Notes under the pieces: model-generated
Told to the model about the DNA's origin: nothing
What the model saw: only the letters and a program-made list of their open reading frames with translations
The model's database searches: none
Sequence record: MT478991.1
DNA from: Escherichia phage vB_EcoM_011D4
Reading direction: 5' to 3' (one strand)
Length of the DNA stretch: 64,000 nt
Translations under genes and position numbers: made by a program
Shown here: piece after piece, positions 1 through 64,000 of the stretch
Layout of the letters: the number at the start of each line of letters is the position of its first letter
How positions within the stretch are numbered: the first letter of the stretch is position 1

Positions 1-377
1 CGGCAACCGCTCCAGCAATCGGTAACATCGGTTTCTGGAATATGCGAGTTACTACCCAGAACATCAAAGAAACTTATCCAGAGAAGAAAAACGGTACTCT
101 GATGCAATGGGGTACTGACGCGGACGGGCTTACCCAGCTTTGGTCCCCTGATGGTACTCATAAACATTATATCCGTTCCGGTACTGGTGGTCAATGGACT
201 GCATGGGGTGAAATTTACACCAAACAGAATAAGCCTACCGCTCAGGAAATCGGGGCAGTAGTTGCAGAAGGTGGTTTAATGAACTCTATGACGGTTCGTG
301 ATTGGATCAAAGTTGGTAATGTTAAAATCATCGCCAATAATCTGACTCGTACCGTAGACTTTATCTGGGAAGACTAA
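1..377 (+). CDS. 34: Long tail fibre proximal subunit (gp34-like), C-terminal fragment; 5' end lies outside window
   Basis: Frame is open from window start to the TAA at 375-377; lies immediately upstream of gp35/36/37 in T4 order; contains a tail-fibre NKPT motif (YTKQNKPTAQEIGAV). Confidence 0.6.
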   Translation, partial: ATAPAIGNIGFWNMRVTTQNIKETYPEKKNGTLMQWGTDADGLTQLWSPDGTHKHYIRSGTGGQWTAWGEIYTKQNKPTAQEIGAVVAEGGLMNSMTVRDWIKVGNVKIIANNLTRTVDFIWED

Positions 378-410
378 TTAAAGGGGGCGAAAGCCCCCTA
401 TGGGGTTATT

Positions 411-1550
411 ATGACACAAGATATAGAATTACGCAACACTGGAATTAGGTTTGCGCATTTCGACGAAGACTCTGCGACATTTACCAGCATTTCAGAAAAT
501 AACTCTGTGATGTATAAGCTGGAAGTGCGCGGATCTAATGCGGATTCTACCAAACCAGCAAGAATTAGATTTAATGGAGTGGAGATCGTTGGCACTGGCT
601 ATGAAAATGGCCTAAATTTTAAAGTTCTTACTCCAACTGGACAACTACACGAAGAAAAGGTATTCTATGGTCGCGGTGCTGTTTTGGCAATGCGTGATTA
701 TCTTTCTTTGCTGAAAGGTGATTATATCATTGCGATGGCAACTCATGGAGAATTGTTTGCAGATCCGATAAGTGATGTTGTATTTTCTAAGCTGGGATCG
801 GTATCATTCCCGAATCACATTTTGTTACAGCAAATGCCTCGTGTATCATATGCAGCAATTTATTCTACGAAAATGGGTAAAATTGTTTGTGAGGGTATGC
901 AAGCGACCCACGGGGAAGGACAAGATTCATCTATACAAATTGAGAAAGTCTATGATACTATAGATGATCTTGCTATAACAGGAACACCACAACGATTTTT
1001 AGATTATCCGGTTGAGTATGTTAGCGAAGATGCCGAACATTTCGAGCTAATACAATGGCCTCACGATGAGATCAGCGCACCACTTGAAGATTTTAACATA
1101 AAGGCAGGTGACAAACTATCAATATCCTTTGAATTGTTCCGTGATAGTGCCGCAGCCGCAGCCAACGTAACAGCGCGTTTCTATCACAACTACTTCACCG
1201 ATGGACAATATAAAACTGGTGTTCGATACAATGCCAGCAAAAAAGACCAATGGGAAAAGTTTGAAGCAGTCTATACAGTACCGGAAGGTGTCGATGGTGT
1301 AGTAACTGGTTGTATCAGATATCCAACCAACTCAAATGAAGGTATTGTTAAAATTAGAAACATACTAATAACGCCGATCAGTGGAGTCGTTAAAACTACT
1401 GGTCCTACTTCATTTGGTGTTAATGGTGTTAGAACAACTCATATTCAGGATAACGGTGATTTTACTAACCCTGTAATGAGTCTTCTTAAACTACCCAGAG
1501 ATAATAAACACATCACATCCAACAACTTTAAAGAGTTCGATGTTGATTAA
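411..1550 (+). CDS. 35: Long tail fibre hinge connector protein (gp35-like)
   Basis: 379 aa ORF between the gp34 fragment and gp36, matching the T4 34-35-36-37 order; size similar to T4 gp35. Confidence 0.6.
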   Translation: MTQDIELRNTGIRFAHFDEDSATFTSISENNSVMYKLEVRGSNADSTKPARIRFNGVEIVGTGYENGLNFKVLTPTGQLHEEKVFYGRGAVLAMRDYLSLLKGDYIIAMATHGELFADPISDVVFSKLGSVSFPNHILLQQMPRVSYAAIYSTKMGKIVCEGMQATHGEGQDSSIQIEKVYDTIDDLAITGTPQRFLDYPVEYVSEDAEHFELIQWPHDEISAPLEDFNIKAGDKLSISFELFRDSAAAAANVTARFYHNYFTDGQYKTGVRYNASKKDQWEKFEAVYTVPEGVDGVVTGCIRYPTNSNEGIVKIRNILITPISGVVKTTGPTSFGVNGVRTTHIQDNGDFTNPVMSLLKLPRDNKHITSNNFKEFDVD

Positions 1551-1560
1551 CATTTTTTAC

Positions 1561-1591
1561 AAGCCGATCCATGTGGTCGGCTTTATTTTTA
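1561..1591 (+). terminator. Rho-independent terminator after gp35
   Basis: Hairpin AAGCCGAtCC-ATGT-GGTCGGCTT followed by TATTTTTA, 11 nt after the gp35 stop. Confidence 0.55.
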
Positions 1592-1711
1592 TACAGTTGG
1601 TTAAAATGTAACCAAAACGAAGAAAGATCTTTAGAATAATAGAAAATTTGTTTCGGTTAAAAAATAGTCAGTGCCTACGGCACGTCGCGAAGCGATATTT
1701 TGTTAACATTC

Positions 1712-1719
1712 TATAAATA
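1712..1719 (+). promoter_or_regulatory. T4-type late promoter (TATAAATA) for gp36
   Basis: Exact TATAAATA about 34 nt upstream of the gp36 ATG at 1753; the T4 late promoter consensus is TATAAATA. Confidence 0.5.
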
Positions 1720-1752
1720 ATCGGAACTATAACTAATTTTTGAGGTTACTTT

Positions 1753-3243
1753 ATGGCAGATTTGAAATATGGATCTACTGTAGGTGGATCTCCCATTTGG
1801 ACGCAAGGAAACTTGACGATCCAGCCAGCGGGGGATCAGCTTTTCTACAAAGGTCATAAAATCTATACCGCTTTTGATAGACCTTCGGCTACCGATTTTG
1901 ATGCTGTTAGTGCATCCGAAGGTGGCACATTTCAAAAGCAAGTTCATTTCGAGGAAGGTTTAAGCGTAGGTAGCGCATCGGCTGGAGAAACCAAAAAGAA
2001 TGGTATCTTTAAAGGCCAGAGTGATGCCGCTAATTTTGACGGCGTAAGCTGGGGTTTGCATTCATGGAAGTCAATCGGCTTTGTTAATGCCCGTGATGGC
2101 GTTATTATGGCGTATATTGACACCACAACGGGCGAATTTAAGTCTAAAGGGACTATCGAAGGGACAACCATTAAAGACACAGGTCAACGCGTCTATAGCC
2201 CTGTTAATAAACCAACGAATAATGATTTAGATTTGGTGTCTCGTCGCGGTGATACTCTCACAGGAACATATAATTTAAACACTGTCACTGTTAAACTATC
2301 GGTTGATTCGAAATTAATTGCAAGGGAACGTGATTTAATTAATTTTGATGCGACTAAGATCTATTATGGTAACGTTCTTGATACGTTGGTATTCCGAAGT
2401 AAAGATGAGCCTACCATTTTTGTTAATGGCAGAGAAGGTCGTTTTTATCACACCAACAATAAACCAACTAAAGCCGATGTTGGGCTAGGCAATGTCACCA
2501 ATGATGCACAGGTTAAACGTGCTGGTGATATTATGGAAGGTAACTTGCAAGCGCCTAGAATGTTGGCGACAAACGATCCTGCTGGTCCTAATGAATTGGT
2601 TCGTTTGAGCTACTTTGAGAGAAAATCAATGGTAGCAAATCCAACCATCATTGGAAACGTTGATTGGAACACTCTTATTAATCGCGGTATCTATCGTGTG
2701 GAAAATGCTGGGTCGGGTACTAATAAACCGTCTGATAGTTATTATAACGGCGTTTTGATGGTATATCGCCCAGAAGATGCGGTCGGTACTCGTCGAATTG
2801 TTCAGGTGTATTATCCTGAATCTATTGATCATCCGATGTGCTGGCGTTCGTGTTCTAATGAATCATGGACTGCATGGAACTATGTAGATCACCGTAAATT
2901 AGCCGATATTCGCTATGTTAACGTAACTGGCGATACCATGACAGGACCGTTAACTGTTCCGGCTGCAAACGGTGTTAGAACAGCTAAAACTAACTATAAC
3001 GGGGATAACTGTTATGCGGCGTTAAGCGGTGCTGATGGTACTGCTATGATTCACCGTATTAGTGATATTAAAGGGACCGAAAAGCTGGGGATCACCCACG
3101 ACTCAAAGGTCGTGTTTTTCCGTTCTAGAAACAATACTCAAACCGTGGACCGCTATCAGCTTTATCATGAAGGCAATAAACCTACTCCGGCTGATGTTGG
3201 CGCAGTTCCACTTAATGCGGTGATTGATTTTGGTACTTTCTAA
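1753..3243 (+). CDS. 36: Long tail fibre distal subunit, proximal part (gp36)
   Basis: N-terminus MADLKYGSTVGGSPIWTQGN matches the conserved gp36 N-terminus as recalled; repeated NKPT tail-fibre motifs; RBS GAGG upstream. Confidence 0.8.
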   Translation: MADLKYGSTVGGSPIWTQGNLTIQPAGDQLFYKGHKIYTAFDRPSATDFDAVSASEGGTFQKQVHFEEGLSVGSASAGETKKNGIFKGQSDAANFDGVSWGLHSWKSIGFVNARDGVIMAYIDTTTGEFKSKGTIEGTTIKDTGQRVYSPVNKPTNNDLDLVSRRGDTLTGTYNLNTVTVKLSVDSKLIARERDLINFDATKIYYGNVLDTLVFRSKDEPTIFVNGREGRFYHTNNKPTKADVGLGNVTNDAQVKRAGDIMEGNLQAPRMLATNDPAGPNELVRLSYFERKSMVANPTIIGNVDWNTLINRGIYRVENAGSGTNKPSDSYYNGVLMVYRPEDAVGTRRIVQVYYPESIDHPMCWRSCSNESWTAWNYVDHRKLADIRYVNVTGDTMTGPLTVPAANGVRTAKTNYNGDNCYAALSGADGTAMIHRISDIKGTEKLGITHDSKVVFFRSRNNTQTVDRYQLYHEGNKPTPADVGAVPLNAVIDFGTF

Positions 3244-3248
3244 TTTTA

Positions 3249-3273
3249 GCGGGGAGACAATCCCCGCTTTTCT
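3249..3273 (+). terminator. Rho-independent terminator after gp36
   Basis: Hairpin GCGGGGA-GACAA-TCCCCGC followed by TTTTCT directly after the gp36 stop. Confidence 0.55.
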
Positions 3274-3313
3274 AAATAATATTATTCTAATAACCGTTTA
3301 AGGATTTTATAAA

Positions 3314-6232
3314 ATGGCAGATTTAAGCAGAATCCAATTTAAACGTACTAGCACTAAAGGCCGTCGACCTGATGCTGGTACGATGAATCCGGGGGAATTG
3401 GCAATCAACCTTGCGGATCAATATCTTCTTACTAAAAATGATTCCGGTGCTATTATCAATTTAAGTTGTCCTCCGGTTTATGACCGCGATGTTACAATGG
3501 CAGGTAAGGTTAAAGGTAATAATTATATCTTAAGTAAAACCGCTAACTATTTGGAAGACCAGACAGCGCGAGATCTTAACTACTTTGGTGCTTTCCGTAC
3601 CAATGGTCTTGATGGTCTTCTCGAACTCACGCTAAACGTTCCTCATTCTTCTGGTGTTCAGCATGGTCGAGGATTTACTTTCCAGTATGGACACACTGGA
3701 TCGCGTGTAGAAACTTATGGCTATAATAAAGAAGGTCAAAAAGCATTTAGCTATAAAATGTATCATGAAGGTGATAAACCAACTCCAGGAGAATTGAACG
3801 TTTATAGCAAACAAGAAGTTGACCGTATGTTTGTTAAGAACGTTAAACTTTCTACAGGTTCTGGTGATATCGTTGAAGGCTATTTTAAATTAGCAACTGC
3901 AATGATTCCACAAAACGGTCTTAGCGTATTTTTCCGTATTCATGGTGGTAACGGATATAACGTTACTGCATACGACCAAGTTGATATTGTAGAAATTGTT
4001 ATTCGCAGTGGAAATGGTCGCCCTAAAGGTGTTAACGTTATTGCATATCGCCGAAATACAAACAAATCATTTGATGTTTTGGCTGTTAATACTTCTGGTG
4101 ATAACTATGATATCTATGTGAAATATCAGCGTTACACTGATAACGTTATTGTTGAATTTGGTAAAAGTGTTGGTGTTAATCTGGTAGTTCATGACGTTCC
4201 AGATTTTGTTGCTGAACGTCCTGCTGGCGATAATGTTATTGGCGGTCGTGCTGTAACTCTTTTTAACACAGAAAATAAGCGTGGTGTGTTGAGTTTTGAC
4301 GATAACACACAAAACAGCTATGATATTGTTCATATGAGTAATGATAAAGGTACTGGTCGGAAATATATTCGTAAATTCCGTAGTAACTATAATGAAATGA
4401 TCTGGCACGAGACGGTTCAAGGTAATACATATCGATTGGCAACCGGAACGACTGATGCATCGGAAGTTTTTAGAATTACTAGCCGCACCATGTTTACTGG
4501 TAAAGGTGTATTTGATGCCGGACAAAACGTTCTTAGATTAGAGCGTCCTAGTAACCAATCAAACTATATTGAATGGCAAGATCGCCGAAATGGTGCTGAT
4601 GTTCGTCAAGGTTGGATCGGTTTTGGTGGTGCTGAAACAAATGACTTCCAATGGTATAGCGATCACGCAAAAAACTCATTCATGTTGGATGCTAACGGTC
4701 AATGCTCTATTATTACTGGTGCGACCAAAATTGTATATACCAACGGACAATATTATTCCGCTAACTCTGATGCATATCGTATGATCTATGGCAATTATGG
4801 TGCATTCTGGCGTAATGACGGGACTAAAGTTTATCTTCTGTCTACGGCTGAAAATGACCGTTTTGGTGGCTGGAACGGAAACCGACCATTCATTTACGAT
4901 CTTACTTCCGGTAACGTTCAATTAGGCGGTGATGGTAACGAAGATGCATTAACGTTAGAATGTGCTTCTCGTGCCGCTCGCTTTAGTAATGACGTTTACA
5001 TTAAGAAAGGGCTTTTGACTTTCGACGCTGGGCGCGCTGGATCTCGCGATTATATTCGATTTAATCATTGGGGTGATAGTAATAATGCCCGTGATAACGT
5101 TTTGTACATAGAAGATAGTCAAGGCCGACATTTTAGCACAGAACGTGCGATGGGTACTGGTGCTCTTAAAGCATACTTCTTAGGCGATCTTGAAGTCGGT
5201 GGTAAGTTTACTTGGGGTAAAAATACAGCTACATCTAGCTTTAATATTCGTGCATGGGGTAATGATTCCCGTAAACAAGTATTAGAATGCGCGGATGAAA
5301 GTGGTTGGCATTGGTATACCCAACGTCCAGGCGGTCCGGGAACAAATGAGATTATATTCAATGTTAACGGGAAAGTTCAATCTCAGGGTTTTGAGACTTC
5401 CGGTAATATTAAGATAACTGGACCAGACATTGAGTTTCGTCGCACTGGCAATAAGCACATCTGGTTTAGAGATCCTGACGGCTTAGAATTGGGTTTGATT
5501 TATTGTGACGACAACGGCGTTATTCGTTTCCGTGGTCAAAAACAAACTCAAGATTGGATATTTGGCAATAAGACGATCCAATTAGGAACTAGTGCTACTG
5601 TTAGTGGATCTGGTAACGGTTTGATTCGCGGACAAGTTCAAGGTGGTGCTTGGACACAATGGAGAGATCGTGCTGCTGGCTTATTGGTTGATTGTCAGAA
5701 TACCGAAAACTCTGCACATAACGTGTGGAAAGCGACACATTGGGGCAAATTCCACATTGCAGCTATGGGTATTCACGTTTCAGGTGGAAATATAGCAAAC
5801 GCATTGGCGCGTCTACATGTTAATGATGCAACTTTTGACCATAGTGCGAGCGGTGACTTCCAGGCAAGCCGTAATGGTAGCTTTAACGATGTTTATATTC
5901 GTTCTGATGCTCGCCTTAAAATCAATAAGGAAGAGTATAAGGAGAATGCCACCGATAAAGTTAATCGCTTGACTGTGTACACCTACGATAAGGTTAAGTC
6001 TTTGACGGACCGCACTGTTATCGCTCATGAAGTTGGTATTATTGCTCAGGATCTTGAAAAAGAATTGCCGGAAGCAGTAACAACTTCTAAGATCGGCGAT
6101 CCTGATAAGCCAGAAGAGATCTTAACAATTTCTAACTCTGCTGTCAACGCTCTTTTAATTAAGGCGTTTCAGGAAATGAGCGAAGAACTTAAAGCCGTTA
6201 AAGCTGAACTAGCGGAACTTAAAAAGAATTAA
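3314..6232 (+). CDS. 37: Long tail fibre distal subunit gp37 with C-terminal intramolecular chaperone-like domain
   Basis: N-terminus MADLSRIQFKRTSTKGRRPDAGTMNPGELAINL resembles the gp37 N-terminus; 972 aa; C-terminus has SDARLKINKEEY and a coiled-coil tail typical of self-cleaving tail-fibre chaperone domains. Confidence 0.85.
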   Translation: MADLSRIQFKRTSTKGRRPDAGTMNPGELAINLADQYLLTKNDSGAIINLSCPPVYDRDVTMAGKVKGNNYILSKTANYLEDQTARDLNYFGAFRTNGLDGLLELTLNVPHSSGVQHGRGFTFQYGHTGSRVETYGYNKEGQKAFSYKMYHEGDKPTPGELNVYSKQEVDRMFVKNVKLSTGSGDIVEGYFKLATAMIPQNGLSVFFRIHGGNGYNVTAYDQVDIVEIVIRSGNGRPKGVNVIAYRRNTNKSFDVLAVNTSGDNYDIYVKYQRYTDNVIVEFGKSVGVNLVVHDVPDFVAERPAGDNVIGGRAVTLFNTENKRGVLSFDDNTQNSYDIVHMSNDKGTGRKYIRKFRSNYNEMIWHETVQGNTYRLATGTTDASEVFRITSRTMFTGKGVFDAGQNVLRLERPSNQSNYIEWQDRRNGADVRQGWIGFGGAETNDFQWYSDHAKNSFMLDANGQCSIITGATKIVYTNGQYYSANSDAYRMIYGNYGAFWRNDGTKVYLLSTAENDRFGGWNGNRPFIYDLTSGNVQLGGDGNEDALTLECASRAARFSNDVYIKKGLLTFDAGRAGSRDYIRFNHWGDSNNARDNVLYIEDSQGRHFSTERAMGTGALKAYFLGDLEVGGKFTWGKNTATSSFNIRAWGNDSRKQVLECADESGWHWYTQRPGGPGTNEIIFNVNGKVQSQGFETSGNIKITGPDIEFRRTGNKHIWFRDPDGLELGLIYCDDNGVIRFRGQKQTQDWIFGNKTIQLGTSATVSGSGNGLIRGQVQGGAWTQWRDRAAGLLVDCQNTENSAHNVWKATHWGKFHIAAMGIHVSGGNIANALARLHVNDATFDHSASGDFQASRNGSFNDVYIRSDARLKINKEEYKENATDKVNRLTVYTYDKVKSLTDRTVIAHEVGIIAQDLEKELPEAVTTSKIGDPDKPEEILTISNSAVNALLIKAFQEMSEELKAVKAELAELKKN

Positions 6233-6272
6233 GGAAACTCCCAGGGAAGGGAACTACTAAGGAGAAACGGCT

Positions 6273-6512
6273 ATGGTCTATAATATCGTCATTGGTGCTT
6301 TGTCTAATTTCGGAATGAAATTATTGTCAAAGTTAATTAGTGAAAAGATGCTCACTAAAATTTTCTTCTATTGCGCTCGTCGTCTTGCGGCTTATACCAA
6401 TACGCCAATTGATGATCGTTTTGTGGAAGAACTTTATAAGGAGTTTAATAAAGATCAGTCAGAAGATAGCAACGAGCAAAATAAAAATAGTGATAGTCAA
6501 CTACCTAAATAA
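6273..6512 (+). CDS. Hypothetical protein (79 aa) in the position T4 gp38 would occupy
   Basis: ORF between gp37 and holin t with an acidic Ser/Asn-rich C-terminus; no glycine-rich or gp38-like features. Confidence 0.35.
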   Translation: MVYNIVIGALSNFGMKLLSKLISEKMLTKIFFYCARRLAAYTNTPIDDRFVEELYKEFNKDQSEDSNEQNKNSDSQLPK

Positions 6513-6545
6513 GAGTACACTGTCATAGTTATCTTAGGGCATTAT

Positions 6546-7202
6546 ATGCAAGTTTCTGAAAAAGGGAAAGACTTTGCTATCTCAAATGTCCTGCGCGCTA
6601 TTTTCACAACTAAAAGCACGGAGTTGCTCGTACTTCGTGTTTTTGCTGCCGTCGTGTTGTCCATATTAGCATTTGTCGTTTATAGTAAAAACGAGTTATT
6701 TGCGCTTTATAAAGAGACTCGTTATGAGACTTATGCTCACGTTCTCCAGGTAGAGAAAGACCGCAATTTTGATAATGCAGCACAGGAGCAGTTACAGATA
6801 GTTCATGTGTCGGCTGATGCCGATTTTTCTGCTGTTTTTAGTTTTCGTCCGAAAAACCTAAACTATTTTGTTGATTTGGTGGCATATGAAGGAAAGCTAC
6901 CGCATACAATCGATGAAAAAAATTTAGGCGGATTCCCTATCAATAAAACGAGTGAAGAATATCGTAGACATCTTTTAGGTAAATCCTATTTTACCGATAA
7001 AGATTTCCAGTATATTCCATCAAGAGAAAAGAAATTAGAGAGTATCGATATAGGGGTTATGTATTCTTGTCCTATATTCAATCTCGATAATGTCTATTCT
7101 GGTAGTATCTCCATTGCATGGAAGAATAAACCGGATATTGACATTGAGAATTTAGATACTCTTTGCAATCAATCTGCCAGAATCCTCGGAAGGATTAGAT
7201 AA
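6546..7202 (+). CDS. t: Holin (T4 t-like)
   Basis: 218 aa, same length as T4 holin T; N-terminal TM segment (VVLSILAFVVY); conserved block LQIVHVSADADFSAVFSFRPKNLNYFVDLVAYEGKLP and C-terminal ARILGR. Confidence 0.85.
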   Translation: MQVSEKGKDFAISNVLRAIFTTKSTELLVLRVFAAVVLSILAFVVYSKNELFALYKETRYETYAHVLQVEKDRNFDNAAQEQLQIVHVSADADFSAVFSFRPKNLNYFVDLVAYEGKLPHTIDEKNLGGFPINKTSEEYRRHLLGKSYFTDKDFQYIPSREKKLESIDIGVMYSCPIFNLDNVYSGSISIAWKNKPDIDIENLDTLCNQSARILGRIR

Positions 7203-7207
7203 CTTAA

Positions 7208-7240
7208 AGGGGAAGCCTTTCGGCCTCCCCTTCTTTTTTA
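7208..7240 (+). terminator. Hairpin plus T-run terminator after holin t (possibly bidirectional)
   Basis: AGGGGAAGCC-TTTC-GGCCTCCCCT followed by TCTTTTTTA at the convergence point of + and - strand genes. Confidence 0.5.
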
Positions 7241-7486
7241 TTGACGCATAGACGCGCCTGAATCGCATTTTGACGCTGTATGATGAAAACATGTAGCGTA
7301 CCAGTCATCGGCTTGTTTGTCTTCGTCAGAAAACGCGTAATTTCGTTGTATGCCGTTTTCTACTTTGACCAGTGCAATAGCTGTTTCTGGAAGATCAATC
7401 AATCGGACAAAATCACCATCTTCCCACTCTACACGAGCAATATCATAGCCCATCTCAAAGTATACAATCGCTTGTTCTAATTTCAT
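7238..7486 (-). CDS. Hypothetical protein (82 aa)
   Basis: First ORF of the - strand early block, start overlapping the next gene's stop. Confidence 0.4.
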   Translation of the reverse strand: MKLEQAIVYFEMGYDIARVEWEDGDFVRLIDLPETAIALVKVENGIQRNYAFSDEDKQADDWYATCFHHTASKCDSGASMRQ

Positions 7487-7806
7487 TCTGGAAACTTCCC
7501 GTAAACATTCTCTGCCAACTTACGTGCATCTTTTACAATATCTTTCATGTAATGACTATAATTTTTAGCTAGATCAATGATACAATCAACAAAGAAGTAA
7601 TAGCGTCGCAGTGCTACCAGCTCAACATCTTCAAGATGACCATTTTCTCCAATCGATGAAATATATTTAAATTCCTTTCGGATCGCGTCCATCGCTACAT
7701 TAACTTCTTTTATAATATCTTTAGTATTATATGCACCTCGACTAATCAAAATTTTGGTTATGTCTTCTGCTTTTTCGTGAAAGTTGTCAATTTCAAACTC
7801 GATCAT
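7483..7806 (-). CDS. Hypothetical protein; paralog of 7921..8253
   Basis: Track start is GTG; ATG at 7806 with GAGGTG RBS. C-terminus ARKLAENVYGKFPE parallels ARIMTENIFGKF of the neighbour. Confidence 0.45.
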   Translation of the reverse strand: MIEFEIDNFHEKAEDITKILISRGAYNTKDIIKEVNVAMDAIRKEFKYISSIGENGHLEDVELVALRRYYFFVDCIIDLAKNYSHYMKDIVKDARKLAENVYGKFPE

Positions 7807-7918
7807 AATCACCTCTCATAATTTCACGCTGTTGTTTCAACATTTTTTCGTGGTTTGCTAATTCTATACCTTGTAATAGCATAACCAGTGCAATTTTCAA
7901 TGATTCATCATCTTTCAT
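7793..7918 (-). CDS. Possible small ORF (41 aa) in the 108-nt gap
   Basis: ATG 2 nt after the upstream stop; fills an otherwise empty gap; overlaps the next start in another frame; below ORF-track threshold. Confidence 0.2.
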   Translation of the reverse strand: MKDDESLKIALVMLLQGIELANHEKMLKQQREIMRGDYDRV

Positions 7919-7920
7919 AA

Positions 7921-8253
7921 TCAAAATTTACCGAAAATATTCTCTGTCATAATTCTTGCTTCGTCGATTATTTTCGTCATGTTCATGGTGTAGTTATGAT
8001 CATTTAGTGCTTTAATAACAACGAGCAAGGAATCTAAAAACACTCGATACCGGGTATATTCTACGCTATTTGTGAATACCGATGTTTTCTCGACTTTATC
8101 GATCAGATAGCCTAAAACCGATAGCGCCTCGTTTACTTCCCTTGTTACTTTATCGGCGCTAAACAACACCGGATAAAGACGCGGTGTGATTAACCGCGCT
8201 GCCTCTTTCAATTCGGTTGCTTTCCATGATTCATATTTGTCATAATTAAACAT
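7921..8253 (-). CDS. Hypothetical protein; paralog of 7483..7806
   Basis: 110 aa; shares the C-terminal ...EN(V/I)(Y/F)GKF motif and overall size with the adjacent gene. Confidence 0.45.
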   Translation of the reverse strand: MFNYDKYESWKATELKEAARLITPRLYPVLFSADKVTREVNEALSVLGYLIDKVEKTSVFTNSVEYTRYRVFLDSLLVVIKALNDHNYTMNMTKIIDEARIMTENIFGKF

Positions 8254-8265
8254 TGTATAATGTCC

Positions 8266-8598
8266 TTACAGATGAAAACCTGTTACAATCACCGCATCGA
8301 TCATACCGCTAGGAATAAACGGTTCACCCTCTTTTATTTCAACTTTGAATTGATGCCATTTCGCTAATACTTCTTCCGGTACACCCAGCGATTCGGCGTC
8401 TGCTTTAGTTTCATCCATAATCCAACTAGGCTGCATGAGAGCATAGTTTACATAGTCCATTTCTGGGGTCATGTCATCAATGTTAATATATTTGCAGTTG
8501 ACGCGTTTCAGAATTTCAAATTCTTTATTGTCAACCTGTACCATGTATAATTCAGTAGTTTCTGGAATCAGTTCCCACACAATCAGTACATTTTTCAT
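8266..8598 (-). CDS. Hypothetical protein (110 aa)
   Basis: Compact - strand ORF in the early-gene array. Confidence 0.45.
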   Translation of the reverse strand: MKNVLIVWELIPETTELYMVQVDNKEFEILKRVNCKYINIDDMTPEMDYVNYALMQPSWIMDETKADAESLGVPEEVLAKWHQFKVEIKEGEPFIPSGMIDAVIVTGFHL

Positions 8599-8606
8599 AG
8601 TTCACC

Positions 8607-8975
8607 TCACTTAACAAAGATTTTCTTTAATGCTTTCAGGATCGTTGCTTCCGGCGCTTCTTCCGGTGGAGGAAGCAATTCTACCACTTCCTCTTCCAAC
8701 TCGATATAGTCTACCAGATATTCTACATAGAATGCAAGTGCTTCCATGAAATTAAATGCTACATCCGATTCACCACAAGCGCCCACATGCATTGTATAAA
8801 CATCACTGCGATCAAGTTTGTGGATGCTTCCCAGATAGTTTCGGTTATACCAGACTTCCCACACTTTCAACTTTCCGGTTTTTGTTGATGTTTTATAATC
8901 GGTTTCGTAATGATGCAATTGACGTTGCAAATCATTGATAATAACACATTTTTCGTAATTGTTTTGAATTTCCAT
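8607..8975 (-). CDS. Hypothetical protein (122 aa), acidic C-terminus
   Basis: Compact - strand ORF; C-terminal ELEEEVVELLPPPEEAPE acidic/proline stretch. Confidence 0.45.
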   Translation of the reverse strand: MEIQNNYEKCVIINDLQRQLHHYETDYKTSTKTGKLKVWEVWYNRNYLGSIHKLDRSDVYTMHVGACGESDVAFNFMEALAFYVEYLVDYIELEEEVVELLPPPEEAPEATILKALKKIFVK

Positions 8976-8985
8976 GATGTAATCC

Positions 8986-9177
8986 TCACTTATCGTTAAG
9001 AAGTTCTAAAACTTTCTGTCGTACTTTGTCAATATTAGTTGATTCAAAAACTGTACGGTATCCCCAGCTTTGACCGTATGATCGCGAGCAATCCCCATAT
9101 CCCCATTGTTCAACCTGATAGTATTCAAGGAATGGATGTTGCCGAACTATGATACCATCGCGATTAAAAATTACCAT
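8986..9177 (-). CDS. Hypothetical protein (63 aa)
   Basis: ORF with TGAGGA RBS 8 nt upstream of the ATG. Confidence 0.4.
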   Translation of the reverse strand: MVIFNRDGIIVRQHPFLEYYQVEQWGYGDCSRSYGQSWGYRTVFESTNIDKVRQKVLELLNDK

Positions 9178-9200
9178 AATATAATCCTCACGTCAACAAC

Positions 9201-9488
9201 TTATTTTCGGTTGTGGTCACGATATGTTTTAAAATATCCCTCGTACCACGGTAAAACATCTGGATTTTTACCACTATACAGACCTTTAACCATCATGTCA
9301 ATAAGACCGTCCGGTGTTTGATAATTACCAGCTTTTATAAGCTCTCTGATTAAAATTTCCCTGTATATGTCTTTCGGATCTTCGTAATCAACTTGTATCG
9401 TGGTTGTTGTCTCGCTTAATTTGGTTTCTGGAGTATCTTGCATCGCCTTCCACCAATCTTTTGTAATCTTCATGTTATTGAATTGCAT
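9201..9488 (-). CDS. Hypothetical protein (95 aa)
   Basis: Compact - strand ORF directly downstream of the secreted-protein gene. Confidence 0.4.
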   Translation of the reverse strand: MQFNNMKITKDWWKAMQDTPETKLSETTTTIQVDYEDPKDIYREILIRELIKAGNYQTPDGLIDMMVKGLYSGKNPDVLPWYEGYFKTYRDHNRK

Positions 9489-9499
9489 AATTTAACCTC

Positions 9500-10258
9500 T
9501 TACTTGCAAACGTATTGATCTACATCAATTGCGCCACCGAATGTAGGATGACGTTTTTCAAATCGAATAGTTCCGTCGTTTGGTTCGAAAACGGAGTATT
9601 CATATAGATCTTTCTTGCCAACATTCTTATAAAACCCGCCTTTAGTCATAACGGTTTCTTGTACGTTTGCTTTGTGTACGTTGTATTCATCAATGTATAC
9701 AAAATCAACCATCTTCCCATTTTTAATGGTTACTTTAAGATCTCCTGGTTGATTTCCATATTTGGCATACAGTGGCGCTTCTTTAATTTTTGTGGAAATT
9801 CCATCTTTCATACTCCACTCATAACGAACGGTGCATTGATAGGTAAAAGTTTCGACCTTCGGTTCTTCCACCACTTTTTCTTCCTGTTTCGGTTGTTCTT
9901 CGTCAACCTTCACAGAAGTCTCTGAATCGCTTTCTGACGCGGTTTCTTCTTTAGGTAATACATTCATCAAGTTTTGGATTTGAGCGTTGTATACAGCCTC
10001 CAGTGGCTGAATCTGCCCGATATTGATCATTGTATCACGAATAGTTTTATTCCAGTTGCGTTGCTCTTGTTTAAGAGACGGATCAATCTTAACAGCCTTA
10101 ACATATACTTCATGAAGTTTCGAATCCAGCGCGGAGATAGACTCGTTAGCACAAATAAACTTCTCTGATTTGGTAGTCGCTTTAGCGCAATCAAAGGACG
10201 CAGCGTTAGCACCGAAAGCAGTAGCAGAAAGAACGATAGCAGCGATAATGTTTTTCAT
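9500..10258 (-). CDS. Secreted/periplasmic protein with LprI/DUF1311-like (lysozyme-inhibitor-like) N-terminal domain
   Basis: Signal peptide MKNIIAAIVLSATAFGANA; then FDCAKATTKSEKFICANESISALDSKLHEVY...QEQRNWNKTIRD matching the DUF1311/LprI pattern; strong early promoter immediately upstream. Confidence 0.55.
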   Translation of the reverse strand: MKNIIAAIVLSATAFGANAASFDCAKATTKSEKFICANESISALDSKLHEVYVKAVKIDPSLKQEQRNWNKTIRDTMINIGQIQPLEAVYNAQIQNLMNVLPKEETASESDSETSVKVDEEQPKQEEKVVEEPKVETFTYQCTVRYEWSMKDGISTKIKEAPLYAKYGNQPGDLKVTIKNGKMVDFVYIDEYNVHKANVQETVMTKGGFYKNVGKKDLYEYSVFEPNDGTIRFEKRHPTFGGAIDVDQYVCK

Positions 10259-10291
10259 AATATATTCCTCAATGTTTTTCTTGATGGGAGT

Positions 10292-10320
10292 ATCTTACTA
10301 CTCCCTTAATCCGGTGTCAA
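10292..10320 (-). promoter_or_regulatory. Sigma70-like early promoter (TTGACA-N17-TAAGAT)
   Basis: - strand reads aaaaagtagTTGACAccggattaagggagtagTAAGATactccc; -10 sits inside the palindrome GGGAGTA..TACTCCC; AT-rich UP region. Confidence 0.6.
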
Positions 10321-10327
10321 CTACTTT

Positions 10328-10540
10328 TTAATTTTTACCCGCTCGTGCATTAATACGCATTTTCTGCATAGCCATGATCTGGTTTACTGCTTCTTCTTTA
10401 CGTTCTTGCGTGATAACGTGACCAGATTCCGCAAACTCTCCAGAGACCTCTTCCACGATCTCGCGAACTTGAGAACGTCCAAAGATGCGGTTTCCTTCGT
10501 AGCTCATAAACTCTGTTACTACTTGCTCGATAGATTTCAT
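10328..10540 (-). CDS. Hypothetical protein (70 aa)
   Basis: ORF flanked by early promoters on both sides. Confidence 0.45.
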   Translation of the reverse strand: MKSIEQVVTEFMSYEGNRIFGRSQVREIVEEVSGEFAESGHVITQERKEEAVNQIMAMQKMRINARAGKN

Positions 10541-10569
10541 GTGATTCTCCTTTCGTTTGGTATGGGAGT

Positions 10570-10598
10570 ATCTTACTACTCCCGTTTCTTTACGTCAA
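10570..10598 (-). promoter_or_regulatory. Sigma70-like early promoter (TTGACG-N17-TAAGAT)
   Basis: - strand TTGACGtaaagaaacgggagtagTAAGATactccc; same GGGAGTAgTAAGATACTCCC core as at 10292. Confidence 0.6.
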
Positions 10599-10605
10599 CT
10601 GGTTT

Positions 10606-10848
10606 TTAGAAATTTTTCGCTTCTTCTTCGGTCATCATAACCGCGCATTCGTGCATAACTTTGAAAACCGGATCAATCATGTCGAATGCTTCGCGAGACA
10701 GTTTACGAGAAGCGATTTTGATTGCTTCAACGTCTTCTACTACAGGAACAAAAACAGTTTTCAGTTCATCGAGCACGGCAGCTTCTTTTTCATTCAGGAA
10801 GATTCCAGCGTCGTACAGTGCAACTTCGATAACATTAACTTTAACCAT
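10606..10848 (-). CDS. Hypothetical protein (80 aa)
   Basis: Track start (10911) lies upstream of the predicted transcription start; ATG at 10848 has a GGAGGAAATAAAA RBS. Confidence 0.45.
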   Translation of the reverse strand: MVKVNVIEVALYDAGIFLNEKEAAVLDELKTVFVPVVEDVEAIKIASRKLSREAFDMIDPVFKVMHECAVMMTEEEAKNF

Positions 10849-10882
10849 TTTTATTTCCTCCAGTTCGTTTCGGTATGGGAGT

Positions 10883-10911
10883 ATAATACTACCGATGACC
10901 TTTGGCGTCAA
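10883..10911 (-). promoter_or_regulatory. Sigma70-like early promoter (TTGACG-N17-TATTAT)
   Basis: - strand TTGACGccaaaggtcatcggtagTATTATactccc; overlaps the 3' end of the upstream ORF. Confidence 0.5.
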
Positions 10912-11122
10912 CTGCTTTTTTATTATTTTCGTGAAAATTTTTCGTTGCCTCTAGGTTCTTTTCGACCTTCATCCATTCCGCGTATTCTTGCGCGGCTACT
11001 TTCGGATTTAGTCCGTCTTCGTACATTGCATCGAGTAATTCTTCGTCGGTGGGCTTATACCCTAGATAAGCCTCCACCTGATTTTTCCAAATTTTATACC
11101 AGTTCATATTATCACCAATCAA
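10889..11122 (-). CDS. Hypothetical protein (about 72-77 aa)
   Basis: - strand ORF; start uncertain (ORF-track start or ATG at 11107, MNWYKIW...). Confidence 0.4.
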   Translation of the reverse strand: MIGDNMNWYKIWKNQVEAYLGYKPTDEELLDAMYEDGLNPKVAAQEYAEWMKVEKNLEATKNFHENNKKAVDAKGHR

Positions 11123-11384
11123 GAGCGCGTGTCTCTGCGTCTTCCCATGCTTGATCCATTACAGCCTTAAAAACATACTCTAGAGTATCATCTTTAGAGA
11201 ATCCGAAGACTTTAGACGGAATATCTTCGATTGCTACTCCCGCAACTTCTGCATTACGCGCTTGGCAATAATGCAACTCTAAGTTATCGAGATAGCGACC
11301 GCCTAATTTCTCCATATCATCCCAGCATTTCCAGTAACCTACTTTATCTGCAATTGCTAACACTTTGCTGTTTTTGTTGCTCAT
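11112..11384 (-). CDS. Hypothetical protein (90 aa)
   Basis: Track start lies upstream of the promoter; ATG at 11384 (MSNKNSKVLAIAD...) has the AAGGAGAATCAAAG leader. Confidence 0.45.
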   Translation of the reverse strand: MSNKNSKVLAIADKVGYWKCWDDMEKLGGRYLDNLELHYCQARNAEVAGVAIEDIPSKVFGFSKDDTLEYVFKAVMDQAWEDAETRALDW

Positions 11385-11415
11385 CTTTGATTCTCCTTTT
11401 GTTTGGGATGGGTGT

Positions 11416-11444
11416 ATTATGCAATGATGGATTTGTGAAGTCAA
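11416..11444 (-). promoter_or_regulatory. Sigma70-like early promoter (TTGACT-N17-CATAAT)
   Basis: - strand TTGACTtcacaaatccatcattgCATAATacacccatc; the -10/+1 context recurs at 62006 and 63249. Confidence 0.5.
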
Positions 11445-11449
11445 CAACT

Positions 11450-11484
11450 TTTTAAAATAAAAAGCCGACCACAAGGATCGGCTT
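11450..11484 (-). terminator. Rho-independent terminator
   Basis: - strand AAGCCGATCCTTGTGGTCGGCTTTTTATTTT just after the stop at 11494; nearly the same hairpin as the + strand terminator at 1561. Confidence 0.6.
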
Positions 11485-11493
11485 AATAATCAG

Positions 11494-11889
11494 TTACTTA
11501 CTAAATTTCTTTTTGGCTTCGTCTACTGCATGAGATGCCAGTACCGCTGCCGCATGTGCACTTTTATCTGTGTTGCAGAGAACACCCAGATAAACATCAC
11601 GCCAAAGTTTAATCATCTCGTAGATCATATCAATATCATTTTCTTGTTTGTTGGCGATGCTATTCGTTGTTATCTGGTAAGGTAACGGCTTAATCTGTAC
11701 TGGTTCCGCCATCGGGCTAATCGGTTTCGGATCAGTCATAATAGGTGCTGTTGTGTGTGGTGTTTTCCATACGCCATTATTCCACGGTTTAATCGTTGTA
11801 TCGTAAAGTTTATAAGGATTTTTGTCTGGGTCAACCATCCATGCATGATGAGTACCCAAACCATTTGAAGTGATGCGTCGTTCAGTCAT
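11494..11889 (-). CDS. Hypothetical protein (131 aa)
   Basis: - strand ORF followed by a terminator. Confidence 0.45.
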   Translation of the reverse strand: MTERRITSNGLGTHHAWMVDPDKNPYKLYDTTIKPWNNGVWKTPHTTAPIMTDPKPISPMAEPVQIKPLPYQITTNSIANKQENDIDMIYEMIKLWRDVYLGVLCNTDKSAHAAAVLASHAVDEAKKKFSK

Positions 11890-11892
11890 AAT

Positions 11893-12096
11893 TTATTTCC
11901 TCTCTGATAATTCTTTCATCAAGCTGTCGATCTTTGCTCTGTGTTCTGGCGTGTTTGTCATCTCTGCTAATTTGCTCAGAGATTCACTGGTGATCCGGTT
12001 GGATTCTTCCAGTGTTTCAACGACAATTGGCACAATCTTTTTATTGTTGTACAGAAATGCAATATAACCGCCTTCTGGATATTCTTTCATAATCAA
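11893..12096 (-). CDS. Hypothetical protein (67 aa)
   Basis: Small ORF whose stop lies 3 nt after the gp52 stop-start overlap. Confidence 0.4.
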   Translation of the reverse strand: MIMKEYPEGGYIAFLYNNKKIVPIVVETLEESNRITSESLSKLAEMTNTPEHRAKIDSLMKELSERK

Positions 12097-13454
12097 CCCT
12101 TCTTAAGTTCTTTAAGATCTTTCTTATATTCCTTCATTGCGGTCGTCTTTGTCCAATACTCATATTCACTATGATGTTTATCGGCATCTTTGACCAGTCG
12201 ATCATACTCTTCTTGAGTAACGCTATACAATGGCATAGAAACGAGTTTATCGGCGTATGGACGCAGTTTTTCATGTCCATTGATAGATTGCATTACCTCG
12301 GCCTTTTTCTTGCCCTGTAGCTCGATTTCGCCCTTAATTACAAGGTCGATAAATTCGGCTTTAGCCATTGCATAATTGTATGCTTCCAGCGTTTCCGCTT
12401 GCATCAATTCAATGCGTTTATCGACATACCCTAATCGGATTTCGACGAATCGACGGATCAGATCGCTCGCTTTCTCGAATACTTCAACTAAGCCACGTTC
12501 ATTAACTACCACGATATTCTGGGCTACTAACTGCGTTAGTTTAAAATCCTTCATGATTTGCTCATGTCGAGCGTATTCATCTTCGCTTTTGAAATAATCG
12601 CGTTTCAGTGTTACTTCAAATCTGAATCCGTCCTTAGAGCAACGGTCATTATACGATACAATCAGATCTTTTTCTTCCAGCGCATCCAGTACCGCTACAT
12701 ATTCTTCACGGTCGAACTTATAAGGAACTTCTGATATTGTCAGTTTAGTCTTGCCGTTTAGTTCATATGTACCCTCAAGAATCACACCATCGCGATCATC
12801 TCGCGGGATAACTTTACCCGTGAATTTTGGGAATTGAACACTAGGTTCTTTATCCAGTTTTCCGGCAAGTGCTAGCTCTGTGCATTCAATGAGGCTTTCC
12901 AGTGAATGCGGTAAAATGTCGGTTTTATACCCTGTAGCAATACCACTAATACCATTTGCCAATACCATTGGCACAACTGGCAAGTAGAACGCTGGCGGGA
13001 TGTGTTCCAGGTCTTCGTGCTTAGGTGCGCAATTCATATCTTTATAGATTTTAAAGAAGTTTTCATGCACACGAGCAAAAATATAACGTGCTGCACCTGC
13101 TTTCTGGACTAAACGCGATCCGAAGTTACCTTGACCGTCAAGCAGTGGAGTATTATTGCTCCATGTATTCGCCATGAGTGATCCGGCTTCTACGGCATTA
13201 GTTTCCCCGTGGTGATACCCCAACTCAGCGACACCAGATCCAATATCTGCCATCTTACGGAATTTCTTACGGTCGCCTTTACTCTTTTGCAAAGCACATT
13301 CCATAACAAAGCGTTGCACTGGTTTAAGACCATCAACTAATTGAGGAATCCCGCGTTCCTCGGCAGAATAGATCGCATATTCCTTAGCTTCATTATGTAC
13401 AATGCTTTCAAGGCTGCGGTAAGTAACTGATTTATTCATCTTCACCTCATACAC
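12093..13454 (-). CDS. 52: DNA topoisomerase II medium subunit (gp52, GyrA-like)
   Basis: 453 aa; DGLKPVQRF motif typical of GyrA/topo II breakage-reunion domain; LGYHHGE; position next to the rIIB/rIIA/39 block as in T4. Confidence 0.9.
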   Translation of the reverse strand: MYEVKMNKSVTYRSLESIVHNEAKEYAIYSAEERGIPQLVDGLKPVQRFVMECALQKSKGDRKKFRKMADIGSGVAELGYHHGETNAVEAGSLMANTWSNNTPLLDGQGNFGSRLVQKAGAARYIFARVHENFFKIYKDMNCAPKHEDLEHIPPAFYLPVVPMVLANGISGIATGYKTDILPHSLESLIECTELALAGKLDKEPSVQFPKFTGKVIPRDDRDGVILEGTYELNGKTKLTISEVPYKFDREEYVAVLDALEEKDLIVSYNDRCSKDGFRFEVTLKRDYFKSEDEYARHEQIMKDFKLTQLVAQNIVVVNERGLVEVFEKASDLIRRFVEIRLGYVDKRIELMQAETLEAYNYAMAKAEFIDLVIKGEIELQGKKKAEVMQSINGHEKLRPYADKLVSMPLYSVTQEEYDRLVKDADKHHSEYEYWTKTTAMKEYKKDLKELKKG

Positions 13455-13809
13455 GCTTACAAATCACATTCTTTACTTTATCAGATTTATCAGCCCAATC
13501 CAATAGCCATTTTAACGGAAGGATTGAAACAATAAACGGGGCAGCAATCAAAGCAAACATGATACACCGGATAATCAGGAAAGCGCAAGTAACAAAGCTA
13601 GCGATAGCGATCCCGACAAAACAAAATACCATAGAAAACAGAGTAATGATATAGAAAGGCCAGAATACCCACTCCCGCATCTTAACGCCTTTGTATTCTC
13701 TGAATTGCTTAAAATCTACAAACAACTCTCGGATAGACGCGTACAGGACCGAAAAATCATCTTTCATTGCTCTGAATGAGCAATCTTCTATTTTAGAATG
13801 ACCTAGCAT
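13447..13809 (-). CDS. Predicted membrane protein (120 aa)
   Basis: Two long hydrophobic segments (FYIITLFSMVFCFVGIAIASFVTCAFLIIRCIMFALIAAPFIVSIL). Confidence 0.45.
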   Translation of the reverse strand: MLGHSKIEDCSFRAMKDDFSVLYASIRELFVDFKQFREYKGVKMREWVFWPFYIITLFSMVFCFVGIAIASFVTCAFLIIRCIMFALIAAPFIVSILPLKWLLDWADKSDKVKNVICKRV

Positions 13810-13811
13810 TA

Positions 13812-14105
13812 TTAACCGCCTTTCATCATTGATACTGGAATTGTTTTCTGATTTGTGTATAATTGTCCTACTTCAATTTTTTCTTGAATCACCACGACGT
13901 TACAATATCCACTGTCTTTAAGTTTTCTGATAATGACTCGCTTTTGTTCGTCGGTGATAGGATTGACTGTTCTCACCAATTCACCGCAAATAATAGCACC
14001 ATCTTTACAATTACCAGTAACTTTCATGCTACGACCGTGAACAACAACCACATCACCGCAAATCACATTTTCGTCGTCGTATTTGGTAATAACCGTGACC
14101 GTCAT
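13812..14105 (-). CDS. Hypothetical protein (97 aa)
   Basis: Compact - strand ORF. Confidence 0.4.
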   Translation of the reverse strand: MTVTVITKYDDENVICGDVVVVHGRSMKVTGNCKDGAIICGELVRTVNPITDEQKRVIIRKLKDSGYCNVVVIQEKIEVGQLYTNQKTIPVSMMKGG

Positions 14106-14150
14106 AATGTATTCCCTCTAAGAAAGGCCGCTTTGCGCGGCCTATGTTGA

Positions 14151-14477
14151 TTATTGTTCTACAGTATAACCGTTGTTTTCAAGCCATGCAATAACAATCT
14201 TCTCACCAATTTCATCGAGCATTTCATCAGATCCATATTCTTTGATGAAAATCGATGGATCATTATTGCTTACTACGTGCTGAATCACAACATGTTCAGG
14301 AATTGCGTCTAGCAGTTCGCTATGATCATACTCATTAACGATATCTTCAACACTAACATTATTAACCAAATCAACATCATCCATAGTCACAGTAACGCGA
14401 CCGGACGGACGCAATGAATATTGGCTACTTTCAACTTCAACATGTGCACTTTCGCAAGTAACTTTCATATCAACCAT
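14151..14477 (-). CDS. Hypothetical acidic protein (108 aa)
   Basis: Compact - strand ORF; a GGCCGC-TTTGC-GCGGCC hairpin lies downstream at about 14120-14140. Confidence 0.4.
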   Translation of the reverse strand: MVDMKVTCESAHVEVESSQYSLRPSGRVTVTMDDVDLVNNVSVEDIVNEYDHSELLDAIPEHVVIQHVVSNNDPSIFIKEYGSDEMLDEIGEKIVIAWLENNGYTVEQ

Positions 14478-14491
14478 AATTAATTCCTCTG

Positions 14492-15484
14492 TTAGTAATG
14501 GCTAAAACCTTCGGTTACATCTTCAACCACATAGTAACGATGACAGCGCATTTTGGCATTCGCATAATCTTTCGGAATACTTACAACGTGACGAGGATCA
14601 ACTTTGCATTTAATGATTCGGCCTCGTCCACCGCCATAGTGTGGAATATAGTGTTTCGCTGCAACGTGGAGGCCATTAGAGCAAGTGCGATCATCATCTG
14701 GGTCAACGTCTTTACGCTTCATTTTAACCGTGCGCCCTGGGCTATTATCAAACGTATGAGTAAAGAAATCTTTATAATCAACATCAACACGTTTCCATGC
14801 ATAGAAACAACCATCTTCCCCGATCTCAATGTCGTTGTGTTCTAAGAAGTCAAACAGACGATCTACCGCCTTACGGCTAGGGTTTTTCTTGCACTTCTCA
14901 AAGAAGTTCAGATAGTGCGTATATGGCTTATTCTCTTTAATAGACTCAACAACTCGACGAGTCAGATTATTATCAAGAACAATATTATGATAATACACAA
15001 TACCATTTTCGATACGGAAAGCGCCGTGATAATATACTTCAACCGCTTTCTTAATGTCAATCAGCGTAATTGCTTTAATAAAATCATTCTGCTTAACTGC
15101 TTCCAGTGCTTCCTTAAAGTTAACATGTGATGGATCAGCAGTATAAACAATGTCACCGCATGTAATAGTAATAAACTTAGTTGAGGCTATGGCTACGATT
15201 TTTGAGGTAGTAGTCACGGGCTTTTTTGCGCGTTCACCACCTTTTCCTTTACTTGTTTTACGGCGTGCTTTACGTTTTTCTAGTGCCTTGCGACCTTCCG
15301 CTACTGCGTCTTTCTGAATCAGTAATACACGGGAGGCAGTACGACGAGATACCCCAAATGCTGCCGCAAGTGCTTCGCGGGTAGTAAACTTACCTTCGCC
15401 CCACTGTTTAGCCAGTTTGATTTGTTTTTCAGAATCCAGGCATTGAACGTTACGGTCAGAGACGGTGATTTTTGCTTTAGTCAT
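14492..15484 (-). CDS. rIIB: rIIB protein
   Basis: C-terminal half matches T4 rIIB as recalled (AVDRLFDFLEHNDIEI, FYAWK, FDNSPG, CSNGLHV, DVVSIP, DYANAKMR, YVVEDVTE); lies next to rIIA. Start at ATG 15484 (MTKAK) with AGAGGA RBS. Confidence 0.8.
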   Translation of the reverse strand: MTKAKITVSDRNVQCLDSEKQIKLAKQWGEGKFTTREALAAAFGVSRRTASRVLLIQKDAVAEGRKALEKRKARRKTSKGKGGERAKKPVTTTSKIVAIASTKFITITCGDIVYTADPSHVNFKEALEAVKQNDFIKAITLIDIKKAVEVYYHGAFRIENGIVYYHNIVLDNNLTRRVVESIKENKPYTHYLNFFEKCKKNPSRKAVDRLFDFLEHNDIEIGEDGCFYAWKRVDVDYKDFFTHTFDNSPGRTVKMKRKDVDPDDDRTCSNGLHVAAKHYIPHYGGGRGRIIKCKVDPRHVVSIPKDYANAKMRCHRYYVVEDVTEGFSHY

Positions 15485-15546
15485 AGTATTCATTCCTCTA
15501 TTAGTTGGGCGACTATCGCCGCCCGATTCACATCATTATAACAGAA

Positions 15547-15678
15547 TTATTTTGCTTCGACAACCTTGCGGATTGTGCGGTCTGATACATTATAGATTCG
15601 TGCCAGTTCGCCTTTAGTCAAGCCGCGAGCGTATTGTTTACGGATGGTTTCTTTCTGGATAGCGGTCAGTTTAGTCAT
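15547..15678 (-). CDS. Small helix-turn-helix protein (43 aa) between rIIA and rIIB
   Basis: ATG at 15678 with GAGGTGA RBS; MTKLTAIQKETIRKQYARGLTKGELARIYNVSDRTIRKVVEAK; HTH-like segment resembles the rIIB N-terminus (TREALAAAFGVSRRTASRVL). Below ORF-track threshold. Confidence 0.45.
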   Translation of the reverse strand: MTKLTAIQKETIRKQYARGLTKGELARIYNVSDRTIRKVVEAK

Positions 15679-15689
15679 AATATCACCTC

Positions 15690-17798
15690 TTAAAATTTAA
15701 CATTCTTAACCAGTTTCATAAAGTCTTGTGCGCGTTTGTCGTTATGCAGAATACGATACCAGTTATCTACAATATCATACAGTAACGGGCTATTCTCTTT
15801 AAACTTCGCACAAACTGCTTTAATTCGTTCGTTTGCTGCCGTGAATTTTTCATCACAGATCTTTTTAGTTTCTTCGTCCATAATCCAACGAGTACGAAGG
15901 AGTAACTTGGAAACCTCTTTATTATAATGACGACCGTACAGTCTGTCAATAAATTCTGGAACACAGCGTTCTAGTTCATCGTCATGAAACAACATAGTGA
16001 TCACACCCAGATATTCGCCATACCCCAGATGATTGGTCTTAACCTTCTTAGCCAGACCAGCCAGCTTACCGCGAACAAATTCTAGCGCACATTCCAATTG
16101 TTCGTCAACGAGATATTTTTGTGTCTCGTTTCGAGTAATAATATACTTTGTTACCCCGAAGTAGTCAAGCGCCGTGTGTAATGTATCTTCATTATAGATC
16201 GATTGACGGCTACGGCTTTCGAATGCATCACCCACACGGAACATATGCAAACCTGATAACTCGCGAATCTCTGCCGCTTTCATGTGATGGCTGGTTTTAT
16301 GCCAACTGTCACCAATCTTTTCCATGATATACACGTTAGGCAGCTTGGGAGTAGCTTCACGTTGTGTACGCTCGGTCTTCTCCGGCTTAACTGCTTTAGC
16401 ACGCAGATCATCGGCCTCTGATACCTTAATCACGGTCATTTCAGAATCATCATAATACTGTTTGATGTACTCGAAAGTCTCCATATGTTTTTCGTTGTTC
16501 TGACGGAACACCAGTACCTTTTTATTGATTCCGTATTCCTGGACCATGCCGTTAAGAGTCAGTGCACGCAGTTTCGGTTTATCGGTATCATCAATAAGAC
16601 ACGTAATATCTTCTTTATGCATCCATACAAAATGCGTAATGTTGTATTGACTGCTAACGAAAGCAGGGCGCAATTTACTGATTGTGTGACGAGTACGATA
16701 CAGAGTATACACCTGACCTTCTACGTCATTTGGCGAATCTTTACCCGCATTCACAAACTTATTATAGATTGCTACCGGATCATCCCACTGCCCGATCTTA
16801 CCCATCTTGCTAATAATATTGCGTTGAGTCGATGAATACTCGCTCATAAATTGCGCAAGTTTACGCTCTGTTTTAATGTTGGCGATCTTCTCTTTAACCT
16901 TTTCCAACATCATTTCATTGATTTCTGCAATGCGTTTTTCGATGTTCGCTTTAGTATCAATTGACAAGTGAACTTCTTCACGCGATGGCATCAGGTCCAG
17001 ATCACCCAACTCAAAATTAATGTAAATGGTCTGGTGCTGGCGGTTTACAGCTTCTAACCACGTTCCGCGAACATATTCATACGGGATCGGATACTGGATC
17101 TTACCCATGATTGCATATACTACATAGGAATCGTTATCACGACCATTGCAAACATAATAATTATCAAAGCTAGGGAAATAATTAATTTCGATTGCATTGA
17201 TATTAGGTTTGTGTTCCCCAAAATGACGAAGTACAAATTGTGCTTCTCGATGCCATGTCTGAATGTCTTTTTCTTTCACCGGAATAGTGATTTTCAGACC
17301 ATTGTCTTCATAGGTCGGTTCGTCGAAAATCTGCACCATTTTCGGCATAGAGTTTTGCACAAATGCCGTAAAGCCATAAGCGCGACCATTGTAATAGTTT
17401 ACGATTGTAAAGGTGTCAGTGTAGCTATAAGCAGATTTCGCACCTAAACCAAAAGATCCGATATAATCATTAGTCTGGTCTTTTGTTGATTCAAAGTAAA
17501 CCGTAAACAGTTGTTCTAATTCTTTCTTAGACGGAATACCAGTACCATAATCACGCACAGAAAAATACGGTTCGATTGCAGTCGGTAAATGAATATCAAA
17601 CGGACGATCTAAGGTTCCGGCTTCTTTGTGAGTGTCGGTAGCATTGCACGAATACTCACGGACGCAAGCACGTTCACAATATTGATAGGTATTCTTAGAA
17701 AGCACCATAAAAGCCTTGCTACTTGCTTTCAGTGAAAAATCAACCGCACCGCTCAAGTCACTGCCAAATACTTCTTCATTATCAATATGCATTTTCAT
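15690..17798 (-). CDS. rIIA: rIIA protein (GHKL-type ATPase-like N-terminus)
   Basis: 702 aa; N-terminal blocks VREYSCNATD, RDYGTGI, DYIGSFGLGAKSAYSYTDTFTI match the rIIA ATPase-like domain as recalled; adjacent to rIIB. Confidence 0.9.
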   Translation of the reverse strand: MKMHIDNEEVFGSDLSGAVDFSLKASSKAFMVLSKNTYQYCERACVREYSCNATDTHKEAGTLDRPFDIHLPTAIEPYFSVRDYGTGIPSKKELEQLFTVYFESTKDQTNDYIGSFGLGAKSAYSYTDTFTIVNYYNGRAYGFTAFVQNSMPKMVQIFDEPTYEDNGLKITIPVKEKDIQTWHREAQFVLRHFGEHKPNINAIEINYFPSFDNYYVCNGRDNDSYVVYAIMGKIQYPIPYEYVRGTWLEAVNRQHQTIYINFELGDLDLMPSREEVHLSIDTKANIEKRIAEINEMMLEKVKEKIANIKTERKLAQFMSEYSSTQRNIISKMGKIGQWDDPVAIYNKFVNAGKDSPNDVEGQVYTLYRTRHTISKLRPAFVSSQYNITHFVWMHKEDITCLIDDTDKPKLRALTLNGMVQEYGINKKVLVFRQNNEKHMETFEYIKQYYDDSEMTVIKVSEADDLRAKAVKPEKTERTQREATPKLPNVYIMEKIGDSWHKTSHHMKAAEIRELSGLHMFRVGDAFESRSRQSIYNEDTLHTALDYFGVTKYIITRNETQKYLVDEQLECALEFVRGKLAGLAKKVKTNHLGYGEYLGVITMLFHDDELERCVPEFIDRLYGRHYNKEVSKLLLRTRWIMDEETKKICDEKFTAANERIKAVCAKFKENSPLLYDIVDNWYRILHNDKRAQDFMKLVKNVKF

Positions 17799-17812
17799 AA
17801 TATAATACTCAC

Positions 17813-18070
17813 TTAATTAAAATCTTCTTTGTCCATCTCTGCGTAGATTACATCCCACGCCCATAAATCAATAAACGCATTATATGTCACGGTGCAATCG
17901 TTGTCAATCACTTCTTTCGCATATTTCTTGATGTTTTCGTAGGAAACTTGCGGATCAATTTTGTGTTTACGAAGATGCGCATATTCATACCTCAAACACT
18001 CCATAAACAGGTCCATCGATTTCTTTTCTCGATGACACTTGGCGATCAGAAAATCAAAACTTCGACTCAT
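17813..18070 (-). CDS. Hypothetical protein (85 aa)
   Basis: ORF immediately upstream of rIIA. Confidence 0.4.
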   Translation of the reverse strand: MSRSFDFLIAKCHREKKSMDLFMECLRYEYAHLRKHKIDPQVSYENIKKYAKEVIDNDCTVTYNAFIDLWAWDVIYAEMDKEDFN

Positions 18071-18080
18071 TTTCTACTCC

Positions 18081-18275
18081 TTATACATTTTCAATCACCC
18101 ATTGCAGATGGGCTTCTGCGTCAACCAGTTCAGCGCGGCTTTTCTCTAAGCACTTGCTGTATTCTTTACGTTCCCAATCAGCAATTTCGTTTTTCAAGAC
18201 TTCTTCATAGTAAGCAATTACGCCTTTCAGATCGGAAACTCTACGGCTTGCCAGTTCGATGTAATGGTTACGCAT
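18081..18275 (-). CDS. Hypothetical protein (64 aa)
   Basis: ORF carrying the conserved leader AAGGAGAATCAAA-ATG. Confidence 0.4.
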   Translation of the reverse strand: MRNHYIELASRRVSDLKGVIAYYEEVLKNEIADWERKEYSKCLEKSRAELVDAEAHLQWVIENV

Positions 18276-18471
18276 TTTGATTCTCCTTTGTTACTAGATA
18301 ACGAATTTGGTCTTGCATTGCGATCAGTTCCCAGCGTGCTACTTTCATCATGGAAACTGACTCTTTGAACATAATATTAGCTTTTTCCTTCTCCCCTGTC
18401 AAGTAGATTTCTGCAATTTTTTCACAAAATTTTTGAGTTTCTTCATTCTTAAACGGTTTCATATAAGTCAA
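18268..18471 (-). CDS. Hypothetical protein (67 aa)
   Basis: ORF downstream of the early promoter at 18493. Confidence 0.4.
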   Translation of the reverse strand: MTYMKPFKNEETQKFCEKIAEIYLTGEKEKANIMFKESVSMMKVARWELIAMQDQIRYLVTKENQNA

Positions 18472-18492
18472 CCTTTTGTTTTCGATGGGGAC

Positions 18493-18521
18493 ATTATGAT
18501 ATATCCCCTATCTGGTGTCAA
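18493..18521 (-). promoter_or_regulatory. Sigma70-like early promoter (TTGACA-N17-CATAAT)
   Basis: - strand TTGACAccagataggggatatatCATAATgtcccc. Confidence 0.5.
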
Positions 18522-18529
18522 CAACTTTT

Positions 18530-18829
18530 TTAATCTTTTTTCAGTGCGTCCATTACTCGCTCTGCGATCAGTTCTCGTAAGCACTGATAACCATGATATT
18601 TGATGGCAATGTCACGCAGATCATTAACCAGTTCTCGCACTTCATGGTCTTTCAGATCGTCTCTGTATTTCGATTTAACCGTGTCTTTAGGTGGATTGCG
18701 GATAACCTGAAAACCTTGTTCTGCAATCACTGCGGCTTCTCGCTGGCGTTCATGTTGTACGGTGTTTTTGATCAGGTCCGCTTCCATGAACTTTGCCATG
18801 CTCATCATCATGTTATTCTTTTTGCTCAT
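18530..18829 (-). CDS. Hypothetical protein (99 aa)
   Basis: Track start lies upstream of the promoter at 18864; ATG at 18829 (MSKKNNMMMS...). Confidence 0.4.
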   Translation of the reverse strand: MSKKNNMMMSMAKFMEADLIKNTVQHERQREAAVIAEQGFQVIRNPPKDTVKSKYRDDLKDHEVRELVNDLRDIAIKYHGYQCLRELIAERVMDALKKD

Positions 18830-18863
18830 TATTAAATCCTCATAAAAGAAAAGGGAGACTCCC

Positions 18864-18891
18864 ATTATAGAGAATCTCCCTTTTATGTCAA
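18864..18891 (-). promoter_or_regulatory. Sigma70-like early promoter (TTGACA-N16-TATAAT) with flanking 9-bp inverted repeat
   Basis: - strand TTGACAtaaaagggagattctcTATAATggg directly after the gp39 stop; AAAGGGAGA...TCTCCCTTT inverted repeat. Confidence 0.55.
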
Positions 18892-18894
18892 GTG

Positions 18895-20718
18895 TTATGA
18901 TTGCATCCAAATTTTGCGCTGATCTGCATCTTCACTATAGAGCAAATCGAATAGCTCTTTATAGTTTTCCGGCAACGTGATGATTTCCATTACAGGATCG
19001 TTGATCACGCGATGATAATCTGATTCTGTAAGCGATGCTAACCCTTTGATATATCGAATGCTATAACCTTTGATATTATCTCGGTCGTTCTCAAAATCTT
19101 CTAGGTCATAATACCATCGAACATCATTACCTTTCTTTTGTTCCGCAATGATAATAGGTGTTTTGATAAACCGGATTCGTCCATCTTCGAACAATTCAGG
19201 CCAACGAGCAAAGAAAGAAATCAGACTAGGTTTAATAGACCCGATCCCGTCAGTATCAGCGTCTGTCATAATCGCAATATTTTTGTATTGCATAACTTCC
19301 AGCGCATCAACACCAAATTGCAAACCAGTGATCGCCATGATGTTAAAAATTTCGGCGTTCTTAACGATCTTTGCCTCTGGTTGTTCCCACGTTGTAAGAG
19401 TTTTACCTCGCAACGGGAAACCGCCATGTAAATCTTGATCACGTACAGAGATCAGATAGTTGATCGCGGAATCACCTTCCGTCAAAAACAGGGTAGTTTC
19501 TGCGTCAGTTCCAATAAGGTTAGCTTTAACGTGTTTTGCTACCTTAGCCCGTTTTGCTGCCTTTGCTGCCTTAGTCGCTGCCGCTTTATCTGCTGCCTCT
19601 TTGCGTGCCAGGACTACAGCAATAATAGGCATGATAATGTTTTCTTTCTTCGCAATGACTTTAGCCAGCTTTTTAAAATCAAGATCAATATGACGCTTGA
19701 TATCACCAGTTGGATTAGTCAATCGTTCTTTTGTCTGTGAATCAAAACGGAGGTTTGGCAATTCACGAACAATAAGAATACAGGTCAATCCAGACTTAAC
19801 CGCAGCTTTAGTAACATCAACCTTATATTCTTTCTTGATTCGTTTTACAATCTCTTCACAAAGATCATCTGTCACGTAGTCTACGTGTGTTCCCCCGTTT
19901 TTGGTAAACAGACCATTAGCAAATGATACTGATTTAAAACCTTCACCTTCAACCGCAGGAACTAGGGCAAGTGAAAAGTTTTTATCTTCAATGACAAACG
20001 GATCATCATTGTATAGTTTAGCATAATCCTTGAACTTACTAACAATACGTTTACCATTAAACTTAAACGTGATCTTAGGAAATATTACGCTCAATGATTG
20101 CAGACGATCATGAACAATATCTAAAACAGAGTTGTCCATCATATAACCTTCGAAGTGGTCGAAGTCTGGGCAAAATGTAACCTTTGTTCCCTTCAATTTT
20201 GATGGTTTCGATGACCATGTGATATTTTCAGCACCGTTTGTACATTGAACGGTCATTTCTGTTTCGCCGTCACAGGTCACACCAGTAAACCAATCGCTAA
20301 AGAAATTTGACAACGACGACCCCACACCGTTCATCCCTTGCGTTAGTCGATTTGTATCATCAAAGTTAGACCCTGCTTTTGTTCGTGTCCATGCGGCTAC
20401 AGGTTGCGGAATCTGCGTGCCCTCTGGGGTAGTAACCATATGTTGAGGAATACCGCGACCATTGTCTGTTACCGTAACAATATTGTTTTGGATATCGACG
20501 CTAATCACATTGGCAAATTCAAAGTTAGTGCGGATCGCCTCGTCTACAGAGTTGTCGATGATCTCATCAATGATTTTAACCAGTCCTGGAACATATGAAA
20601 TTTTTGTCCATTTACCGAACAGGAAACGTTGATGTTCTTCGTAAGTTGTTGATCCTATATACATTCCTGCACGCTTAAGGACATGTTCACGATCAGATAA
20701 AATGCGAAACTCACTCAT
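18895..20718 (-). CDS. 39: DNA topoisomerase II large subunit (gp39, GyrB-like), unsplit
   Basis: 607 aa; GyrB/ATPase motifs (RAGMYIGS, DNGRGIP, VDYV...); single continuous ORF with no gene-60 split. Confidence 0.9.
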   Translation of the reverse strand: MSEFRILSDREHVLKRAGMYIGSTTYEEHQRFLFGKWTKISYVPGLVKIIDEIIDNSVDEAIRTNFEFANVISVDIQNNIVTVTDNGRGIPQHMVTTPEGTQIPQPVAAWTRTKAGSNFDDTNRLTQGMNGVGSSLSNFFSDWFTGVTCDGETEMTVQCTNGAENITWSSKPSKLKGTKVTFCPDFDHFEGYMMDNSVLDIVHDRLQSLSVIFPKITFKFNGKRIVSKFKDYAKLYNDDPFVIEDKNFSLALVPAVEGEGFKSVSFANGLFTKNGGTHVDYVTDDLCEEIVKRIKKEYKVDVTKAAVKSGLTCILIVRELPNLRFDSQTKERLTNPTGDIKRHIDLDFKKLAKVIAKKENIIMPIIAVVLARKEAADKAAATKAAKAAKRAKVAKHVKANLIGTDAETTLFLTEGDSAINYLISVRDQDLHGGFPLRGKTLTTWEQPEAKIVKNAEIFNIMAITGLQFGVDALEVMQYKNIAIMTDADTDGIGSIKPSLISFFARWPELFEDGRIRFIKTPIIIAEQKKGNDVRWYYDLEDFENDRDNIKGYSIRYIKGLASLTESDYHRVINDPVMEIITLPENYKELFDLLYSEDADQRKIWMQS

Positions 20719-20780
20719 TATTAAACCTCTTCATAACATAACCATAACTTACTGCAACCGCCACAAAGACGGCTGCAACA

Positions 20781-20808
20781 ATCATATTAAAAATTGAGTG
20801 ATTGTCAA
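20781..20808 (-). promoter_or_regulatory. Sigma70-like early promoter for gp39 (TTGACA-N16-TATGAT)
   Basis: - strand TTGACAatcactcaatttttaaTATGAT, about 60 nt upstream of the gp39 ATG. Confidence 0.5.
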
Positions 20809-20817
20809 GTATATGAC

Positions 20818-20991
20818 TCATGATACGCGCACATTTTTATCATAGTACCCGCCATTAATCCCGCGCGGGGCAGTCAATCCCTGTTTGCATTCTTTACCAC
20901 ATTCAGGGCATTCTGCCTTTTCACGCTCGGAAATTTTGCGGATTTTCTGAAATTGACCGTGTTCTTCACAAGAATAATCGTATAATGGCAT
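20818..20991 (-). CDS. Small zinc-ribbon protein (57 aa)
   Basis: MPLYDYSCEEHG...CPECGKEC: two CxxC pairs; AAGGGGA RBS; the track start upstream is probably an over-extension. Confidence 0.4.
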   Translation of the reverse strand: MPLYDYSCEEHGQFQKIRKISEREKAECPECGKECKQGLTAPRGINGGYYDKNVRVS

Positions 20992-20992
20992 A

Positions 20993-21661
20993 TTATCCCC
21001 TTTGTTTCTTAACTGAATTTGGATCTGGATTTTCTGGTAGGTCTTCCAGACCCATAGCATAACGTTGTGCATAGATTAGCATAAGAATATCGCGAGCGCA
21101 ATCATGAATTGCATCATGTGCGATAAAACCATCTAGCGTACCCATTGGTAACGGACACTCACACATCCCGCGATGCATCAATGTACGCTCAATGGCGGTG
21201 CGAACATCTCGGATATTCCAGAATCGCACAGGTTCAAGGCTGAACGTCTCTCGTGTATTGTGTGCACGGCGGATCATATCAACTAGCAACGGAATATCAA
21301 ACGCATTACCGCGTGACCACATTACTGATTTAACCGGATCTACTCCTACGGCTTCACAGAATGCGTTAAAACGAGCTAAACCTTCTTTAGTTGATACTTC
21401 CGTACCATTTGTGATTAATTGCTTTCTCATGCCTTCTGAGGCGGTATTCTTCCACCATTCAACCACACCATGATCAAACACCCTTACACCTTTCTGGGAA
21501 GGAATATCAAATTTTACCAGAAAGGAATTGTCAACCAGTTCTTTAAATGTAGGTGGATTGTGCGGATCTTCTTTAAATCCGATTGCCGCCATATTGATCA
21601 CCGCCCCATCAGGCGGATAACCTAAACTTTCAAAGTCAATCATTAAATCCACTGGAAGCAT
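20993..21661 (-). CDS. dexA: Exonuclease A (dexA-like 3'-5' exonuclease)
   Basis: Blocks IDFESLG, KSVMWSRGNAFDIPLL, LEPVRFWNIRDVRT, PLPMGTLDGFIAHDAIHDCARDILM, YAMGLED match DexA as recalled; start at ATG 21661 with GCGGAGGA RBS. Confidence 0.75.
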   Translation of the reverse strand: MLPVDLMIDFESLGYPPDGAVINMAAIGFKEDPHNPPTFKELVDNSFLVKFDIPSQKGVRVFDHGVVEWWKNTASEGMRKQLITNGTEVSTKEGLARFNAFCEAVGVDPVKSVMWSRGNAFDIPLLVDMIRRAHNTRETFSLEPVRFWNIRDVRTAIERTLMHRGMCECPLPMGTLDGFIAHDAIHDCARDILMLIYAQRYAMGLEDLPENPDPNSVKKQRG

Positions 21662-21662
21662 T

Positions 21663-21905
21663 TTAAATATCCTCCGCGATGTGCCGGAATAACTCCAGAT
21701 CATTTTTATCAAGAATGAAACCGCTACAATCAATAATTCCTTTACCGTAATTATCGGTTAACAGTCGGTCCGTTGCCATGTATTCGCGTACTTTGTTGTT
21801 AAAATTCATTACATGTTGTGCATAGTCACAATGAATCTTTTGACGGTTCCACGCGACAATTGATTGTAGATGTATTACATTAGCCATATCATTAATAACA
21901 ACCAT
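21663..21905 (-). CDS. Hypothetical protein (80 aa)
   Basis: ORF whose 5' end lies inside a 60-bp direct repeat. Confidence 0.4.
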   Translation of the reverse strand: MVVINDMANVIHLQSIVAWNRQKIHCDYAQHVMNFNNKVREYMATDRLLTDNYGKGIIDCSGFILDKNDLELFRHIAEDI

Positions 21906-21919
21906 ATCAAAAACCTCGC

Positions 21920-22084
21920 TTAGTGGAATGTTCTGGCATTTTTATTGATACATTCAGCTTGGTAGTCACGAGATTTTTTTGACGAATTAAGAGCTACAGC
22001 CAAAAAATCCTGTAACTGCTCGTTTGTCATTTTTGGCTTACGACGCGTATCTAAACTCTTCGTTCTTCTAACTTCATTAGCCAT
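21920..22084 (-). CDS. Small ORF (54 aa) flanked by 60-bp direct repeats
   Basis: MANEVRR...AECINKNARTFH; start 1 nt after the upstream stop; below ORF-track threshold. Confidence 0.3.
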   Translation of the reverse strand: MANEVRRTKSLDTRRKPKMTNEQLQDFLAVALNSSKKSRDYQAECINKNARTFH

Positions 22085-22085
22085 A

Positions 22086-22253
22086 TCAAAAACCTCGCTT
22101 AGTGAAATGCTCGATCATTTTATTGATACATGCAGCTTCACTATCGCCGGACACGTTCCAGCCGTATAGACCCCATCTAAAGCACATGGTAACAGTTCCA
22201 TTGTGACGGCTTACCGTCACATCATTAAATTCTGGGATACTTCGCATAATCAT
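22086..22253 (-). CDS. Small ORF (55 aa)
   Basis: MIMRSIPEF...AACINKMIEHFTKRGF; GAGGA RBS after the dda stop; C-terminus parallels 21920..22084. Confidence 0.3.
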   Translation of the reverse strand: MIMRSIPEFNDVTVSRHNGTVTMCFRWGLYGWNVSGDSEAACINKMIEHFTKRGF

Positions 22254-22263
22254 AATAATTTCC

Positions 22264-23655
22264 TCAAATATAGTCTACTCGATACCGCGCACGGGTAACA
22301 CCCACATATAATAACTGCATTGCCAATTCAAAGTCAACATTGTCTGTACACATACAAGGAGTATACAGGAACACGCGGTCTACGCTGATCCCTTGTGACT
22401 TATGAATGGTGCAAGCTGGTAATGCTTTTACATTCAAGAACATACGTTTCATCGTCCAGAAGGAATCCCAATCTGGTTTAAATTTTGGATTCTCTTTCTT
22501 CATTTCGCGATATTGTCCGGCGACCGTATTCAGATAGATAGAGAAAATGTTCTTCTGACGTTGTTCTGTCAGAATGTTGATTTCTACTAAATCCGGTTTA
22601 TCTGTAGTGATTCCGACTGCATCTAAACCGACTTTCTGATTTAGGATTTCTTTGTCTTCGTCATCATCGACGCTTTCCACTTTCAGAGTATAGCCTAAAA
22701 CTGGTTGCGGATCTACCCCCGTGCAACGTAATGTAAATTCACGCGGTATAACCTCTTTAACCCGGATCATCTCACCATTGTTAAAAATAACATTGGGAAT
22801 TTTCTTCCCGCGTTCATCTCGCAGATATTCGATCAACGGTTCCTGAGTAACCAGAATTTCATCTACAATCACTGGTTCATCGGTGTTATAAACGCGCTTG
22901 CGCACAATTTCATTGAGTTTTTCGACGCTCTTGTTAGTGTAAGCCAGAATACGGTTTTCTAGAAGGTCTTCCGGCGTTTTAACGGTTTCGAAATAATGCT
23001 TCATAAACTCCGGCAGAGTTGAGCTATGGAATACACCCTCGTTACCGCACTGCTTTTCGAATACCCATTTACCGTTACGGACAGCGGTCGCCACATCAAT
23101 GATCGGTGCATTAGATCGTTTAATTTCTGTCAACTCCACGTTTTGAAAATTTTCATCCGTGAAGAAAGGAGAAATTGACGTTGCACCGCTCGGATCAACT
23201 GGTCGTAACTGGTGCGGATCGCCAACTGCAATAACAACAATTCGACCGTTGATACTCTTCATGAGAATATCAAATAGTTTCTTATCGACCATACTCGCTT
23301 CATCAACAATGATGATCTGAACATCATCTAGCTTAGGAGTATCTTTTTGCTCAAATACTTGAGTATCTTCATAGTTGGTCGGGTTTAGTCGCAGTAGTGC
23401 ATGTAAAGTAAATGCTTGACGACCTACCGCTTTACTCAAAACTTTTTTAGCCTGGTGGGTAGGCGTTGCCAAAACCACACCAGTTACACCACGGCGGACC
23501 ATTTCCTGAACAATGAATTTCATCATTGCGGTTTTACCAGTACCCGCCGCACCACGGACAGTTGTATGCTTCTTTTGTTCAATGCGTTTCATTAGAACAT
23601 CAAAAGCATGTTTTTGCCCGTCTGTTAACATATCGAAAGTTAATACTCTGCTCAT
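22264..23655 (-). CDS. dda: Dda DNA helicase (SF1)
   Basis: N-terminus FDMLTDGQKHAFDVLMKRI...GAAGTGKT; blocks VLATPTHQAKK, SNAPIIDVATAVRNGKW, AYTNKSV, LLYVGVTRARY match Dda as recalled. Confidence 0.9.
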   Translation of the reverse strand: MSRVLTFDMLTDGQKHAFDVLMKRIEQKKHTTVRGAAGTGKTAMMKFIVQEMVRRGVTGVVLATPTHQAKKVLSKAVGRQAFTLHALLRLNPTNYEDTQVFEQKDTPKLDDVQIIIVDEASMVDKKLFDILMKSINGRIVVIAVGDPHQLRPVDPSGATSISPFFTDENFQNVELTEIKRSNAPIIDVATAVRNGKWVFEKQCGNEGVFHSSTLPEFMKHYFETVKTPEDLLENRILAYTNKSVEKLNEIVRKRVYNTDEPVIVDEILVTQEPLIEYLRDERGKKIPNVIFNNGEMIRVKEVIPREFTLRCTGVDPQPVLGYTLKVESVDDDEDKEILNQKVGLDAVGITTDKPDLVEINILTEQRQKNIFSIYLNTVAGQYREMKKENPKFKPDWDSFWTMKRMFLNVKALPACTIHKSQGISVDRVFLYTPCMCTDNVDFELAMQLLYVGVTRARYRVDYI

Positions 23656-23969
23656 TATCCTAAAATCCTCACCTTGCGAACACAGATAGTATTGAGTTCT
23701 CGCCGTACCCGTTCTTTTTCATATTCAGGAATTTTATATTCGATACCATCCCGAACAATTTCAGAAGACCGGATTATGCCAAATTTTCGTTTAGGTACAA
23801 CCTTGTATTTCGGTTCACCCGCCAATAGACTCTCACAATAATCTATCTGATCACACATTGACGCTAACGCAGCATCATGTGTTTCGCAAGTTAGGACGCG
23901 ACCCTTCGCGTCCACTGAGTATTGAAAGAATCCGTCTTTATCACGATAACATACAGCAAATACATGCAT
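23655..23969 (-). CDS. Hypothetical protein (104 aa)
   Basis: ORF whose stop overlaps the dda start. Confidence 0.4.
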   Translation of the reverse strand: MHVFAVCYRDKDGFFQYSVDAKGRVLTCETHDAALASMCDQIDYCESLLAGEPKYKVVPKRKFGIIRSSEIVRDGIEYKIPEYEKERVRRELNTICVRKVRILG

Positions 23970-24724
23970 TATAAACCTACCTTCGCTTTCATCAATTCAA
24001 TCCACGACGCATCAATCGGAAGCCCGTATTTCACGCGTTCTTTTTGTGCTGGCGTTAAGTTCTCATACTTAGAAAGAGATTCAATCAAAACGCTGGTATA
24101 TTTTAGCACGATTTCGGTATTGTTTGCAATAGCCTTAAGTTTTTCCTCTTTCTTGTTGATTTCGCTAAGGGCTTGCTTGAGATCTGCAATTTTCTGATAA
24201 CGTTCTTCCATACGGAAGAGAGTATTTTTAATCGCTCGCTCGGCTGCCTCTGCTTTCTCCGGTTCGTTGTGCTTTTTATGGCGCTCGATTGCTAATTTCT
24301 TTTCTTCGATTGCCATTTCCTGATTTTTGATGCGATTCTCGTTAAGTTCGATCCACTCGATGTACTTCGCACGTAGGGCAATTTCATCATCAGAAAGTTT
24401 ACCGTTAGTTCCTAGTTCCTGGATCTCTTTAAGAGATTCGATAGTGTGATTGCCACGGAAAGAATTGTATTTCAGTTTAACCGGAATTACATTGCCATCA
24501 ACATATCCCAGATTGCAATCAATGCGCTCTAAGGAGAGTCCGTCATCACCTTCACCGAAAGCCTCACCTGAATATGCGCAATGAGTCTGACGGTAAATGT
24601 TACGCACAGTGACTAAGCTCATAGAGAAGTCTTTGTTGCGACGTGAAGCGCCAGCCATGATAGAGTTCAGACGGAAAACAACCAGCGCCAATTCTTCGTT
24701 AGATTTAAAAGCAAACAGTTTCAT
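23969..24724 (-). CDS. Hypothetical protein (251 aa); N-terminal degenerate HNH-like motif and C-terminal coiled coil; in the T4 dda.1/srd position
   Basis: N-terminal CAYSGEAF...LSLERID...GYVDGNV...NSFRGN loosely resembles an HNH motif with catalytic residues replaced; C-terminal half is a K/E-rich coiled coil. Confidence 0.4.
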   Translation of the reverse strand: MKLFAFKSNEELALVVFRLNSIMAGASRRNKDFSMSLVTVRNIYRQTHCAYSGEAFGEGDDGLSLERIDCNLGYVDGNVIPVKLKYNSFRGNHTIESLKEIQELGTNGKLSDDEIALRAKYIEWIELNENRIKNQEMAIEEKKLAIERHKKHNEPEKAEAAERAIKNTLFRMEERYQKIADLKQALSEINKKEEKLKAIANNTEIVLKYTSVLIESLSKYENLTPAQKERVKYGLPIDASWIELMKAKVGL

Positions 24725-24753
24725 AATTGATTCTCCTTAGTTGGTATGTGTGT

Positions 24754-24782
24754 ATTATTGTCTATCTGGTTTGTGCTGTCAA
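24754..24782 (-). promoter_or_regulatory. Sigma70-like early promoter (TTGACA-N17-AATAAT)
   Basis: - strand TTGACAgcacaaaccagatagacAATAATacacacat followed by the CTAAGGAGAATCAATT-ATG leader. Confidence 0.45.
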
Positions 24783-24785
24783 CAC

Positions 24786-25289
24786 TTAAATTAAAGAAAA
24801 TTTGTAAATCTCTATCAGATCGCCATTACACGCGTAAACTTCCTCGATCTCGTCAAGGATCATGGTCGTCCCTGTCTTGTATATGCACTCGCGCTCATCT
24901 GCCAACATAGCATACAAAGACAGTCGAGTAGTCGGATTGTCATACTCTTTAGACACCACTCGGTCAATAGCATGTTCGTAATAATTCATGCAAGGCTTGG
25001 TAGGTTTTATTGCAATAATCTTTCCTGTTGCATAAACATCGGTTGCAAAGTCCTCTGCTGTTGATTGCAGTGGCGTAAAGCTCATAGGACGCTCTACAAC
25101 GAAAGAATCACCCACAATTAAGGTATCCAGCTTACGGCCTTCTCTTTTGCTCACACCGCGATACAAGGCTTCATGATGCACTAACCGCTCAGTCTTTTCG
25201 ATCAATCCATTAAGGGTCGACATATCGATATTTTCTTTGGAGTTCATAACTTCATCAATGATGTTAAGTTCTTCTGGTGTAAATTGCAT
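24786..25289 (-). CDS. Putative ADP-ribosyltransferase (ModA/ModB-like)
   Basis: 167 aa with an ordered R...S-x-T...E-x-E pattern (LYRGV, SFT, ERE) as in R-S-E ADP-ribosyltransferases; sits in the T4 modA/modB position. Confidence 0.4.
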   Translation of the reverse strand: MQFTPEELNIIDEVMNSKENIDMSTLNGLIEKTERLVHHEALYRGVSKREGRKLDTLIVGDSFVVERPMSFTPLQSTAEDFATDVYATGKIIAIKPTKPCMNYYEHAIDRVVSKEYDNPTTRLSLYAMLADERECIYKTGTTMILDEIEEVYACNGDLIEIYKFSLI

Positions 25290-25322
25290 AATAAAAAAGC
25301 CTCCAATCTTTCGACGGGAGGC

Positions 25323-25351
25323 ATAATAAAACCATTATAGAGTAGTGTCAA
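25323..25351 (-). promoter_or_regulatory. Sigma70-like early promoter (TTGACA-N17-TATTAT)
   Basis: - strand TTGACActactctataatggtttTATTATgcctccc directly after the gp56 stop. Confidence 0.5.
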
Positions 25352-25358
25352 CTAATTT

Positions 25359-25883
25359 TTAGTAGCCGCGTTCTTGACGGGCGAAATTTTCAGCATTTTT
25401 CAGGTAGTACAGAATAAAGAGTTCTTGAGCGTCAATACCAAGCGGGATCATCTTTGACAGAATGAAGTGGACCGCGTCCACAAATTCAAATTTCACTTCA
25501 AGCTGATCTTCTGGTGACAGTTCAGAGAATTTACGCGCTCGCGCTTCCCCGTGGTTCTTTTTCCACATTTTCCAGATTGCACTTGCATCTTTACCATTGG
25601 ACATTCCACCCAGCGATGTGTAAAGCTCTCGTGTTTCGTCTGCGATAGCGTCATCCATCCGTTGCATCCAATCCAGCATTTCACCGCAAGTCTCTAGCTT
25701 AGTTGGATTTGGGACCCAATCAAATTTTTCGGATAGTGCAACCTGCAAACCAGTTTGCATTTCTAGCATCACCTGAAACGGATCTTTACCTTCTGCAATC
25801 GCGTGATGATATGCGGCAATAGCCGCGTTAATATCTTTTTCGTTAACCAGACCAGCACAAGAATTAAATTCTGACATATTCAC
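25359..25883 (-). CDS. 56: dCTPase/dNTP pyrophosphatase (gp56-like, MazG-type)
   Basis: 174 aa immediately next to primase gene 61, as for T4 gene 56; blocks SPEDQLEVKFEFVDAVHFIL and LYYLKNAENFARQERGY. Confidence 0.6.
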   Translation of the reverse strand: MNMSEFNSCAGLVNEKDINAAIAAYHHAIAEGKDPFQVMLEMQTGLQVALSEKFDWVPNPTKLETCGEMLDWMQRMDDAIADETRELYTSLGGMSNGKDASAIWKMWKKNHGEARARKFSELSPEDQLEVKFEFVDAVHFILSKMIPLGIDAQELFILYYLKNAENFARQERGY

Positions 25884-25891
25884 CTCATTAA

Positions 25892-26920
25892 TTAAAATTT
25901 ACAATATTTCATAAACCGCATTTTAGCCATCAGACCTTGTACGGTGTTCTCTTTGATATATTCCATGATCTGATCGCGGGTAGCACCCTCATCCTGAATC
26001 ATGGCGTTAACGTCTTTAGAATGCCACGGGCAACGATCCCATAATACAATCTTTTCCCCTGCATTGATAAACTTTTCCAGTCGGTGCATTGTATCGGCTG
26101 ACCGTGGTTCGGCGTCAAGTACAAACACTCGCTGATCAGGGAAAGGAATTTCATCTAATCCCAAAGTACCGCCAGTAATTGCACACCCGTTATCAATAAA
26201 CAGGGAATCTATCGGACCCTCTAAGAAGTACACTGGCTTGCTCGGATCAGCACGTTCAAGACCATAGACCTTACTCGCTAACTCATGAGTTTTAATCGTC
26301 ATATATTTGGTCTTTCCGTAATCCTTTCTCAATGCTCGCCCCTGAATGGATTCTATCTTGTTTTCGCGGTTAAAGATAGGAATCACTAAACGCGGTTCAG
26401 GTTGTGGATTCTTGAAGGTATCAGCTTTAATGTGATTTGCTACCTTTTGCCATTCTCTCGTGAAATACAGAAGATCCCATTTATCGTGGGGAATGCAACG
26501 ATCACTGACATACTTTATTATAGGATGATTAGCCGGAAGAGTATCTAATCTCTCGCAGAAAGGCAATGTTTGCACTTTCTTAATCTCCGGCTTTTCTACC
26601 TTTTTCAGTGGCTTGAACGTGGTGTTCTTGTGATCGCCTTGTTCCTTCCGTCGTTCCATAAGCCATTCCCTGAATAGGTCCGGCTTATATTGTTTAAGAA
26701 ATTCACCTAACGGCTGATTGTAGTTACAGTTGAAACAACCACAACGCAAACTATCCTTATAGGTATAGATACGGAATCGCGCTTGAGTATGATTTTTCTT
26801 TGAGTCACCGCAGATCGGACAACTACAGACCAGCGTAAATGAGCTAGTATGCAACCGTTTAAAATTTCGTTCGCCATATATGGCTTTTTCCGCTATTTCA
26901 TAATCTGCGTAGTAAATCAT
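25892..26920 (-). CDS. 61: DNA primase (gp61)
   Basis: 342 aa, same as T4 gp61; N-terminal zinc ribbon (CSCPICG...CGCFNCN); TOPRIM-like YFLEGPIDSLFIDNG; adjacent to gp41. Confidence 0.85.
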   Translation of the reverse strand: MIYYADYEIAEKAIYGERNFKRLHTSSFTLVCSCPICGDSKKNHTQARFRIYTYKDSLRCGCFNCNYNQPLGEFLKQYKPDLFREWLMERRKEQGDHKNTTFKPLKKVEKPEIKKVQTLPFCERLDTLPANHPIIKYVSDRCIPHDKWDLLYFTREWQKVANHIKADTFKNPQPEPRLVIPIFNRENKIESIQGRALRKDYGKTKYMTIKTHELASKVYGLERADPSKPVYFLEGPIDSLFIDNGCAITGGTLGLDEIPFPDQRVFVLDAEPRSADTMHRLEKFINAGEKIVLWDRCPWHSKDVNAMIQDEGATRDQIMEYIKENTVQGLMAKMRFMKYCKF

Positions 26921-26929
26921 ATTAACCTC

Positions 26930-27133
26930 TTATAGCTCAAATTTCATGAAAGTTCCTACACTTTCATTTTCATTCTCTCCGTTTTCATCTAAGCCAAATT
27001 TGTAGACACTACCATCTGGCGATGTGTAAGAGAATACACGAAAACGGCCTACCGGGTCAAGTTCTGTAAATTCATATTCTTTTCCGGCTTCAAAAAGTGC
27101 ATATGTGCTTTTAAGACATTTCATCGTAATCAT
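26930..27133 (-). CDS. Hypothetical protein (67 aa)
   Basis: ORF between the primase and helicase genes. Confidence 0.4.
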   Translation of the reverse strand: MITMKCLKSTYALFEAGKEYEFTELDPVGRFRVFSYTSPDGSVYKFGLDENGENENESVGTFMKFEL

Positions 27134-27273
27134 TTAAGCGCCACCGACAACAGAATGAGAACTACACCAACATACATTGTGATCTCGGATAACTTTTCTG
27201 TTTTTGTTTTGTGTCCAGATAATCCGAAAACAACAACACCGACAATAGCGGACAGCAAGCCAACGATAAACAT
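27130..27273 (-). CDS. Possible small membrane protein (47 aa)
   Basis: MFIVGLLSAIVGVVVFGLSGHKTKTEKLSEITMYVGVVLILLSVALK: two hydrophobic helices; stop overlaps the next ATG; no clear RBS; below ORF-track threshold. Confidence 0.3.
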   Translation of the reverse strand: MFIVGLLSAIVGVVVFGLSGHKTKTEKLSEITMYVGVVLILLSVALK

Positions 27274-27280
27274 GATGATA

Positions 27281-27457
27281 CTAAGCACCGTCTTTCTCCT
27301 TTTTGCGTTTTTCTTTACCCGCTACACTAGGTCCACGATTGGTAATAGATCCGCTCGTTTCACCTGCTGCGATCTTCTCAGGATTGCCGCCAGCATCGCC
27401 AGCGGTCATATCTTCTTTGAGTTTATTTTCTTCAACAAACTGTTTAAAGCCAATCAT
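27281..27457 (-). CDS. Possible small ORF (58 aa)
   Basis: ATG overlaps the upstream stop; fills the 180-nt gap; Gly/Lys-rich, low complexity; below ORF-track threshold. Confidence 0.25.
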   Translation of the reverse strand: MIGFKQFVEENKLKEDMTAGDAGGNPEKIAAGETSGSITNRGPSVAGKEKRKKEKDGA

Positions 27458-27831
27458 AGAATAATCTCTTTCAGTAAGTCAACAATCTGGTCTTTCGTCA
27501 GTTTATCCTGATTCTCTACAATCTTGATAACACAAGCGTTAACATCTTTTCGAGTCACGCGGGAGATCGTTTTAATCCGGTTAAATGGTTCGTAGAAATA
27601 CACTGCTTCATTATAGAGAGCGGATACTTTACGACGCATTTGATCTTTATCTGACAAGAAAACAATTGCTGTTTTATGACCTTCTACACCCGCCACGTTA
27701 TATAGTTCAGCAACACCCCAGCGACCGTTAGGTTCAATCATTCCGGCGTGTTTACCGTCGATAAAAATAAGAATATCTCCGTTGAATGCGGTTTTGAATG
27801 CTACATCTTCCGGCGTAATCATATTTTTCAT
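27454..27831 (-). CDS. Hypothetical protein (125 aa)
   Basis: ORF between gp41 and gp61. Confidence 0.45.
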   Translation of the reverse strand: MKNMITPEDVAFKTAFNGDILIFIDGKHAGMIEPNGRWGVAELYNVAGVEGHKTAIVFLSDKDQMRRKVSALYNEAVYFYEPFNRIKTISRVTRKDVNACVIKIVENQDKLTKDQIVDLLKEIIL

Positions 27832-27861
27832 AATATAGTCTCCTTAGAGTTTCATTATAGA

Positions 27862-28497
27862 TCAATCGAATGTAGAAAGCAACTGTTTTGTTTCTTTCAG
27901 TTGTCGTTCAAGATTTTTGCGTTTCTCTTTAAGTTGCATTTTAGCATTATTTCGCTCTCTTGTAACCTCTTTATCAATGCTCTTATTCCAGTTATCAATA
28001 TCAGAATAAGTTGGCATACCCAATTCTAGACCTAATGCGGTTGGATGCAGGGTAACAGTCCATAAACCGCTAATCTTCTTAAATAGGTCGGGGTGTAGTG
28101 TACTACCTACATCTTCCGGTGTCAACTCTTTTTCTTCTTTCAGTGGTGGGGTCTCGTCATATGGTTCCAGTGCATTTACTTTAATATCAGATACCTCATC
28201 AAAGAATCCGCGTACATCCGCAGGAAATACACAAGCAATTTCCCAACCGTGTTCACGCAGAGAAGTAATATTTTTCACACCCCCGCCATGTGTGATGATT
28301 GATGTGACATTGCCATCAAGGTCCACCGAATTTACGAGAAATGGCTTATCGTCTGTCAGATCATTATAAAACTGTGCTTCGGCTGTAGTCATCTCCAGAA
28401 ACAGATCTCGGATCGGACGACCATCAGGTGCGTTACCTTCCTTGAGAGTATAAAAGCGACTTACGATCCATTTTGGCGGTAAAGCATTAGCGATCAT
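27862..28497 (-). CDS. Hypothetical protein (211 aa), C-terminal coiled coil
   Basis: ORF downstream of gp41; a GCGCCC-CGCA-GGGCGC hairpin lies in the 41-to-ORF spacer. Confidence 0.45.
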   Translation of the reverse strand: MIANALPPKWIVSRFYTLKEGNAPDGRPIRDLFLEMTTAEAQFYNDLTDDKPFLVNSVDLDGNVTSIITHGGGVKNITSLREHGWEIACVFPADVRGFFDEVSDIKVNALEPYDETPPLKEEKELTPEDVGSTLHPDLFKKISGLWTVTLHPTALGLELGMPTYSDIDNWNKSIDKEVTRERNNAKMQLKEKRKNLERQLKETKQLLSTFD

Positions 28498-28547
28498 GTT
28501 ATATCTCCTATCAAATCATTCACCAGCGCCCCGCAGGGCGCATTTTA

Positions 28548-29960
28548 TTAGAAAGTCATGTTATTTGCTAGCTCGTCGAGTTTTTCTCGTTTCTCGGCTT
28601 GCTGTGCGCTTTGTGGTTTAACTTGTGCATTCTCCTGATCTGCGATCTGGTTTGGTACTTCATACCACCGCTGATTGCCTTTTTTCACACCAACGTTAAA
28701 CCGTGAATAATAGTTCTTATCACCGTAACGAGACTTGATCTGCTTCATGAGTTGGACGCCCATTTTAGCCAGGTCTTCGGTTTCGATAACACCCAACATA
28801 AAGTCGGCAGTAGCCGGAAGACCTGCTGATTCAGCGGTATCACTCATGTTAAGGTCTGACGCATCCCAACCAGCGCGGGTAGTCTGTGCCGCAGTCCAAC
28901 CGACAACATCCCACTTAACAAAAAATCCTCGCAGTTCTTCCGCAATCGCCTTAACTAGTGTGTAACTATTCTCAGAGTATACACGCAAGCGAGACGATGC
29001 GCAAATCCCCAGATAGTCAACAATCACAACATCAGGTTTAAACTGTTTCTTGAGTCGCAATTCATTCATTAACGCCTCAAAGTGATTGGAGTTCGCGCCA
29101 CCAGTAGGATACTGCTTGATCATCAATTTTCCAACCGGACGATCTCCGATCTTCTTATTCTTAACACGCTTCATGCGTGCGGAATATTCCGCAAAAGAAA
29201 CATTACCATTATCCAATTCATCTAATGTAATGTCAAGCAAGTTTGCGTCGATACGTTTGGCTACGACATGCTCTGCCATCTCCATTGAGATATACAATAC
29301 ATCATAACCACATTCCATATAATCCGCAGCAAGAGAACACAAGCCCAATGATTTGCCAACGTTTACACCAGCAAGCAACACATTTAGCGTTTTTCTTTCT
29401 GCCCCTCCTTTCGTGATTTTATTCAACATCGGCAGCTTAAACGGGATCTTATTCGCCTTAGTCTGATATAGCAAGAATCGTTTTTCAAAGTCATTAAACC
29501 AGTCATGACCTACATCAGAATCAAACGTAATGGATAGTGCTTCCTGCATGATCTCAGGAATAGCACCCTCACTCGGCAATTTCTTATTCTGTTTCTCTTT
29601 TGGTAGTTGTGCGTTCGCCTGAATCTCTAGCGCCCGTGACATTGCATTATACATAGCGCGGTCACGAATAAATTTTTCGGTTTCCTTCATTAACCAATCA
29701 AGGTCTTCCGGTGTATTCTCAAGCGAATCGAGAAGAGTTTTAGCCCCTTCATATGTTGTCTGATTGCCTCTCTCCTTGTCTAAAGCAATCTGTAATGCTG
29801 TTGGCGTAGGAATATTGGAATATTCGTCTACGTGCTTTTTAATCAGCTTATAAATCAGTTTTTCTTCGTCTTCGGTGAAGTAGTCCGCTTTAAGGTGAGG
29901 CCATACATTCGTAAAGAATGCGCTATTGTAAATCAACTGTGAAAAGATAGTTTTAATCAT
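28548..29960 (-). CDS. 41: Replicative DNA helicase (gp41, DnaB-like)
   Basis: 470 aa; Walker A LLAGVNVGKSLGLC; blocks VLYISMEMAE, KRIDANLLD, IVDYLGIC, AESAGLPATADFMLGVIETE match gp41 as recalled. Confidence 0.9.
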   Translation of the reverse strand: MIKTIFSQLIYNSAFFTNVWPHLKADYFTEDEEKLIYKLIKKHVDEYSNIPTPTALQIALDKERGNQTTYEGAKTLLDSLENTPEDLDWLMKETEKFIRDRAMYNAMSRALEIQANAQLPKEKQNKKLPSEGAIPEIMQEALSITFDSDVGHDWFNDFEKRFLLYQTKANKIPFKLPMLNKITKGGAERKTLNVLLAGVNVGKSLGLCSLAADYMECGYDVLYISMEMAEHVVAKRIDANLLDITLDELDNGNVSFAEYSARMKRVKNKKIGDRPVGKLMIKQYPTGGANSNHFEALMNELRLKKQFKPDVVIVDYLGICASSRLRVYSENSYTLVKAIAEELRGFFVKWDVVGWTAAQTTRAGWDASDLNMSDTAESAGLPATADFMLGVIETEDLAKMGVQLMKQIKSRYGDKNYYSRFNVGVKKGNQRWYEVPNQIADQENAQVKPQSAQQAEKREKLDELANNMTF

Positions 29961-30274
29961 ACATAGCCCCCAACTACACGCATAACAAAGGTCTTGAGTT
30001 TATACCAGAAAGTTTCTTTTTTCAACTTTTCTTCTGCTTCTTTGATCTGCGCGGTTAACGCCTTAATGACGTGTGGATATACCACATCACGATCTGACGG
30101 CGTGGAGTAGTCGACCACAATACCTTTAGTGTCTGGATCGTATTCAACATTATGAATATAGACAATATGATGTTCTCCCTCTTCATCAACAATTATCAGT
30201 TCCTGAATAACTGTCTTCATTGCTTCTTGAATCAAGCCGTGTGCTTCTTCTAAACTTGTTGGTTTCTTATCCAT
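29957..30274 (-). CDS. gp40-like protein (positional)
   Basis: 105 aa between uvsX and gp41 as for T4 gene 40; hydrophobic C-terminus; stop overlaps the gp41 start. Confidence 0.45.
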   Translation of the reverse strand: MDKKPTSLEEAHGLIQEAMKTVIQELIIVDEEGEHHIVYIHNVEYDPDTKGIVVDYSTPSDRDVVYPHVIKALTAQIKEAEEKLKKETFWYKLKTFVMRVVGGYV

Positions 30275-30290
30275 AATATAATCCTCTCTA

Positions 30291-30319
30291 GATATGAAAA
30301 AGGGGCATGTAGCCCCTTT
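30291..30319 (-). terminator. Hairpin terminator downstream of uvsX
   Basis: - strand AAGGGG-CTACAT-GCCCCTT followed by TTTCAT. Confidence 0.5.
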
Positions 30320-30329
30320 ACTACCATTG

Positions 30330-31400
30330 TTATGCTAACATATCTTCGATTTCTTTGTCAACTGCTTCGTCGCTGATCACTTGTCCCAGCTTATAATGAT
30401 CGTTGATTGCTTCGTTAAACTTATCGTTTGTCAGAAGTGGTTTCCAGAACTCAATACTATTGGTTTCTTTAGCACGGAACTTGCGTTCTTCGGTTTCCAT
30501 CTCTCCGGTCTCAATATTCAGGATTGAACGAGAATACCAGCCGTTTGACGGTTTCACTACCCAGCCTAACTCTACAGCCAACTCCAGCAAACCGGAATAA
30601 GGATCGATGCCACCGCTAAATGTTACGCTAATCGGGAACTTAGATTTTTCTTTAACGGTTCGTGATTTTTCCGCATTCAGGATAAAATCATAACCAGTAA
30701 TTTCGGTTCCTTCTTTCTGCTGACGACGACCAATAATGAAAACTTCATTGGCTGAATACATCGCGCCCGTACCGCCGGACATAACGGTCTTACTAAACAT
30801 TTCTTGCGTTTCGTAAGTGTGGTTAATAGCGATGCACGGGATATCATTCATAGTCAGATACGGCGTAACCATACGGAACAAGCCTTTAAGTGCTTTAGCT
30901 CGCGTCATATCCTGTGCGGATTTCTCATTAATCGCGTCTTCAACTTCTTTTTTACTTGCTAAGTTACCGATTGAGTCAATAAAGATGATCACTTTATCTT
31001 CACGGGTAATTTGCTCAAGCTGGTTCATGATTTCAAATTTAAGTTCTTCGATGTTCTTGATTGGAACATGCACCACGCGATCAGGATCTACACCCATAGA
31101 TTCAAGATAAGCGGGTGTAATACCGAACTCAGAATCAAAGAACAAACACGCCGCATCAGGATTCTGTTTCATGTATGCGCTAACGCAAGTTAATCCCATG
31201 TTTGATTTAAAGTGCTTAGATGGACCAGCAAAGAAAATCAGACCAGATTGAAAGCCCTTTTTAAGATCACCTGAAAACGCAATATTCAGCATCGGGATCT
31301 TAGTGCGAGTATTTGTTTTTTCGTTAAAGAAGCTGGATTTAGACAGTACCGCAGTAGTTTTCAGGGTAGAGTTCTTTTTCAGTTTTTCCAGTACAGACAT
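30330..31400 (-). CDS. uvsX: UvsX recombinase (RecA-like)
   Basis: 356 aa; P-loop FFAGPSKHFKS; blocks LFFDSEFG, DSIGNLASKKE, MYSANEVFIIGRRQ typical of UvsX/RecA; next to gp40/41. Confidence 0.9.
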   Translation of the reverse strand: MSVLEKLKKNSTLKTTAVLSKSSFFNEKTNTRTKIPMLNIAFSGDLKKGFQSGLIFFAGPSKHFKSNMGLTCVSAYMKQNPDAACLFFDSEFGITPAYLESMGVDPDRVVHVPIKNIEELKFEIMNQLEQITREDKVIIFIDSIGNLASKKEVEDAINEKSAQDMTRAKALKGLFRMVTPYLTMNDIPCIAINHTYETQEMFSKTVMSGGTGAMYSANEVFIIGRRQQKEGTEITGYDFILNAEKSRTVKEKSKFPISVTFSGGIDPYSGLLELAVELGWVVKPSNGWYSRSILNIETGEMETEERKFRAKETNSIEFWKPLLTNDKFNEAINDHYKLGQVISDEAVDKEIEDMLA

Positions 31401-31411
31401 TATTAATACCT

Positions 31412-31600
31412 CTATTCAGTTAATCCGTAATACTTTAATTGCTTCATTGTTATTCGATCTTTGTAGTGCTCTTGAATTAACTTTTTCATCGCACCAACAT
31501 CGATCGTCACAAATACTTCGTTGCTGTGATTTCCGTGAACTTTCTTGAAATGCTCTATGCCTTCCTCACGTTCACGTTTAATCTTTTCAATGTCTCTCAT
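31412..31600 (-). CDS. Hypothetical protein (about 62 aa) in the uvsX-43 interval
   Basis: Only ORF between uvsX and gp43; track start is GTG; first ATG at 31600 has a weak RBS. Confidence 0.35.
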   Translation of the reverse strand: MRDIEKIKREREEGIEHFKKVHGNHSNEVFVTIDVGAMKKLIQEHYKDRITMKQLKYYGLTE

Positions 31601-31644
31601 CGTATATTTCTCACGTTGGCGGGTATCGTCACCCAACACCCGCC

Positions 31645-31672
31645 ATTATACACACTTTATCTTAAATGTCAA
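31645..31672 (-). promoter_or_regulatory. Sigma70-like early promoter (TTGACA-N16-TATAAT) overlapping the gp43 3' end
   Basis: - strand TTGACAtttaagataaagtgtgTATAAT; a GGCGGGT...ACCCGCC inverted repeat follows in the leader. Confidence 0.55.
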
Positions 31673-34340
31673 ACAGGTCCGTAAGCGATGCCACTTTTTC
31701 ATATTGCAGCTTTGCAGCCGTGGTAATATTCTCCAGTGGTTTAACGAAAGTCTTATTAAACAACAAAGGCCAGTCTAACCACTTTAACACCTCGCTTTCA
31801 ATTTCTGGTGGAATACGAGTACCAGACAACCAACCAAAACAGATTTCTCCAAACGGATTTCGATCTTTGAGCGGTACGATCATAACTTTCTCGCCCTCAC
31901 GAATCGGATCTAGTCCAAATTTTCGAGCATTACGATTATAACACAATACGCTCTTAACCGCATACGGACAACCCTTAATCGGATACCCGTTTGAATCGCT
32001 GTATTTCTGTAGGTTGTTTGCAGATGACACCGCAGCAACCTCAAGATAGTCAAGTTTTCTAAATTCTTGCTCAAAAATACCGTAGTATTCCTGCAATGAC
32101 TCTTCACCTTCCTGCAACATACGACGAATACATTCTTTCAGTGATTTCTGACATGCTTTAGGCGTAGAGCTACGTTGCGTTTCCAAGCCCATGATTTTTA
32201 GCTTAGGTTCAGCAAAGCGCGTTCCTTCCATATCCCAAACATTAAGAGCATAACGCTTTTTACCAGTCCAGAATCCACCGATACCCGCAGATTTCAACGG
32301 AGGACCAGCAATTGCTTCACGGTCCATAAACATCAAGTGCTCATAGTTGTTCATGTACTCGCACAACTCTCGATATCCTTTGTCGATAATCGGTTCCATT
32401 CGATGTTTACCGAAATTATCAAGGAAGTCAACAAGTTTTTCGGTATCGTCGAAACGATCTTCCCCGCCAACCTTATCAACAACATTGTTAACCAGCACAT
32501 AAACGGAGTCAGTATCACAATAACGAACATATGCAAAATCAGTTGTTCCGCAAAGCTCGTTTAAGTATTCGTTAATCTTACGCTCAATCCACTGAATTGC
32601 AAGCTGACCAAACAGTGTGATCGCACTAGCGTTACGGAGATCATAAAAGCGGAATTTAGGATTCCCCAACGCACCATAAAGGGAGTTGATCAAAACTTTA
32701 CGAGAAAGCTGGTTTGTATTGCACAAGATCGACTCGTCTTTACATTCTTCCAGCAATTTTTCTAGGGTATCTTTGCTTAATTCCAAAAGCATAGATTTAA
32801 ACGCTTCATCGAAGTCATGACGCACTTCAACGCTATAGCTAATGGTTCCCCCATAAACATGATTTTCATCGTGTAGAATCGCTTTACATAGTTCAGCATT
32901 GCGATCACATGCCAACATCATGTTTTTGTACTGCTTACGCTGATCGAATACCTTTTTAATCTCAATCGGTACGATACCATGAATATCTTTTCTATACATC
33001 CATCCGTTAGGCGAGCAAGAATACTCATCACTCGGACGTGGTGCAGTTTTATTGATATACTCGTGCATCGGTGCAGCATCAAAAGATCCAGCGATAGTTT
33101 CGGGTGAAATATTTACCTGCCTAATTATTGAAGGATACAAACTCGTGAGATCGAAGCTCATCATCCAACGGTAAGCATTCGGCACAGGTTCTTTTACAAA
33201 TGCGCCTGGATACGTCTGCTTAGGCTGTATCTTATTTTCCGGTACTACTTTACCCTCTGCTTTCAGAGATCCGAAGATAATAGCATCCCATACTTTCATC
33301 GGATTATAAACATGGTTAAATTTAATCTTTGCATAGAAACATAGGCTATACACCAGATCAATAAAACCACGCTTTTTATCAATCGCCAGCACACGGTCAA
33401 CGTCGCCGATGTTATAATCGATGTAAAGTTGATGGTTGTCATCACGCAATTTCTTTAATGGACCATCATAATCAACCTTACCGATTCCTGTCTCATATTC
33501 AGCAACATAATCTAATGCATATGTTGGTTGAGTCGTAAAGCTAAATTTCTTGTACAGGTCAATATAATCAAGGCTTTCGATCCCCATGATCGTAAATGCT
33601 TCACGCTCGTTGCCAAAATCATCCTGTGAGATTCGGGATTTAATCTTACCGCACGGGCTTAATCGGTTTGCCGTTCGACTTCCAAACTTATTACTGATAC
33701 GCTTAATGATATATGGAATATCGAATGTTTCTGTGTTCCAGCCAGTGAAGCCAACTGGTCGGTTTTCCTCAAAGAATCGGATGTATTCTAATAGCAATTC
33801 ATCTTCTGTATCATAGACGTTATAAACAACGCGCTCTACAATATCAGGTCGAAGAATAGATTTGCTTGCTTCCCAGATTTCACCGTTCTTTCCTTTCAAA
33901 TCAAATACAAAGAAACGATCATGTACGGAATCATAATGCGTAATTGCATCGATAGGATATTTCGCTTCTTCTGGTTTAGGAAATTCTGGGGCAGTGACCT
34001 CAATATCAACCCACGCTACACGGATTTTATTTCGGTCATATCGAATCTCGCCTTTATATGTATCGGACAGATAGGAGATGATAAAATCATCCATCCCTAG
34101 TGCCTCTTGCCCCATTTCCCCCATCTTTTTACGCCATTTGTTGGCCTCGTTCATAGATGGGAATTTTTTAGCAATGCAAGGCTTGCCATAGATATCTTTA
34201 TAATTCGTAACCATACCAGGCGCGGCATGATGAAATAAAGTTGGCGTATATTCAACGTAACGCTCTTGTTCTTGTCCAGCATCATCAATATAACGCTCGT
34301 AGATCTTATCACCTACTCGCTCACATGACAGAAAATACAT
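31662..34340 (-). CDS. 43: DNA polymerase (gp43, family B)
   Basis: About 892 aa; long blocks match T4 gp43 as recalled (FPSMNEANKWRKKM, YPIDAITHYDSV, MSFDLTSLYPSIIRQVNISPETI, DEYSCSPNGWMY, INSLYGALGN, YCDTDSVYV, GKKRYALNV). Start at ATG 34340 with AAGGAG RBS. Confidence 0.95.
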   Translation of the reverse strand: MYFLSCERVGDKIYERYIDDAGQEQERYVEYTPTLFHHAAPGMVTNYKDIYGKPCIAKKFPSMNEANKWRKKMGEMGQEALGMDDFIISYLSDTYKGEIRYDRNKIRVAWVDIEVTAPEFPKPEEAKYPIDAITHYDSVHDRFFVFDLKGKNGEIWEASKSILRPDIVERVVYNVYDTEDELLLEYIRFFEENRPVGFTGWNTETFDIPYIIKRISNKFGSRTANRLSPCGKIKSRISQDDFGNEREAFTIMGIESLDYIDLYKKFSFTTQPTYALDYVAEYETGIGKVDYDGPLKKLRDDNHQLYIDYNIGDVDRVLAIDKKRGFIDLVYSLCFYAKIKFNHVYNPMKVWDAIIFGSLKAEGKVVPENKIQPKQTYPGAFVKEPVPNAYRWMMSFDLTSLYPSIIRQVNISPETIAGSFDAAPMHEYINKTAPRPSDEYSCSPNGWMYRKDIHGIVPIEIKKVFDQRKQYKNMMLACDRNAELCKAILHDENHVYGGTISYSVEVRHDFDEAFKSMLLELSKDTLEKLLEECKDESILCNTNQLSRKVLINSLYGALGNPKFRFYDLRNASAITLFGQLAIQWIERKINEYLNELCGTTDFAYVRYCDTDSVYVLVNNVVDKVGGEDRFDDTEKLVDFLDNFGKHRMEPIIDKGYRELCEYMNNYEHLMFMDREAIAGPPLKSAGIGGFWTGKKRYALNVWDMEGTRFAEPKLKIMGLETQRSSTPKACQKSLKECIRRMLQEGEESLQEYYGIFEQEFRKLDYLEVAAVSSANNLQKYSDSNGYPIKGCPYAVKSVLCYNRNARKFGLDPIREGEKVMIVPLKDRNPFGEICFGWLSGTRIPPEIESEVLKWLDWPLLFNKTFVKPLENITTAAKLQYEKVASLTDLFDI

Positions 34341-34372
34341 AATATAAACTCCTTCACTTACGAAAGACACTC

Positions 34373-34401
34373 ATTATAGGGGAATCGACTTAGTTTGTCA
34401 A
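34373..34401 (-). promoter_or_regulatory. Sigma70-like early promoter for gp43 (TTGACA-N17-TATAAT)
   Basis: - strand TTGACAaactaagtcgattccccTATAAT about 30 nt upstream of the gp43 start; flanked by an imperfect inverted repeat. Confidence 0.6.
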
Positions 34402-34422
34402 TACCCCTATCCCATCAGTATC

Positions 34423-34785
34423 TTAGCGTCCGATCTGATATTTCTCGATCAGCGTCCACTCTTCTTTCTGTTTAAAAGACAGTACACGGAAATTATTAAC
34501 TTCGGTAGTTTCAAAATCACTATCAATCAGGGTACACAGATTCCACTGCGCCAGAAGTTTTGCAATGTTATTGCGGCGTAATTCATCTTCCCACGTCATT
34601 TTAACACTACGACCATCTAATTTCAACAACTCCTTGAAATGAACGATGTAATAGCGCCCTTTCTTCTGGAGAATATGACAAGACTGATACAGTGTCTTGT
34701 CTCGATTGTTGGCAATGCCGCAGCGGGTTAAAGTTTCCTTAATTTTAAGGAAGTTTTCAGGACTAATCAAATTAATTTCAATCAT
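34423..34785 (-). CDS. regA: Translational repressor RegA
   Basis: 120 aa; blocks KETLTRCGIANNRDKTLYQSCHILQKKGRYYIVHFKEL and NNFRVLSFKQKEEW match T4 RegA as recalled; adjacent to 62/44/45. Confidence 0.85.
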   Translation of the reverse strand: MIEINLISPENFLKIKETLTRCGIANNRDKTLYQSCHILQKKGRYYIVHFKELLKLDGRSVKMTWEDELRRNNIAKLLAQWNLCTLIDSDFETTEVNNFRVLSFKQKEEWTLIEKYQIGR

Positions 34786-34786
34786 T

Positions 34787-35365
34787 TTACCACCTTTCTA
34801 TAATCTTTTTAAGTCGTTTCCTTTCTGTCTGATTCTTAGTAACACCCGCCAAAAGTTCATCGGTCGCATACGGTTTAATGTGCTTCAATAACTTGTCCAT
34901 ATATCCCTTTTCATTAGCCAAATCGAGATAAAACCGGGCGTCATCCATATTTACACAATATGCTTTCGCCACTGCCGTTAAAACCAATTTTTGGTCCAAT
35001 TCTTCTGTTAGTTTAGCCCATTTACCGTATCGTTTCCCCTTAGAAATACTCTGTAAGAGATAATCAAAATGCATTTGATCTGGGAGGCCATGACCGATTA
35101 AATTCATCACATACGCGCTATATAGGCAATCTGCGTGCTGGGAAAGAGCGGTGTTAATCCATCTCTGGTTATATGCAGAATTGTTTCCCACATTAACGCG
35201 CTGTTTATCTAAGGTGATATGATCCATCAGAGCAAATAATGCATTGTCGGTTTTCTCGGTGAATGTATCCGCTAATTCAGACACCTTTTCCCAATCACGA
35301 GAGCGCCATGCAATTTCATGCTCGTTTAATTGTGTATCATCTTCACCGAAAAATTGACCTAACAT
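34787..35365 (-). CDS. 62: Clamp loader small subunit (gp62)
   Basis: 192 aa between regA and gp44, as for T4 gene 62. Confidence 0.7.
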   Translation of the reverse strand: MLGQFFGEDDTQLNEHEIAWRSRDWEKVSELADTFTEKTDNALFALMDHITLDKQRVNVGNNSAYNQRWINTALSQHADCLYSAYVMNLIGHGLPDQMHFDYLLQSISKGKRYGKWAKLTEELDQKLVLTAVAKAYCVNMDDARFYLDLANEKGYMDKLLKHIKPYATDELLAGVTKNQTERKRLKKIIERW

Positions 35366-36354
35366 TATACGAACTCCAATTCAACCATTAATTGCATTAA
35401 CAAAAAGACAATGTGAATCTCTTTATCAGCCGCGTGCGCAAACATCTGATTATTTTCACCGATGATCTCAGTGAGACGAATAATCGACGCTGGCTTAACT
35501 TGAGTATATAACTCATTATAAAGTTTCTTGACAAATTGAGCGTATGTATTGGTATATCGCGGTGCAAGTTTACGCACATTAGCAAACTGTTTAGTTTTAA
35601 GTGCTTCCACTACATCGGTTACTTCGGTATTGCTACTTTCGATAACCATGCTCAATACGCCAGCATCAATTTTACCGTGTTTTGCGTAACGGTCCAAGAG
35701 TTTCATTACGCGCCGGAAATCTGGGAAGTTCTGCTTAACCAGTTCCGCCAATACGCGCATTTCTTCTACTGGAACACCTTCTTTATCAAGAATTGCTTTA
35801 CACCGGACGATCATTTCTTTCATCATGCGAAGCTGATCATCTTTAGTCGGAGATCCAAACGTGATTGGATCAAATCGAGATCTCAACGCTGGGATAACAC
35901 CTTCTAGATCGTTTGCTGTGATAATGAAGGTCACATTGTTTGAGTATGCCTCAGAGAAACTACGCAAGTGTCTTTGAGCATCAGCCAGCCCCGCTCGGTC
36001 ATACTCATCGATAATAACAACTTTGCCTTTTTCTCGTTTTTCTTCATCGAGTGATACACTCTGCGCAAAGCGTGTAATCTCATCGCGGATAAAATCAATC
36101 TTACAATCTGCGCCGTTAACAAACAGATAATCAACACCAACATCTTCACAAAGCGCCTTAGCAACGGTTGTTTTACCAGTACCTGGCGATGGGCTATGCA
36201 GAATCATTGAAGGGATTCGGCCTTGCTTAACGATCTGCGCGAAGATCTTTTTATCTGCTTCCGGCAGAATACATTCAGAAATTGATTTCGGACGGTATTT
36301 CTGTTCCCACTGAAACTCATTTTCATTAACACTCAGCATATAATCACCTCTCAC
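35365..36354 (-). CDS. 44: Clamp loader large subunit (gp44, AAA+)
   Basis: 329 aa; Walker A SPSPGTGKTT; Walker B VVIIDEYDR; position between 62 and 45. Confidence 0.85.
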   Translation of the reverse strand: MRGDYMLSVNENEFQWEQKYRPKSISECILPEADKKIFAQIVKQGRIPSMILHSPSPGTGKTTVAKALCEDVGVDYLFVNGADCKIDFIRDEITRFAQSVSLDEEKREKGKVVIIDEYDRAGLADAQRHLRSFSEAYSNNVTFIITANDLEGVIPALRSRFDPITFGSPTKDDQLRMMKEMIVRCKAILDKEGVPVEEMRVLAELVKQNFPDFRRVMKLLDRYAKHGKIDAGVLSMVIESSNTEVTDVVEALKTKQFANVRKLAPRYTNTYAQFVKKLYNELYTQVKPASIIRLTEIIGENNQMFAHAADKEIHIVFLLMQLMVELEFV

Positions 36355-36364
36355 AAATTACATC

Positions 36365-36391
36365 ATTAAAAAGGGGAGTTTTATACTCCCC
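36365..36391 (-). terminator. Hairpin plus T-run between gp45 and gp44
   Basis: - strand GGGGAGT-ATAAA-ACTCCCC followed by TTTTTAATG. Confidence 0.45.
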
Positions 36392-36403
36392 ACAATCATT
36401 ATA

Positions 36404-37093
36404 TTAGTCGGTGTAGCTGGAGTCAAGGTCACACGCGATCATGTAAGACACGGTTTCACTTGCCAGCCATACAGCCTTACGGCGAGTGAAGCTCAATTTG
36501 TAATCGCCGAAGTCGGTAGCAACCAGTTTCATGTTGTCTTTACGAATAAAGAAATGGAAGTCGGCGGTTCCTGCATATTCGCCCATATCAAGACAAAACA
36601 TCTCATTAGGATTGTTTTTGTCAATCTCTTCCCAGCCTTTGATCATCAGACGGCCATCAATCGGTAGAAATTCAAGGCGGTCCACTTTAAGCTGATTGCT
36701 CATTTTCATAAGCTGTTTCAGATCGTCGTTGCTCAGTTCGTAATCCACATCGCTTGCAGGTGGAGTAACTCGGCCTTTCGGTGATACGATAGCAGCAGCA
36801 CTAGCACCAGGATAATTAATTTTCAGACGATCATTAGACACACGAATGTTTCCGGTGCGGTTATCAACCGTAATATCTGCTTCATCGCCTACCAGATTCA
36901 GAATACCCAAGAAAGAGTTAAGATCATAGATCCCAATTTCGTGTTCCAGTTCTTGATTCAGAGTCGCTTCACCATATACAACGTTTGTCATGTTTTTGGT
37001 GATCAGGACGTTTCCTTTTTTCAGGATGATACCTGGGTTAATAGCGGAAAAGTTTTTCAGGGTAGCAATGGTTTCTTTAGTCAGTTTCATCAA
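36404..37093 (-). CDS. 45: Sliding clamp (gp45)
   Basis: 229 aa (T4 228); N-terminus KETIATLKNFSAINPGIILK...IYDLNSFLGILNLV matches gp45 as recalled. Confidence 0.85.
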   Translation of the reverse strand: MMKLTKETIATLKNFSAINPGIILKKGNVLITKNMTNVVYGEATLNQELEHEIGIYDLNSFLGILNLVGDEADITVDNRTGNIRVSNDRLKINYPGASAAAIVSPKGRVTPPASDVDYELSNDDLKQLMKMSNQLKVDRLEFLPIDGRLMIKGWEEIDKNNPNEMFCLDMGEYAGTADFHFFIRKDNMKLVATDFGDYKLSFTRRKAVWLASETVSYMIACDLDSSYTD

Positions 37094-37120
37094 ATCACCT
37101 TTATCATGTTAATCAATTAA

Positions 37121-37498
37121 TTACGGGTTTACTTCGTGCTCATTTTGAATCTTTAGCATTCTTTCGATAAATTTTTTCTCGGCTTCCTTGTCGGAGGAGT
37201 GAGTATACTTCAATCCAATGTAAGCTGTCAAGTATTGTTGCAGTGCATAGACAGTAACAGGATTCTTTGCGGTCTTTTTGCCGTCGAGATATACCAGATC
37301 ACCACGAACATCAAACGCAAGTTTACGACGAATCACATCATCAACAAATTTATCTAGGACAAAATACCACTCAATACACTCTATCCCGTGACGGTAGTTC
37401 ATTACATCATTATCTTTGATATAATCAAACGGAATATGACATAATTTACTATTTTGTAGGATGAATAGCATTTGTTCTTTTAAGCTCATACGTTTCAT
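37121..37498 (-). CDS. Hypothetical protein in the T4 rpbA position (about 125 aa)
   Basis: Directly upstream of gp45 as for T4 rpbA; assignment is positional only; ATG at 37498 has a GGGAAGTGA RBS. Confidence 0.35.
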   Translation of the reverse strand: MKRMSLKEQMLFILQNSKLCHIPFDYIKDNDVMNYRHGIECIEWYFVLDKFVDDVIRRKLAFDVRGDLVYLDGKKTAKNPVTVYALQQYLTAYIGLKYTHSSDKEAEKKFIERMLKIQNEHEVNP

Positions 37499-37502
37499 TC
37501 TA

Positions 37503-37895
37503 TCACTTCCCATCAGCAATTGCGATCAGACGAGTTACTACTACGCTAGCGGCTTCAATCAGCAGTTCATCAGTGTCAATCTGATAACTTTTTTCGAGAA
37601 TATCTTTACCTCGAATAGTTTTAGCGCCTTTAGCAATTGAATCATCGTAATACTTGCGCATTGCAGCGATCCATTCTTTTTGCACCATATCATCAATATG
37701 AGCGTACAGTTCAAAGCGTGCTTGCTGCGGGATAACCTTCATTTTAGCTTTCTCGCTTTCTGGCATTTGTAGTACCCACGCTTTACGGATCTTGTTCATT
37801 GCTCGGTCAAATTCGAGACTGGTTTTCTTGTTCTGAATGTCTGCTACAGTAATTTTAGCCAGGTTTGCGGAAGTAGTCATAATATTAATCTCCAA
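37503..37895 (-). CDS. Hypothetical protein (130 aa)
   Basis: ORF between gp46 and gp45. Confidence 0.4.
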   Translation of the reverse strand: MEINIMTTSANLAKITVADIQNKKTSLEFDRAMNKIRKAWVLQMPESEKAKMKVIPQQARFELYAHIDDMVQKEWIAAMRKYYDDSIAKGAKTIRGKDILEKSYQIDTDELLIEAASVVVTRLIAIADGK

Positions 37896-37910
37896 AATAA
37901 AATCAGTATA

Positions 37911-38141
37911 TCACGTTCTAAAGTTTGTTGCAACCCCAGCATCAGGGTAATCAAGTTTATCAAATTTGGGGACCAGCATAAACTCATGATGACGACAAGA
38001 CAACATTTTTGTTATGTCTTCATCGCTGTATATGCTGTTTTTCATATCCCCCATACTAACTACATATTCTTCACCGGAATATAGATTGATTAATGTATAC
38101 AATTCTAACTCCGGCTGCGTTACTCTGTCAAATGTTAACAT
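37911..38141 (-). CDS. Hypothetical protein (76 aa)
   Basis: Small ORF overlapping the gp46 3' end. Confidence 0.35.
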   Translation of the reverse strand: MLTFDRVTQPELELYTLINLYSGEEYVVSMGDMKNSIYSDEDITKMLSCRHHEFMLVPKFDKLDYPDAGVATNFRT

Positions 38142-39810
38142 TCATTTCAGTGAATCGCCCACGTTTAACCATCTTGAGATGACGGCTAAAATCATCAGGG
38201 TTATGGTCACGATGGCTGATAATATACACGTTATCATCTAACTTGTCAATGATGGAATCAAGTGCTTTTACGCCTTGAACGTCAGTAGCCCCATCATAGA
38301 TTTCATCGAGTACCAACAAAGAAATATTAGTACCAGATACTTTACCAGCAACATCACGCCATGTAAAGAGCATCGCAAGATCAATACGTGCTTTTTCGCC
38401 TTGACTGAATGATGTATACGAAAACGATTCACGCCCCCGTGATTTGATTGTTTCGTTAAACTCTTCATCTAACGTAAAGATATAATCCGCTTCCATGATC
38501 TCCAGATAATAAGCAATTCGATCATTGAAATATGGAATATATTTCTTGACGATAGACGCCTTAACACCGGAATCCTTCAACATTTCTGTTACAAATCCGC
38601 GATGATATTTTTCAAGAACTAGTTTTGATTTTTCATTGGTAATCTCTACCAGTTCGTGTTCCAGTTTAGCAAGTTCTTCGGAATTGTCAACCCTTTCTTT
38701 TTGTAATTCCTGAATTGCTTTCTGGATCTGTTTAGCCCGACCTACAGATGCCGTTAAATTAGCTCTCTGTGACTCTATAGCGCGTTTAATTTCCAAGACC
38801 TTAGTTTGTGCTGTCTGGAAAGAATTGGCTTTCTCTGCGTATTCTACGCGCTTCTCGTCAATCAGAGACAGCTTATGTTCTGCTTGTGCTTTTTGCTCGC
38901 GCACCGCTTGATCATTACCTTGAATGATCGGTTGTGTACACGTCGGACAAACCCCGCCTTTCTCGTGCATATGGATAACACGGTCAAAGTTCTGGATCTG
39001 CGCACCAATCTGAGCAATAGCAGTATTGATTTTAGCCAATGCCGCGCTGGGGTCTTCCGGCATAACAACAGCCAATAGCTCATCGGTCAAGCGCGTTTCT
39101 TCGGCTTTAAATGCTTTAGCCGATTCTACCTCTTTATCATACATATTCTGTAAACGCTGGAGATTCTCGGCACTCGCCTTGCTAGCGTCTTCTATGTACT
39201 TTTTATGAGTGTTGATTTGTTGCTGAACGTGATTAGCTTTCATTTCCTGCATTTGGATATTCTGGGTAATCTCGCGCACATATGCTTTATTCAGTTTATC
39301 CATTTCGCCTAGCGTAGCAATATCAAGCAAATCCTCGACCAGCTTACGGCGACCCGCTGCCGGAAGACTCATAAACGGAACATAACCAGCAGTGCCTAAA
39401 ACAACGATCTGTTTAAAGCTGGCTAGGTTCATGCCTATGATACCTTCAAAATATTCCTGAAAGTCTTTGGTGCTTGCGCTCTCGTCGATCTTTTGACCGT
39501 CGCGATGCACTTCGAATACTTCCGGCTTTTGACCACGTTTGATATAAAACTCTTTCCCGTCCAGTTCAAACCAGACTTCGACTAACAGTTTCTTTTTGTT
39601 GACGCTGTTAATCAATTGGCCTTTCTTGATACTACGAAACGGTTTACCAAACAACACAAAGCAAAGCGCCTCGATCATTGTTGATTTACCAGCACCGTTA
39701 ACACCAGTGATTAGTGTCTTTTTGAATCCGTCTAGCTGAATCTCAACAGGTTCAGCACCCACGCTCATTATATTTTGATAGCGCAAGGTTTTAAAATTTA
39801 ACTTTGCCAT
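38128..39810 (-). CDS. 46: Recombination endonuclease subunit gp46 (Rad50/SbcC-like)
   Basis: Walker A GVNGAGKST; zinc hook CPTC; LLVLDEIYDG; blocks FSYTSFSQGEKARIDLAMLFTWRD and KYIPYFN match gp46 as recalled. Start at ATG 39810 (MAKLNF). Confidence 0.9.
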   Translation of the reverse strand: MAKLNFKTLRYQNIMSVGAEPVEIQLDGFKKTLITGVNGAGKSTMIEALCFVLFGKPFRSIKKGQLINSVNKKKLLVEVWFELDGKEFYIKRGQKPEVFEVHRDGQKIDESASTKDFQEYFEGIIGMNLASFKQIVVLGTAGYVPFMSLPAAGRRKLVEDLLDIATLGEMDKLNKAYVREITQNIQMQEMKANHVQQQINTHKKYIEDASKASAENLQRLQNMYDKEVESAKAFKAEETRLTDELLAVVMPEDPSAALAKINTAIAQIGAQIQNFDRVIHMHEKGGVCPTCTQPIIQGNDQAVREQKAQAEHKLSLIDEKRVEYAEKANSFQTAQTKVLEIKRAIESQRANLTASVGRAKQIQKAIQELQKERVDNSEELAKLEHELVEITNEKSKLVLEKYHRGFVTEMLKDSGVKASIVKKYIPYFNDRIAYYLEIMEADYIFTLDEEFNETIKSRGRESFSYTSFSQGEKARIDLAMLFTWRDVAGKVSGTNISLLVLDEIYDGATDVQGVKALDSIIDKLDDNVYIISHRDHNPDDFSRHLKMVKRGRFTEMNVNI

Positions 39811-40054
39811 TAATCCACTCCGCAATCACACATTCCATAATATTAAATGCTAACACATCTTCATCAATGTTGTAAACACTTGCAGCCTTCACTTTAACTA
39901 GTGTGTCTCTGCGATCTGGCAACATGATCACATAATCCAGCGTCGCCGGATCATATGTCATAAAGGGATCAATGTAAATCCCTTTATTCAATGCCAGATA
40001 TTCGCGAAGACCTTCTATAACCCTGTGTCTAAGGTAGGTCATCGATAGAATCAT
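39791..40054 (-). CDS. Hypothetical protein (87 aa)
   Basis: ORF between gp47 and gp46. Confidence 0.4.
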   Translation of the reverse strand: MILSMTYLRHRVIEGLREYLALNKGIYIDPFMTYDPATLDYVIMLPDRRDTLVKVKAASVYNIDEDVLAFNIMECVIAEWINGKVKF

Positions 40055-40623
40055 TTTAGTTTATGTTCCTCTAAAAATTCTTCAATTTCACCTTGCAGGT
40101 CTTCCGCTTGCTGTTCCAGAATATCGCGAAATTCACCTACAGTCAAGCGGTGATCACATTTCACCAGTCTATGCGGGAGAATATACCCCTTGTACATTGT
40201 CTCTGACGCTTCCAGGAATACCCCGCTATGCATGACAGAGATCCAACCTGTTAGAGTCAATGGAGTATTCGGAAAATAATATTTGCTGGATTGTTTCCAC
40301 TGGACGAAAGCACCATATACAATCGGATTATATTCACCAACCACACTCTTAATAATAGCTTCTACTTTGTCTTTTACAAATACGCCCATATCCATATTGA
40401 TCATCAATTCTTGTGGATGTACCACTTTAAGATAACGATGATAACCATCATCATAATACAGCTTAACCACTGGCTGACCCCACGTAGATGAAATATTCGC
40501 TTTCAGATAACCATAAATCGGATTCTTGTAATGTGATTGTTTTATCGTGTAGTTATGCAACAGCGTAATAAAATGTTGCATTACCAGTTTATCTGGATCA
40601 GCCGCGACCATAGTCGTATTCAT
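40051..40623 (-). CDS. Hypothetical protein (about 190 aa)
   Basis: Start at ATG 40623 with AAGGGGGAA RBS; the track start may be an over-extension. Confidence 0.4.
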   Translation of the reverse strand: MNTTMVAADPDKLVMQHFITLLHNYTIKQSHYKNPIYGYLKANISSTWGQPVVKLYYDDGYHRYLKVVHPQELMINMDMGVFVKDKVEAIIKSVVGEYNPIVYGAFVQWKQSSKYYFPNTPLTLTGWISVMHSGVFLEASETMYKGYILPHRLVKCDHRLTVGEFRDILEQQAEDLQGEIEEFLEEHKLK

Positions 40624-40915
40624 AATATGTTCCCCCTTCAATCTCATATTGTTTCAGGTCTTCTAAAAGTTCATCCATTGCTTGTTTCAGCACATGACGC
40701 AGCGTAAAATAATAGCTTTCATCAAATTCTATTTCATCGCGAGGAATAGAGCGAAACTTACACTTAACGGTAGTGTCAGTGAGTCGCTTTTCGAGCATCA
40801 TACGAACTTCTTCATGATCTTTGGAATACCATACATCAACGGAGATCCCCTTACGGCGAGCAAACATAGGCAACGCTGCATTAAATTCCATTACTTTTTG
40901 TGCAAGTGTTTTCAT
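40598..40915 (-). CDS. Hypothetical protein (105 aa)
   Basis: ORF between gp47 and gp46. Confidence 0.4.
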   Translation of the reverse strand: MKTLAQKVMEFNAALPMFARRKGISVDVWYSKDHEEVRMMLEKRLTDTTVKCKFRSIPRDEIEFDESYYFTLRHVLKQAMDELLEDLKQYEIEGGTYYEYDYGRG

Positions 40916-41163
40916 CGTACAGACTCCATAGACCCACGAGCAATAACATTCTGGGTAATATCAGCAACCTTACGGGATACGATGGTTGCTAGTTCCAGTC
41001 TAGTGATATTGTCTCGGTCGAAAGGAATTTCATCATGTGTCCACATCCCGTAATTAGAACGGAAGGATAGCATATGTTGACCATTCCGAACAACCTCAAA
41101 AACTCGGATCTTAGTAAACTTCTCTAAACTTGCGTTAAATTCTTTCAGTGTGTCAGTAATCAT
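40912..41163 (-). CDS. Hypothetical protein (83 aa)
   Basis: First ORF downstream of the promoter at 41188. Confidence 0.4.
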   Translation of the reverse strand: MITDTLKEFNASLEKFTKIRVFEVVRNGQHMLSFRSNYGMWTHDEIPFDRDNITRLELATIVSRKVADITQNVIARGSMESVR

Positions 41164-41187
41164 AATAACCTCCCATCAATTTTAGAG

Positions 41188-41216
41188 AGTATAACGGGGA
41201 TTTCTCCCCGCGTCAA
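41188..41216 (-). promoter_or_regulatory. Sigma70-like early promoter (TTGACG-N17-TATACT) with spacer palindrome
   Basis: - strand TTGACGcggggagaaatccccgtTATACT directly after the gp47 stop; spacer holds CGGGGA-GAAA-TCCCCG. Confidence 0.55.
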
Positions 41217-42242
41217 CTAACTTTTTGCGCTATTTACTTCGGCTAAAAGTTCATCAGAGATACGCTTAACTGCCGCAAGTTCTTCCGGTTCTAGGTTTTG
41301 TTCTTCCAGATATTCATAGACCATCTGAATAGTGCTTTTAACTTCAATAACACCTGTTTCCTGTGATGCGCTACTCTCCAGCTTATGGACAACTTTTAGC
41401 TTATGCACAACGGCTTCTAACGCGCTTTCTAACTTAGTTAACCCATTATCAGCGACCGTTGCAATTAGGCGCACACTAAGCCCTTTAAAGCGTTCTACAT
41501 CGATTTTATCATCTGACGGGTAAGCGATACGCACATGATAAGTTTTGTCATTCTGGATAAACTCCTTTTTGTGTGTATCTGTATCGAATACCCAAAAACC
41601 ACGCGGATCATTTTCGTCGCCAGCCGTTAGTGTGTATGGTGTACCGATATACGTTACGTTACCGCCATCACTGATAGTATGAAAGTGACCGGAAAACACT
41701 TCACGGTATTTCTTGAGGAAGTCCGCGCTATAACCTTCGGATTTTAACCCTTTATAGAAATAGTAGCCGGACAATTCCCAATGGCCTACACAATATTCGC
41801 TGAATGAATTTTGAATAAACTCTAAAACCTCGGATTTATTGTCATCACAAAACCACGGGAACAGGTCGAATGATACCCCATCAAAGGTAACTGTTTCCGG
41901 CTTATCAATAACCTTAATGCAATCATACTGGCTTAACACTTCGCGCGGTGCGTTAGGCTGGATCTTATTGCGTTTAAACATATCATGATTCCCGACCGTG
42001 ATATAACAGGTGATTCCTGCCTCTTCCAGTAATGGGATGACCTTAGTACGGTTAAATTTCATGGTTTCATGTGTGATAGCCTTGCGACAATCAAACCAAT
42101 CCCCTGTTTGAATCCATATCTTAATACCGTTTTCTTTAGAATAATCAACAGCTTTCTTGATCGTGTCTAAAATATACTCATGCACCCACGGATCATCGCC
42201 ACCGATACCAGTATGCAGATCACCCAAAAGCAAAATTTTCAT
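41217..42242 (-). CDS. 47: Recombination endonuclease subunit gp47 (Mre11/SbcD-like)
   Basis: 341 aa; phosphoesterase motifs (LLLGDLH, GDWFD, VGNHD, GHWE, GHFH); blocks GTPYTLTAGDENDPRGFWVFDTDT match gp47 as recalled. Confidence 0.9.
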   Translation of the reverse strand: MKILLLGDLHTGIGGDDPWVHEYILDTIKKAVDYSKENGIKIWIQTGDWFDCRKAITHETMKFNRTKVIPLLEEAGITCYITVGNHDMFKRNKIQPNAPREVLSQYDCIKVIDKPETVTFDGVSFDLFPWFCDDNKSEVLEFIQNSFSEYCVGHWELSGYYFYKGLKSEGYSADFLKKYREVFSGHFHTISDGGNVTYIGTPYTLTAGDENDPRGFWVFDTDTHKKEFIQNDKTYHVRIAYPSDDKIDVERFKGLSVRLIATVADNGLTKLESALEAVVHKLKVVHKLESSASQETGVIEVKSTIQMVYEYLEEQNLEPEELAAVKRISDELLAEVNSAKS

Positions 42243-42291
42243 AGTCTCTTCCTCTCTTCGTTTTCGATGCTCTCACTATATCATAGAAAAA

Positions 42292-42324
42292 TAAAAAGGG
42301 AAACCCCTTTCGGAGTCTCCCTTA
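42292..42324 (-). terminator. Rho-independent terminator upstream of gp47
   Basis: - strand 12-bp stem AAGGGAGACTCC-GAAA-GGGGTTTCCCTT (GAAA tetraloop, two G-U pairs) followed by TTTTAT. Confidence 0.6.
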
Positions 42325-42332
42325 TAAAGCCA

Positions 42333-42620
42333 TTACAGCATACTTAATACCGTTTGCCGTGTACTAATCCACATAGCAGAAAGCAGTTCTGGCGTGTGTG
42401 GCTGTTTGTAGATATCACGTAACTTTCCGATAGCGTAGATATACGCATCACGGTTATCATCGATGATAGCTTGTTCAGCCCACCGCTTAAGGCGTGCAAT
42501 CTCTCGCGAGTTCTTACGCAAGATCTTTTCCGCTTTCTTAGCGGCTTTAGCCTCTAGTTCTGCTTGTACTTTGTCTACTTCATTCACTGCAATCTGGTCA
42601 TGCTGTTCATCGTAAGTCAT
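42333..42620 (-). CDS. Hypothetical protein (95 aa)
   Basis: ORF between gp55 and gp47. Confidence 0.4.
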   Translation of the reverse strand: MTYDEQHDQIAVNEVDKVQAELEAKAAKKAEKILRKNSREIARLKRWAEQAIIDDNRDAYIYAIGKLRDIYKQPHTPELLSAMWISTRQTVLSML

Positions 42621-42856
42621 GTTATTTTTCCTTCTGGGATATAATCAATTATTAAAGAAAATTCATCTTCTGATACATTATAGCTATGTGAGATTGTACC
42701 CGTAAAGACCTCAAGATCCGGTGATTTGATATTGCACGGATCGATAATCACCGGAACGCCGCAATCTCTCAAAAATAATTTGGCGAAATACGGCACGAGG
42801 TCAGTTTCAAACTCTGCTTCTTCCAGCAAACGGGAAATGTTAATTTTCAATCTCAT
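42617..42856 (-). CDS. Hypothetical protein (79 aa)
   Basis: ORF between gp55 and gp47; overlaps the gp55 3' end. Confidence 0.4.
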
Positions 42857-43373
42857 AAAATTGGTCCAGGCTAGGCAATTCCTCGGTCAATACATCTTCA
42901 ACCTTTGGCGCTTTCGGTTTATTGACCGATTCCTCGTAGTTGTTGATTTTATCGTAAATGTCCTGTATGAATGCCTCATCAGCAATCTGGCACATATCAG
43001 CGTCGCGTTCGTCATATACATGATGCACAAAATATTTGTATTTTGCGGCTGTCGCTGTTCTCTCTTTTTTAATGCGCTGTACAAAAGCATTAAAGCACGC
43101 TTGCGTGATGTAAGCATGAGGATTTTTATACTTTGTCTCGTCAAAATTAATCAAACCCTTGACCGCCGCTTCGATTCCGTCGTCGATCATTTCTTCGCGC
43201 CATGTTTGACTATAGCCAGAAAAGTTAAAACGTCGTGATAGATTTTTTGAGATTTGCATAATTGCCAGGCCAATTTGATCGCTCATTGGCACTTGCCGAC
43301 CTTCGGCTGCAATTCGTTGTTTCCAACGGCAAATTTCTTCGTAAAGCTCTTTATTGTTTACATAATCAGACAC
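42840..43373 (-). CDS. 55: Late-transcription sigma factor gp55
   Basis: Blocks [65 protein letters not shown] match gp55 as recalled; start codon appears to be GTG. Confidence 0.85.
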
Positions 43374-43413
43374 TTCGCACCCTCGCTATTATTTAGGAAA
43401 TAACCCTTTCGGG

Positions 43414-44883
43414 CTATTCCCCATTACCATTATACTTTCTTTGCTTAGTTATCCACACTCTAACCATCTCTACAGATTCGCCGTCAGACGGATCAAGAGT
43501 TTTTCCCTTTTTCTTCATGCGGTACTTAAATCCGTTAAATCTTGCATTCTCTTGTTCGTTAAAGTCGAACATCTTTTTAAATGATTTTCGCCCTTTACGC
43601 TCACCACATTCTAGCGGAATCATTCGGTCTGTTATTACATTGGCATTAGGTAGAAACGTTTTTAGATAATCTACCAACGCCCAATCAGGAACATATAGAT
43701 TAACATTCTCCTTGCTCTCGTTGTCTCTCAGGTTACAACGCAAACATAATTGAAATGCTGGTTCCAGATAATCAGACACATGACGCGCTTTCAAAAACTC
43801 ATTTGTTGGAAGATCGCAACTGTGCGCCAATCCTTTTAAAATGTCAATCTCCCATCGTTGAGGGTTAAAGCTGAACATCACAGCAACATTTTTATGATGA
43901 ATGTAAGAGTTAAGGCCATAAGATCCGTATGGTATCCGCTCACCAATACCATTTGTGCACGCTTCACGGTCCCTATTCACGGTATAAATGAAGTCATCAC
44001 CACATTCATTTTTAACCATATCAACTAGACGTTCAAAGGTATTGTTTGTTTCTGACTGGTGACGCGACCAGCGTTCGGAGTCCGTCATAAGGATGATATT
44101 AACTCTATCTGTATTTTTATACTCTTTGAAATATAGTCTGGATTCTAGAGCACTCGGAACAAAATCGCAATTTGCATAGTATCGTAGATACTTCCCGCTA
44201 TATGTATCAAAGAGATTTGCACATGCTATCGTAACCTTTTTAAAGTCTCCCCATGTACCGTGTTTGTTATCGTTCAAGAAAACAATTTTCGACCCATTCT
44301 TCCGGTGTCCTTCGTTATGTTTTACCATAACGTTGATTTTCTTCTCTAATAACGCCTCATAAAGCCCTCTAAGAGAAGAATCGATCATATCAGTACCATC
44401 CTTTGCACTTTCTATCTTTTCTTTGATAGCGGCCTTCTCAGAGTCTTTTAGAACTAGGTTCTGTAGACATTCCGATTCGTCGGCGATTGGTTCGCAATGC
44501 TTCGTGATAAGTTCAAGATTAGACTTAAACGGATACTCATTAAATTCAACCAGTTGAGGAACTTCATCAATGTAAAGAGCATAATCACCAAACATTTTTG
44601 AACGTTCCATATTAGATAACGCAGTATGTGTAATGAATATCACATCAGCACCGTCTTTAACTGATTGCATTATCGACGCTTGCACTGTCTTAAGGCTTCT
44701 TAGTCTTGTGCTATCGATCAAGACAGCACGACCGCCCATTCTTTTAAACTTATTGTAAGATTGTTCACTTAAAACACGAGATGGCGAAGCAATAACCGCT
44801 TTTTCTTTTGTCTCTAGGACGTGGGAAAGTATAGCATCAGTTTTCCCCGCCGCTGGCAATGCGATTAATGTTTCAATCTTCAT
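43414..44883 (-). CDS. P-loop NTPase of unknown function (489 aa)
   Basis: Walker A at residues 8-15 (ALPAAGKT) and Walker B-like ALYIDEVP near residue 105; large uncharacterised C-terminal region; ATG overlaps the upstream stop. Confidence 0.5.
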   Translation of the reverse strand: MKIETLIALPAAGKTDAILSHVLETKEKAVIASPSRVLSEQSYNKFKRMGGRAVLIDSTRLRSLKTVQASIMQSVKDGADVIFITHTALSNMERSKMFGDYALYIDEVPQLVEFNEYPFKSNLELITKHCEPIADESECLQNLVLKDSEKAAIKEKIESAKDGTDMIDSSLRGLYEALLEKKINVMVKHNEGHRKNGSKIVFLNDNKHGTWGDFKKVTIACANLFDTYSGKYLRYYANCDFVPSALESRLYFKEYKNTDRVNIILMTDSERWSRHQSETNNTFERLVDMVKNECGDDFIYTVNRDREACTNGIGERIPYGSYGLNSYIHHKNVAVMFSFNPQRWEIDILKGLAHSCDLPTNEFLKARHVSDYLEPAFQLCLRCNLRDNESKENVNLYVPDWALVDYLKTFLPNANVITDRMIPLECGERKGRKSFKKMFDFNEQENARFNGFKYRMKKKGKTLDPSDGESVEMVRVWITKQRKYNGNGE

Positions 44884-45170
44884 TAGAAACCCTTACGTCG
44901 TGCTTTCTGGCATTTCTTGATCATTTTATCAGAAATTTCGCGCTTAGGTGCAATCTCTTTCACACCGAAAGCACTAATGCCAAATTCAGAGAGAATATAT
45001 TCAACTAACAATTCACGCACACGCGCTTTACCGATATTCACGCCGTTATTTTTCAGATATGTCTGGCCTTCGACTTGCATCAGATCTAAATCTGCGTCGG
45101 TAATATTGATTTCTTCCATGCGCCCAAATCGAGAATAAACCATGTGTGCGATTGCATTGTGTACTAACAT
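44883..45170 (-). CDS. Hypothetical protein (about 95 aa)
   Basis: Track start is TTG; first ATG at 45170; stop overlaps the start of the P-loop gene. Confidence 0.4.
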   Translation of the reverse strand: MLVHNAIAHMVYSRFGRMEEINITDADLDLMQVEGQTYLKNNGVNIGKARVRELLVEYILSEFGISAFGVKEIAPKREISDKMIKKCQKARRKGF

Positions 45171-45191
45171 AATATATTCCTCACTCAAGAA

Positions 45192-45350
45192 TTACTTAAT
45201 GATACTTACTTTACCAGATCCGTGACAATGAGCGCAACACCCATCACCACACAATCCTGTTCCGTTACAGTGTTTACACTTCTTCAACGGTAAAGCCATT
45301 ATAACAAATAAAGCAATAATGAACACCGAAACTAAATTCTCAATAATCAT
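45192..45350 (-). CDS. Possible membrane-anchored Cys-rich mini-protein (52 aa) with DnaJ-type zinc-finger repeats
   Basis: MIIENLVSVFIIALFVIMALPLKKCKHCNGTGLCGDGCCAHCHGSGKVSIIK: N-terminal TM helix plus two CxxCxGxG units; ATG overlaps the glutaredoxin-like gene's 3' end; below ORF-track threshold. Confidence 0.35.
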   Translation of the reverse strand: MIIENLVSVFIIALFVIMALPLKKCKHCNGTGLCGDGCCAHCHGSGKVSIIK

Positions 45351-45609
45351 AAATCGCCCTCAGTTCTTTATAGCCTCCAATGTGCTCGTTGTCAATGAAT
45401 ATCTGGGGGTATACAAATCGGAGGCTCTTTGAGTTCAGCCTCCCCGCCAGTTCTTCAATCATATCACGGTCGGGAATAATGTCAACCCCGACCTGCTTGA
45501 ATACTGGTTTAAGTGTATACGGAATACCCAGATCATCCAGTAGCTTCATTGCACCAATACAACCATAACAATGATAAGCCTCTTTCGGTATGCCGTATAT
45601 CTCGATCAT
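45340..45609 (-). CDS. Glutaredoxin-like protein (NrdH/glutaredoxin family)
   Basis: 89 aa; N-terminal CxxC (HCYGC), cis-Pro motif VYPQIF and GGY typical of glutaredoxin/thioredoxin fold; near nrdG/nrdD. Confidence 0.55.
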   Translation of the reverse strand: MIEIYGIPKEAYHCYGCIGAMKLLDDLGIPYTLKPVFKQVGVDIIPDRDMIEELAGRLNSKSLRFVYPQIFIDNEHIGGYKELRAIYDY

Positions 45610-46082
45610 TTCTCAGCCTTTAATCTTTCTAGTTCTTCTTCCAGTTCCTTGATCCGTTGGTCACGTTCAAAGTCACGCTGCAACTTAGTGGCGAATACTC
45701 GTTTAAACTGATTGTAATCATCGATTTTAAACACTTCTTCTTCGCCATAGCGACGCACAGAAACTTCGTAGTTATTGAAGAATTGTTGCATCATTGCTTC
45801 GGATGATAGTTCTGCTGATACTACTTTAAAATATTGATCTTCTGTAGGCGAAAACCAATTACAAGCATAAAGATAAACCTTTTCATTGTCTGGACACTGG
45901 TAAGCCTTACCATCGATTTCAATCACAGAAACATATTCAGGCATAGTAGATGAATCAATAGCTAAGACTTTAAACTGACGGTCCCCGATAAACTCGGAGA
46001 TCACACGATTCGCATCACTGGTTGCAAAGGCTTTACGCGCTTGTTCGCTTTTCCACTGATAGGTCATACCAACAACAAACAT
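45606..46082 (-). CDS. Hypothetical protein; member of multi-copy module family (1 module)
   Basis: N-terminal module VGMTYQWKSEQARKAF...FKVL...VSVIEIDGKAY shared with the next three genes and with 52293..54381. Confidence 0.5.
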   Translation of the reverse strand: MFVVGMTYQWKSEQARKAFATSDANRVISEFIGDRQFKVLAIDSSTMPEYVSVIEIDGKAYQCPDNEKVYLYACNWFSPTEDQYFKVVSAELSSEAMMQQFFNNYEVSVRRYGEEEVFKIDDYNQFKRVFATKLQRDFERDQRIKELEEELERLKAEK

Positions 46083-46083
46083 A

Positions 46084-46908
46084 TTACCAACCTCGCTCTT
46101 TACCGATCAAAAATTCAACCTCACGACGTTTAATGTCTTCTTGAAGGTCTTTAATCTTCTGGCGATCTTGCATGATTTCATCCATCTTGTCAAGTGCTGC
46201 AATAAAATCATCGAAACGTTCAAAGGTTTTACCTTCATTTGCTTCGCCAAATTTAACCATAGTCAGACCGTAACGACTACTAAACAGACGTTTCAACTGC
46301 CCAACGATCTTAGAATCAGTAGTGACGACTTCCAATTCTTCTACTTCTTGAAAGAATTTTCTATCAGAATCAATAAACCAGCTAGTTCCTTTATGGTCTT
46401 TATCTTCGGTTGCACTCATTAGAGTATGGTCTTTACCATCAATTTCAATTACATCAATTTGCCCACATGGACTAACCTTTTTAACAGTAAAAGGTCTATA
46501 ATTTATTGCTCGTGCAATAACATAATTAAGGTTAGATACGTTTTCAGCATAATGACAGAAGTCGGTCATAGCATTCGCATCTTTCCAAGTATAAGTTTTA
46601 CCAACTTCCCATTTCTGGGGAACTTCTTCAACTTCACGAAAGAATTTTCTGTCAGTAGGACTAAAGAAAAATGATGCCGTCCACAATTCATTTTCTGTAA
46701 CAGAGTCTACCGTATGCTCAACCCCATCGAGTTCTATTACATCAATCCAATCGCCATCTTCGACCTTGTTGATGGTAAAAGGCTTATCACCAATAGATTT
46801 TCTGATATCGTCATTAAGTGGAGAAAGGCAACCACCACCACAATTAACAAAATCTGTTTTAGCTTTTTCATCTTTCCAGGTGTAAGTTTTACCAATTTCC
46901 CATTTCAT
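46084..46908 (-). CDS. Hypothetical protein; module family (2 tandem modules)
   Basis: MKWEIGKTYTWKDEKAKTDF and QKWEVGKTYTWKDANAMTDF start two internal repeats, each followed by ...IDVIE(L/I)DG...DRKFF(R/Q)EVEE. Confidence 0.5.
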   Translation of the reverse strand: MKWEIGKTYTWKDEKAKTDFVNCGGGCLSPLNDDIRKSIGDKPFTINKVEDGDWIDVIELDGVEHTVDSVTENELWTASFFFSPTDRKFFREVEEVPQKWEVGKTYTWKDANAMTDFCHYAENVSNLNYVIARAINYRPFTVKKVSPCGQIDVIEIDGKDHTLMSATEDKDHKGTSWFIDSDRKFFQEVEELEVVTTDSKIVGQLKRLFSSRYGLTMVKFGEANEGKTFERFDDFIAALDKMDEIMQDRQKIKDLQEDIKRREVEFLIGKERGW

Positions 46909-46920
46909 AATATATTCCCC

Positions 46921-47400
46921 TTAACCGATTTTATCAAGTTCGTTTAATGCTTTCTCTGCTTCCTGTATAGCTTGCACCCTTTCCGGCATTTTGTCAAGAA
47001 AATCTTTCAACTCTTCAAAACTGGAGATATGACGCAAGGCGTTAGCACCGATAGCCGCATGTGATTTGCATTCAAAGCGGATTTTATAATTATCCATCGC
47101 CAACTTGAGAAGATCAATTAATTTAGATTCTTCTGGAATAATAATTTCTTCAAATCTGCTACGGTCATGATCCAGAAACCAACAAGATAGACCTACATCG
47201 GTTGAACTAATATAAGTTCCATCATGAAGATAAACAGACCGCACGTATCCTTTTTTCGCATCAACCGACGCAACTTTAAACGGTAATCTCAGATATTTCA
47301 AATAATCAACATCATACCATTTAAAAAATTGGTTTGCATCTTTTACATCTTTCCACGCATAGGTCTTACCAGCTTCCCATTTCATAATATCATCTCTCAT
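46921..47400 (-). CDS. Hypothetical protein; module family (1 module)
   Basis: MKWEAGKTYAWKDVKDANQFF...PFKVASVD...; C-terminal coiled coil. Confidence 0.5.
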   Translation of the reverse strand: MRDDIMKWEAGKTYAWKDVKDANQFFKWYDVDYLKYLRLPFKVASVDAKKGYVRSVYLHDGTYISSTDVGLSCWFLDHDRSRFEEIIIPEESKLIDLLKLAMDNYKIRFECKSHAAIGANALRHISSFEELKDFLDKMPERVQAIQEAEKALNELDKIG

Positions 47401-47926
47401 TTTTGATACGTGATTCTAATTGGATCATACGGTCGCGCGTTTGCTTGTATTCTCGGATAGCACCGATCCGGCTAGGCATACCATCAAGCACGCTCTTAAT
47501 ACCTTCTAGGGTAGTAATTTTGGCAATGCTATTATGTAACCCCATCTTATCGATCAACTGAATGTCGTAGGCTTCCATAAGCAGACCCAGGCGTTCTAAA
47601 GTTAGGTCTTCTTCTTTTTCTTCCGAATCTGGAATCTTAGGTTCAATAGTAACTTCGGTAAAGAAACGACGCTCACCCGACCAAAACCACACACCGGAAC
47701 AGCCAATAGGGGATTCTTTTAACGTCATAGAGTCGAAATTACTACCAATAATAGTAATTTCTCTAACATCACCATCATCGTCAAGGTCTTCTACCCTAAA
47801 CGGGCGACCAGCCAACAAGTCAACAATACATCTGTTAATAGACGACGAAAATTTAGTCAGTTCGGCTTTCGACGCTTCGCATTCAATCTTGTAAGTTTTA
47901 CCAACTTCCCATTCCATAATAATCAC
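47390..47926 (-). CDS. Hypothetical protein; module family (1 module)
   Basis: MEWEVGKTYKIECEASKAEL...RPFRVEDL...VREITIIG...ERRFFTEV. Confidence 0.5.
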   Translation of the reverse strand: MIIMEWEVGKTYKIECEASKAELTKFSSSINRCIVDLLAGRPFRVEDLDDDGDVREITIIGSNFDSMTLKESPIGCSGVWFWSGERRFFTEVTIEPKIPDSEEKEEDLTLERLGLLMEAYDIQLIDKMGLHNSIAKITTLEGIKSVLDGMPSRIGAIREYKQTRDRMIQLESRIKNER

Positions 47927-47927
47927 C

Positions 47928-48437
47928 TCAAATAATTTTCACTGGAATACTATTAACAATCTTGTATTGTACTTGATTGTCAGACCCCCGCCACGGCTTC
48001 TTCGTTGGCATATCTTTAATATAACGCCCATCGATGAACATGTCAACTGATTCTACAATTTTTCTTTGCTCATCATTCAATTGGTCAAGGGTATAACCAG
48101 ACCATAGCCAAATATCTTTATTTGGCATCCATGATTTTACTTCATCGATGATCCGCTGTACACCCTTTAAATTGCGTTTATACAGTGGATCGCCACCTAA
48201 GAATGTTAGCCCCTGAATAAAATCAGGTCTAAGCAGATCCAGAATCAATCCCATTGTATCATCGGTGAATGGTTCCCCGTTCTTAGGATTGAGTAGGCTA
48301 GCATTAAAGCAACCATCACATGCGTGTGAACATCCGGTAACGTAAAGGGAGACTCTCACTCCCTCACCGTTAACCATATCACAATCTTTAATATCGGCAT
48401 AGCGTAGTTTGCCGTATGTATCAGAACTCATATTCAA
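47928..48437 (-). CDS. nrdG: Anaerobic ribonucleotide reductase activating protein NrdG (radical SAM)
   Basis: 169 aa; radical-SAM cluster CSHACDGC (Cx3Cx2C); GGDPL; adjacent to nrdD as in T4. Confidence 0.85.
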   Translation of the reverse strand: MNMSSDTYGKLRYADIKDCDMVNGEGVRVSLYVTGCSHACDGCFNASLLNPKNGEPFTDDTMGLILDLLRPDFIQGLTFLGGDPLYKRNLKGVQRIIDEVKSWMPNKDIWLWSGYTLDQLNDEQRKIVESVDMFIDGRYIKDMPTKKPWRGSDNQVQYKIVNSIPVKII

Positions 48438-48573
48438 TTACCCCGAACTCGTTTACAATCTGCGCTTTATAGTAACCACCGCGAGATGCTAATAGATAAG
48501 CTGGGCTTAGGTATTCGTATTCACGGATTTCTACTTGTGCGTTTTCAGTTTCCCAAATCAGTAAAGTCCACAT
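48421..48573 (-). CDS. Small ORF (about 50 aa)
   Basis: ATG at 48573 with AGGAGAATCAAAT leader just downstream of the promoter at 48616. Confidence 0.3.
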   Translation of the reverse strand: MWTLLIWETENAQVEIREYEYLSPAYLLASRGGYYKAQIVNEFGVIEYEF

Positions 48574-48615
48574 ATTTGATTCTCCTGTAAAGTTGTATCT
48601 CGTCTTGATGAATAT

Positions 48616-48644
48616 AGTATAGGGGATCTCGCGATCCCCGTCAA
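48616..48644 (-). promoter_or_regulatory. Sigma70-like early promoter (TTGACG-N17-TATACT) with spacer palindrome
   Basis: - strand TTGACGgggatcgcgagatccccTATACT; spacer is the palindrome GGGGATC-TCGC-GATCCCC. Confidence 0.55.
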
Positions 48645-48648
48645 GCAT

Positions 48649-49197
48649 TTATTTTAAATTTTTTCGAATGTAGTCAGACCATTCCTTCCCTGTCAGTTCG
48701 GTCCCATTCTGGAAACTGAAATATTCATACGGCATCGAGTCAAGATAAAACAGGATCATACATCGCGCCATATAATACCAATCACGATTAAAGTAAACTA
48801 CGTTATCTCCAGTACCATCAGCACCTTTATCATAACCATCGCGGGTACGGGCGACCCATTGAATGGTATCATTTTTCTCACGGATAGTAACAGGTTCCCA
48901 ATATCCAGCACATCCAGCATGACCACACGAACAAGTAAGGAAATATTGACCTTTTGCTTTGTTGTCATCCCATTCACGATGAATTGGTTTGATTTCGTGA
49001 AACAGTGCCAAACAATCATGATTATGCAACACTGGCTTACCATCAATCAATGCATGGAATGTATACAAACGACCCGTAGACAAATAGCTATCCTCACGCT
49101 CAACCAGTTCAATAGCAATCTTTTTAGCTAGTTCTTTGTGTCGTTGTGCTTTACGCTTACGGTTTAATGATTTCATATTCACCTCACACATTATCAA
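48649..49197 (-). CDS. Hypothetical Cys/His-rich protein (182 aa)
   Basis: Contains a CSCGHAGCAGYW cluster and several His/Cys. Confidence 0.45.
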   Translation of the reverse strand: MIMCEVNMKSLNRKRKAQRHKELAKKIAIELVEREDSYLSTGRLYTFHALIDGKPVLHNHDCLALFHEIKPIHREWDDNKAKGQYFLTCSCGHAGCAGYWEPVTIREKNDTIQWVARTRDGYDKGADGTGDNVVYFNRDWYYMARCMILFYLDSMPYEYFSFQNGTELTGKEWSDYIRKNLK

Positions 49198-49736
49198 AGG
49201 TCGCGATATAGTACATTATGAAAATGAGAACTTGCATTACCAATATTGTAGATAATAAATTCTTCATCCGGCGCTTGCGCTACAAATTGAGTATGAGCAA
49301 CCGCCACAACCTTAAAAATACGATCCGTGATCTTGTGTTTAATTTCTGCTCCTACTTCCATAGGAACATATTCATTTGTTTCTGTTTCAGTCGCAAAACA
49401 GCCATCTTCTTCATAAGCACGAACAAATCGGTCGCAATCAGTACGCTTAACAAATTCAAGAGTATATAATTCTCGTGAATTGTCGGTATAGACCAATACA
49501 GAATTATTATGATAGCGAATCACATACAGGTTATTATCATCGTCAATTACGCAAAAGCTACGGATTCCTTCGCCTTGACTCCAGCAGACATTAACCACCG
49601 TTCCTCTAATAAAAAAACTTTCCTTTAAATTAAAACTAGCCAATGTGCTAGCGTGCATTTTAACAACAACACCATCGCCAATTTCCAGTTTACGAAGTTT
49701 AACTTCTTTGCTCAGTACACAAAACATCATCATCAT
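49194..49736 (-). CDS. Hypothetical protein (180 aa)
   Basis: First ORF downstream of the promoter at 49765. Confidence 0.45.
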   Translation of the reverse strand: MMMMFCVLSKEVKLRKLEIGDGVVVKMHASTLASFNLKESFFIRGTVVNVCWSQGEGIRSFCVIDDDNNLYVIRYHNNSVLVYTDNSRELYTLEFVKRTDCDRFVRAYEEDGCFATETETNEYVPMEVGAEIKHKITDRIFKVVAVAHTQFVAQAPDEEFIIYNIGNASSHFHNVLYRDL

Positions 49737-49764
49737 GTTGTCCTCTCGTTGTTTTCGATGTGAG

Positions 49765-49792
49765 CATTATACATTAGCTAATCAGGTTGTCA
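49765..49792 (-). promoter_or_regulatory. Sigma70-like early promoter (TTGACA-N16-TATAAT)
   Basis: - strand TTGACAacctgattagctaatgTATAATgctcacatc. Confidence 0.6.
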
Positions 49793-49794
49793 AC

Positions 49795-49830
49795 ACCCCA
49801 AAACGAAAAAGCCGACCCTTTCGGATCGGC
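49795..49830 (-). terminator. Rho-independent terminator downstream of nrdD
   Basis: - strand AGCCGATCC-GAAA-GGGTCGGCT followed by TTTTTCGTTTT, 7 nt after the nrdD stop. Confidence 0.6.
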
Positions 49831-49836
49831 TGAAAA

Positions 49837-51699
49837 TTACATGTGCTTAACGCGGTTTACCATCTCGGAGTGTTTCCCGTGGTTAAATGGACGCAGATCA
49901 ACAGATCCAAGATATCCACTAACGCGGCGGATAACATTCATCTTTTCCAGATTGTCGTTGCCGCAATCAGGACAAACAAAACCAGACTCGGTCGCTCTCA
50001 TTTCCTTATTAGATCCGCATACATGACATACATCAGAAGGAGTATTAACACCGAAGTAGTGCAATTTATCCATTGCATAGTCTACTACAGTTTCAAGACC
50101 TTTCAGGTTGTTTTTCATGTCTGGGAACTCAACATAAGAGATCATGCCACCGGACGCCAGCCAGTGATAATCTTTCTCAAAGTCGATTTTCTCAAATGGT
50201 GTGACTTTCCGGTCTACGTCAAGGTGGAATGAGTTGGTGTACCAGTCTTTATCGGTAGCACCCTTAACAATACCAAATTGCTCTCTGTCCAGTCGATTAA
50301 ATCGATAGCAAAGGCTCTCGGCTGGAGTACCGTAAAGACTAAACCCAAGTCCGGTTTCATCCTTCCATTTTTCAGTATAATGACGCAGGATTTTAAGAAT
50401 ATGTTTACCGTATCGCTGCGCATCTTCCGAATCAAACGGATGAACACCAAACAGGACGCTCAATACCTCATGCAAACCAATATACCCAAGAGAGATACTA
50501 GCGCGACCATCTTTCAGCACTTCCAAAATTTCATCGTTTTGATGAATACGGAAAAATGCACCTTCTGTATACAGCACCGGAGCAACATTGGCTTTAGCCC
50601 CTTTTAAAGCGTCTACGCGACTCATGAGCGCATCAAAGCAAATAGGCATACGATTAGCTAGCTCTTGTTCGAATAGCTCAATTCTGCGCATTACAGACGC
50701 TTTACCAGCACGACGAGCGGCAATAAGGGCAATACGCGGAAGATTCAGAGTCACAACACCTAAGTTATTACGTCCGTCTAATACTTCTTCGCCTTTCTCA
50801 TTATGCCACACACCCAGGAAGCTACGACAACCCATCGGGCTAACCGGAACACTAGATCCGGTGATACTACGGTTATTCTTCGCAGAGATATAATCAGGGT
50901 AAAGACGCTTACTAGAACATTCCAATGCAAGTTGCTTAATGTCGTAGTTCGGATCTTCCGGTTTAAGGTTTAATCCTTCTTCTAAGAACATCACCAGCTT
51001 AGGAAACACCGGAGTTATACCATCTTTACCTAAACCTTTAGTTCGAACTTTCAGGATCGCTTTCTGAATCAGTTTTTCTTCCCAGCTAGTACCCATACCA
51101 AAGGTTAAAGTCACAAAAGGCGTTTGACCGTTGGTGGAGAACAAAGTGTTGATTTCATATTCCAACGCTTGATACCCGTCTAAAGTTTCTTTTTCTGTCT
51201 TCTCTTGTGCATAGAGAGTATCAGCTTTGATTCCGTAGGTTTCGGCATCAGCAAGGTGTTTATGATATGTTTTCTCAACGTATGGCGCTAAAACCTGATC
51301 GATGTTTGCAATTGTGGTCCCGCCATATTGATGACTTGCCACCTGTGCGATAATTTGAGCGGTTACAGCACAAGCAACGCCGATTGATTTCGGACTTTCG
51401 ATTTGTGCGCTACCCAATTTAAAACCATTCTCTAACATGTCTTTGAGATTAACAAGACAGCAGTTAGTAAACGGCATAGCGGGTGCATAATCCATATCAT
51501 GATAATGAATATCACCGTCTACATGCGCTTTATAGATGTGCTCAGGTAACACGGTTTTAGCAATCTGTTTAGACACAGCACCAGCAATCAGATCTCGACG
51601 TGTCGGGAATGTTCGCGCGTCTTTGTTCGCGTTCTCTTTACTTACTTCGTTTTCTTTACCCGTTGCGATCTCTGTAATGTCTTTGATTAGTTTTTCCAT
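49837..51699 (-). CDS. nrdD: Anaerobic ribonucleoside-triphosphate reductase NrdD (glycyl radical enzyme), intron-less
   Basis: 620 aa; C-terminal zinc ribbon CHVCGS...CPDCG and glycyl-radical motif RVSGYLG; single uninterrupted ORF. Confidence 0.9.
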   Translation of the reverse strand: MEKLIKDITEIATGKENEVSKENANKDARTFPTRRDLIAGAVSKQIAKTVLPEHIYKAHVDGDIHYHDMDYAPAMPFTNCCLVNLKDMLENGFKLGSAQIESPKSIGVACAVTAQIIAQVASHQYGGTTIANIDQVLAPYVEKTYHKHLADAETYGIKADTLYAQEKTEKETLDGYQALEYEINTLFSTNGQTPFVTLTFGMGTSWEEKLIQKAILKVRTKGLGKDGITPVFPKLVMFLEEGLNLKPEDPNYDIKQLALECSSKRLYPDYISAKNNRSITGSSVPVSPMGCRSFLGVWHNEKGEEVLDGRNNLGVVTLNLPRIALIAARRAGKASVMRRIELFEQELANRMPICFDALMSRVDALKGAKANVAPVLYTEGAFFRIHQNDEILEVLKDGRASISLGYIGLHEVLSVLFGVHPFDSEDAQRYGKHILKILRHYTEKWKDETGLGFSLYGTPAESLCYRFNRLDREQFGIVKGATDKDWYTNSFHLDVDRKVTPFEKIDFEKDYHWLASGGMISYVEFPDMKNNLKGLETVVDYAMDKLHYFGVNTPSDVCHVCGSNKEMRATESGFVCPDCGNDNLEKMNVIRRVSGYLGSVDLRPFNHGKHSEMVNRVKHM

Positions 51700-51711
51700 T
51701 GTATCACCTAT

Positions 51712-51735
51712 GAAAAAGCGGGATTTCTCCCGCTC
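51712..51735 (-). terminator. Hairpin plus T-run upstream of nrdD
   Basis: - strand AGCGGGA-GAAA-TCCCGCT followed by TTTTTCAT, 13 nt before the nrdD ATG. Confidence 0.5.
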
Positions 51736-51743
51736 GTTGATAG

Positions 51744-52238
51744 TTATTTTACCAATTCTGCTAATTCTTTTTCTTTAGCTTCTAGTTCAGCTTTAAGCTG
51801 TTTAATCTCTTGTCGCTTCTTATTAGCGGCTTCCTGCTTACTATTTCGGATAACCTGATCTAGATACAATTCCCAATCCTGAATATTTTTGATAATGTAG
51901 CCGTCAACATTAATTGGTCGGAGATTCAGTACAGCTTCCAGTTTAGTTGCAAAAACTTTAATTGCTGGGGTGAAGTATTCATATTCGTTATCTTCAAACC
52001 AATAACCTAGACTTGCATTCTCAATACGAAGATGAAGTTTAAGATCAAGGTCTTTATCATCGGTATATAGGTCTTTTACACACCCCATAGAATTAACCAC
52101 AACTTTAAAACGAATTTTATCTACACCACCAAAAACATCTTCAAGAATATCAGCAATTGAGCTATTAGCGCAAGATTGGTCGCTGAATGCGTCAAGGTTT
52201 TCTTTAGTTACAGTATACCAAACATCTTGTACCCACAT
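51744..52238 (-). CDS. Hypothetical protein (164 aa), C-terminal coiled coil
   Basis: ORF with a K/E-rich C-terminal coiled coil. Confidence 0.45.
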   Translation of the reverse strand: MWVQDVWYTVTKENLDAFSDQSCANSSIADILEDVFGGVDKIRFKVVVNSMGCVKDLYTDDKDLDLKLHLRIENASLGYWFEDNEYEYFTPAIKVFATKLEAVLNLRPINVDGYIIKNIQDWELYLDQVIRNSKQEAANKKRQEIKQLKAELEAKEKELAELVK

Positions 52239-52268
52239 AATATAATCCTCTCGTTGTTAAGTGGGAGT

Positions 52269-52296
52269 ATTATAGCATACTCCCTTCGCATGTCAA
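52269..52296 (-). promoter_or_regulatory. Sigma70-like early promoter (TTGACA-N16-TATAAT) inside GGGAGTA..TACTCCC palindrome
   Basis: - strand TTGACAtgcgaagggagtatgcTATAATactccc. Confidence 0.6.
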
Positions 52297-53471
52297 GCAC
52301 TAACTTTTTTCTTTACTGCTTTCACCTTCTGGCGAATTGCTCGAATCTCTTCGATCTCTTTTTCAGTCTCTTTAACAATTTCTTTGCGATTCTGAATATC
52401 TGTATCTAGATTATCATCAAGTTTAGGCAGCATGTCAATCAAGAACTTTTTAAAGTCTTTCAGGTTTCGGATAACAGCACCTTCACCCATTACCGCCACG
52501 CCTACACCATCCGGCAGGTCGCCAAACAGTTTAACCAGTTCAGACAGATGATCATGATCTTCTAGTGCTTCTTCCGGTTCAGATGGCAGTCCAACAAAGT
52601 AATAACGTTCATCATTGCTGATCAGGTGATACCAGCAAAGCCCAAAAGATTTAGGAGTATATTCTACACCACCAACTTCAACTGCGTCAACACTTCCGAA
52701 AGAATCTACTTTAGTTACCTTAAATCCATGTTCCAGCGTTTTAATAATTTCAATAACATGACTAGATACGGTTTCAGTATTAAACCAATGAGGCAAATTA
52801 TGTGGATTTGGCTTGTATCGTTCGCCTACTTTAAATCTCTGACCACGCTCTTGCATACGGACATATTCAACTCGCGTGATTTCCGCGAAGTATTCAAATT
52901 CGCTACCGTCAAACAAGCAATTCCATTGATCACAAAAACGATCCGCCTTGACGGTTTCACCTTTCGCGGTGATCATGGTAGCCGATCCATGAAATTCTTC
53001 TTCAACCAAAAAGCCATATTCGACAAAATCAACAAGTTTCATGGCTTCTTTATGCTCTGGGTCATGCTCTCCCCAGAATCGCTTAAATTCTTGCAAACCT
53101 TCTGGGGTAAACGAATAACATTTACCTTTTTCAAAGTAAGTCGGCATTGCATCCTCTTTCTTGTTCATCGCTTCGTATGCCTCTTTTGAGATACGTTTAA
53201 AGTATTTGCGCTCATTGTGCATAATCATAGTAGACCAATAATAAACGATATCCTCAGCGGAATAAACTACATCTCCAGCTTCAATAGTAATAACATGACC
53301 GTGGTCATCTTTTTCTAATACTTTAAAGCCCTTTTCTACGATTTCAGCAACCCGAATATGACCACGGCGCGAAGCATCGGTCAGAATAATTGAATAGCGA
53401 GAAAAGTCTAGAAACTCATCTTTACCACCTTCACGGAATGCATAGTAATGACCTTCAAAGAATTTAGCCAT
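52293..53471 (-). CDS. Hypothetical protein; module family (3 tandem modules)
   Basis: Three internal repeats each with G(H/K)(Y/C)Y.F...GFKV(L/T)...G.V...(I/V)E.G...ER(K/Y)YF; acidic/coiled-coil tail. Confidence 0.5.
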   Translation of the reverse strand: MAKFFEGHYYAFREGGKDEFLDFSRYSIILTDASRRGHIRVAEIVEKGFKVLEKDDHGHVITIEAGDVVYSAEDIVYYWSTMIMHNERKYFKRISKEAYEAMNKKEDAMPTYFEKGKCYSFTPEGLQEFKRFWGEHDPEHKEAMKLVDFVEYGFLVEEEFHGSATMITAKGETVKADRFCDQWNCLFDGSEFEYFAEITRVEYVRMQERGQRFKVGERYKPNPHNLPHWFNTETVSSHVIEIIKTLEHGFKVTKVDSFGSVDAVEVGGVEYTPKSFGLCWYHLISNDERYYFVGLPSEPEEALEDHDHLSELVKLFGDLPDGVGVAVMGEGAVIRNLKDFKKFLIDMLPKLDDNLDTDIQNRKEIVKETEKEIEEIRAIRQKVKAVKKKVSA

Positions 53472-53502
53472 AATATAATCCTCTCGTTGTTTAGATGGGA
53501 GT

Positions 53503-53531
53503 ATCTTACTACTCCCGTTTCATCATGTCAA
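53503..53531 (-). promoter_or_regulatory. Sigma70-like early promoter (TTGACA-N17-TAAGAT) inside GGGAGTA..TACTCCC palindrome
   Basis: - strand TTGACAtgatgaaacgggagtagTAAGATactccc; core identical to promoters at 10292 and 10570. Confidence 0.6.
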
Positions 53532-54112
53532 GCGTTAAATGACTTTTGGATCTCTTTCAGTTCAGCTACTTTATCTGCGCTATATTTTGCTTGATGTTCC
53601 ATGCGCTTAATCTCACCTTTGATATAGGTTTCTAGCTTAGGTTTATTCTCAATCAAAAAATCTTTCAGGTCATCGGCATTTTTAAAGTATAGCTGATTAT
53701 CAACGCTAAAATCTTCCAGCGTCAATGATACCAAAGAAGACTTCGCAAACAAGTTAATCAGATCTTCCAGCGATTCTTCTTTCTTAACTGGCTTCATTTC
53801 TTCAAACTGCTTTTTAGTGATACGCTTAAAGTATTTGCGCTCGCTGGCATCAATCATGATTGATGCGCCCTCATAATCATGAGTTTCTACCAAATACACT
53901 TTACCCATAACATTAACAGTCAGAACTTTAAAGCCCTTGTGAAGCACACCATACAGGAACTTGTTATGTTGTGGATAGCGTTTAACAAATTCCTCTGCGG
54001 ACTCAGCATTACGGAAAGTGTAATAACGACCTCGTTCAAAAACAGCATCATTTGAAGACTTAGCCGGATACAATTTATACGTTTTCTGTACCATAATATA
54101 ATCCTCTATCAT
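53528..54112 (-). CDS. Hypothetical protein; module family (1 module)
   Basis: RGRYYTFRNAESAEEF...GFKVLTVNVMGKVYLVE...ASERKYFKRI. Confidence 0.5.
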   Translation of the reverse strand: MIEDYIMVQKTYKLYPAKSSNDAVFERGRYYTFRNAESAEEFVKRYPQHNKFLYGVLHKGFKVLTVNVMGKVYLVETHDYEGASIMIDASERKYFKRITKKQFEEMKPVKKEESLEDLINLFAKSSLVSLTLEDFSVDNQLYFKNADDLKDFLIENKPKLETYIKGEIKRMEHQAKYSADKVAELKEIQKSFNA

Positions 54113-54381
54113 TTCACTAATTGAACAGCACGGAACAGAATGCGCTCACACGGAAGCAGCATAAATTCCCAACGCGGATCAAAGTCTTTAGCGGTATACG
54201 TTTTCCCATCAACCGAGATTTCACTTACATAACCAACAGGTGACACTTTAAGAACAGTAAACCCATTCTTGATGACTTCGTAGGTATCTTTCACCCCTTC
54301 GTATTCATCATCTAAGAAGTCTTTATGTGCTTGCTCAGATTTAAAAACATAGGCCACACCGGATTTAAACATCTTACGCAT
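54109..54381 (-). CDS. Hypothetical protein; module family (1 module)
   Basis: ATG at 54381 with AAGGAGAATCAACA leader; SGVAYVFKSEQAHKDF...GFTVLKV...VSEISVDGKTY. Confidence 0.45.
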   Translation of the reverse strand: MRKMFKSGVAYVFKSEQAHKDFLDDEYEGVKDTYEVIKNGFTVLKVSPVGYVSEISVDGKTYTAKDFDPRWEFMLLPCERILFRAVQLVK

Positions 54382-54412
54382 TGTTGATTCTCCTTCTTGA
54401 TTAGATGGGAGT

Positions 54413-54441
54413 ATTTTACTACTCCCATTTCTTATTGTCAA
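54413..54441 (-). promoter_or_regulatory. Sigma70-like early promoter (TTGACA-N17-TAAAAT) inside GGGAGTA..TACTCCC palindrome
   Basis: - strand TTGACAataagaaatgggagtagTAAAATactccc directly after the gp49 stop. Confidence 0.6.
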
Positions 54442-54444
54442 CTA

Positions 54445-54933
54445 CTATCTTAATCTTTGTATAAATTGTTTCTTATACTTCTTCGTGATCTCTTCTCTTG
54501 TATCAGCGTCACAATAATCGAAGCCTTCTGCGTCCATAATAGCAACCATCTCCGCGCGTGTCAAGCGTGAAAATCGTTTTACTTTATCAACAGCATATTG
54601 AGGATGTAAATGATTGTTGGTGTAGTCTCCTTTGATGTAATTAACATAGTTTGTCGCCCAAACAACGAAATCAGCACCTAAAGCACCAACACCAAACCGT
54701 TTAAAGTCTCCGGTCAACGATCCTTCTAGGCGGTTGCAACACGAATGAAGCAATCCCCTTACGCGGCCTTGCCCTTTACCATCTAGATCGTGGTCGTGGT
54801 CAAGATGGTTTTTGCTCATATCCTCAAAAAGTGGCAATTGACAAAGGGGGCAAATGCCCCCCTGTTTTTCGAATAGTTCTTGTTTGTACTCTTTAGCACT
54901 CTTAGCAGTCAGTAACATAAATTCACCCTCCAA
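54445..54933 (-). CDS. 49: Endonuclease VII (gp49, Holliday junction resolvase)
   Basis: 162 aa; N-terminus MLLTAKSAKEYKQELFEKQGGICPLCQ...HLDHDHDL...GRVRGLL matches T4 endo VII as recalled. Confidence 0.85.
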   Translation of the reverse strand: MEGEFMLLTAKSAKEYKQELFEKQGGICPLCQLPLFEDMSKNHLDHDHDLDGKGQGRVRGLLHSCCNRLEGSLTGDFKRFGVGALGADFVVWATNYVNYIKGDYTNNHLHPQYAVDKVKRFSRLTRAEMVAIMDAEGFDYCDADTREEITKKYKKQFIQRLR

Positions 54934-54942
54934 AGAAGGTAT

Positions 54943-55224
54943 TTAACCATGAATCTTGTTTTTGACTACAAAGGATCGGAACTCATCAAAGCCACCAATA
55001 TAATCACCATCATAGAAAATCTGCGGCATGGTGGCAATAACTTCTACCCCTGCGCGATCCTGAATATCGGCAATGATAGAATCAATCTTTACGGGGCGAC
55101 CGTTTTCGTCAACACCATCATTAACCGGAATGTAGATGTAAGGGATCTTACGCGATTCACAAAGGCGCTTTGCATTCTGGCAATACTTACAGTTGTAACC
55201 TTCAAAACCAAAAATTTCTACCAT
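54943..55224 (-). CDS. nrdC: Thioredoxin/glutaredoxin-like protein (NrdC-like)
   Basis: CKYC active-site motif near the N-terminus, cis-Pro TMPQIF and GGF; lies next to gp49 as nrdC does in T4. Start at ATG 55224. Confidence 0.55.
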   Translation of the reverse strand: MVEIFGFEGYNCKYCQNAKRLCESRKIPYIYIPVNDGVDENGRPVKIDSIIADIQDRAGVEVIATMPQIFYDGDYIGGFDEFRSFVVKNKIHG

Positions 55225-55232
55225 ATTATACC

Positions 55233-56045
55233 TCAATCTACGTTAGTTACATAAACTTCTTGCGTATCAGAAGACTTGCCACCTGAACGGTCTAGGCAAT
55301 AGGTCTTATTCAACAGGACGCAGTTTAAATCATTCCGCTTGATAAAGTCAAGAAGATGATCGTTTACCTTTCCCTTATGATGCGTGACATTACTGATACC
55401 AAACTGAAAACCACGCGCCATAATAGATTCCACCCACCGATAGAATTTAATCTCTTCCTCGTCACTCCAGAACTTATTATATTCCGCAGAAGTGATAAGG
55501 TACGGCGGGTCCAAATAAACGAAATCACCTGGCAAGATCTCGATCTCGTCATAACGACCAGACGTAAAACTGATTCGACCGTCTTTGTTTTCTTCCTTAA
55601 AATTCAGGACACGCTCTACCGCGTTTTCGTTAAAAGTCCGGCGACCAAAATTAGCATTAAATTCGCCCTTTCGGTTATGGCGGTTAATGTTGCTAAAACT
55701 GTGCTGAATCAACACAAACAGCGATAGCGGATCTGGATTCTCGTTATACTTCTTACGGAATGCCATGTAAGCGTCTTTATCATCACGAGACAAACCATTT
55801 TCGGAAATAATCCGATTGATTGTAGAAACCGGATCAGGACACGCATCAATGGCCTTGTAAGCGTCAATTAAACGATGGTCATAGTCATTAGCCAGCACAT
55901 CACCTTCGACGTACAGAGACACGCTCAAACCGCCACAAAAGGCATCAACAAAGCGGTTATAGTGCTTAGGGAAATACTTACTAACACCTGGCAATAGCTT
56001 TTCCTTATTGCCAGTATAGGGAATTAAACCTAATGCTTTCTTCAT
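55233..56045 (-). CDS. dam: DNA adenine methyltransferase (Dam)
   Basis: 270 aa; AdoMet motif FVDAFCGGLSV and catalytic DPPY (YLDPPYL). Confidence 0.85.
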   Translation of the reverse strand: MKKALGLIPYTGNKEKLLPGVSKYFPKHYNRFVDAFCGGLSVSLYVEGDVLANDYDHRLIDAYKAIDACPDPVSTINRIISENGLSRDDKDAYMAFRKKYNENPDPLSLFVLIQHSFSNINRHNRKGEFNANFGRRTFNENAVERVLNFKEENKDGRISFTSGRYDEIEILPGDFVYLDPPYLITSAEYNKFWSDEEEIKFYRWVESIMARGFQFGISNVTHHKGKVNDHLLDFIKRNDLNCVLLNKTYCLDRSGGKSSDTQEVYVTNVD

Positions 56046-56476
56046 TATCCCTTCCTCAAATAAGTTCGCTCAATCTCTACCAGTTCGAAAAAATCTTGCC
56101 AGTCGCAAGGAAAATTGCAGTTTCCGAAATGATCCTCTTTGTAAAGTTCTTTACCGGATGGCAGCTTAATATCTGTTACGCTGTAGTATCCGCAACAATC
56201 GCAATCACCCTCTGTATATTCTGTTTTGGTAGGAATATCCATCATTGCCAGATACAAAGGCACATCGTCTTGCTCAAAGTTCATGTAACCTTCATGGTCG
56301 AATGAAACAAAGTTATCATCACCACCGAAAGGGATATAATGGTCATAATCTGTTACAGGTTGACCGTGTAATTCCCATTCTACAATTTTAACATTACCGC
56401 TAAACTTGATACCCATAATTTCAACAATAAAATGAGTATCGTCAATGTAAATCTTACCAGGAGTTGGATAAACCAT
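56045..56476 (-). CDS. Hypothetical protein (143 aa)
   Basis: ORF; contains a Cys cluster (GDCDCCGYY...CNFPC). Confidence 0.45.
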   Translation of the reverse strand: MVYPTPGKIYIDDTHFIVEIMGIKFSGNVKIVEWELHGQPVTDYDHYIPFGGDDNFVSFDHEGYMNFEQDDVPLYLAMMDIPTKTEYTEGDCDCCGYYSVTDIKLPSGKELYKEDHFGNCNFPCDWQDFFELVEIERTYLRKG

Positions 56477-56486
56477 TATATAATCC

Positions 56487-56783
56487 TCATATCTCAGAGA
56501 ATAGAATCTCTGTTAGCTTCACTGACTGCTCTCTGAATGTTAGCGTATACTCGAAAGGAAAGTCAACACCCAATTTCAAAAGAGAATAGCCTACCGCCTC
56601 TTTATGCTTATCGGTTAGGGCGATCCTAACCAATTCCCGTTGAATCTCTTTAGGCGGTGAATGGATAGTAACACGGGTATCATGTAATGTCCAGTCACCA
56701 TTACGAATCAAGATTAACGGTTTATCGTCATTAAAGATCACCGACCCCTTTCCGGTCGGTGAGTGTTTTATACTAATCATCAA
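56487..56783 (-). CDS. Hypothetical protein (98 aa)
   Basis: Compact - strand ORF. Confidence 0.4.
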   Translation of the reverse strand: MMISIKHSPTGKGSVIFNDDKPLILIRNGDWTLHDTRVTIHSPPKEIQRELVRIALTDKHKEAVGYSLLKLGVDFPFEYTLTFREQSVKLTEILFSEI

Positions 56784-56994
56784 ATTCTAAGAAATATTCT
56801 GGAACGATATAACCGTTAAAGTCATTGCACTTATAAAAATGTGGTGCATTTAATGCTGGATGAGCGTTTGTAAAGAGTTTACCCTCTAGAAACAGAATGT
56901 AATTAATAGGTCTTATACCGACAGAATCAGGGTCTAATCCTTTTTCTCTCAGTTCAGCCAGCGTTAAAACTCGTCCAGATCGTAACTTAGCCAT
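56773..56994 (-). CDS. Hypothetical protein (73 aa)
   Basis: Compact - strand ORF. Confidence 0.4.
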   Translation of the reverse strand: MAKLRSGRVLTLAELREKGLDPDSVGIRPINYILFLEGKLFTNAHPALNAPHFYKCNDFNGYIVPEYFLEFDD

Positions 56995-57280
56995 GATTTA
57001 CCCCCAATTCATCAAGATTGTGTCGCAGCATTTCAGAGTATTTTTCTACTTCCTTAATCTTAGTGTGGATCTCCACGATCTCATCTTCACTATCAGAAAG
57101 TTTAATGGCAATAGCGGTACTGCTTTTACCCGCTTTCATAGTCTCTTTCAGTTCAACCAACAGGTCCGCGTGTTTCAGTAGCAGTTCTTCACGTCGAACA
57201 TAAGCGACGGTCAAAGCCTCATCAGCGATTTCTAAAGCATTTTCAGCGACACCAACAACCATTTTACGAGTAGACAGCAT
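56987..57280 (-). CDS. Hypothetical protein (97 aa)
   Basis: Compact - strand ORF; coiled-coil-like. Confidence 0.4.
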   Translation of the reverse strand: MLSTRKMVVGVAENALEIADEALTVAYVRREELLLKHADLLVELKETMKAGKSSTAIAIKLSDSEDEIVEIHTKIKEVEKYSEMLRHNLDELGVNHG

Positions 57281-57294
57281 AAATTCACCTCACA

Positions 57295-57603
57295 TTATTT
57301 CACGTTAACGCCGCCATCAATCCAGCCGACGCTATTTGGTTTAACAGTTTTACCATAGGATGCATACTTAATCAAGCATGGTTTAACATCATTATCAAAT
57401 CTTCCTAAGCGTACTCCCAAATCAGGAATATCCATGTAAGCGGCTTTATATCCCCATGTACAATATTCAGCATCAATCTCAACCGGACGGCCTTTAAAAG
57501 CATACACTACACCGTAACGGTCAACGATAACATAGCGATAGCCAGCCGGAAGATACACAGTTTCGCCGTAAACTTTAACTGGAGTAGCAGAAGAGATAAA
57601 CAT
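57295..57603 (-). CDS. Hypothetical protein (102 aa)
   Basis: First ORF after the promoter at 57638; GTGAGGAAT RBS. Confidence 0.4.
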   Translation of the reverse strand: MFISSATPVKVYGETVYLPAGYRYVIVDRYGVVYAFKGRPVEIDAEYCTWGYKAAYMDIPDLGVRLGRFDNDVKPCLIKYASYGKTVKPNSVGWIDGGVNVK

Positions 57604-57637
57604 AATATATTCCTCACATCGTTCATTTGATGCGGCT

Positions 57638-57666
57638 ATTATAGGATAACCGCATTTTCATGTCAA
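57638..57666 (-). promoter_or_regulatory. Sigma70-like early promoter (TTGACA-N17-TATAAT) with -10 inside an inverted repeat
   Basis: - strand TTGACAtgaaaatgcggttatccTATAATagccgc; GCGGTTA..TAGCCGC flanks the -10. Confidence 0.6.
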
Positions 57667-57672
57667 CAGTTT

Positions 57673-58035
57673 TTAAAAATCTTCTTCCGGTTTATATCGA
57701 CCGTCGTCTTCTTGTTTTGGGCTGAATCCGGTATGTTTGCGCGGCTTCGCTTCCGGTTTACCCGCAATCATCAAACCAAAACATTTCAGCCCCTTATAAC
57801 ACATAACAATATAAACTACTGTCCACGTTATAGGCCAGATGATTGCGGCAATACAAAATGCTCCTGTATCGACCTCTTTCGTGTCCTTATCGAATCTGGC
57901 ATACAAGCAGAATATAAGATACGAGATCATTGCACCCGTAGGCCAGATATAAAGCACATTAACAATATCTTGTGTTGTCACATTGTCCTCCTTACATGTC
58001 TTGCAGTGCGTAGAAGCATTTTTCTTCATAGTCAT
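57673..58035 (-). CDS. Predicted membrane protein (about 120 aa)
   Basis: Two hydrophobic helices (AMISYLIFCLYA, AAIIWPITWTVVYIVMCY); track start is TTG, ATG at 58035; overlaps the upstream gene's 3' end. Confidence 0.4.
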   Translation of the reverse strand: MTMKKNASTHCKTCKEDNVTTQDIVNVLYIWPTGAMISYLIFCLYARFDKDTKEVDTGAFCIAAIIWPITWTVVYIVMCYKGLKCFGLMIAGKPEAKPRKHTGFSPKQEDDGRYKPEEDF

Positions 58036-58270
58036 AGAAAATGTCAAAGTATGCTTTTTCTACATACTCGCCATTGATCCAAGCGGCAGTAACAATCAGG
58101 GTAGTCCAGTTAGATCCGCTCTCAACGGTAAAGGTTTTAATACCCAGCTTCACAGCAAGGTCACGCGCAAACTGGTCGCAACCACGGCAGGAAGTGATAT
58201 TGGAAGTTTTGATTTTGATGCCACCGCGAGTTTTAGAAATTTCTACTTTAGCGAAAGACAGGTTGCTCAT
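57992..58270 (-). CDS. Hypothetical protein (92 aa)
   Basis: ATG at 58270 with CTTAAGGAGAATCAAA leader; the track start lies upstream of the predicted transcription start. Confidence 0.4.
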   Translation of the reverse strand: MSNLSFAKVEISKTRGGIKIKTSNITSCRGCDQFARDLAVKLGIKTFTVESGSNWTTLIVTAAWINGEYVEKAYFDIFYDYEEKCFYALQDM

Positions 58271-58313
58271 TTTGATTCTCCTTAAGAAAAGTGTGTTTCG
58301 TTTTGATGTGTGT

Positions 58314-58342
58314 AGTATAGGGGATACGCGATCCCCTGTCAA
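58314..58342 (-). promoter_or_regulatory. Sigma70-like early promoter (TTGACA-N17-TATACT) with spacer palindrome
   Basis: - strand TTGACAggggatcgcgtatccccTATACT; spacer palindrome GGGGAT-CGCGT-ATCCCC as at 48616. Confidence 0.55.
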
Positions 58343-58357
58343 CAACTTTTTATGATT

Positions 58358-58678
58358 TTAGTGAATTAACTCTACACCAAAATGAGGCACAGAGAACGCC
58401 TTACGAAACACATATTCATCATGTTTAGGGATCGCCCCTAACCTCTCTATTTCGCTCGCCATAACGATAAACTGTTTATCTGGTGCATATGCCTTGTGTG
58501 CTTCAACAACGCACGGAAAACGCGTTTTAGAGAGTTCTGGATAGTTTTCTGAATCCAGAAGGACGATGAATACCCTATTACATTGATTGTAGAATCCTGT
58601 TTTTGATTTCATCAAGTTTTTTTCTATGTACATTTCGTGCAATCTTCCTTTCATGATTTCGTTGGTTCTTGTCTTCAC
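58358..58678 (-). CDS. Hypothetical protein; 5' end uncertain (overlaps upstream ORF by about 100 nt)
   Basis: Track start is GTG; internal ATGs at 58654, 58633 and 58612 lack strong RBS; possible frameshift partner of 58578..58916. Confidence 0.3.
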   Translation of the reverse strand: MKTRTNEIMKGRLHEMYIEKNLMKSKTGFYNQCNRVFIVLLDSENYPELSKTRFPCVVEAHKAYAPDKQFIVMASEIERLGAIPKHDEYVFRKAFSVPHFGVELIH

Positions 58679-58916
58679 AGTTTACCCACTCAACAAGATC
58701 TTTACCTAACTCGAAAGCCCATTCTCGGTCTTGCTTTACGTTTTGTAGGTATGGGCTTTCCGACACTCGACGAAGTGATCTTGTCGTAACAAGAATGATC
58801 CCAGGAATGGTCGGATGTTCTTTTCCATATACAATAGGACGCGAGTCACTATCAATACCTTGTAAGAAGGTGTATCCTGAATCACTTAGAATCATATACT
58901 TTTTCATTTCACACAT
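58578..58916 (-). CDS. Hypothetical protein (112 aa)
   Basis: ATG at 58916 overlaps the upstream stop; basic C-terminal tail overlaps the next ORF in another frame. Confidence 0.4.
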   Translation of the reverse strand: MCEMKKYMILSDSGYTFLQGIDSDSRPIVYGKEHPTIPGIILVTTRSLRRVSESPYLQNVKQDREWAFELGKDLVEWVNCEDKNQRNHERKIARNVHRKKLDEIKNRILQSM

Positions 58917-59173
58917 CACAGATTCCTCAACCAGTTATTAAAGCGAGCAAACCATGATGCTTTTCGTGCTTCTTTTACTTTATGTGCACGAAAACCACTG
59001 AAACACCATTCATAATCATCACCGAAACATGATTCAACAGGAACACCCGCATTTCGTAGTTCTCTGGTCTTTATCATGAATCCTTGACATAAGGGTCGAC
59101 CTTCAACAATGATAGGAAGTTTAACTTTTTCCATGAAATTATACCCAGCACGGTCAATAATTTCAATCTTCAT
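58916..59173 (-). CDS. Hypothetical protein; small paralog family B
   Basis: MKIEIIDRAGYNFMEKVKLPIIVEGR...AGVPVE; paralog of 59192..59389 and 61743..61964. Confidence 0.45.
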   Translation of the reverse strand: MKIEIIDRAGYNFMEKVKLPIIVEGRPLCQGFMIKTRELRNAGVPVESCFGDDYEWCFSGFRAHKVKEARKASWFARFNNWLRNL

Positions 59174-59191
59174 AATATAATCCTCAATTAG

Positions 59192-59389
59192 TTATACCGC
59201 CCAGGCTTCATTTGCACGAAAACACCATTCATACTCAGGAAAATAACCTTTAATTGGCACGCCAGCTTTTTGTAGTTCCTGCGTTTCTACAAGATAATCA
59301 AGCCCATAACGACGACCTTCCACGATGATAGGAAGTTTAACGCCATTCATGAAAGAAAATCCACCATCATCAATAATTTCAATTTTCAT
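59192..59389 (-). CDS. Hypothetical protein; small paralog family B
   Basis: MKIEIIDDGGFSFMNGVKLPIIVEGR...AGVPIK; tandem to 58916..59173. Confidence 0.45.
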   Translation of the reverse strand: MKIEIIDDGGFSFMNGVKLPIIVEGRRYGLDYLVETQELQKAGVPIKGYFPEYEWCFRANEAWAV

Positions 59390-59633
59390 TTACATTGTCT
59401 CCATAGATCTTTCCAGCAATATCAATTTCACCAGCGCGAACATCTAGGATAAGATGCGGTAGGTGTATGCAGTTTTCCCACCCTACGCGCTTCATTTCTT
59501 CTACGGTAACGTAAGCCCACCCGTTCGCTGTAATAAAGTCTACTTCAACCTTGAGAGGAAAGCAAGACTTTTCTATGTCTTCGAATCCGACAATATGTTT
59601 TGTTGTTGAATATGGAATATATCCGGTGATCAT
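59379..59633 (-). CDS. Hypothetical protein (84 aa)
   Basis: Compact - strand ORF. Confidence 0.4.
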   Translation of the reverse strand: MITGYIPYSTTKHIVGFEDIEKSCFPLKVEVDFITANGWAYVTVEEMKRVGWENCIHLPHLILDVRAGEIDIAGKIYGDNVNEN

Positions 59634-60064
59634 TTTGTGATCTCCTTATACTCAACACACCATAAGCGGGTAGCCCATGATAAACGCTCATAACGCTGGC
59701 AGAAATCGGACCATAGATATTGTGTACCGTCTTGCATAGTTGAAATATGCGTTTTCTCTCCTACTTTCACGAAAGAAGTATTCGATTTTGTGATCTCGAC
59801 AGGAGTATATCCGAAAGCTGGTTCCAAGTCAACATCTGAACTAAATGCCAATTTAACAGAATTTGTTTTTCTGACCGCTGTCCGGTTTCCTTCTGGGTAT
59901 AGCACAGCAGGTTTAGCGCCTAAGCGGATAAACTCAGTATTTTTAATGAACAGAATATCATGATAACCGTCATATTCCGACACTTCCATAGTAACAGGAA
60001 AATCGATATGTGTTAAACCTGGTAGATCTCGCATGTCATGAAATGTAGCCATCAACTTTTTCAT
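59630..60064 (-). CDS. Hypothetical protein (144 aa)
   Basis: GAGGAA RBS; C-terminal half (PAFGYTPVEITKSNTSFVKVGEKTHISTM...YLWSDFC) is duplicated in the next gene. Confidence 0.45.
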   Translation of the reverse strand: MKKLMATFHDMRDLPGLTHIDFPVTMEVSEYDGYHDILFIKNTEFIRLGAKPAVLYPEGNRTAVRKTNSVKLAFSSDVDLEPAFGYTPVEITKSNTSFVKVGEKTHISTMQDGTQYLWSDFCQRYERLSWATRLWCVEYKEITK

Positions 60065-60114
60065 TTTGTATTCCTCACTCTTCTGTAATTACTTCATATT
60101 CAATTTTCCATACA

Positions 60115-60294
60115 TCAATCGCCCAGCTTAAAAAGCTCATACGATTTACAGAAAGATGACCAAATATACTGTTTTCCGTGCATCGTTGTTATGTGTGTAC
60201 GCTCGCCAACCTCAACGAAAGACATATTTGACTTTGTGATAACTATAGGAATGCGACCGAAAGCTGGCGGTATTACTGATTCGTTGGTCTTCAT
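60115..60294 (-). CDS. Hypothetical protein (59 aa); partial duplicate of 59630..60064
   Basis: PAFGRIPIVITKSNMSFVEVGERTHITTMHGKQYIWSSFC matches the neighbour's C-terminus; identical 16-nt RBS context ACAGAAGAGTGAGGAA. Confidence 0.35.
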   Translation of the reverse strand: MKTNESVIPPAFGRIPIVITKSNMSFVEVGERTHITTMHGKQYIWSSFCKSYELFKLGD

Positions 60295-60304
60295 TCTATG
60301 TTCC

Positions 60305-60502
60305 TCACTCTTCTGTTTCATTTCTTTTATATGGTACTATAACAGGATTAATACAGCAAGCACCAATTACGTTATGAGCACCACAATTTAAGCATTTATA
60401 ATCATGGAACTTATTAAGGAATCGCCCGAACTCATAACCGACTAGCGCCGCATGTACTTGAGTCTCGATCTCATCCATATCAGCCAATGTTTTAACCCTC
60501 AT
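60305..60502 (-). CDS. Small Cys-rich protein (about 65 aa)
   Basis: ATG at 60502 with TGAGGA RBS; contains CLNCG...GACC, a likely Zn-binding cluster. Confidence 0.4.
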   Translation of the reverse strand: MRVKTLADMDEIETQVHAALVGYEFGRFLNKFHDYKCLNCGAHNVIGACCINPVIVPYKRNETEE

Positions 60503-60512
60503 ATTATAATCC

Positions 60513-60803
60513 TCAAATGGTAGTTTTGCGAAGATGGTCATTACATGCTTTTAATGCATCAGTCGCGGTGTCATAGCGAGTATTATCATAGCACCAGTAA
60601 CCATCTGTCAACTGATAAATTAATCCATCCTTTTTAGCTTCGATGAAAGATAACTCTTTGAAAGTTTCTACTTTCTTTACGGATACTCCACGGTCACGGC
60701 GCTCATAGAGTTTAGCTAAAATGCGTTCAGCCTGTTCCTCTTTATCACCAGACAGATCCCAAATAATGTTGCGGATATGTTTGATTAATTGTTCAGCGGT
60801 CAT
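60513..60803 (-). CDS. Hypothetical protein (96 aa)
   Basis: First ORF after the promoter at 60833; CTAAGGAGAATCAAAG leader. Confidence 0.4.
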   Translation of the reverse strand: MTAEQLIKHIRNIIWDLSGDKEEQAERILAKLYERRDRGVSVKKVETFKELSFIEAKKDGLIYQLTDGYWCYDNTRYDTATDALKACNDHLRKTTI

Positions 60804-60832
60804 CTTTGATTCTCCTTAGTTGTTATGTGTGC

Positions 60833-60860
60833 ATTATAGCACTATGATTTTCATTGTCAA
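60833..60860 (-). promoter_or_regulatory. Sigma70-like early promoter (TTGACA-N16-TATAAT)
   Basis: - strand TTGACAatgaaaatcatagtgcTATAATgcacacat. Confidence 0.6.
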
Positions 60861-60863
60861 CAC

Positions 60864-60899
60864 CCAAAAAACAAAAAAGGCTATCCCGAAGGATAGCCC
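60864..60899 (-). terminator. Rho-independent terminator downstream of the glycine-rich gene
   Basis: - strand GGCTATCC-TTCG-GGATAGCC followed by TTTTTTGTTTTTT, 7 nt after the stop at 60906. Confidence 0.65.
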
Positions 60900-60905
60900 A
60901 TAAAA

Positions 60906-61688
60906 TTACACGCGAGCACCGTAGATCGTGCCTACTTTATCCCAGCGAGGGGCATTGCCAGTAACAGCCTTACCAGCCGCACCGCCATTATATTCCGATC
61001 CCTGTCCACGGATATTACATTTACCACCAGCACCGCCAGCATCACCACCGTTACCGCCATTATATACACCGTTGACAGACCCTTTACCTGGCGCGGAAAT
61101 AGTACCAGCAGTAGCACCCCGTTCCATATTAGCAGACCCACCAGCAGCACCAAATGGACGACCGCCACCACCACCAAAGGTTAATTTCATTTGTGGCATA
61201 GGAGAATAATACCCACCACCGCCACCACCACCACCGCCACCACAAATAGCGCCGTTATTTGTGATGCGTAAGCGTGTGCCTATACCGTTGTTAATTGCAT
61301 TACCACCAGCACCACCAGCGGAGTTATTGCCACCATTACCACCACGCCCCCAAACATGAACACCGGAGTTAATGATCAATGTTACATATTCATTTGTTAA
61401 CGAGCTAGGGAAGTCAAGACAAGGAACGCCAGTAGATTGGGAAACAATATTACCAGTGATAGTAATTACTACCGGAGTAGATCCCTGTGCTTTCATCCAG
61501 TTAATAAGCGTATCTTTATTGTAACTATTACTAGCGCCAATGCTATAATGAATCTCTTTAGAGCGTCCGACCATTGCCGACATATACGCCGGACGACCTA
61601 AGCGAACAGCTTGCATTGCGGCGCTCATCCACCGTTGACCAGTCTCGGACACAGCAGATGATCCTACCCATCCAGAAGATATTGCCAT
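60906..61688 (-). CDS. 38: Glycine-rich protein resembling T2-type gp38 tail-fibre adhesin
   Basis: 260 aa; N-terminus GWVGSSAVSETGQRWMS resembles the gp38 attachment domain as recalled; C-terminal half has repeated glycine-rich motifs (GRGGNGG, a run of ten Gly, FGGGGGRPFG, GGNGGDAGGAGG); TGAGGA RBS. Confidence 0.5.
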   Translation of the reverse strand: MAISSGWVGSSAVSETGQRWMSAAMQAVRLGRPAYMSAMVGRSKEIHYSIGASNSYNKDTLINWMKAQGSTPVVITITGNIVSQSTGVPCLDFPSSLTNEYVTLIINSGVHVWGRGGNGGNNSAGGAGGNAINNGIGTRLRITNNGAICGGGGGGGGGGYYSPMPQMKLTFGGGGGRPFGAAGGSANMERGATAGTISAPGKGSVNGVYNGGNGGDAGGAGGKCNIRGQGSEYNGGAAGKAVTGNAPRWDKVGTIYGARV

Positions 61689-61699
61689 AAAGTTTCCTC

Positions 61700-61724
61700 A
61701 CAAGAAAAGCCCCATTTAAGGGGC
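61700..61724 (-). terminator. Hairpin plus T-run upstream of the glycine-rich gene
   Basis: - strand GCCCC-TTAAAT-GGGGC followed by TTTTCTT. Confidence 0.45.
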
Positions 61725-61742
61725 ATTGATTAATAATATTAC

Positions 61743-61964
61743 TTAGATGACCTCTGCTTCTCCATTCAGGAAGAAAGACCAAGTTTTGTTTGGGTAACGA
61801 AGCGCCCATGATTCAGCAGTTTTAACACCAGCTTCGAACAATTGACGGCTGGTCACTTTAGCCATACCATCTTCGATGGCAACGTTTTCAATAATCATCG
61901 GGTACTTAGCTCCACGCATGAAACCGAAACCAGCGGAAGATTTGATAATTTTAACAGTTGCCAT
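61743..61964 (-). CDS. Hypothetical protein; small paralog family B
   Basis: MATVKIIKSSAGFGFMRGAKYPMIIEN...EAGVK aligns with the 58916/59192 pair; CTAGGAGAATCAAAA leader. Confidence 0.45.
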   Translation of the reverse strand: MATVKIIKSSAGFGFMRGAKYPMIIENVAIEDGMAKVTSRQLFEAGVKTAESWALRYPNKTWSFFLNGEAEVI

Positions 61965-62005
61965 TTTTGATTCTCCTAGAAAGTGTATCTCGTTTCGATG
62001 GGTGT

Positions 62006-62034
62006 ATTATGCAATGACACCGGATCGCTGTCAA
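62006..62034 (-). promoter_or_regulatory. Sigma70-like early promoter (TTGACA-N17-CATAAT)
   Basis: - strand TTGACAgcgatccggtgtcattgCATAATacacccatc; -10/+1 region nearly identical to the promoter at 11416. Confidence 0.55.
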
Positions 62035-62052
62035 CACTTTCTAAGAAAAAAT

Positions 62053-62337
62053 TTAAATTAATCGAATATAGCCCAGAATTTCAGCGCCTTTAGCCAGTCC
62101 TAAAACTTCCCATTCAAGGTCGCCGTAGTCATAATTTGCAACCATCAACTGACCATTTTTCATGCAGCAATCATGAGAGAAAATTTGCCCCGCATAAACT
62201 ACGATAGTAATAAACTTTCCTGATTCTGGCGGTGTGGAAGACAAAGCGACCATATGACCATTCAGCTTAGTCACCAGTGATGGAACAATAAAATTCGGGC
62301 TTATCTGAATACAGTTAAATTCGTTTGTGTCTTTCAT
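62053..62337 (-). CDS. Hypothetical protein (94 aa)
   Basis: Compact - strand ORF. Confidence 0.4.
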   Translation of the reverse strand: MKDTNEFNCIQISPNFIVPSLVTKLNGHMVALSSTPPESGKFITIVVYAGQIFSHDCCMKNGQLMVANYDYGDLEWEVLGLAKGAEILGYIRLI

Positions 62338-62684
62338 GCCAGACCTCGCAAAACACTAATAGCATAATCATGCTGGTTATTCATAATATCAATTGCATTG
62401 TGATAACGAGCTAAACCATCAAGGATAAATTCTTGTTTATCCTGTTTCAGTTTGGTATCACGCGCAGCCATAAGAGCATCAAGAACAGGTCCAAAGTGAT
62501 TATCTAATTCATCTTCGGTTGCAATGTTTCCTATTGCCTCGTCGATCCGTGATTCTAATGCTTGCTTTTCGTTGATCACTTGCTGGGTATATTCCAACAC
62601 ATCAAGAATATCGCGGGTAACGTCGCCATGATAAGGTATTCCCGCGTGAATATGATCAATTAATCGCTGAATATCAATGTTCAA
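62334..62684 (-). CDS. Hypothetical protein (116 aa)
   Basis: Compact - strand ORF; stop overlaps the next start. Confidence 0.4.
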   Translation of the reverse strand: MNIDIQRLIDHIHAGIPYHGDVTRDILDVLEYTQQVINEKQALESRIDEAIGNIATEDELDNHFGPVLDALMAARDTKLKQDKQEFILDGLARYHNAIDIMNNQHDYAISVLRGLA

Positions 62685-63019
62685 TTGTAACCCTCCTCTG
62701 AAAGTACATCCCAGATCGTTGCGTCAAGGTGCATTAAATTCCACATAATAGAGTCATAACTACCGAAGCCAGAAGTAAAAATTACATCACACTGACGATA
62801 GGTCTTATGAAAATCGGTAGCTGTCTCTGCATCAATCGGCATATCGTCACCGGAAAGCACCAGACATTTAAGAATCATAACCCTGTTAGCCGTTGGCGCT
62901 TGCTTAGTCTTTTCAGCATATTTTTCGATGATCCGTTTTGCCTTTTCTTCTTTGATACGTCCAGACCAAATCCGGTTTCTATATTGATTCATAATAATTT
63001 CAATCACATCATTTTGCAT
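62681..63019 (-). CDS. Hypothetical protein (112 aa)
   Basis: Compact - strand ORF. Confidence 0.4.
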   Translation of the reverse strand: MQNDVIEIIMNQYRNRIWSGRIKEEKAKRIIEKYAEKTKQAPTANRVMILKCLVLSGDDMPIDAETATDFHKTYRQCDVIFTSGFGSYDSIMWNLMHLDATIWDVLSEEGYN

Positions 63020-63218
63020 TCTTCACGGTCTCCATAATTGTTTTGTAAGCCAGTTTAAGATGATCACCGAAAAACTTTGCGGTGTTACCCTTCGGATCGC
63101 GGAGCATGGTTTCTACGATCTCATCGGCAGTAACAATTTCTCCTTTCTTTGCTGCATGTTCTACCATATACTTCAAAGTTTCTTCGGAAGCAAGTGCTGC
63201 CGCTACTGGATTAATCAT
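63009..63218 (-). CDS. Hypothetical protein (69 aa)
   Basis: First ORF after the promoter at 63249; CAAAGGAGAATCAAAA leader. Confidence 0.4.
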   Translation of the reverse strand: MINPVAAALASEETLKYMVEHAAKKGEIVTADEIVETMLRDPKGNTAKFFGDHLKLAYKTIMETVKNAK

Positions 63219-63248
63219 TTTTGATTCTCCTTTGTTGTCGATGTGTGC

Positions 63249-63277
63249 ATTATGCTATACACTATTCCGGTTGTCAA
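63249..63277 (-). promoter_or_regulatory. Sigma70-like early promoter (TTGACA-N17-CATAAT)
   Basis: - strand TTGACAaccggaatagtgtatagCATAATgcacacatc. Confidence 0.55.
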
Positions 63278-63280
63278 CAC

Positions 63281-63313
63281 CTAAAAACGAAAAAGCCACC
63301 CTTTAGGATGGCT
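63281..63313 (-). terminator. Rho-independent terminator (possibly bidirectional)
   Basis: - strand AGCCATCC-TAAA-GGGTGGCT followed by TTTTTCGTTTTT; the + strand hairpin is followed by TTTTGATT. Confidence 0.55.
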
Positions 63314-63546
63314 TTTGATTATATTTTATTCACGTCCATTTGTATAGTAGTGTTTGAATCGACCTTTGCTAAACTAGTTAAACATAGTAACCAATTCACC
63401 ATCCCTTTCCAATGATAACCCTTCCTCGTCTTAGACGGGTCTTCCGATTCGGCAGTAATTGAACACGCGAAAGTATGAGGAAGCCAAATAGTTGTGTTAA
63501 TGCTAGTATTCTTTTACTTATGGTATGCATCCCACGGTGACTAACA

Positions 63547-63945
63547 TTAAGCCAGTCGAGTGAGTTTATAAATTGTTTTAAAGCATAGAGCTTTGATATC
63601 GTCTAAAACGCTCTGTAACGAGCTATCAACATCATTATAAATCTCACTAGCCATTTGCGTTAACTCTTGCAAATAGGCAATTTCGCTAATCTCCTTGCGG
63701 ACGACCAACTTTGGCTGATAACGACCAGTGATCCCAATATTGGTTTCAGTGAAATCATCAACCAATTCTTGCATTTCAAGATAGAACTCTTCTAGAGCCT
63801 TATGTTTTGCATAAGATCCAGGACCAGTTACCCCAAAATGCGCAGAATGCATATAAGTAACACTCATCAGACATTCACCGATAAAGCGGTCAACTTTATT
63901 AGCCTTTCCCTCTTCGGACGTCTTTAGAAAATCACTGAATTTCAT
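63547..63945 (-). CDS. Hypothetical protein (about 133 aa)
   Basis: ORF at the window edge; internal ATG at 63945 (MKFSDFLK...) preferred over the track start; followed by about 230 nt without an ORF of 60 aa or more. Confidence 0.4.
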   Translation of the reverse strand: MKFSDFLKTSEEGKANKVDRFIGECLMSVTYMHSAHFGVTGPGSYAKHKALEEFYLEMQELVDDFTETNIGITGRYQPKLVVRKEISEIAYLQELTQMASEIYNDVDSSLQSVLDDIKALCFKTIYKLTRLA

Positions 63946-64000
63946 GTTCTCGATTCTCCATATTATGCAACAGAACAAATTGTTGTGCGGCATATCCCCC

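What the first reader, a model, noticed from the sequence alone, without database searches (positions are those of the whole stretch)
58314..58342. Second promoter class: palindrome in the spacer (GGGGATCGCG..ATCCCC) with a TATACT -10
Promoters at 41188, 48616 and 58314 all read TTGAC(A/G)-[GGGGA...TCCCC]-TATACT with a 17-nt spacer almost entirely occupied by a GC-rich palindrome. This differs from the GGGAGTA class and suggests a separately regulated promoter set, or a binding site for a different factor.
Basis: seen in the sequence. Interest (0 to 1): 0.5.

Follow-up and report, generated by a model that had tools for sequence, protein, structure and literature searches.

The report
Known phage promoter-hairpin cassettes (PeSLs)

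Summary
On the minus strand, 58314-58342, 48616-48644 and 41188-41216 read TTGAC(A/G), a 17-nt spacer filled by a G4...C4 hairpin, then TATACT. Four TTGACR-N15-19-TATACT matches were found against 0.12 expected, and five G4/C4 palindromes against 0.08 expected.

The window is a Krischvirus (RB49-like), 99.9% identical to phage E26 over 57000-60000. The sites lie in the gene 47/ORF038, ORF054/ORF053 and ORF071/ORF070 intergenic gaps. Each starts 0-15 nt after the upstream stop codon and ends 24-43 nt before a Shine-Dalgarno sequence and ATG.

They match the PeSL cassettes of Arbiol et al. 2010, in the subclass with the stem-loop between -35 and -10. The PeSLs that paper tested with lacZ (206/205 as promoter, 211/210 as terminator) have this same TTGACA-GGGGATC...ATCCCC core.

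In sibling copies the -10 can also be TATAAT.

A separately regulated promoter class is therefore not supported. The likeliest role is early promoter plus read-through attenuator plus recombination linker. Site B is a mosaic junction in JSE and Makalu_003. Already known; low interest.

The parts
58271..58360 (-). PeSL cassette C (ORF071/ORF070 junction): from the upstream stop codon TAA (58358-58360), through the AT-rich region, promoter, hairpin and 5'UTR, to the base before the ATG
   Evidence: Promoter annotated at the orthologous site of GEC-3S. Equivalent to RB49 Pe:43045.
58337..58342 (-). -35 hexamer TTGACA (site C)
58319..58337 (-). Spacer hairpin A-GGGGAT-CGCGT-ATCCCC-T: 7 pairs, with the outer A-U pair formed by the last base of the -35 and the first base of the -10
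   Evidence: The arms are invariant and the loop is hypervariable in 9 relatives.
58314..58319 (-). -10 hexamer TATACT (site C)
58278..58283 (-). Shine-Dalgarno AAGGAG of the downstream ORF
57992..58270 (-). Downstream ORF (92 aa; phi1 ORF070 homologue; phrog_15990, unknown function) driven by PeSL C
58358..58612 (-). Upstream ORF (84 aa; ORF071 homologue; phrog_17411, unknown function). Read-through transcripts from it would carry the hairpin.
48574..48651 (-). PeSL cassette B (ORF054/ORF053 junction): stop TAA at 48649-48651, -35 TTGACG at 48639-48644, hairpin GGGGATC-GCGA-GATCCCC at 48622-48639, -10 TATACT at 48616-48621, SD AGGAG at 48582-48586
   Evidence: Promoter annotated in GEC-3S. 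Equivalent to RB49 Pe:33349. Mosaic junction in JSE and Makalu_003.
48421..48573 (-). Downstream ORF (50 aa; ORF053 homologue; phrog_4653, unknown function)
48649..49176 (-). Upstream ORF (175 aa; ORF054 homologue; phrog_8242, unknown function). Replaced by an allele about 55% identical in JSE and Makalu_003, with identity returning to 100% at the PeSL.
41164..41219 (-). PeSL cassette A (gene 47/ORF038 junction): gene 47 stop TAG at 41217-41219 abutting the -35 TTGACG at 41211-41216, hairpin (G)CGGGGA-GAAA-TCCCCG(T) at 41194-41211, -10 TATACT at 41188-41193, SD GGGAGG at 41169-41174
   Evidence: Promoter annotated in GEC-3S.
40912..41163 (-). Downstream ORF (83 aa; ORF038 homologue; phrog_15867, unknown function)
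41217..42242 (-). Gene 47 (recombination endonuclease subunit), the upstream gene of PeSL A

Best explanation
[quoted passage not shown] Three functions are proposed.

(1) Early promoter. Host sigma-70 RNA polymerase starts about 7 nt after TATACT, immediately after infection, and expresses the small downstream ORF of unknown function. This is inferred from the sequence and shown by lacZ fusion for a sibling cassette with the same core.

(2) Terminator or attenuator of read-through. The hairpin lies upstream of its own transcription start, so it is transcribed only in RNA arriving from upstream genes. There the 6-7 bp G/C stem, with GNRA-type loops at sites A and B, stops or attenuates read-through and insulates each cassette. 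This was shown by lacZ for the 211/210 stem-loop, which is the same hairpin type. It is inferred for these three sites.

(3) Recombination linker. The roughly 60-90 bp cassette (AT-rich region, GTTG-TTGACA, hairpin, -10, CACACATC...AGGAGAATCAAA-ATG) is repeated around the genome and serves as a patch of homology. Recombination between copies inserts, deletes or swaps the flanked ORFs. Mosaic and indel junctions seen here support this, and the published mini-circles show it.

The shared TATACT and GGGGAT stem reflect common descent and gene conversion among cassette copies, not a distinct regulatory code.
For: Identity of the genome. The window is 99.9% identical to Escherichia phage E26 over 57000-60000. 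All 58 matching records are RB49-like phages (Escherichia, Enterobacteria and Shigella phages and Krischvirus entries), and every record whose taxonomy was read is Krischvirus.

Published definition. PeSLs consist of a consensus sigma-70 promoter, an AT-rich upstream region, a polyG/polyC stem-loop and an SD+ATG. There are five subclasses by stem-loop position. The commonest are between -35 and -10, or overlapping the -10.

Anatomy. All of these parts are present at the three sites.

Position varies across the family. A survey of window promoters that have a downstream SD+ATG finds the hairpin in several places.
- In the spacer: 3 promoters.
- Around the -10: 10292, 18864, 52269, 53503, 54413, 57638.
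- Around the -35: 34373, 45458.
- Upstream with a T-run: 49766, 60833 (63249 seen).
- Downstream: 25323, 36398.

Shared flanks. All classes have the same flanking sequence outside the spacer.

The tested PeSLs are this subclass (activities).
- phi1 206/205: TTGACAGGGGATCACCGATCCCCTATACT.
- RB49 206/205: the same with a GGT loop and TATAAT.
- RB49 211/210: TTGACAGGGGATCACGTATCCCCTATACT, one loop base different from site C here.
- Activities: about 13,000 Miller units as promoter, and a lacZ reduction comparable to rrnB T1 as terminator.

Conservation. The hexamers and stem arms are invariant in the relatives compared (9 at sites A and C, 7 at site B), apart from one outer-pair substitution at phi1 site B. 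Among 18 distinct spacer-hairpin variants, different arm sequences keep pairing: GGGGATC/GATCCCC, CGGGGA/TCCCCG, GGGGAG/CTCCCC, and GGGGGTC/GATCCCC with one G.U pair.

Recombination.
- At site B, JSE and Makalu_003 carry an upstream ORF054 allele about 55% identical, and identity jumps to 100% exactly at the AT-rich/-35 edge.
- ECD7-like contigs carry extra ORFs bounded by a spacer-class PeSL at the window's 10292 PeSL.
- Two PeSLs flanking an ORF in one contig correspond to a single hybrid PeSL in another.
- The paper mapped one mini-circle crossover inside the loop.

Gene association. All 12 strict-pattern matches in viral contigs sit about 30-47 nt upstream of an ATG, in the same orientation.
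Against: Terminator function at these exact sites is not shown, and they fail the classical intrinsic-terminator rule. No T-run follows the stem (the tails read UAUACU...), so the terminator scan does not call them. TransTerm called none at these junctions in RB49.

No transcript 5' or 3' end data for these sites were available to me.

Site A was not among the RB49 early promoters predicted in 2006.

No indel or mosaic junction was seen at sites A and C in the 9 relatives compared. The recombination role is therefore demonstrated here only for site B and for sibling copies elsewhere.
Confidence: 0.85

Rival explanations
1. Operator model. The G4...C4 palindrome in the spacer is the binding site of a phage or host DNA-binding protein that represses or times this subset of promoters, making it a separately regulated class.
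For: The stem arms are almost invariant across relatives while the loops vary. That is also what dyad half-sites would look like. A site between -35 and -10 is a classic repressor position (established knowledge). Arbiol et al. speculated that a protein may recognise the GGGG...CCCC motif, although for recombination rather than regulation.
Against: The same kind of hairpin sits at five different positions relative to the hexamers in otherwise homologous cassettes. The arm sequences differ between copies while pairing is kept, including one G.U pair that would be a C.A mismatch on the other strand. That fits a folded single strand better than a duplex operator. A cassette of this subclass was so active in uninfected E. 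coli that most clones picked up -35 or -10 mutations. No candidate factor is known.
Confidence: 0.07
2. DNA-structure model. The palindrome extrudes as a cruciform or hairpin in supercoiled or replicating DNA. It then tunes promoter activity, as in engineered cruciform-in-spacer promoters, or attracts a structure-specific nuclease that starts recombination.
For: The loops at orthologous sites include exact reverse-complement pairs: GCGA/TCGC at site B, and GGT/ACC and GCC/GGC at site C. That is the footprint of template switching or arm exchange in a DNA hairpin. The paper reports that the stem-loops block sequencing polymerase, and that one crossover mapped within a loop. The single-stranded DNA folds are stable on both strands.
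Against: Arms of 6-7 bp are short for stable cruciform extrusion in duplex DNA (general knowledge, not tested here). The loop variants also occur in other cassette copies of the same genomes, so gene conversion between copies can explain much of the swapping. There is no evidence here of an effect on promoter activity.
Confidence: 0.06
3. Chance resemblance: ordinary intergenic hairpins that merely look like promoters.
For: None beyond the general point that consensus matches are not proof of function (one search lists many weak promoter-like sites).
Against: Shuffle expectations are 0.12 and 0.08 against 4 and 5 observed. The sites are conserved across relatives. They are consistently placed before SD+ATG. 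Experimental activity was shown for sibling cassettes.
Confidence: 0.01

Closest known systems
PeSL (promoter-early stem-loop) cassettes of coliphages RB49 and phi1 (Arbiol, Comeau, Kutateladze, Adamia, Krisch 2010, Genome Biol Evol 2:140, PMC2839356; extended to PST/T4 and nt-1/KVP40 by Comeau et al. 2014, PMC4122927)
   Same: The phage genus, the architecture and the subclass (stem-loop between -35 and -10) are all the same. The core is almost identical to the tested PeSL206/205 and PeSL211/210, with the same hexamers and arms and differences only in the loop. The sites are orthologous to the phi1/RB49 junctions 47/038, 054/053 and 071/070.
   Different: Nothing essential differs. The window's site C loop (CGCGT) is a variant also seen in E26. 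I could not confirm that these three particular junctions appear in the paper's figures, because figures and supplements are not held.
Intrinsic (Rho-independent) terminators
   Same: A GC-rich 6-7 bp stem with a short loop (GNRA-type at sites A and B), located just after an upstream stop codon.
   Different: No U-tract follows the stem, so neither my scan nor TransTerm calls them. Termination or attenuation rests on the published lacZ test of one sibling stem-loop.
Lambdoid 'morons' and Botstein-Campbell linker sequences
   Same: Small accessory ORFs that bring their own promoter and terminator, with conserved linkers as exchange points.
   Different: In PeSLs the regulatory cassette is itself the repeated homology that mediates exchange, and the ORFs are co-oriented with their neighbours (discussion).
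Engineered promoters with a palindrome between -35 and -10, regulated by cruciform extrusion (Horwitz and Loeb 1988; recalled from memory, not checked here)
   Same: A palindrome occupies the promoter spacer.
   Different: Those palindromes were designed to extrude under supercoiling. Here the arms are short and no supercoil dependence is known.

Membership tests
PeSL (Arbiol et al. 2010) | Near-consensus sigma-70 -35 and -10 hexamers about 17 nt apart | tested here: met
   TTGACA/TTGACG, 17 nt, TATACT at all three sites, 10-11 of 12 matches.
PeSL (Arbiol et al. 2010) | Stable stem-loop, typically polyG...polyC, within or next to the promoter (five positional subclasses, including between -35 and -10) | tested here: met
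   Stems of 6-7 bp in the spacer. RNA energies are -11 to -15 kcal/mol in context, with z-scores of -2.2 to -3.3. All 18 distinct sibling variants keep at least 6 pairs.
PeSL (Arbiol et al. 2010) | [quoted passage not shown] | tested here: met
   The stop codons lie 0, 4 and 15 nt upstream of the -35, within A-rich runs such as AAAAAGTT(A)G.
PeSL (Arbiol et al. 2010) | Shine-Dalgarno sequence and start codon of a downstream ORF at the 3' end of the cassette | tested here: met
   SD plus ATG lie 24, 42 and 43 nt after the -10. The downstream ORFs are 83, 50 and 92 aa.
PeSL (Arbiol et al. 2010) | Located in a T4-type phage, mostly next to ORFs of unknown function in hyperplastic regions | tested here: met
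   Krischvirus genome. The flanking small ORFs match only PHROG families of unknown function. Site A is next to core gene 47.
PeSL (Arbiol et al. 2010) | Sequence similarity between dispersed copies over a roughly 100-bp interval | tested here: met
   Alignment of 11 window cassettes shows shared GTTG-TTGACA, a -10, CACACATC..ACGA.. and AGGAGAATCAAA-ATG. Sites B and C are the most alike. Site A has a shorter, more divergent 5'UTR.
PeSL (Arbiol et al. 2010) | Association with insertions, deletions or replacements between related phages | tested here: met
   Site B is a mosaic boundary in JSE and Makalu_003. Sibling spacer-class PeSLs bound indels. Nothing was seen at sites A and C in 9 relatives.
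PeSL (Arbiol et al. 2010) | Promoter activity in vivo | not testable with these tools
   Published: wild-type PeSL206/205 gave about 13,000 Miller units. Its sequence is of this subclass.
PeSL (Arbiol et al. 2010) | Terminator or attenuator activity of the stem-loop | not testable with these tools
   Published: the PeSL211/210 stem-loop reduced lacZ expression comparably to rrnB T1. That stem-loop is GGGGATCACGTATCCCC in RB49, or the GGT-loop variant in phi1.
PeSL (Arbiol et al. 2010) | Formation of mini-circles by recombination between neighbouring PeSLs | not testable with these tools
   Published inverse-PCR data only.
Intrinsic terminator | GC-rich hairpin followed at once by a U-rich tract | tested here: not met
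   The hairpin is present but the tails are UAUACU.... The scan does not call them, and no TransTerm call exists at these RB49 junctions.
Repressor operator in a promoter spacer | Dyad-symmetric site at a fixed position relative to the hexamers, with a conserved half-site sequence | tested here: not met
   The hairpin position varies across homologous cassettes. The arm sequences vary while pairing is kept.
Repressor operator in a promoter spacer | A cognate DNA-binding factor | not tested
   No candidate was identified. The published speculation concerns a recombination protein only.

The most novel reading that the evidence does not exclude
The G4...C4 spacer hairpins may be DNA-level hot spots, not only RNA terminators. 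Their loops are hypervariable, and they are repeatedly exact reverse complements of one another at orthologous sites, in genomes that are otherwise 94-100% identical around them. A published crossover also mapped inside a loop. If a structure-specific phage enzyme (for example endonuclease VII or the gp46/47 complex) or replication template switching acts on the extruded hairpins, then PeSL shuffling would be a targeted, quasi-site-specific system rather than simple homology-driven exchange.
Probability: 0.12. Interest if true: 0.5.

Novelty: already known. Interest (0 to 1): 0.12.

Why it matters
PeSLs are a proposed mechanism for how T4-type phages swap small accessory genes while keeping each one correctly expressed and insulated. 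Recognising them helps with annotation. For example, the 75-codon ORF that some records call across PeSL B is probably an artefact. It also helps in predicting early transcription units and recombination breakpoints in therapeutic RB49-like phages. For this window the finding adds no new biology beyond the 2010 and 2014 descriptions.

Tried and rejected
- **Dam methylation.** Stems B and C contain GATC and the phage encodes Dam. However, GATC is neither enriched nor depleted in the window: 365 observed against 351 expected, ratio 1.04. Site A has no GATC. I dropped this as a lead.
- **Rfam.** No family reaches its gathering score in 40500-60000.
- **Classical terminator prediction.** The three hairpins are not called, because there is no T-run. 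TransTerm predictions for RB49 do not include them either.
- **Transcriptome data.** One full-text search for Krischvirus with transcription-start-site, RNA-seq or terminator terms returned nothing relevant.
- **Supplementary figures of Arbiol 2010.** These hold the lacZ data and the PeSL list but are not held. I therefore reconstructed the tested PeSL sequences from the phi1 and RB49 records.
- **TATACT as a class-defining -10.** Rejected. Sibling spacer-hairpin cassettes use TATAAT or TACAAT.

Full report

Yes. Read on the minus strand, the three sites are as follows.
- 58314-58342: TTGACA-GGGGATCGCGTATCCCC-TATACT.
- 48616-48644: TTGACG-GGGATCGCGAGATCCCC-TATACT.
- 41188-41216: TTGACG-CGGGGAGAAATCCCCGT-TATACT.

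Each spacer is 17 nt. TTGACR-N15-19-TATACT occurs 4 times against 0.12 expected from shuffles. GGGGA-N3-9-TCCCC occurs 5 times against 0.08 expected.

The palindromes fold into 6-7 bp stems. As RNA in 56-nt contexts the energies are -11.1, -14.7 and -15.4 kcal/mol, with z-scores of -2.2 to -3.3. As single-stranded DNA they fold on either strand. At site C the outer pair uses the last base of the -35 and the first base of the -10.

**2. Where are we?**

The window is an RB49-like T4-type coliphage of the genus Krischvirus. It is 99.9% identical to Escherichia phage E26 over 57000-60000, and 94-97% identical to RB49, phi1, JSE, GEC-3S and about 50 others.

All 37 strong sigma-70-like matches in the window are on the minus strand, as are all the annotated genes in 40.5-59.5 kb.

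By alignment to phi1 and RB49, the sites occupy these intergenic gaps.
- Site A: gene 47 / ORF038.
- Site B: ORF054 / ORF053.
- Site C: ORF071 / ORF070.

The upstream stop codon lies 0, 4 and 15 nt before the -35 at sites A, B and C. A Shine-Dalgarno sequence plus ATG follows 24, 42 and 43 nt after the -10. The downstream ORFs are 83, 50 and 92 aa. All the flanking small ORFs match only PHROG families of unknown function.

The GEC-3S GenBank record annotates promoters at all three orthologous positions. Nolan et al. 2006 predicted RB49 early promoters Pe:33349 (site B) and Pe:43045 (site C, score 38.3). [quoted passage not shown]

**3. What is it?**

Arbiol et al. 2010 (PMC2839356) described exactly this element in phi1 and RB49 as the PeSL, or promoter-early stem-loop. 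Their definition has these parts.
- A consensus sigma-70 promoter.
- An AT-rich upstream region that holds the upstream stop codon.
- A stable polyG/polyC stem-loop.
- The SD and ATG of the downstream ORFan.

They count about 50 per genome, in five subclasses by stem-loop position. The commonest positions are between -35 and -10, or overlapping the -10.

My own survey of window promoters that are followed by SD+ATG reproduces those subclasses.
- Hairpin in the spacer: the three sites.
- Around the -10: 10292, 18864, 52269, 53503, 54413 and 57638.
- Around the -35: 34373 and 45458.
- Upstream with a T-run: 49766 and 60833. The 63249 promoter, seen, has the same arrangement.
- Downstream of the -10: 25323 and 36398.

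An alignment of 11 cassettes shows that all classes share the flanks: GTTG-TTGACA upstream, and (A/G)CACACATC..ACGA...AGGAGAATCAAA-ATG downstream. They differ essentially in the spacer.

TATACT does not define the class. Sibling spacer-hairpin cassettes carry TATAAT or TACAAT.

**4. Link to experiments**

I extracted the intergenic sequences of the PeSLs that the paper tested.
- phi1 206/205: TTGACAGGGGATCACCGATCCCCTATACT.
- RB49 206/205: TTGACAGGGGATCGGTGATCCCCTATAAT.
- RB49 211/210: TTGACAGGGGATCACGTATCCCCTATACT, followed by the same ACACACATCAAAACGAAACACAC leader as site C.
- The phi1 equivalent of 211/210: GGGGATCGGTGATCCCC.

All of these are spacer-hairpin cassettes. Their hairpins are identical to those found at site C in RB49, JK32 or phi1. 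The RB49 211/210 hairpin differs by one loop base from the window's site C.

The paper reports three relevant results.
- A wild-type PeSL206/205 clone gave about 13,000 Miller units.
- Most promoter clones acquired -35 or -10 mutations, which the authors took to mean the native expression level was probably deleterious.
- The 211/210 stem-loop, placed between a promoter and lacZ, reduced expression comparably to rrnB T1.

Promoter and terminator activity have therefore been shown for this subclass, though not for these three loci. I infer which phage's sequence was cloned. Either choice is of this subclass.

**5. Conservation and recombination**

In the relatives compared (9 at sites A and C, 7 at site B) the hexamers and arms are invariant, apart from one outer-pair substitution at phi1 site B. 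Variation is concentrated in the loops.

Across all fetched loci there are 18 distinct spacer-hairpin variants whose arms differ but stay paired: GGGGATC/GATCCCC, CGGGGA/TCCCCG, GGGGAG/CTCCCC, and one with a G.U pair. This fits selection on a folded single strand.

Several junctions point to recombination at PeSLs.
- At site B, JSE and Makalu_003 carry an upstream ORF054 allele only about 55% identical. Identity switches to 100% exactly at the AT-rich/-35 edge of the cassette.
- ECD7-like contigs have extra ORFs inserted at the window's 10292 PeSL, bounded by a spacer-class PeSL.
- Two PeSLs flanking an ORF in one contig correspond to one hybrid PeSL in another.

These reproduce the published "modular shuffling".

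**6. Mechanism, with its weak point**

The steps divide as follows.
- Shown, by sequence and by sibling reporters: strong sigma-70 early promoters.
- Inferred: the hairpin lies upstream of its own start site. It is therefore made only in read-through RNA, where it terminates or attenuates transcription.

The weak point is that no U-tract follows the stems. My scan and TransTerm do not call them terminators. For these loci the terminator role rests on one published construct.

**7.

"Promoters" and "a recognisable second arrangement" are both right. [quoted passage not shown] is not supported, for three reasons.
- The flanks are shared with the other classes.
- The hairpin position varies across the family.
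- Activity in uninfected cells is strong and constitutive.

A DNA-binding protein is not excluded. The original authors speculated about one in the context of recombination.

**8. Side observations**

- Loops at orthologous sites include exact reverse-complement pairs: GCGA/TCGC at site B, and GGT/ACC and GCC/GGC at site C. This suggests hairpin-mediated inversion or exchange at the DNA level. The paper contains no occurrence of "inversion" in its main text, although it mapped one crossover inside a loop.
- GATC sites in the stems are not statistically remarkable.
- The strict motif also occurs once in a T4-like cyanophage contig, near gp45.

**9. Verdict**

This is an already known element, correctly seen and over-interpreted. 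Interest is low.

Noticed in passing
window 48622-48639 and 58319-58337; L006 (E26), L005 (RB49), L010 (JK32), L004 (Makalu_003), L015: The hairpin loops are hypervariable between genomes that are otherwise nearly identical around them. They include exact reverse-complement pairs at the same orthologous site: site B GCGA (window, RB49 and others) against TCGC (E26); site C GGT (RB49) against ACC (JK32), and GCC (Makalu_003) against GGC (IMG/VR contig). This looks like loop inversion by template switching or arm exchange, or gene conversion between PeSL copies. The word 'inversion' does not occur in the main text of the 2010 paper.
   Followed up: partly
window 48649-49176 against L007 (JSE) and L004 (Makalu_003): This is a mosaic junction. 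The ORF054 allele of JSE and Makalu_003 is only about 55% identical to the window's, and identity becomes 100% exactly at the AT-rich/-35 edge of PeSL B.
   Followed up: yes
window about 10292-10338; L017 12233-12442; L019 3713-4204: ECD7-like contigs carry about 210 nt or about 490 nt of extra sequence, inserted at the window's PeSL at 10292-10320. That PeSL has its hairpin around the -10. On the upstream side the insert is bounded by a spacer-class PeSL (TTGACAGGGGATCGGCGATCCCCTATACT).
   Followed up: partly
window 48421-48648 (-): A 75-codon ORF starts at the ATG that overlaps the ORF054 stop (TAAATG) and reads straight through PeSL B into ORF053. The E26 record annotates this long form. 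It has no Shine-Dalgarno sequence, and the E26 loop flip changes two of its codons non-conservatively. The 50-aa ORF behind AGGAG is the likelier gene.
   Followed up: partly
L011 509-537 and L012 4377-4405 (IMG/VR contigs); L013 2989-3017: The same architecture, TTGACA-GGGGA...TCCCC-TATACT about 30-47 nt upstream of an ATG, occurs in a T4-like cyanophage contig near the gp45 sliding-clamp gene, and in an unidentified marine viral contig. These are two independent hits, against roughly 0.2 expected by my rough estimate.
   Followed up: partly
window 1-64000: All 37 best sigma-70-like promoter matches (at most 1 mismatch in total) lie on the minus strand. This is consistent with a long leftward early and replication-gene region.
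   Followed up: no
window 3247-3269: GCGGGGAGACAATCCCCGC is flanked by T-runs on both strands (TTTTAGCGGGGAGACAATCCCCGCTTTTCT). It looks like a classical bidirectional intrinsic terminator, not a PeSL.
   Followed up: no
window 36367-36426 (-): The promoter TTGACT-17-TATAAT is followed 6 nt later by GGGGAGTATAAAACTCCCC plus TTTTT. This places a terminator-like hairpin just downstream of the -10 (the PeSL subclass 'downstream of -10').
   Followed up: no
window 40500-59500 against E26 (L006): The window is 99.9% identical to E26 over 57000-60000, but only 97.1% identical, in three pieces, over 40500-59500. E26 has, for example, a shorter ORF049 homologue. Even the closest relative is therefore mosaic across this region.
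   Followed up: no

Follow-up and report, generated by a model that had tools for sequence, protein, structure and literature searches.

The DNA analysed here, referred to as the window, is a 64,000-nucleotide stretch of the genome of Escherichia phage vB_EcoM_011D4 (MT478991.1). Its region 57000-63500 is 93-99% identical to the Krischvirus genomes RB49, phi1, JSE and GEC-3S, and the best match, E26, reaches 98.6%. Between dam and rI/tk, this RB49-like T-even phage contains a variable stretch with seven genes of one family of small proteins (Table 1). Six of the genes are consecutive and occupy positions 58358-60064, and the seventh, c3, is located approximately 1.7 kb upstream of this array. 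The open reading frames of c1, c2 and c3 were confirmed, all of them on the minus strand, and each is preceded by a good Shine-Dalgarno sequence 8-9 nt 5' of its ATG. The orthologs of these three genes are listed as hypothetical proteins in all annotated records.

Table 1 Genes and expression signals of the small-barrel family locus; positions are those of the window
Feature	Position	Strand	Description
Fifth copy, RB49ORF071c ortholog	58358-58612	(-)	84 aa, start as annotated in GEC-3S; motif RFPCVVEA...VMASEIERLGA
Fourth copy, RB49ORF072c ortholog	about 58578-58916	(-)	112-113 aa; barrel and charged C-terminal helix
c1, RB49ORF073c ortholog	58916-59173	(-)	85 aa, basic, pI 9.4; barrel residues 1-66 and C-terminal tail
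c1 C-terminal amphipathic helix KEARKASWFARFNNWLRNL	58919-58975	(-)	Candidate membrane-targeting tail
c2, RB49ORF074c ortholog	59192-59389	(-)	65 aa, acidic, pI 4.7; bare beta-barrel domain
Sixth copy, RB49ORF075c ortholog	59379-59633	(-)	84 aa, acidic; most diverged copy
Seventh copy, RB49ORF076c ortholog	59630-60064	(-)	144 aa; family domain N-terminal only
Array promoter	60860-60833	(-)	Perfect sigma-70 consensus TTGACA-16-TATAAT, with TG; heads the unit holding the six-gene array
Stem-loop terminator	60899-60878	(-)	Just before the array promoter
c3 cassette terminator	61724-61709	(-)	Between c3 and gp38
c3, RB49ORF080c ortholog	61743-61964	(-)	73 aa; own promoter-gene-terminator cassette, upstream of gp38
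c3 early promoter	62034-62006	(-)	Sigma-70-like TTGACA-17-CATAAT

A preliminary description of the window proposed that c1, c2 and c3 are paralogs, and the alignments bear this out. Pairwise BLASTP comparisons of c1 with c2 (E 4e-23, 53% identity across 66 aa), c1 with c3 (E 3e-7, 31% identity) and c2 with c3 (E 2e-6, 32% identity) are all significant. The three proteins also share an end-to-end match to the phrog_7345 HMM, with E-values of 5.1e-38 for c1 (profile positions 1-66 of 66), 1.3e-35 for c2 and 3.1e-34 for c3. The genes c1 and c2 form a tandem pair, as had been described. Their proteins were said to share the first 26 residues almost exactly; the N-terminal likeness is strong, but the wording was slightly generous, since 20 of the 26 residues are identical. 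The DNA of the two genes is 78% identical over the stretch of the first 26 codons, whereas the identity is 55% across the remainder of the gene. The AGVP block reported as common to c1 and c2 is present in both, and its counterpart in c3 is AGVK. Based on the BLASTP pairs, the phrog_7345 matches and the N-terminal identity of c1 and c2, the likeness of the three copies is correct and far beyond chance.

The count of three copies was too low, because profile searches give seven members in the window. A profile made of c1, c2 and c3 already matched the ORF072c ortholog just downstream of c1 with an E-value of 0.0017. The wider-family profile recovers seven window ORFs with E-values from 1.6e-26 to 2.7e-4, and the next ORF is at 1.6. 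To remove circularity, an independent profile was rebuilt from 32 non-Krischvirus sequences. It selects the same seven ORFs with E-values from 1e-19 to 1.1e-3, including c1 at 1.2e-19 and c3 at 7.5e-11, and the next ORF is at 0.66. The E-values from the wider-family and independent profiles are, respectively, 9e-7 and 3.5e-8 for the ORF071c ortholog, 8.5e-6 and 3.5e-6 for the ORF072c ortholog, which matches phrog_7345 weakly (0.008), 1.8e-4 and 5.3e-5 for the ORF076c ortholog, and 2.7e-4 and 1.1e-3 for the ORF075c ortholog, where the independent profile matches at positions 10-46 only. The ORF075c and ORF076c orthologs are the least certain members because they match only the central 33-37 profile positions. 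No family member was detected with the independent profile among 2121 ORFs from 149 of the 169 kb of T4 (best E 0.57), and T4 therefore offers no experimental data that would apply to the family. The seven window genes belong to one phage family of small-barrel domains, which was amplified in RB49-type phages by tandem duplication, divergence, fusion and loss.

Within the unit that holds the six-gene array, successive genes have start and stop codons that overlap or lie almost side by side, and the ATG of the ORF072c ortholog overlaps the stop codon of c1. With its longest ORF, which begins with a GTG at 58678, the ORF071c ortholog would share 100 nt with ORF072c. In relatives, the start is annotated at the equivalent of 58612, which gives a 35-nt overlap with ORF072c, and either may be the true start. 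The C-terminal half of the ORF076c ortholog is duplicated as a stand-alone gene for a 68-aa protein at 60115-60321 (-), with 64% identity over 47 aa (E 3e-19), and both sequences match phrog_10407. The C-terminal domain of ORF076c is thus a second small duplicated domain in the array, present once fused to a barrel and once free. The products of the genes at 60513-60803 (-) and 62681-63019 (-) are alike in their N-terminal approximately 46 residues (33% identity, E 5e-4) and may be another paralog pair.

The preliminary description regarded the genes as early, and their location supports this. Sigma-70-like promoters precede both the array and c3, the annotation of GEC-3S places early promoters and terminators at the equivalent positions, and the novel ORFs of RB49 are reported to be grouped with early genes downstream of early promoters (PMC1524935). 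We infer from these signals that the family genes are expressed early from sigma-70-type promoters. A sigma-70 promoter-like pair, TTGAAA-17-TATAAT, with 11 of 12 consensus positions, is located at 59138-59166 (-), within the first codons of c1. It arises from the conserved coding of KIEII...GYNF, and may be an internal promoter or a coincidence.

The gp38 gene at 60906-61688 (-) encodes a T2-type adhesin (Pfam GP38, 1.7e-72) and stands alone in the early dam-tk region, away from any gp37. It is bracketed by the stem-loop terminators at 61709-61724 and 60878-60899, and no obvious late promoter was found before the gene. The adjacency of c3 to gp38 noted previously is real, but the neighbourhood is incidental, since c3 is kept in G37-3, G2248 and MIZ5, in which gp38 is missing from the locus. 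Its absence from these three loci indicates that gp38 behaves like a movable cassette. With a terminator between the two genes and gp38 missing in three relatives, we found neither conserved linkage nor co-transcription of c3 with gp38.

The AlphaFold2 model of c2, calculated from an alignment of 18 sequences, is very confident (pLDDT 97, pTM 0.83) and contains a small beta-barrel of six short strands and one short helix. The approximately 65-residue domain of the family is therefore predicted with high confidence to be a small beta-barrel that is SH3-like by topology. Comparison of the model with solved structures gave weak matches, with Z-scores of at most 4.2 and a best Foldseek E-value of 0.44 against the PDB, and the family profile matched no PDB sequence even at E<=10. 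Foldseek searches of predicted viral structures identified eight matches at E<=1e-3, two of which are Krischvirus orthologs, and more phage proteins at E-values up to approximately 0.1; all the named matches are uncharacterised phage proteins (for example, from Merlin, CS01, VpV262, ZCKP1 and SRT8). No family member matched a model in Pfam, including those of the SH3 clan, or in NCBIfam, and seven proteins compared with PADLOC-DB had no match at E<=1. The family is without demonstrable homology to any characterised family, and the searches identified neither a homolog of known function nor a conserved functional neighbour pointing to a particular target. The proteins have no signal peptide, transmembrane segment or catalytic motif and are probably soluble.

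A HMMER scan of 1.84 billion representative proteins gave 30 matches at E<=1e-3. These relatives include proteins of approximately 70 residues with the signature MKVKLLNDGGY..M..VKFPVVVEG...EL.R.GA...Y.W.F...EVI, and five are two-domain fusions of the family. Three large SpaA/Cna_B surface proteins retrieved by the representative search (P0037, P0038 and P0049) were rejected as relatives because they are repeat artefacts. A word-indexed protein search identified 29 clusters of close orthologs, apparently all of Krischvirus type and several on contigs of 160-175 kb, and a locus search with a narrow alignment gave two Krischvirus contigs only. Distant members found by tblastn and locus look-ups belong to phages of Proteus, Morganella, Pantoea, Iodobacter, Aeromonas and Escherichia. 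At the examined loci they are positioned among small early hypothetical genes or beside replication genes, and one is part of a small opposite-strand cassette inside a tail module. When 185,579 bacterial genomes, each representing a species, were probed with a narrow motif, 94 pattern matches were obtained, of which 93 were due to chance and one was a true member, in Moellerella wisconsensis, presumably within a prophage. Judged by these searches, the family is essentially confined to phages, in which it is sparse.

The copy number of the family differs between close relatives. A survey of eight Krischvirus loci showed that c3 is constant (retained in 8/8) and c2 is variable, being present in RB49, GEC-3S and MIZ5 and absent from five: JSE, ECD7, the IMG/VR contig L006, G37-3 and G2248. 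In the phages lacking c2, c1 directly abuts ORF075c, and in G37-3 the N-terminal domain of ORF076c is deleted as well. A larger array belongs to a metagenomic T4-like phage (contigs L014 and L015, 168-169 kb), in which eight genes, two of them with two domains, encode ten family domains. The array is located at positions 3900-7000 in the same tk-dam region, between rI.-1 together with a gene for a 708-aa Ig-like protein and dam, and the expansion is much larger than that in the window. Two metagenomic chimeras were also found. In P0027, residues 1-45 of c3 are fused to the C-terminus of ORF075c, and in P0029 the N-terminus of the 69-aa protein encoded at 63009-63218 is fused to the last approximately 36 residues of c2. 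These chimeras indicate that deletions have joined distant small genes in some relatives. Local expansion, fusion and contraction characterise the family.

Purifying selection acts on the copies. When each window gene was set against its orthologs, the pooled pN/pS values, which are rough since the pairs are few, non-independent and of low divergence, were 0.00 for c2 (two comparisons), 0.05 for c3, 0.07 for ORF075c, 0.15 for ORF076c, 0.29 for ORF071c, 0.40 for ORF072c and 0.50 for c1. Values in this range show that the copies are truly protein-coding, and c1 and ORF072c are the fastest-evolving among them. The variation among eleven c1-type alleles is concentrated in residues 7-17, 26-36, 44-53 and 59-68, which form loops. 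Almost no variation is seen in the core strands KLPIIVEG and YEWCF or in the C-terminal tail.

After the core strands, the C-terminal tail is the most conserved part of c1. In c1 and in its alleles, the tail terminates in KEARKASWFARFNNWLRN/KL, and similar tails are present in the more distant P0032 and P0040. The last 14 residues have a hydrophobic moment of 0.55, which corresponds to the 97.6th percentile of 14-mers in neighbouring proteins. Membrane-targeting sequences of the FtsA/MinD type are amphipathic helices that form the very end of the protein and contain aromatic and basic residues, and the c1 tail has these properties. The C-terminal amphipathic helix of FtsA is a membrane-targeting sequence, and in the genome of E. 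coli K-12 FtsA ends with ...GSWIKRLNSWLRKEF. An ungapped comparison of the c1 tail SWFARFNNWLRNL with the FtsA tail SWIKRLNSWLRKE gave 7/13 identical residues, and 8/13 in the alleles of JSE, ECD7 and MIZ5. Both tails form the extreme C-terminus of their proteins, and their hydrophobic moments are similar (0.55 vs 0.62). Unlike that of FtsA, the c1 tail is attached to an unrelated domain. The match is short, and the likeness was noticed after the fact. A match of at least 7/13 is expected once per approximately 50,000-110,000 random 13-mers, or about once per window-sized search, and therefore the likeness to FtsA is a lead rather than proof. Judging by the sequence of its tail, c1 is probably held at the membrane. 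The C-terminus of the 144-aa ORF076c ortholog, ...SWATRLWCVEYKEITK, encoded at 59633-59680 (-), shares 6/13 residues with the FtsA sequence; this match is weaker than that of c1 and may be due to chance.

Based on the predicted fold, the distribution of the family and the signals at the locus, a role for the proteins can be proposed. The preliminary description regarded small duplicated early proteins as candidates for host interaction or anti-defence. Such a reading is the most plausible one, given the restriction of the family to phages, its tandem expansion, the variation in its loops, and its presence or absence between close relatives. We tentatively propose that the family members are stand-alone early modules that bind host components in host takeover or counter-defence, with c1 held at the membrane and neighbouring copies perhaps working in pairs. 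The proteins would be produced early in infection from the sigma-70-type promoters and would be soluble, cytoplasmic and non-enzymatic. The conserved barrel core may serve as a scaffold for variable loops that would direct each paralog to a target of its own. Host proteins are the most likely targets, and their binding would contribute to host takeover or counter-defence. In the c1 subfamily, the amphipathic helix would keep the barrel attached to the cytoplasmic membrane on its inner side. Adjacent copies, such as the acidic c2 and the basic c1, may function as pairs, as suggested by the natural two-domain fusions. A search of the literature on Krischvirus and anti-defence found nothing on this family. 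A more ambitious version of the proposal is quite unlikely. It holds that the proteins are a new class of factors for counter-defence or host takeover that share one minimal barrel scaffold, that in T4-like phages their number rises and falls like an accordion, following variable host targets, that c1 reaches the inner membrane by means of a tail copying that of FtsA, and that acidic and basic neighbours are paired.

The main rival to host-protein binding is the binding of nucleic acids. SH3-like barrels often bind nucleic acids, and the small barrels of the family might bind RNA or DNA, in the manner of Sm/Hfq, KOW, Tudor or integrase C-terminal domains, and so, early in infection, adjust the expression of phage or host genes or the stability of RNA. 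Three of the copies are basic, with pI values above 9. However, c2 and ORF075c are acidic (pI 4.7-4.8), much of the charge of c1 and ORF072c is carried by C-terminal tails outside the barrel, and the family consensus has no evident conserved basic patch. The matches to solved structures are also weak (Z-scores of at most 4.2 and Foldseek E-values of at least 0.44). We regard this function as rather unlikely.

The modules proposed to bind separate host targets could instead be subunits of a single hetero-oligomeric factor, in which case c2, c1 and the other neighbours would form one machine and the array would not represent many specificities. The opposite charges of c2 and c1 are consistent with such an assembly, as are the five relatives fused into two-domain proteins and two more such fusions in L014. 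Moreover, c2 and c1 are in one frame with just a TAA stop codon and 18 nt between them, and translational coupling is suggested by the way in which start and stop codons overlap along the array. However, c1 remains in the five of eight related phages from which c2 is absent. The AlphaFold2 model of a natural fusion contains two barrels (pLDDT 80, pTM 0.52) with no confident interface, and the pairing of neighbours therefore lacks structural support. We consider the single-machine explanation fairly improbable. At this junction (59174-59194, stop codon included) the 18 nt contain the ribosome-binding site of c1, and a tblastn alignment of a two-domain relative extends straight across both genes. 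Readthrough from c2 into c1 was considered and set aside, the shared frame being the sole pointer to it.

It is very unlikely, given the selection data, that the copies are functionless leftovers of duplication, that is, neutral filler ORFs in a recombination-prone region. The differences in copy number between close relatives and the existence of chimeric and truncated forms (P0027, P0029 and G37-3) are compatible with neutral decay. However, the pN/pS values of most copies, including c3, ORF075c and ORF076c, are well below 1, the ribosome-binding sites are intact, and unrelated phage groups, among them phages of Proteus, Pantoea, Iodobacter and Aeromonas, have kept the core of the fold. A role as tail-fibre or morphogenesis helpers tied to the gp38 adhesin, suggested by the position of c3 immediately upstream of gp38, is highly improbable and largely refuted by the survey, and a functional link of c3 to gp38 was rejected on synteny, because an early promoter precedes c3 itself and a terminator separates it from gp38, c3 is kept at the three loci without gp38, and the relatives in small phages are positioned among early or replication genes.

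The variable regions of T4-like phages consist mostly of genes without a known function, and they are the source of many known counter-defence and host-takeover genes. The analysis unites a set of hypothetical proteins of RB49-type phages into one domain family with a predicted fold, a sequence signature, fusions, a c2 polymorphism and a candidate membrane anchor. The family provides a compact and testable set of candidates for anti-defence and host-takeover screening. It is also a clear case of the growth of a multigene family by tandem duplication within a phage genome, which is not a surprising kind of object. What appears to be new is the definition of the family together with its fold, its seven-copy array and its candidate membrane tail, but the kind of finding is a familiar one. 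Literature searches with the RB49 ORF names and the PHROG identifier found no paper in the library searched.

The family corresponds in part to known sequence clusters. The c1, c2 and c3 proteins match phrog_7345 over its full length, and distant relatives belong to the sister clusters phrog_13367, phrog_15322, phrog_20482, phrog_5009 and others. All of these are clusters of "unknown function", to which the present analysis adds the fold and the paralog arrays. The likeness of the family to SH3, Tudor/Agenet, KOW and retroviral integrase C-terminal domains is one of topology only. The setting of the genes resembles that of the promoter-stem-loop (PeSL) cassettes, which are reported to mediate gene shuffling in RB49 and phi1 (PMC2839356). 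Like the hyperplastic regions and PeSL cassettes of T4-type phages (PMC2839356; PMC4122927), the family is located in a variable region, that between dam and tk. Both c3 and gp38 are bracketed by pairs of terminators and early promoters in a PeSL-like manner, and genes come and go between near-identical phages. The subject of these papers is gene shuffling rather than the present family (PMC2839356; PMC4122927), and the PeSL paper does not mention the RB49 ORFs of the family (Arbiol et al. 2010, PMC2839356). Unlike PeSL cassettes, the six-gene array grew by local tandem duplication within one transcription unit and not by cassette exchange. In this respect, the array can be compared with the "genomic accordions" of large DNA viruses. 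Poxviruses and African swine fever virus (ASFV) carry multigene families of this kind, including host-range families. The analogy is behavioural, with no common ancestry or function implied: in both, small non-essential genes multiply in tandem, diverge and are lost in a lineage-specific way.

Follow-up and report, generated by a model that had tools for sequence, protein, structure and literature searches.

Gene 38 of the RB49-like phage vB_EcoM_011D4 encodes a T2/S16-type long-tail-fibre adhesin at a displaced site

The gene at positions 60906..61688 of the 64,000-nucleotide stretch of Escherichia phage vB_EcoM_011D4 analysed here (record MT478991.1, referred to below as the window) encodes a T2/S16-type gp38 adhesin of the long tail fibre, as identified by sequence, profile and predicted fold. 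The gene, g38, is separated from the gene of the distal fibre subunit gp37 by 54.7 kb and lies on the opposite strand (gp37, plus; g38, minus), which agrees with the approximately 55 kb given by an earlier sequence-only reading of this DNA. Such displacement is a documented exception in RB49-like phages; the relocated host-range cassette proposed by the sequence-only reading is correct, yet it is already the published interpretation for the genus Krischvirus. The g38 product is very probably a receptor-recognising adhesin that caps the self-cleaved gp37 and is supplied from a displaced unit between dam and rI. Within the genus, the segment that carries g38 is a presence/absence allele, and what interest remains is modest and lies partly in how the genus, with a single exception among the records examined, maintains one adhesin gene per genome while two loci alternate. 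The locus comprises the following elements, given in the direction of transcription.

62006..62034, minus strand: sigma70-type early promoter TTGACA-17-CATAAT, preceding the 73-aa ORF (consensus scan)
61743..61964, minus strand: 73-aa ORF (phrog_7345, unknown function), first cistron of the g38-containing unit
61702..61724, minus strand: hairpin upstream of g38, weak and terminator-like, separating it from the 73-aa ORF; GCCCC-TTAAAT-GGGGC, then TTTTCTT
61694..61699, minus strand: Shine-Dalgarno sequence GAGGAA, 5 nt from the g38 ATG, read from the sequence
60906..61688, minus strand: g38, 260-aa T2/S16-type long-tail-fibre tip adhesin, starting with ATG
60878..60899, minus strand: intrinsic terminator directly 3' of the g38 stop, with a 9-bp stem and a T-run
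60833..60860, minus strand: perfect sigma70 promoter TTGACA-16-TATAAT with TG (12/12), serving the ORF after g38
60805..60821, minus strand: conserved leader/RBS AACTAAGGAGAATCAAA, where alignability of genomes with and without the segment resumes

The ORF is intact, and its product has the N-terminus MAISSGWVGSSAVSETGQRWMS and the glycine-rich C-terminal half that had been described for it. Two Pfam families, each with a gathering cut-off of 25 bits, account for almost its entire length: Gp38_N (PF21721; 65.6 bits, E=3.9e-18) covers residues 1-40 and GP38 (PF05268; 244.2 bits, E=1.7e-72) covers residues 45-260. The product further matches phrog_2056, 'tail fiber protein; host specificity' (E=3.6e-101), S16 gp38 from the structure of the gp37-gp38 tip complex (PDB entry 6F45_D, E=7.8e-50 with residues 1-258 aligned) and the gp38 receptor-binding domain of PDB entry 9v85 (E 1.2e-30). 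An AlphaFold2 model based on 48 homologues has a mean pLDDT of 91.8 and a pTM of 0.83, and Foldseek superposes it on 6F45_D with an E value of 1.4e-21, TM-scores of 0.81/0.85 and 43% identity in the structural alignment. Significant fold matches in the PDB are confined to two gp38 entries (three chains), the best unrelated entry having an E value of >3. Profile search against gp38 adhesins and structure prediction, both suggested earlier as checks on the T2-type architecture, were positive.

The protein is laid out as a Gp38_N fibre-docking domain (residues 1-40) and a region of glycine-rich motifs and hypervariable segments (residues ~114-260). In the 48-sequence alignment, glycine accounts for 29 of the 47 invariant columns. 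These glycines cluster within the glycine-rich motifs, and the intervening segments vary and have no defined consensus. Residues 114-260 are modelled with pLDDT values of 85-97 and are mostly assigned neither helix nor strand by DSSP, as would be expected for polyglycine-II (PGII) helices. A GGT/GGC trinucleotide repeat (61212..61241, minus strand) underlies a poly-glycine run of 10 residues. The corresponding run comprises nine residues in GEC-3S, E26 and RB49, which suggests slippage, and the TB34 record annotates a ACCGCCGCC repeat at this run.

A mechanism can be proposed by analogy with work on S16, T2 and RB49. The gp37 subunits would trimerise and their C-terminal S74 chaperone domain would cleave itself off, and the N-terminal domain of one gp38 would then dock on the newly formed fibre tip. 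The hypervariable loops, carried on a polyglycine-II sandwich of the glycine-rich motifs, would contact the outer-membrane receptor; in the relative RB49 the receptors are OmpA and certain O antigens. For RB49, location at the virion tip and choice of receptor by gp38 are supported by host-range mutants carrying gp38 E230K with or without Y231S (Efimov et al., PMC9569957) and by the assignment of OmpA as the receptor (PMC9569957; Lutz et al. 2025, PMC12032242), and by analogy the same would hold here. The E230-Y231 pair of RB49 is kept as E232-Y233 in the alignment. The receptor of the present phage may nevertheless differ from OmpA, because its hypervariable region departs from that of RB49; a statement on the receptor of GEC-3S, ELT4, FL37 or FL38 was not found in the literature examined. 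In most T-even-like phages, host range is determined mainly by gp38, which is also a target for the engineering of therapeutic phages.

The records of RB49, JSE and GEC-3S label the product 'distal long tail fiber assembly catalyst', and an early-type transcription unit would suit a folding factor that, like T4 gp38, acts as a chaperone of gp37 assembly and stays outside the virion. That gp38 is merely such a catalyst is very unlikely. The homology to the S16 adhesin, which was crystallised on the gp37 tip, extends over the full length and includes the receptor-binding PGII domain; hypervariable loops between conserved glycine motifs are a property of a receptor binder; the RB49 host-range mutations lie in gp38 (PMC9569957); and gp37 has an intramolecular chaperone of its own. 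The RB49 record itself describes gene 38 as 'similar to T2 and RB69 gp38 adhesin'.

The partner subunit and the canonical g37-g38-t slot are located at the other end of the window.

3314..6232, plus strand: gp37, distal long-tail-fibre subunit of 972 aa, the putative partner capped by gp38
5903..6232, plus strand: C-terminal intramolecular chaperone of gp37 (Peptidase_S74)
6273..6512, plus strand: 79-aa ORF ('Dc5' in RB49), adjoining gp37 and unrelated to gp38
6546..7202, plus strand: holin t (Phage_holin_T, 3.4e-60), end of the canonical slot

The chaperone-like C-terminus attributed to gp37 by the sequence-only reading is borne out by a Peptidase_S74 ('chaperone of endosialidase') domain at residues 864-923 (E 1.5e-11), which aligns with residues 87-196 of S16 gp37 (6F45_A, E 2e-4). 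Cleavage is predicted, by analogy, at S864/D865 in NDVYIRS/DARLK. The S16 system thus resembles the present one in full-length gp38 homology, in the predicted gp38 fold and in a gp37 with an S74 chaperone. It differs in its mature gp37 tip, for which sequence comparison detected no similarity upstream of the chaperone domain, and the docking geometry is for this reason assumed. Likeness of the gp37 tip to that of S16 was rejected as support for docking, the chaperone domain alone being aligned, and matches in a search with full-length gp37 were limited to gp34-like domains. The gene order in S16 also differs, g38 there presumably lying directly after g37.

Position directly downstream of g37 is a usual, non-defining trait of gp38 genes and is absent here. 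The usual slot lacks an adhesin, because gp37 is followed by the 79-aa ORF and then by holin t. The 79-aa ORF, which had been called unrelated to gp38, is without a Pfam match and is not gp38-like. It belongs to phrog_402 (E 5e-20), and homologues with 32-47% identity occur in several hundred phage records, among them Felixounavirus, Vibrio, Erwinia and Aeromonas phages. In a few of these records the matching region carries the annotation of a holin or a lysozyme-like gene, and Dc5 may be associated with lysis rather than with the fibre.

At the displaced site, g38 would follow the 73-aa ORF as second cistron in a small unit composed of an early promoter, the 73-aa ORF, a weak hairpin, g38 and a terminator-promoter cassette. 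The position between hairpins and the lack of a sigma70 promoter directly upstream of g38, both noted earlier from the sequence alone, were reproduced by a consensus scan, in which the nearest promoter-like site upstream is that at 62006..62034, ahead of the 73-aa ORF. The same scan places the upstream hairpin at 61724..61709, with a 5-bp G+C stem followed by a T-run. It is the weaker of the two flanking hairpins on folding (centroid -11.2 kcal/mol, z -1.9; downstream terminator, -15.3 kcal/mol, z -4.3). A small hairpin masking the Shine-Dalgarno sequence of g38 was discarded as a candidate, since it is present in the MFE structure and absent from the centroid.

The element after g38 is of the kind termed PeSL (Arbiol et al. 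2010; Comeau et al. 2014), which is located in hyperplastic regions and joins a stem-loop terminator to a near-consensus sigma70 early promoter immediately behind it. It consists of the terminator (60899..60878) and the 12/12 promoter (60860..60833), and it resembles the PeSLs of RB49 and phi1 in that a G+C stem-loop terminator, here directly behind g38, precedes a TTGACA-N16/17-TATAAT promoter of near-perfect sequence. The stem-loop upstream of g38 differs from a PeSL in lacking a promoter. Gene 38 is not mentioned as a PeSL example in Arbiol et al. 2010 or Comeau et al. 2014.

In the ~690 nt searched upstream of g38 (61689..62377, coding strand), neither an exact nor a one-mismatch copy of the T4-type late-promoter consensus TATAAATA is present. 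The exact consensus TATAAATA occurs once in the 64-kb window, against 5.6 occurrences expected, at 1712..1719 on the plus strand and ~35 nt ahead of a gp36-like ORF (1753..3243). On the strand of g38, the late promoters predicted for RB49 come closest with Pl:48756, which precedes rI, lies 2.6 kb upstream and would map just past the end of the window. These results count against the adhesin reading, in which a virion protein would have to be produced from the displaced site. Our guess is that g38 is transcribed from the early-type promoter at 62034 through the weak hairpin, possibly with late read-through in addition. The encoding of a virion protein in an early-oriented unit is itself notable.

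With no promoter directly upstream, no late-promoter consensus nearby and terminator-like hairpins on both flanks, the displaced g38 might be taken for a silent relic or spare cassette, the real adhesin being another protein; phage KFS-EC does have a different small ORF beside gp37. This reading is extremely improbable. The ORF is intact, a strong Shine-Dalgarno sequence precedes its ATG by 5 nt, the occupied site is kept in 43 records, and every record except one has a single gp38. Those empty-site genomes that were examined have g38 beside gp37 instead, the slot after gp37 in the window holds no other gp38-like ORF, and the host-range mutations of RB49 map to gp38.

The window belongs to Krischvirus, with a nucleotide identity of 96-99% to ELT4, E26 and PHB13, and the high-coverage matches of three window segments are all Krischvirus records (90-99% nucleotide identity). 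Over the 2.1-kb g38 locus, identity is 99.4% to ELT4, 98.1% to PHB13, 90.7% to RB49 and ~91% to Phi1 and JSE; E26 is 98.0% identical over 4.5 kb. The RB49 record AY343333 (2003) has gene 38 at 45367..46143, between dam and rI/tk, at the same site as here, and most Krischvirus phages keep g38 there, in the hyperplastic early region that separates dam from rI, and not next to gp37. The displaced gene was described by Trojet et al. 2011 (PMC3157838), through whom Desplats et al. 2002 is known as the original description, and by Lutz et al. 2025 (PMC12032242). A 2026 preprint on five Krischvirus phages places g38 'approximately 55 kb downstream of gp37' (bioRxiv 10.64898/2026.04.02.716166). Annotation pipelines that seek gp38 only beside gp37 miss the RB49-like copies, a point that has also been published.

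The whole segment of hairpin, g38 and terminator/promoter is present in 43 of the 69 records that match the locus (the filled site). In at least 13 Krischvirus records both flanks align and ~880 bp are absent (the empty site). These records include:

kvi, G2494, G5211, G37-3, G2248, FL20, MIZ4 and MIZ5
KMB43, LF73P4, Skers, UPWr_E1 and phiS

The 73-aa ORF is common to both groups. In kvi and G2494 its stop codon is directly followed by a TTGACA...TATAAT promoter and a 96-aa ORF; at up to 3 mismatches, this empty-site promoter is not a copy of any other element in the window. The filled and empty forms become alignable again at the leader AACTAAGGAGAATCAAA. The corresponding degenerate sequence, AAC[T/A]AAGGAGAATCAA[A/T], has four occurrences on the early strand of the window, compared with 0.02 expected.

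18276..18292, 24726..24742, 60805..60821 and 63220..63236, minus strand: leader/RBS AAC[T/A]AAGGAGAATCAA[A/T] (motif count)

At one of its occurrences, the leader falls on a junction of the g38 presence/absence polymorphism. Promoter-terminator cassettes have been proposed as recombination sites (Arbiol et al. 2010; Comeau et al. 2014), and recurrence of the leader at the g38 junction fits that proposal.

In the empty-site genomes examined, g38 lies between gp37 and Dc5. A 1-kb query across the end of gp37 finds gp37, Dc5 and t contiguous in 41 records; the alignments of the remaining 17 are interrupted at ~6220, about 10 nt short of the gp37 stop codon. In the slot of kvi, the module (kvi 3900..4887) shares 88-93% DNA identity with many Tequatrovirus genomes, including HP3, M1 and BW-1, from the chaperone domain of gp37 through the 5' half of g38. 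Judged from these sequences, a recent exchange of a fibre tip module between Krischvirus and Tequatrovirus is indicated. Because of this identity, the canonical arrangement looks like a secondary import within Krischvirus, and the empty-site form is more likely the derived state. A recent relocation private to this phage, creating a new mobile host-range cassette, might be read from the regulatory cassettes of a proposed shuffling type that bound the segment and from its absence in some members of the genus, but it has practically no chance of being correct, being refuted by conserved synteny (site, neighbours and junctions are alike in RB49, recorded in 2003, and in ~40 records at 90-99% identity) and opposed by the Tequatrovirus-like DNA of the empty-site slot module.

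A tblastn search with gp38 over the phage collection returned 538 places in 537 records, from which one gp38 copy per genome is the rule. The only record seen to mix the two configurations is KFS-EC (MH560358). Its gp37 is kvi/T2-like (82% identical to kvi), its slot holds an orphan 107-aa ORF (L010 4571..4894) with no Pfam family and no meaningful PHROG, and its g38, at the displaced site (L011 905..1681), is RB49-type, with 253 of 258 residues identical to RB49.

The gp38 of the present phage is a mosaic of RB49-type residues 1-120 and a Tequatrovirus-like hypervariable region. RB49 gene 38 (AAL15128) and its orthologues in GEC-3S, E26, ELT4, PHB13, Phi1 and JSE share with it the genus, the dam-rI locus, the neighbours, the hairpins and the junctions. 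The gp38 proteins of GEC-3S, E26 and ELT4 are 97.7-98.5% identical to it overall. RB49 gp38 is nearly identical in the N-terminal 120 residues (114/118), whereas overall identity is 84% (221/264 alignment columns), its hypervariable region belongs to another type (47/80 columns identical, two bins) and the poly-Gly run is one glycine shorter than here. In contrast, the Tequatrovirus gp38 proteins of Shigella phage A2, JoYop and slur13, which are 87.5-88.2% identical in amino-acid sequence over residues 6-260, match in 71-72 of 76 positions of the hypervariable region (77-92% identity in DNA there) and in only 25 of the first 40 alignment columns. Their genes occupy the canonical gp37-gp38-holin slot, and their gp37 tips are unrelated to gp37 here, the chaperone domain excepted.

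The slot gp38 of kvi combines RB49-like hypervariable segments with a T2-like N-terminal half. Shuffling of gp38 mediated by the motifs was described by Trojet et al. 2011 (PMC3157838), and it evidently operates whatever the location of the gene. The idea that gp37 tips and gp38 N-termini co-vary strictly was considered and rejected: in KFS-EC a kvi/T2-like gp37 occurs together with an RB49-type gp38, and A2 and JoYop have unrelated gp37 tips yet share gp38 residues 50-260. Tentatively, and with doubt prevailing, the unlinked g38 might be regarded as a free-standing plug-in adhesin, perhaps made earlier than gp37 and independently of it. If so, the segment would alternate within the genus with a Tequatrovirus-derived module of gp37 tip and g38 at the canonical slot, and the pairing in KFS-EC would let one docking domain serve very different fibre tips.

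Downstream of the g38 locus, two further ORFs of 144 aa (59630..60064, minus strand) and 68 aa (60115..60321, minus strand) have a common C-terminal domain, ...ITKSN.SFV.VGE.THI.TM...W..FC..YE, and belong to phrog_16117 and phrog_10407. In BLAST alignments, many relatives have an indel within the stretch 59630..60321.
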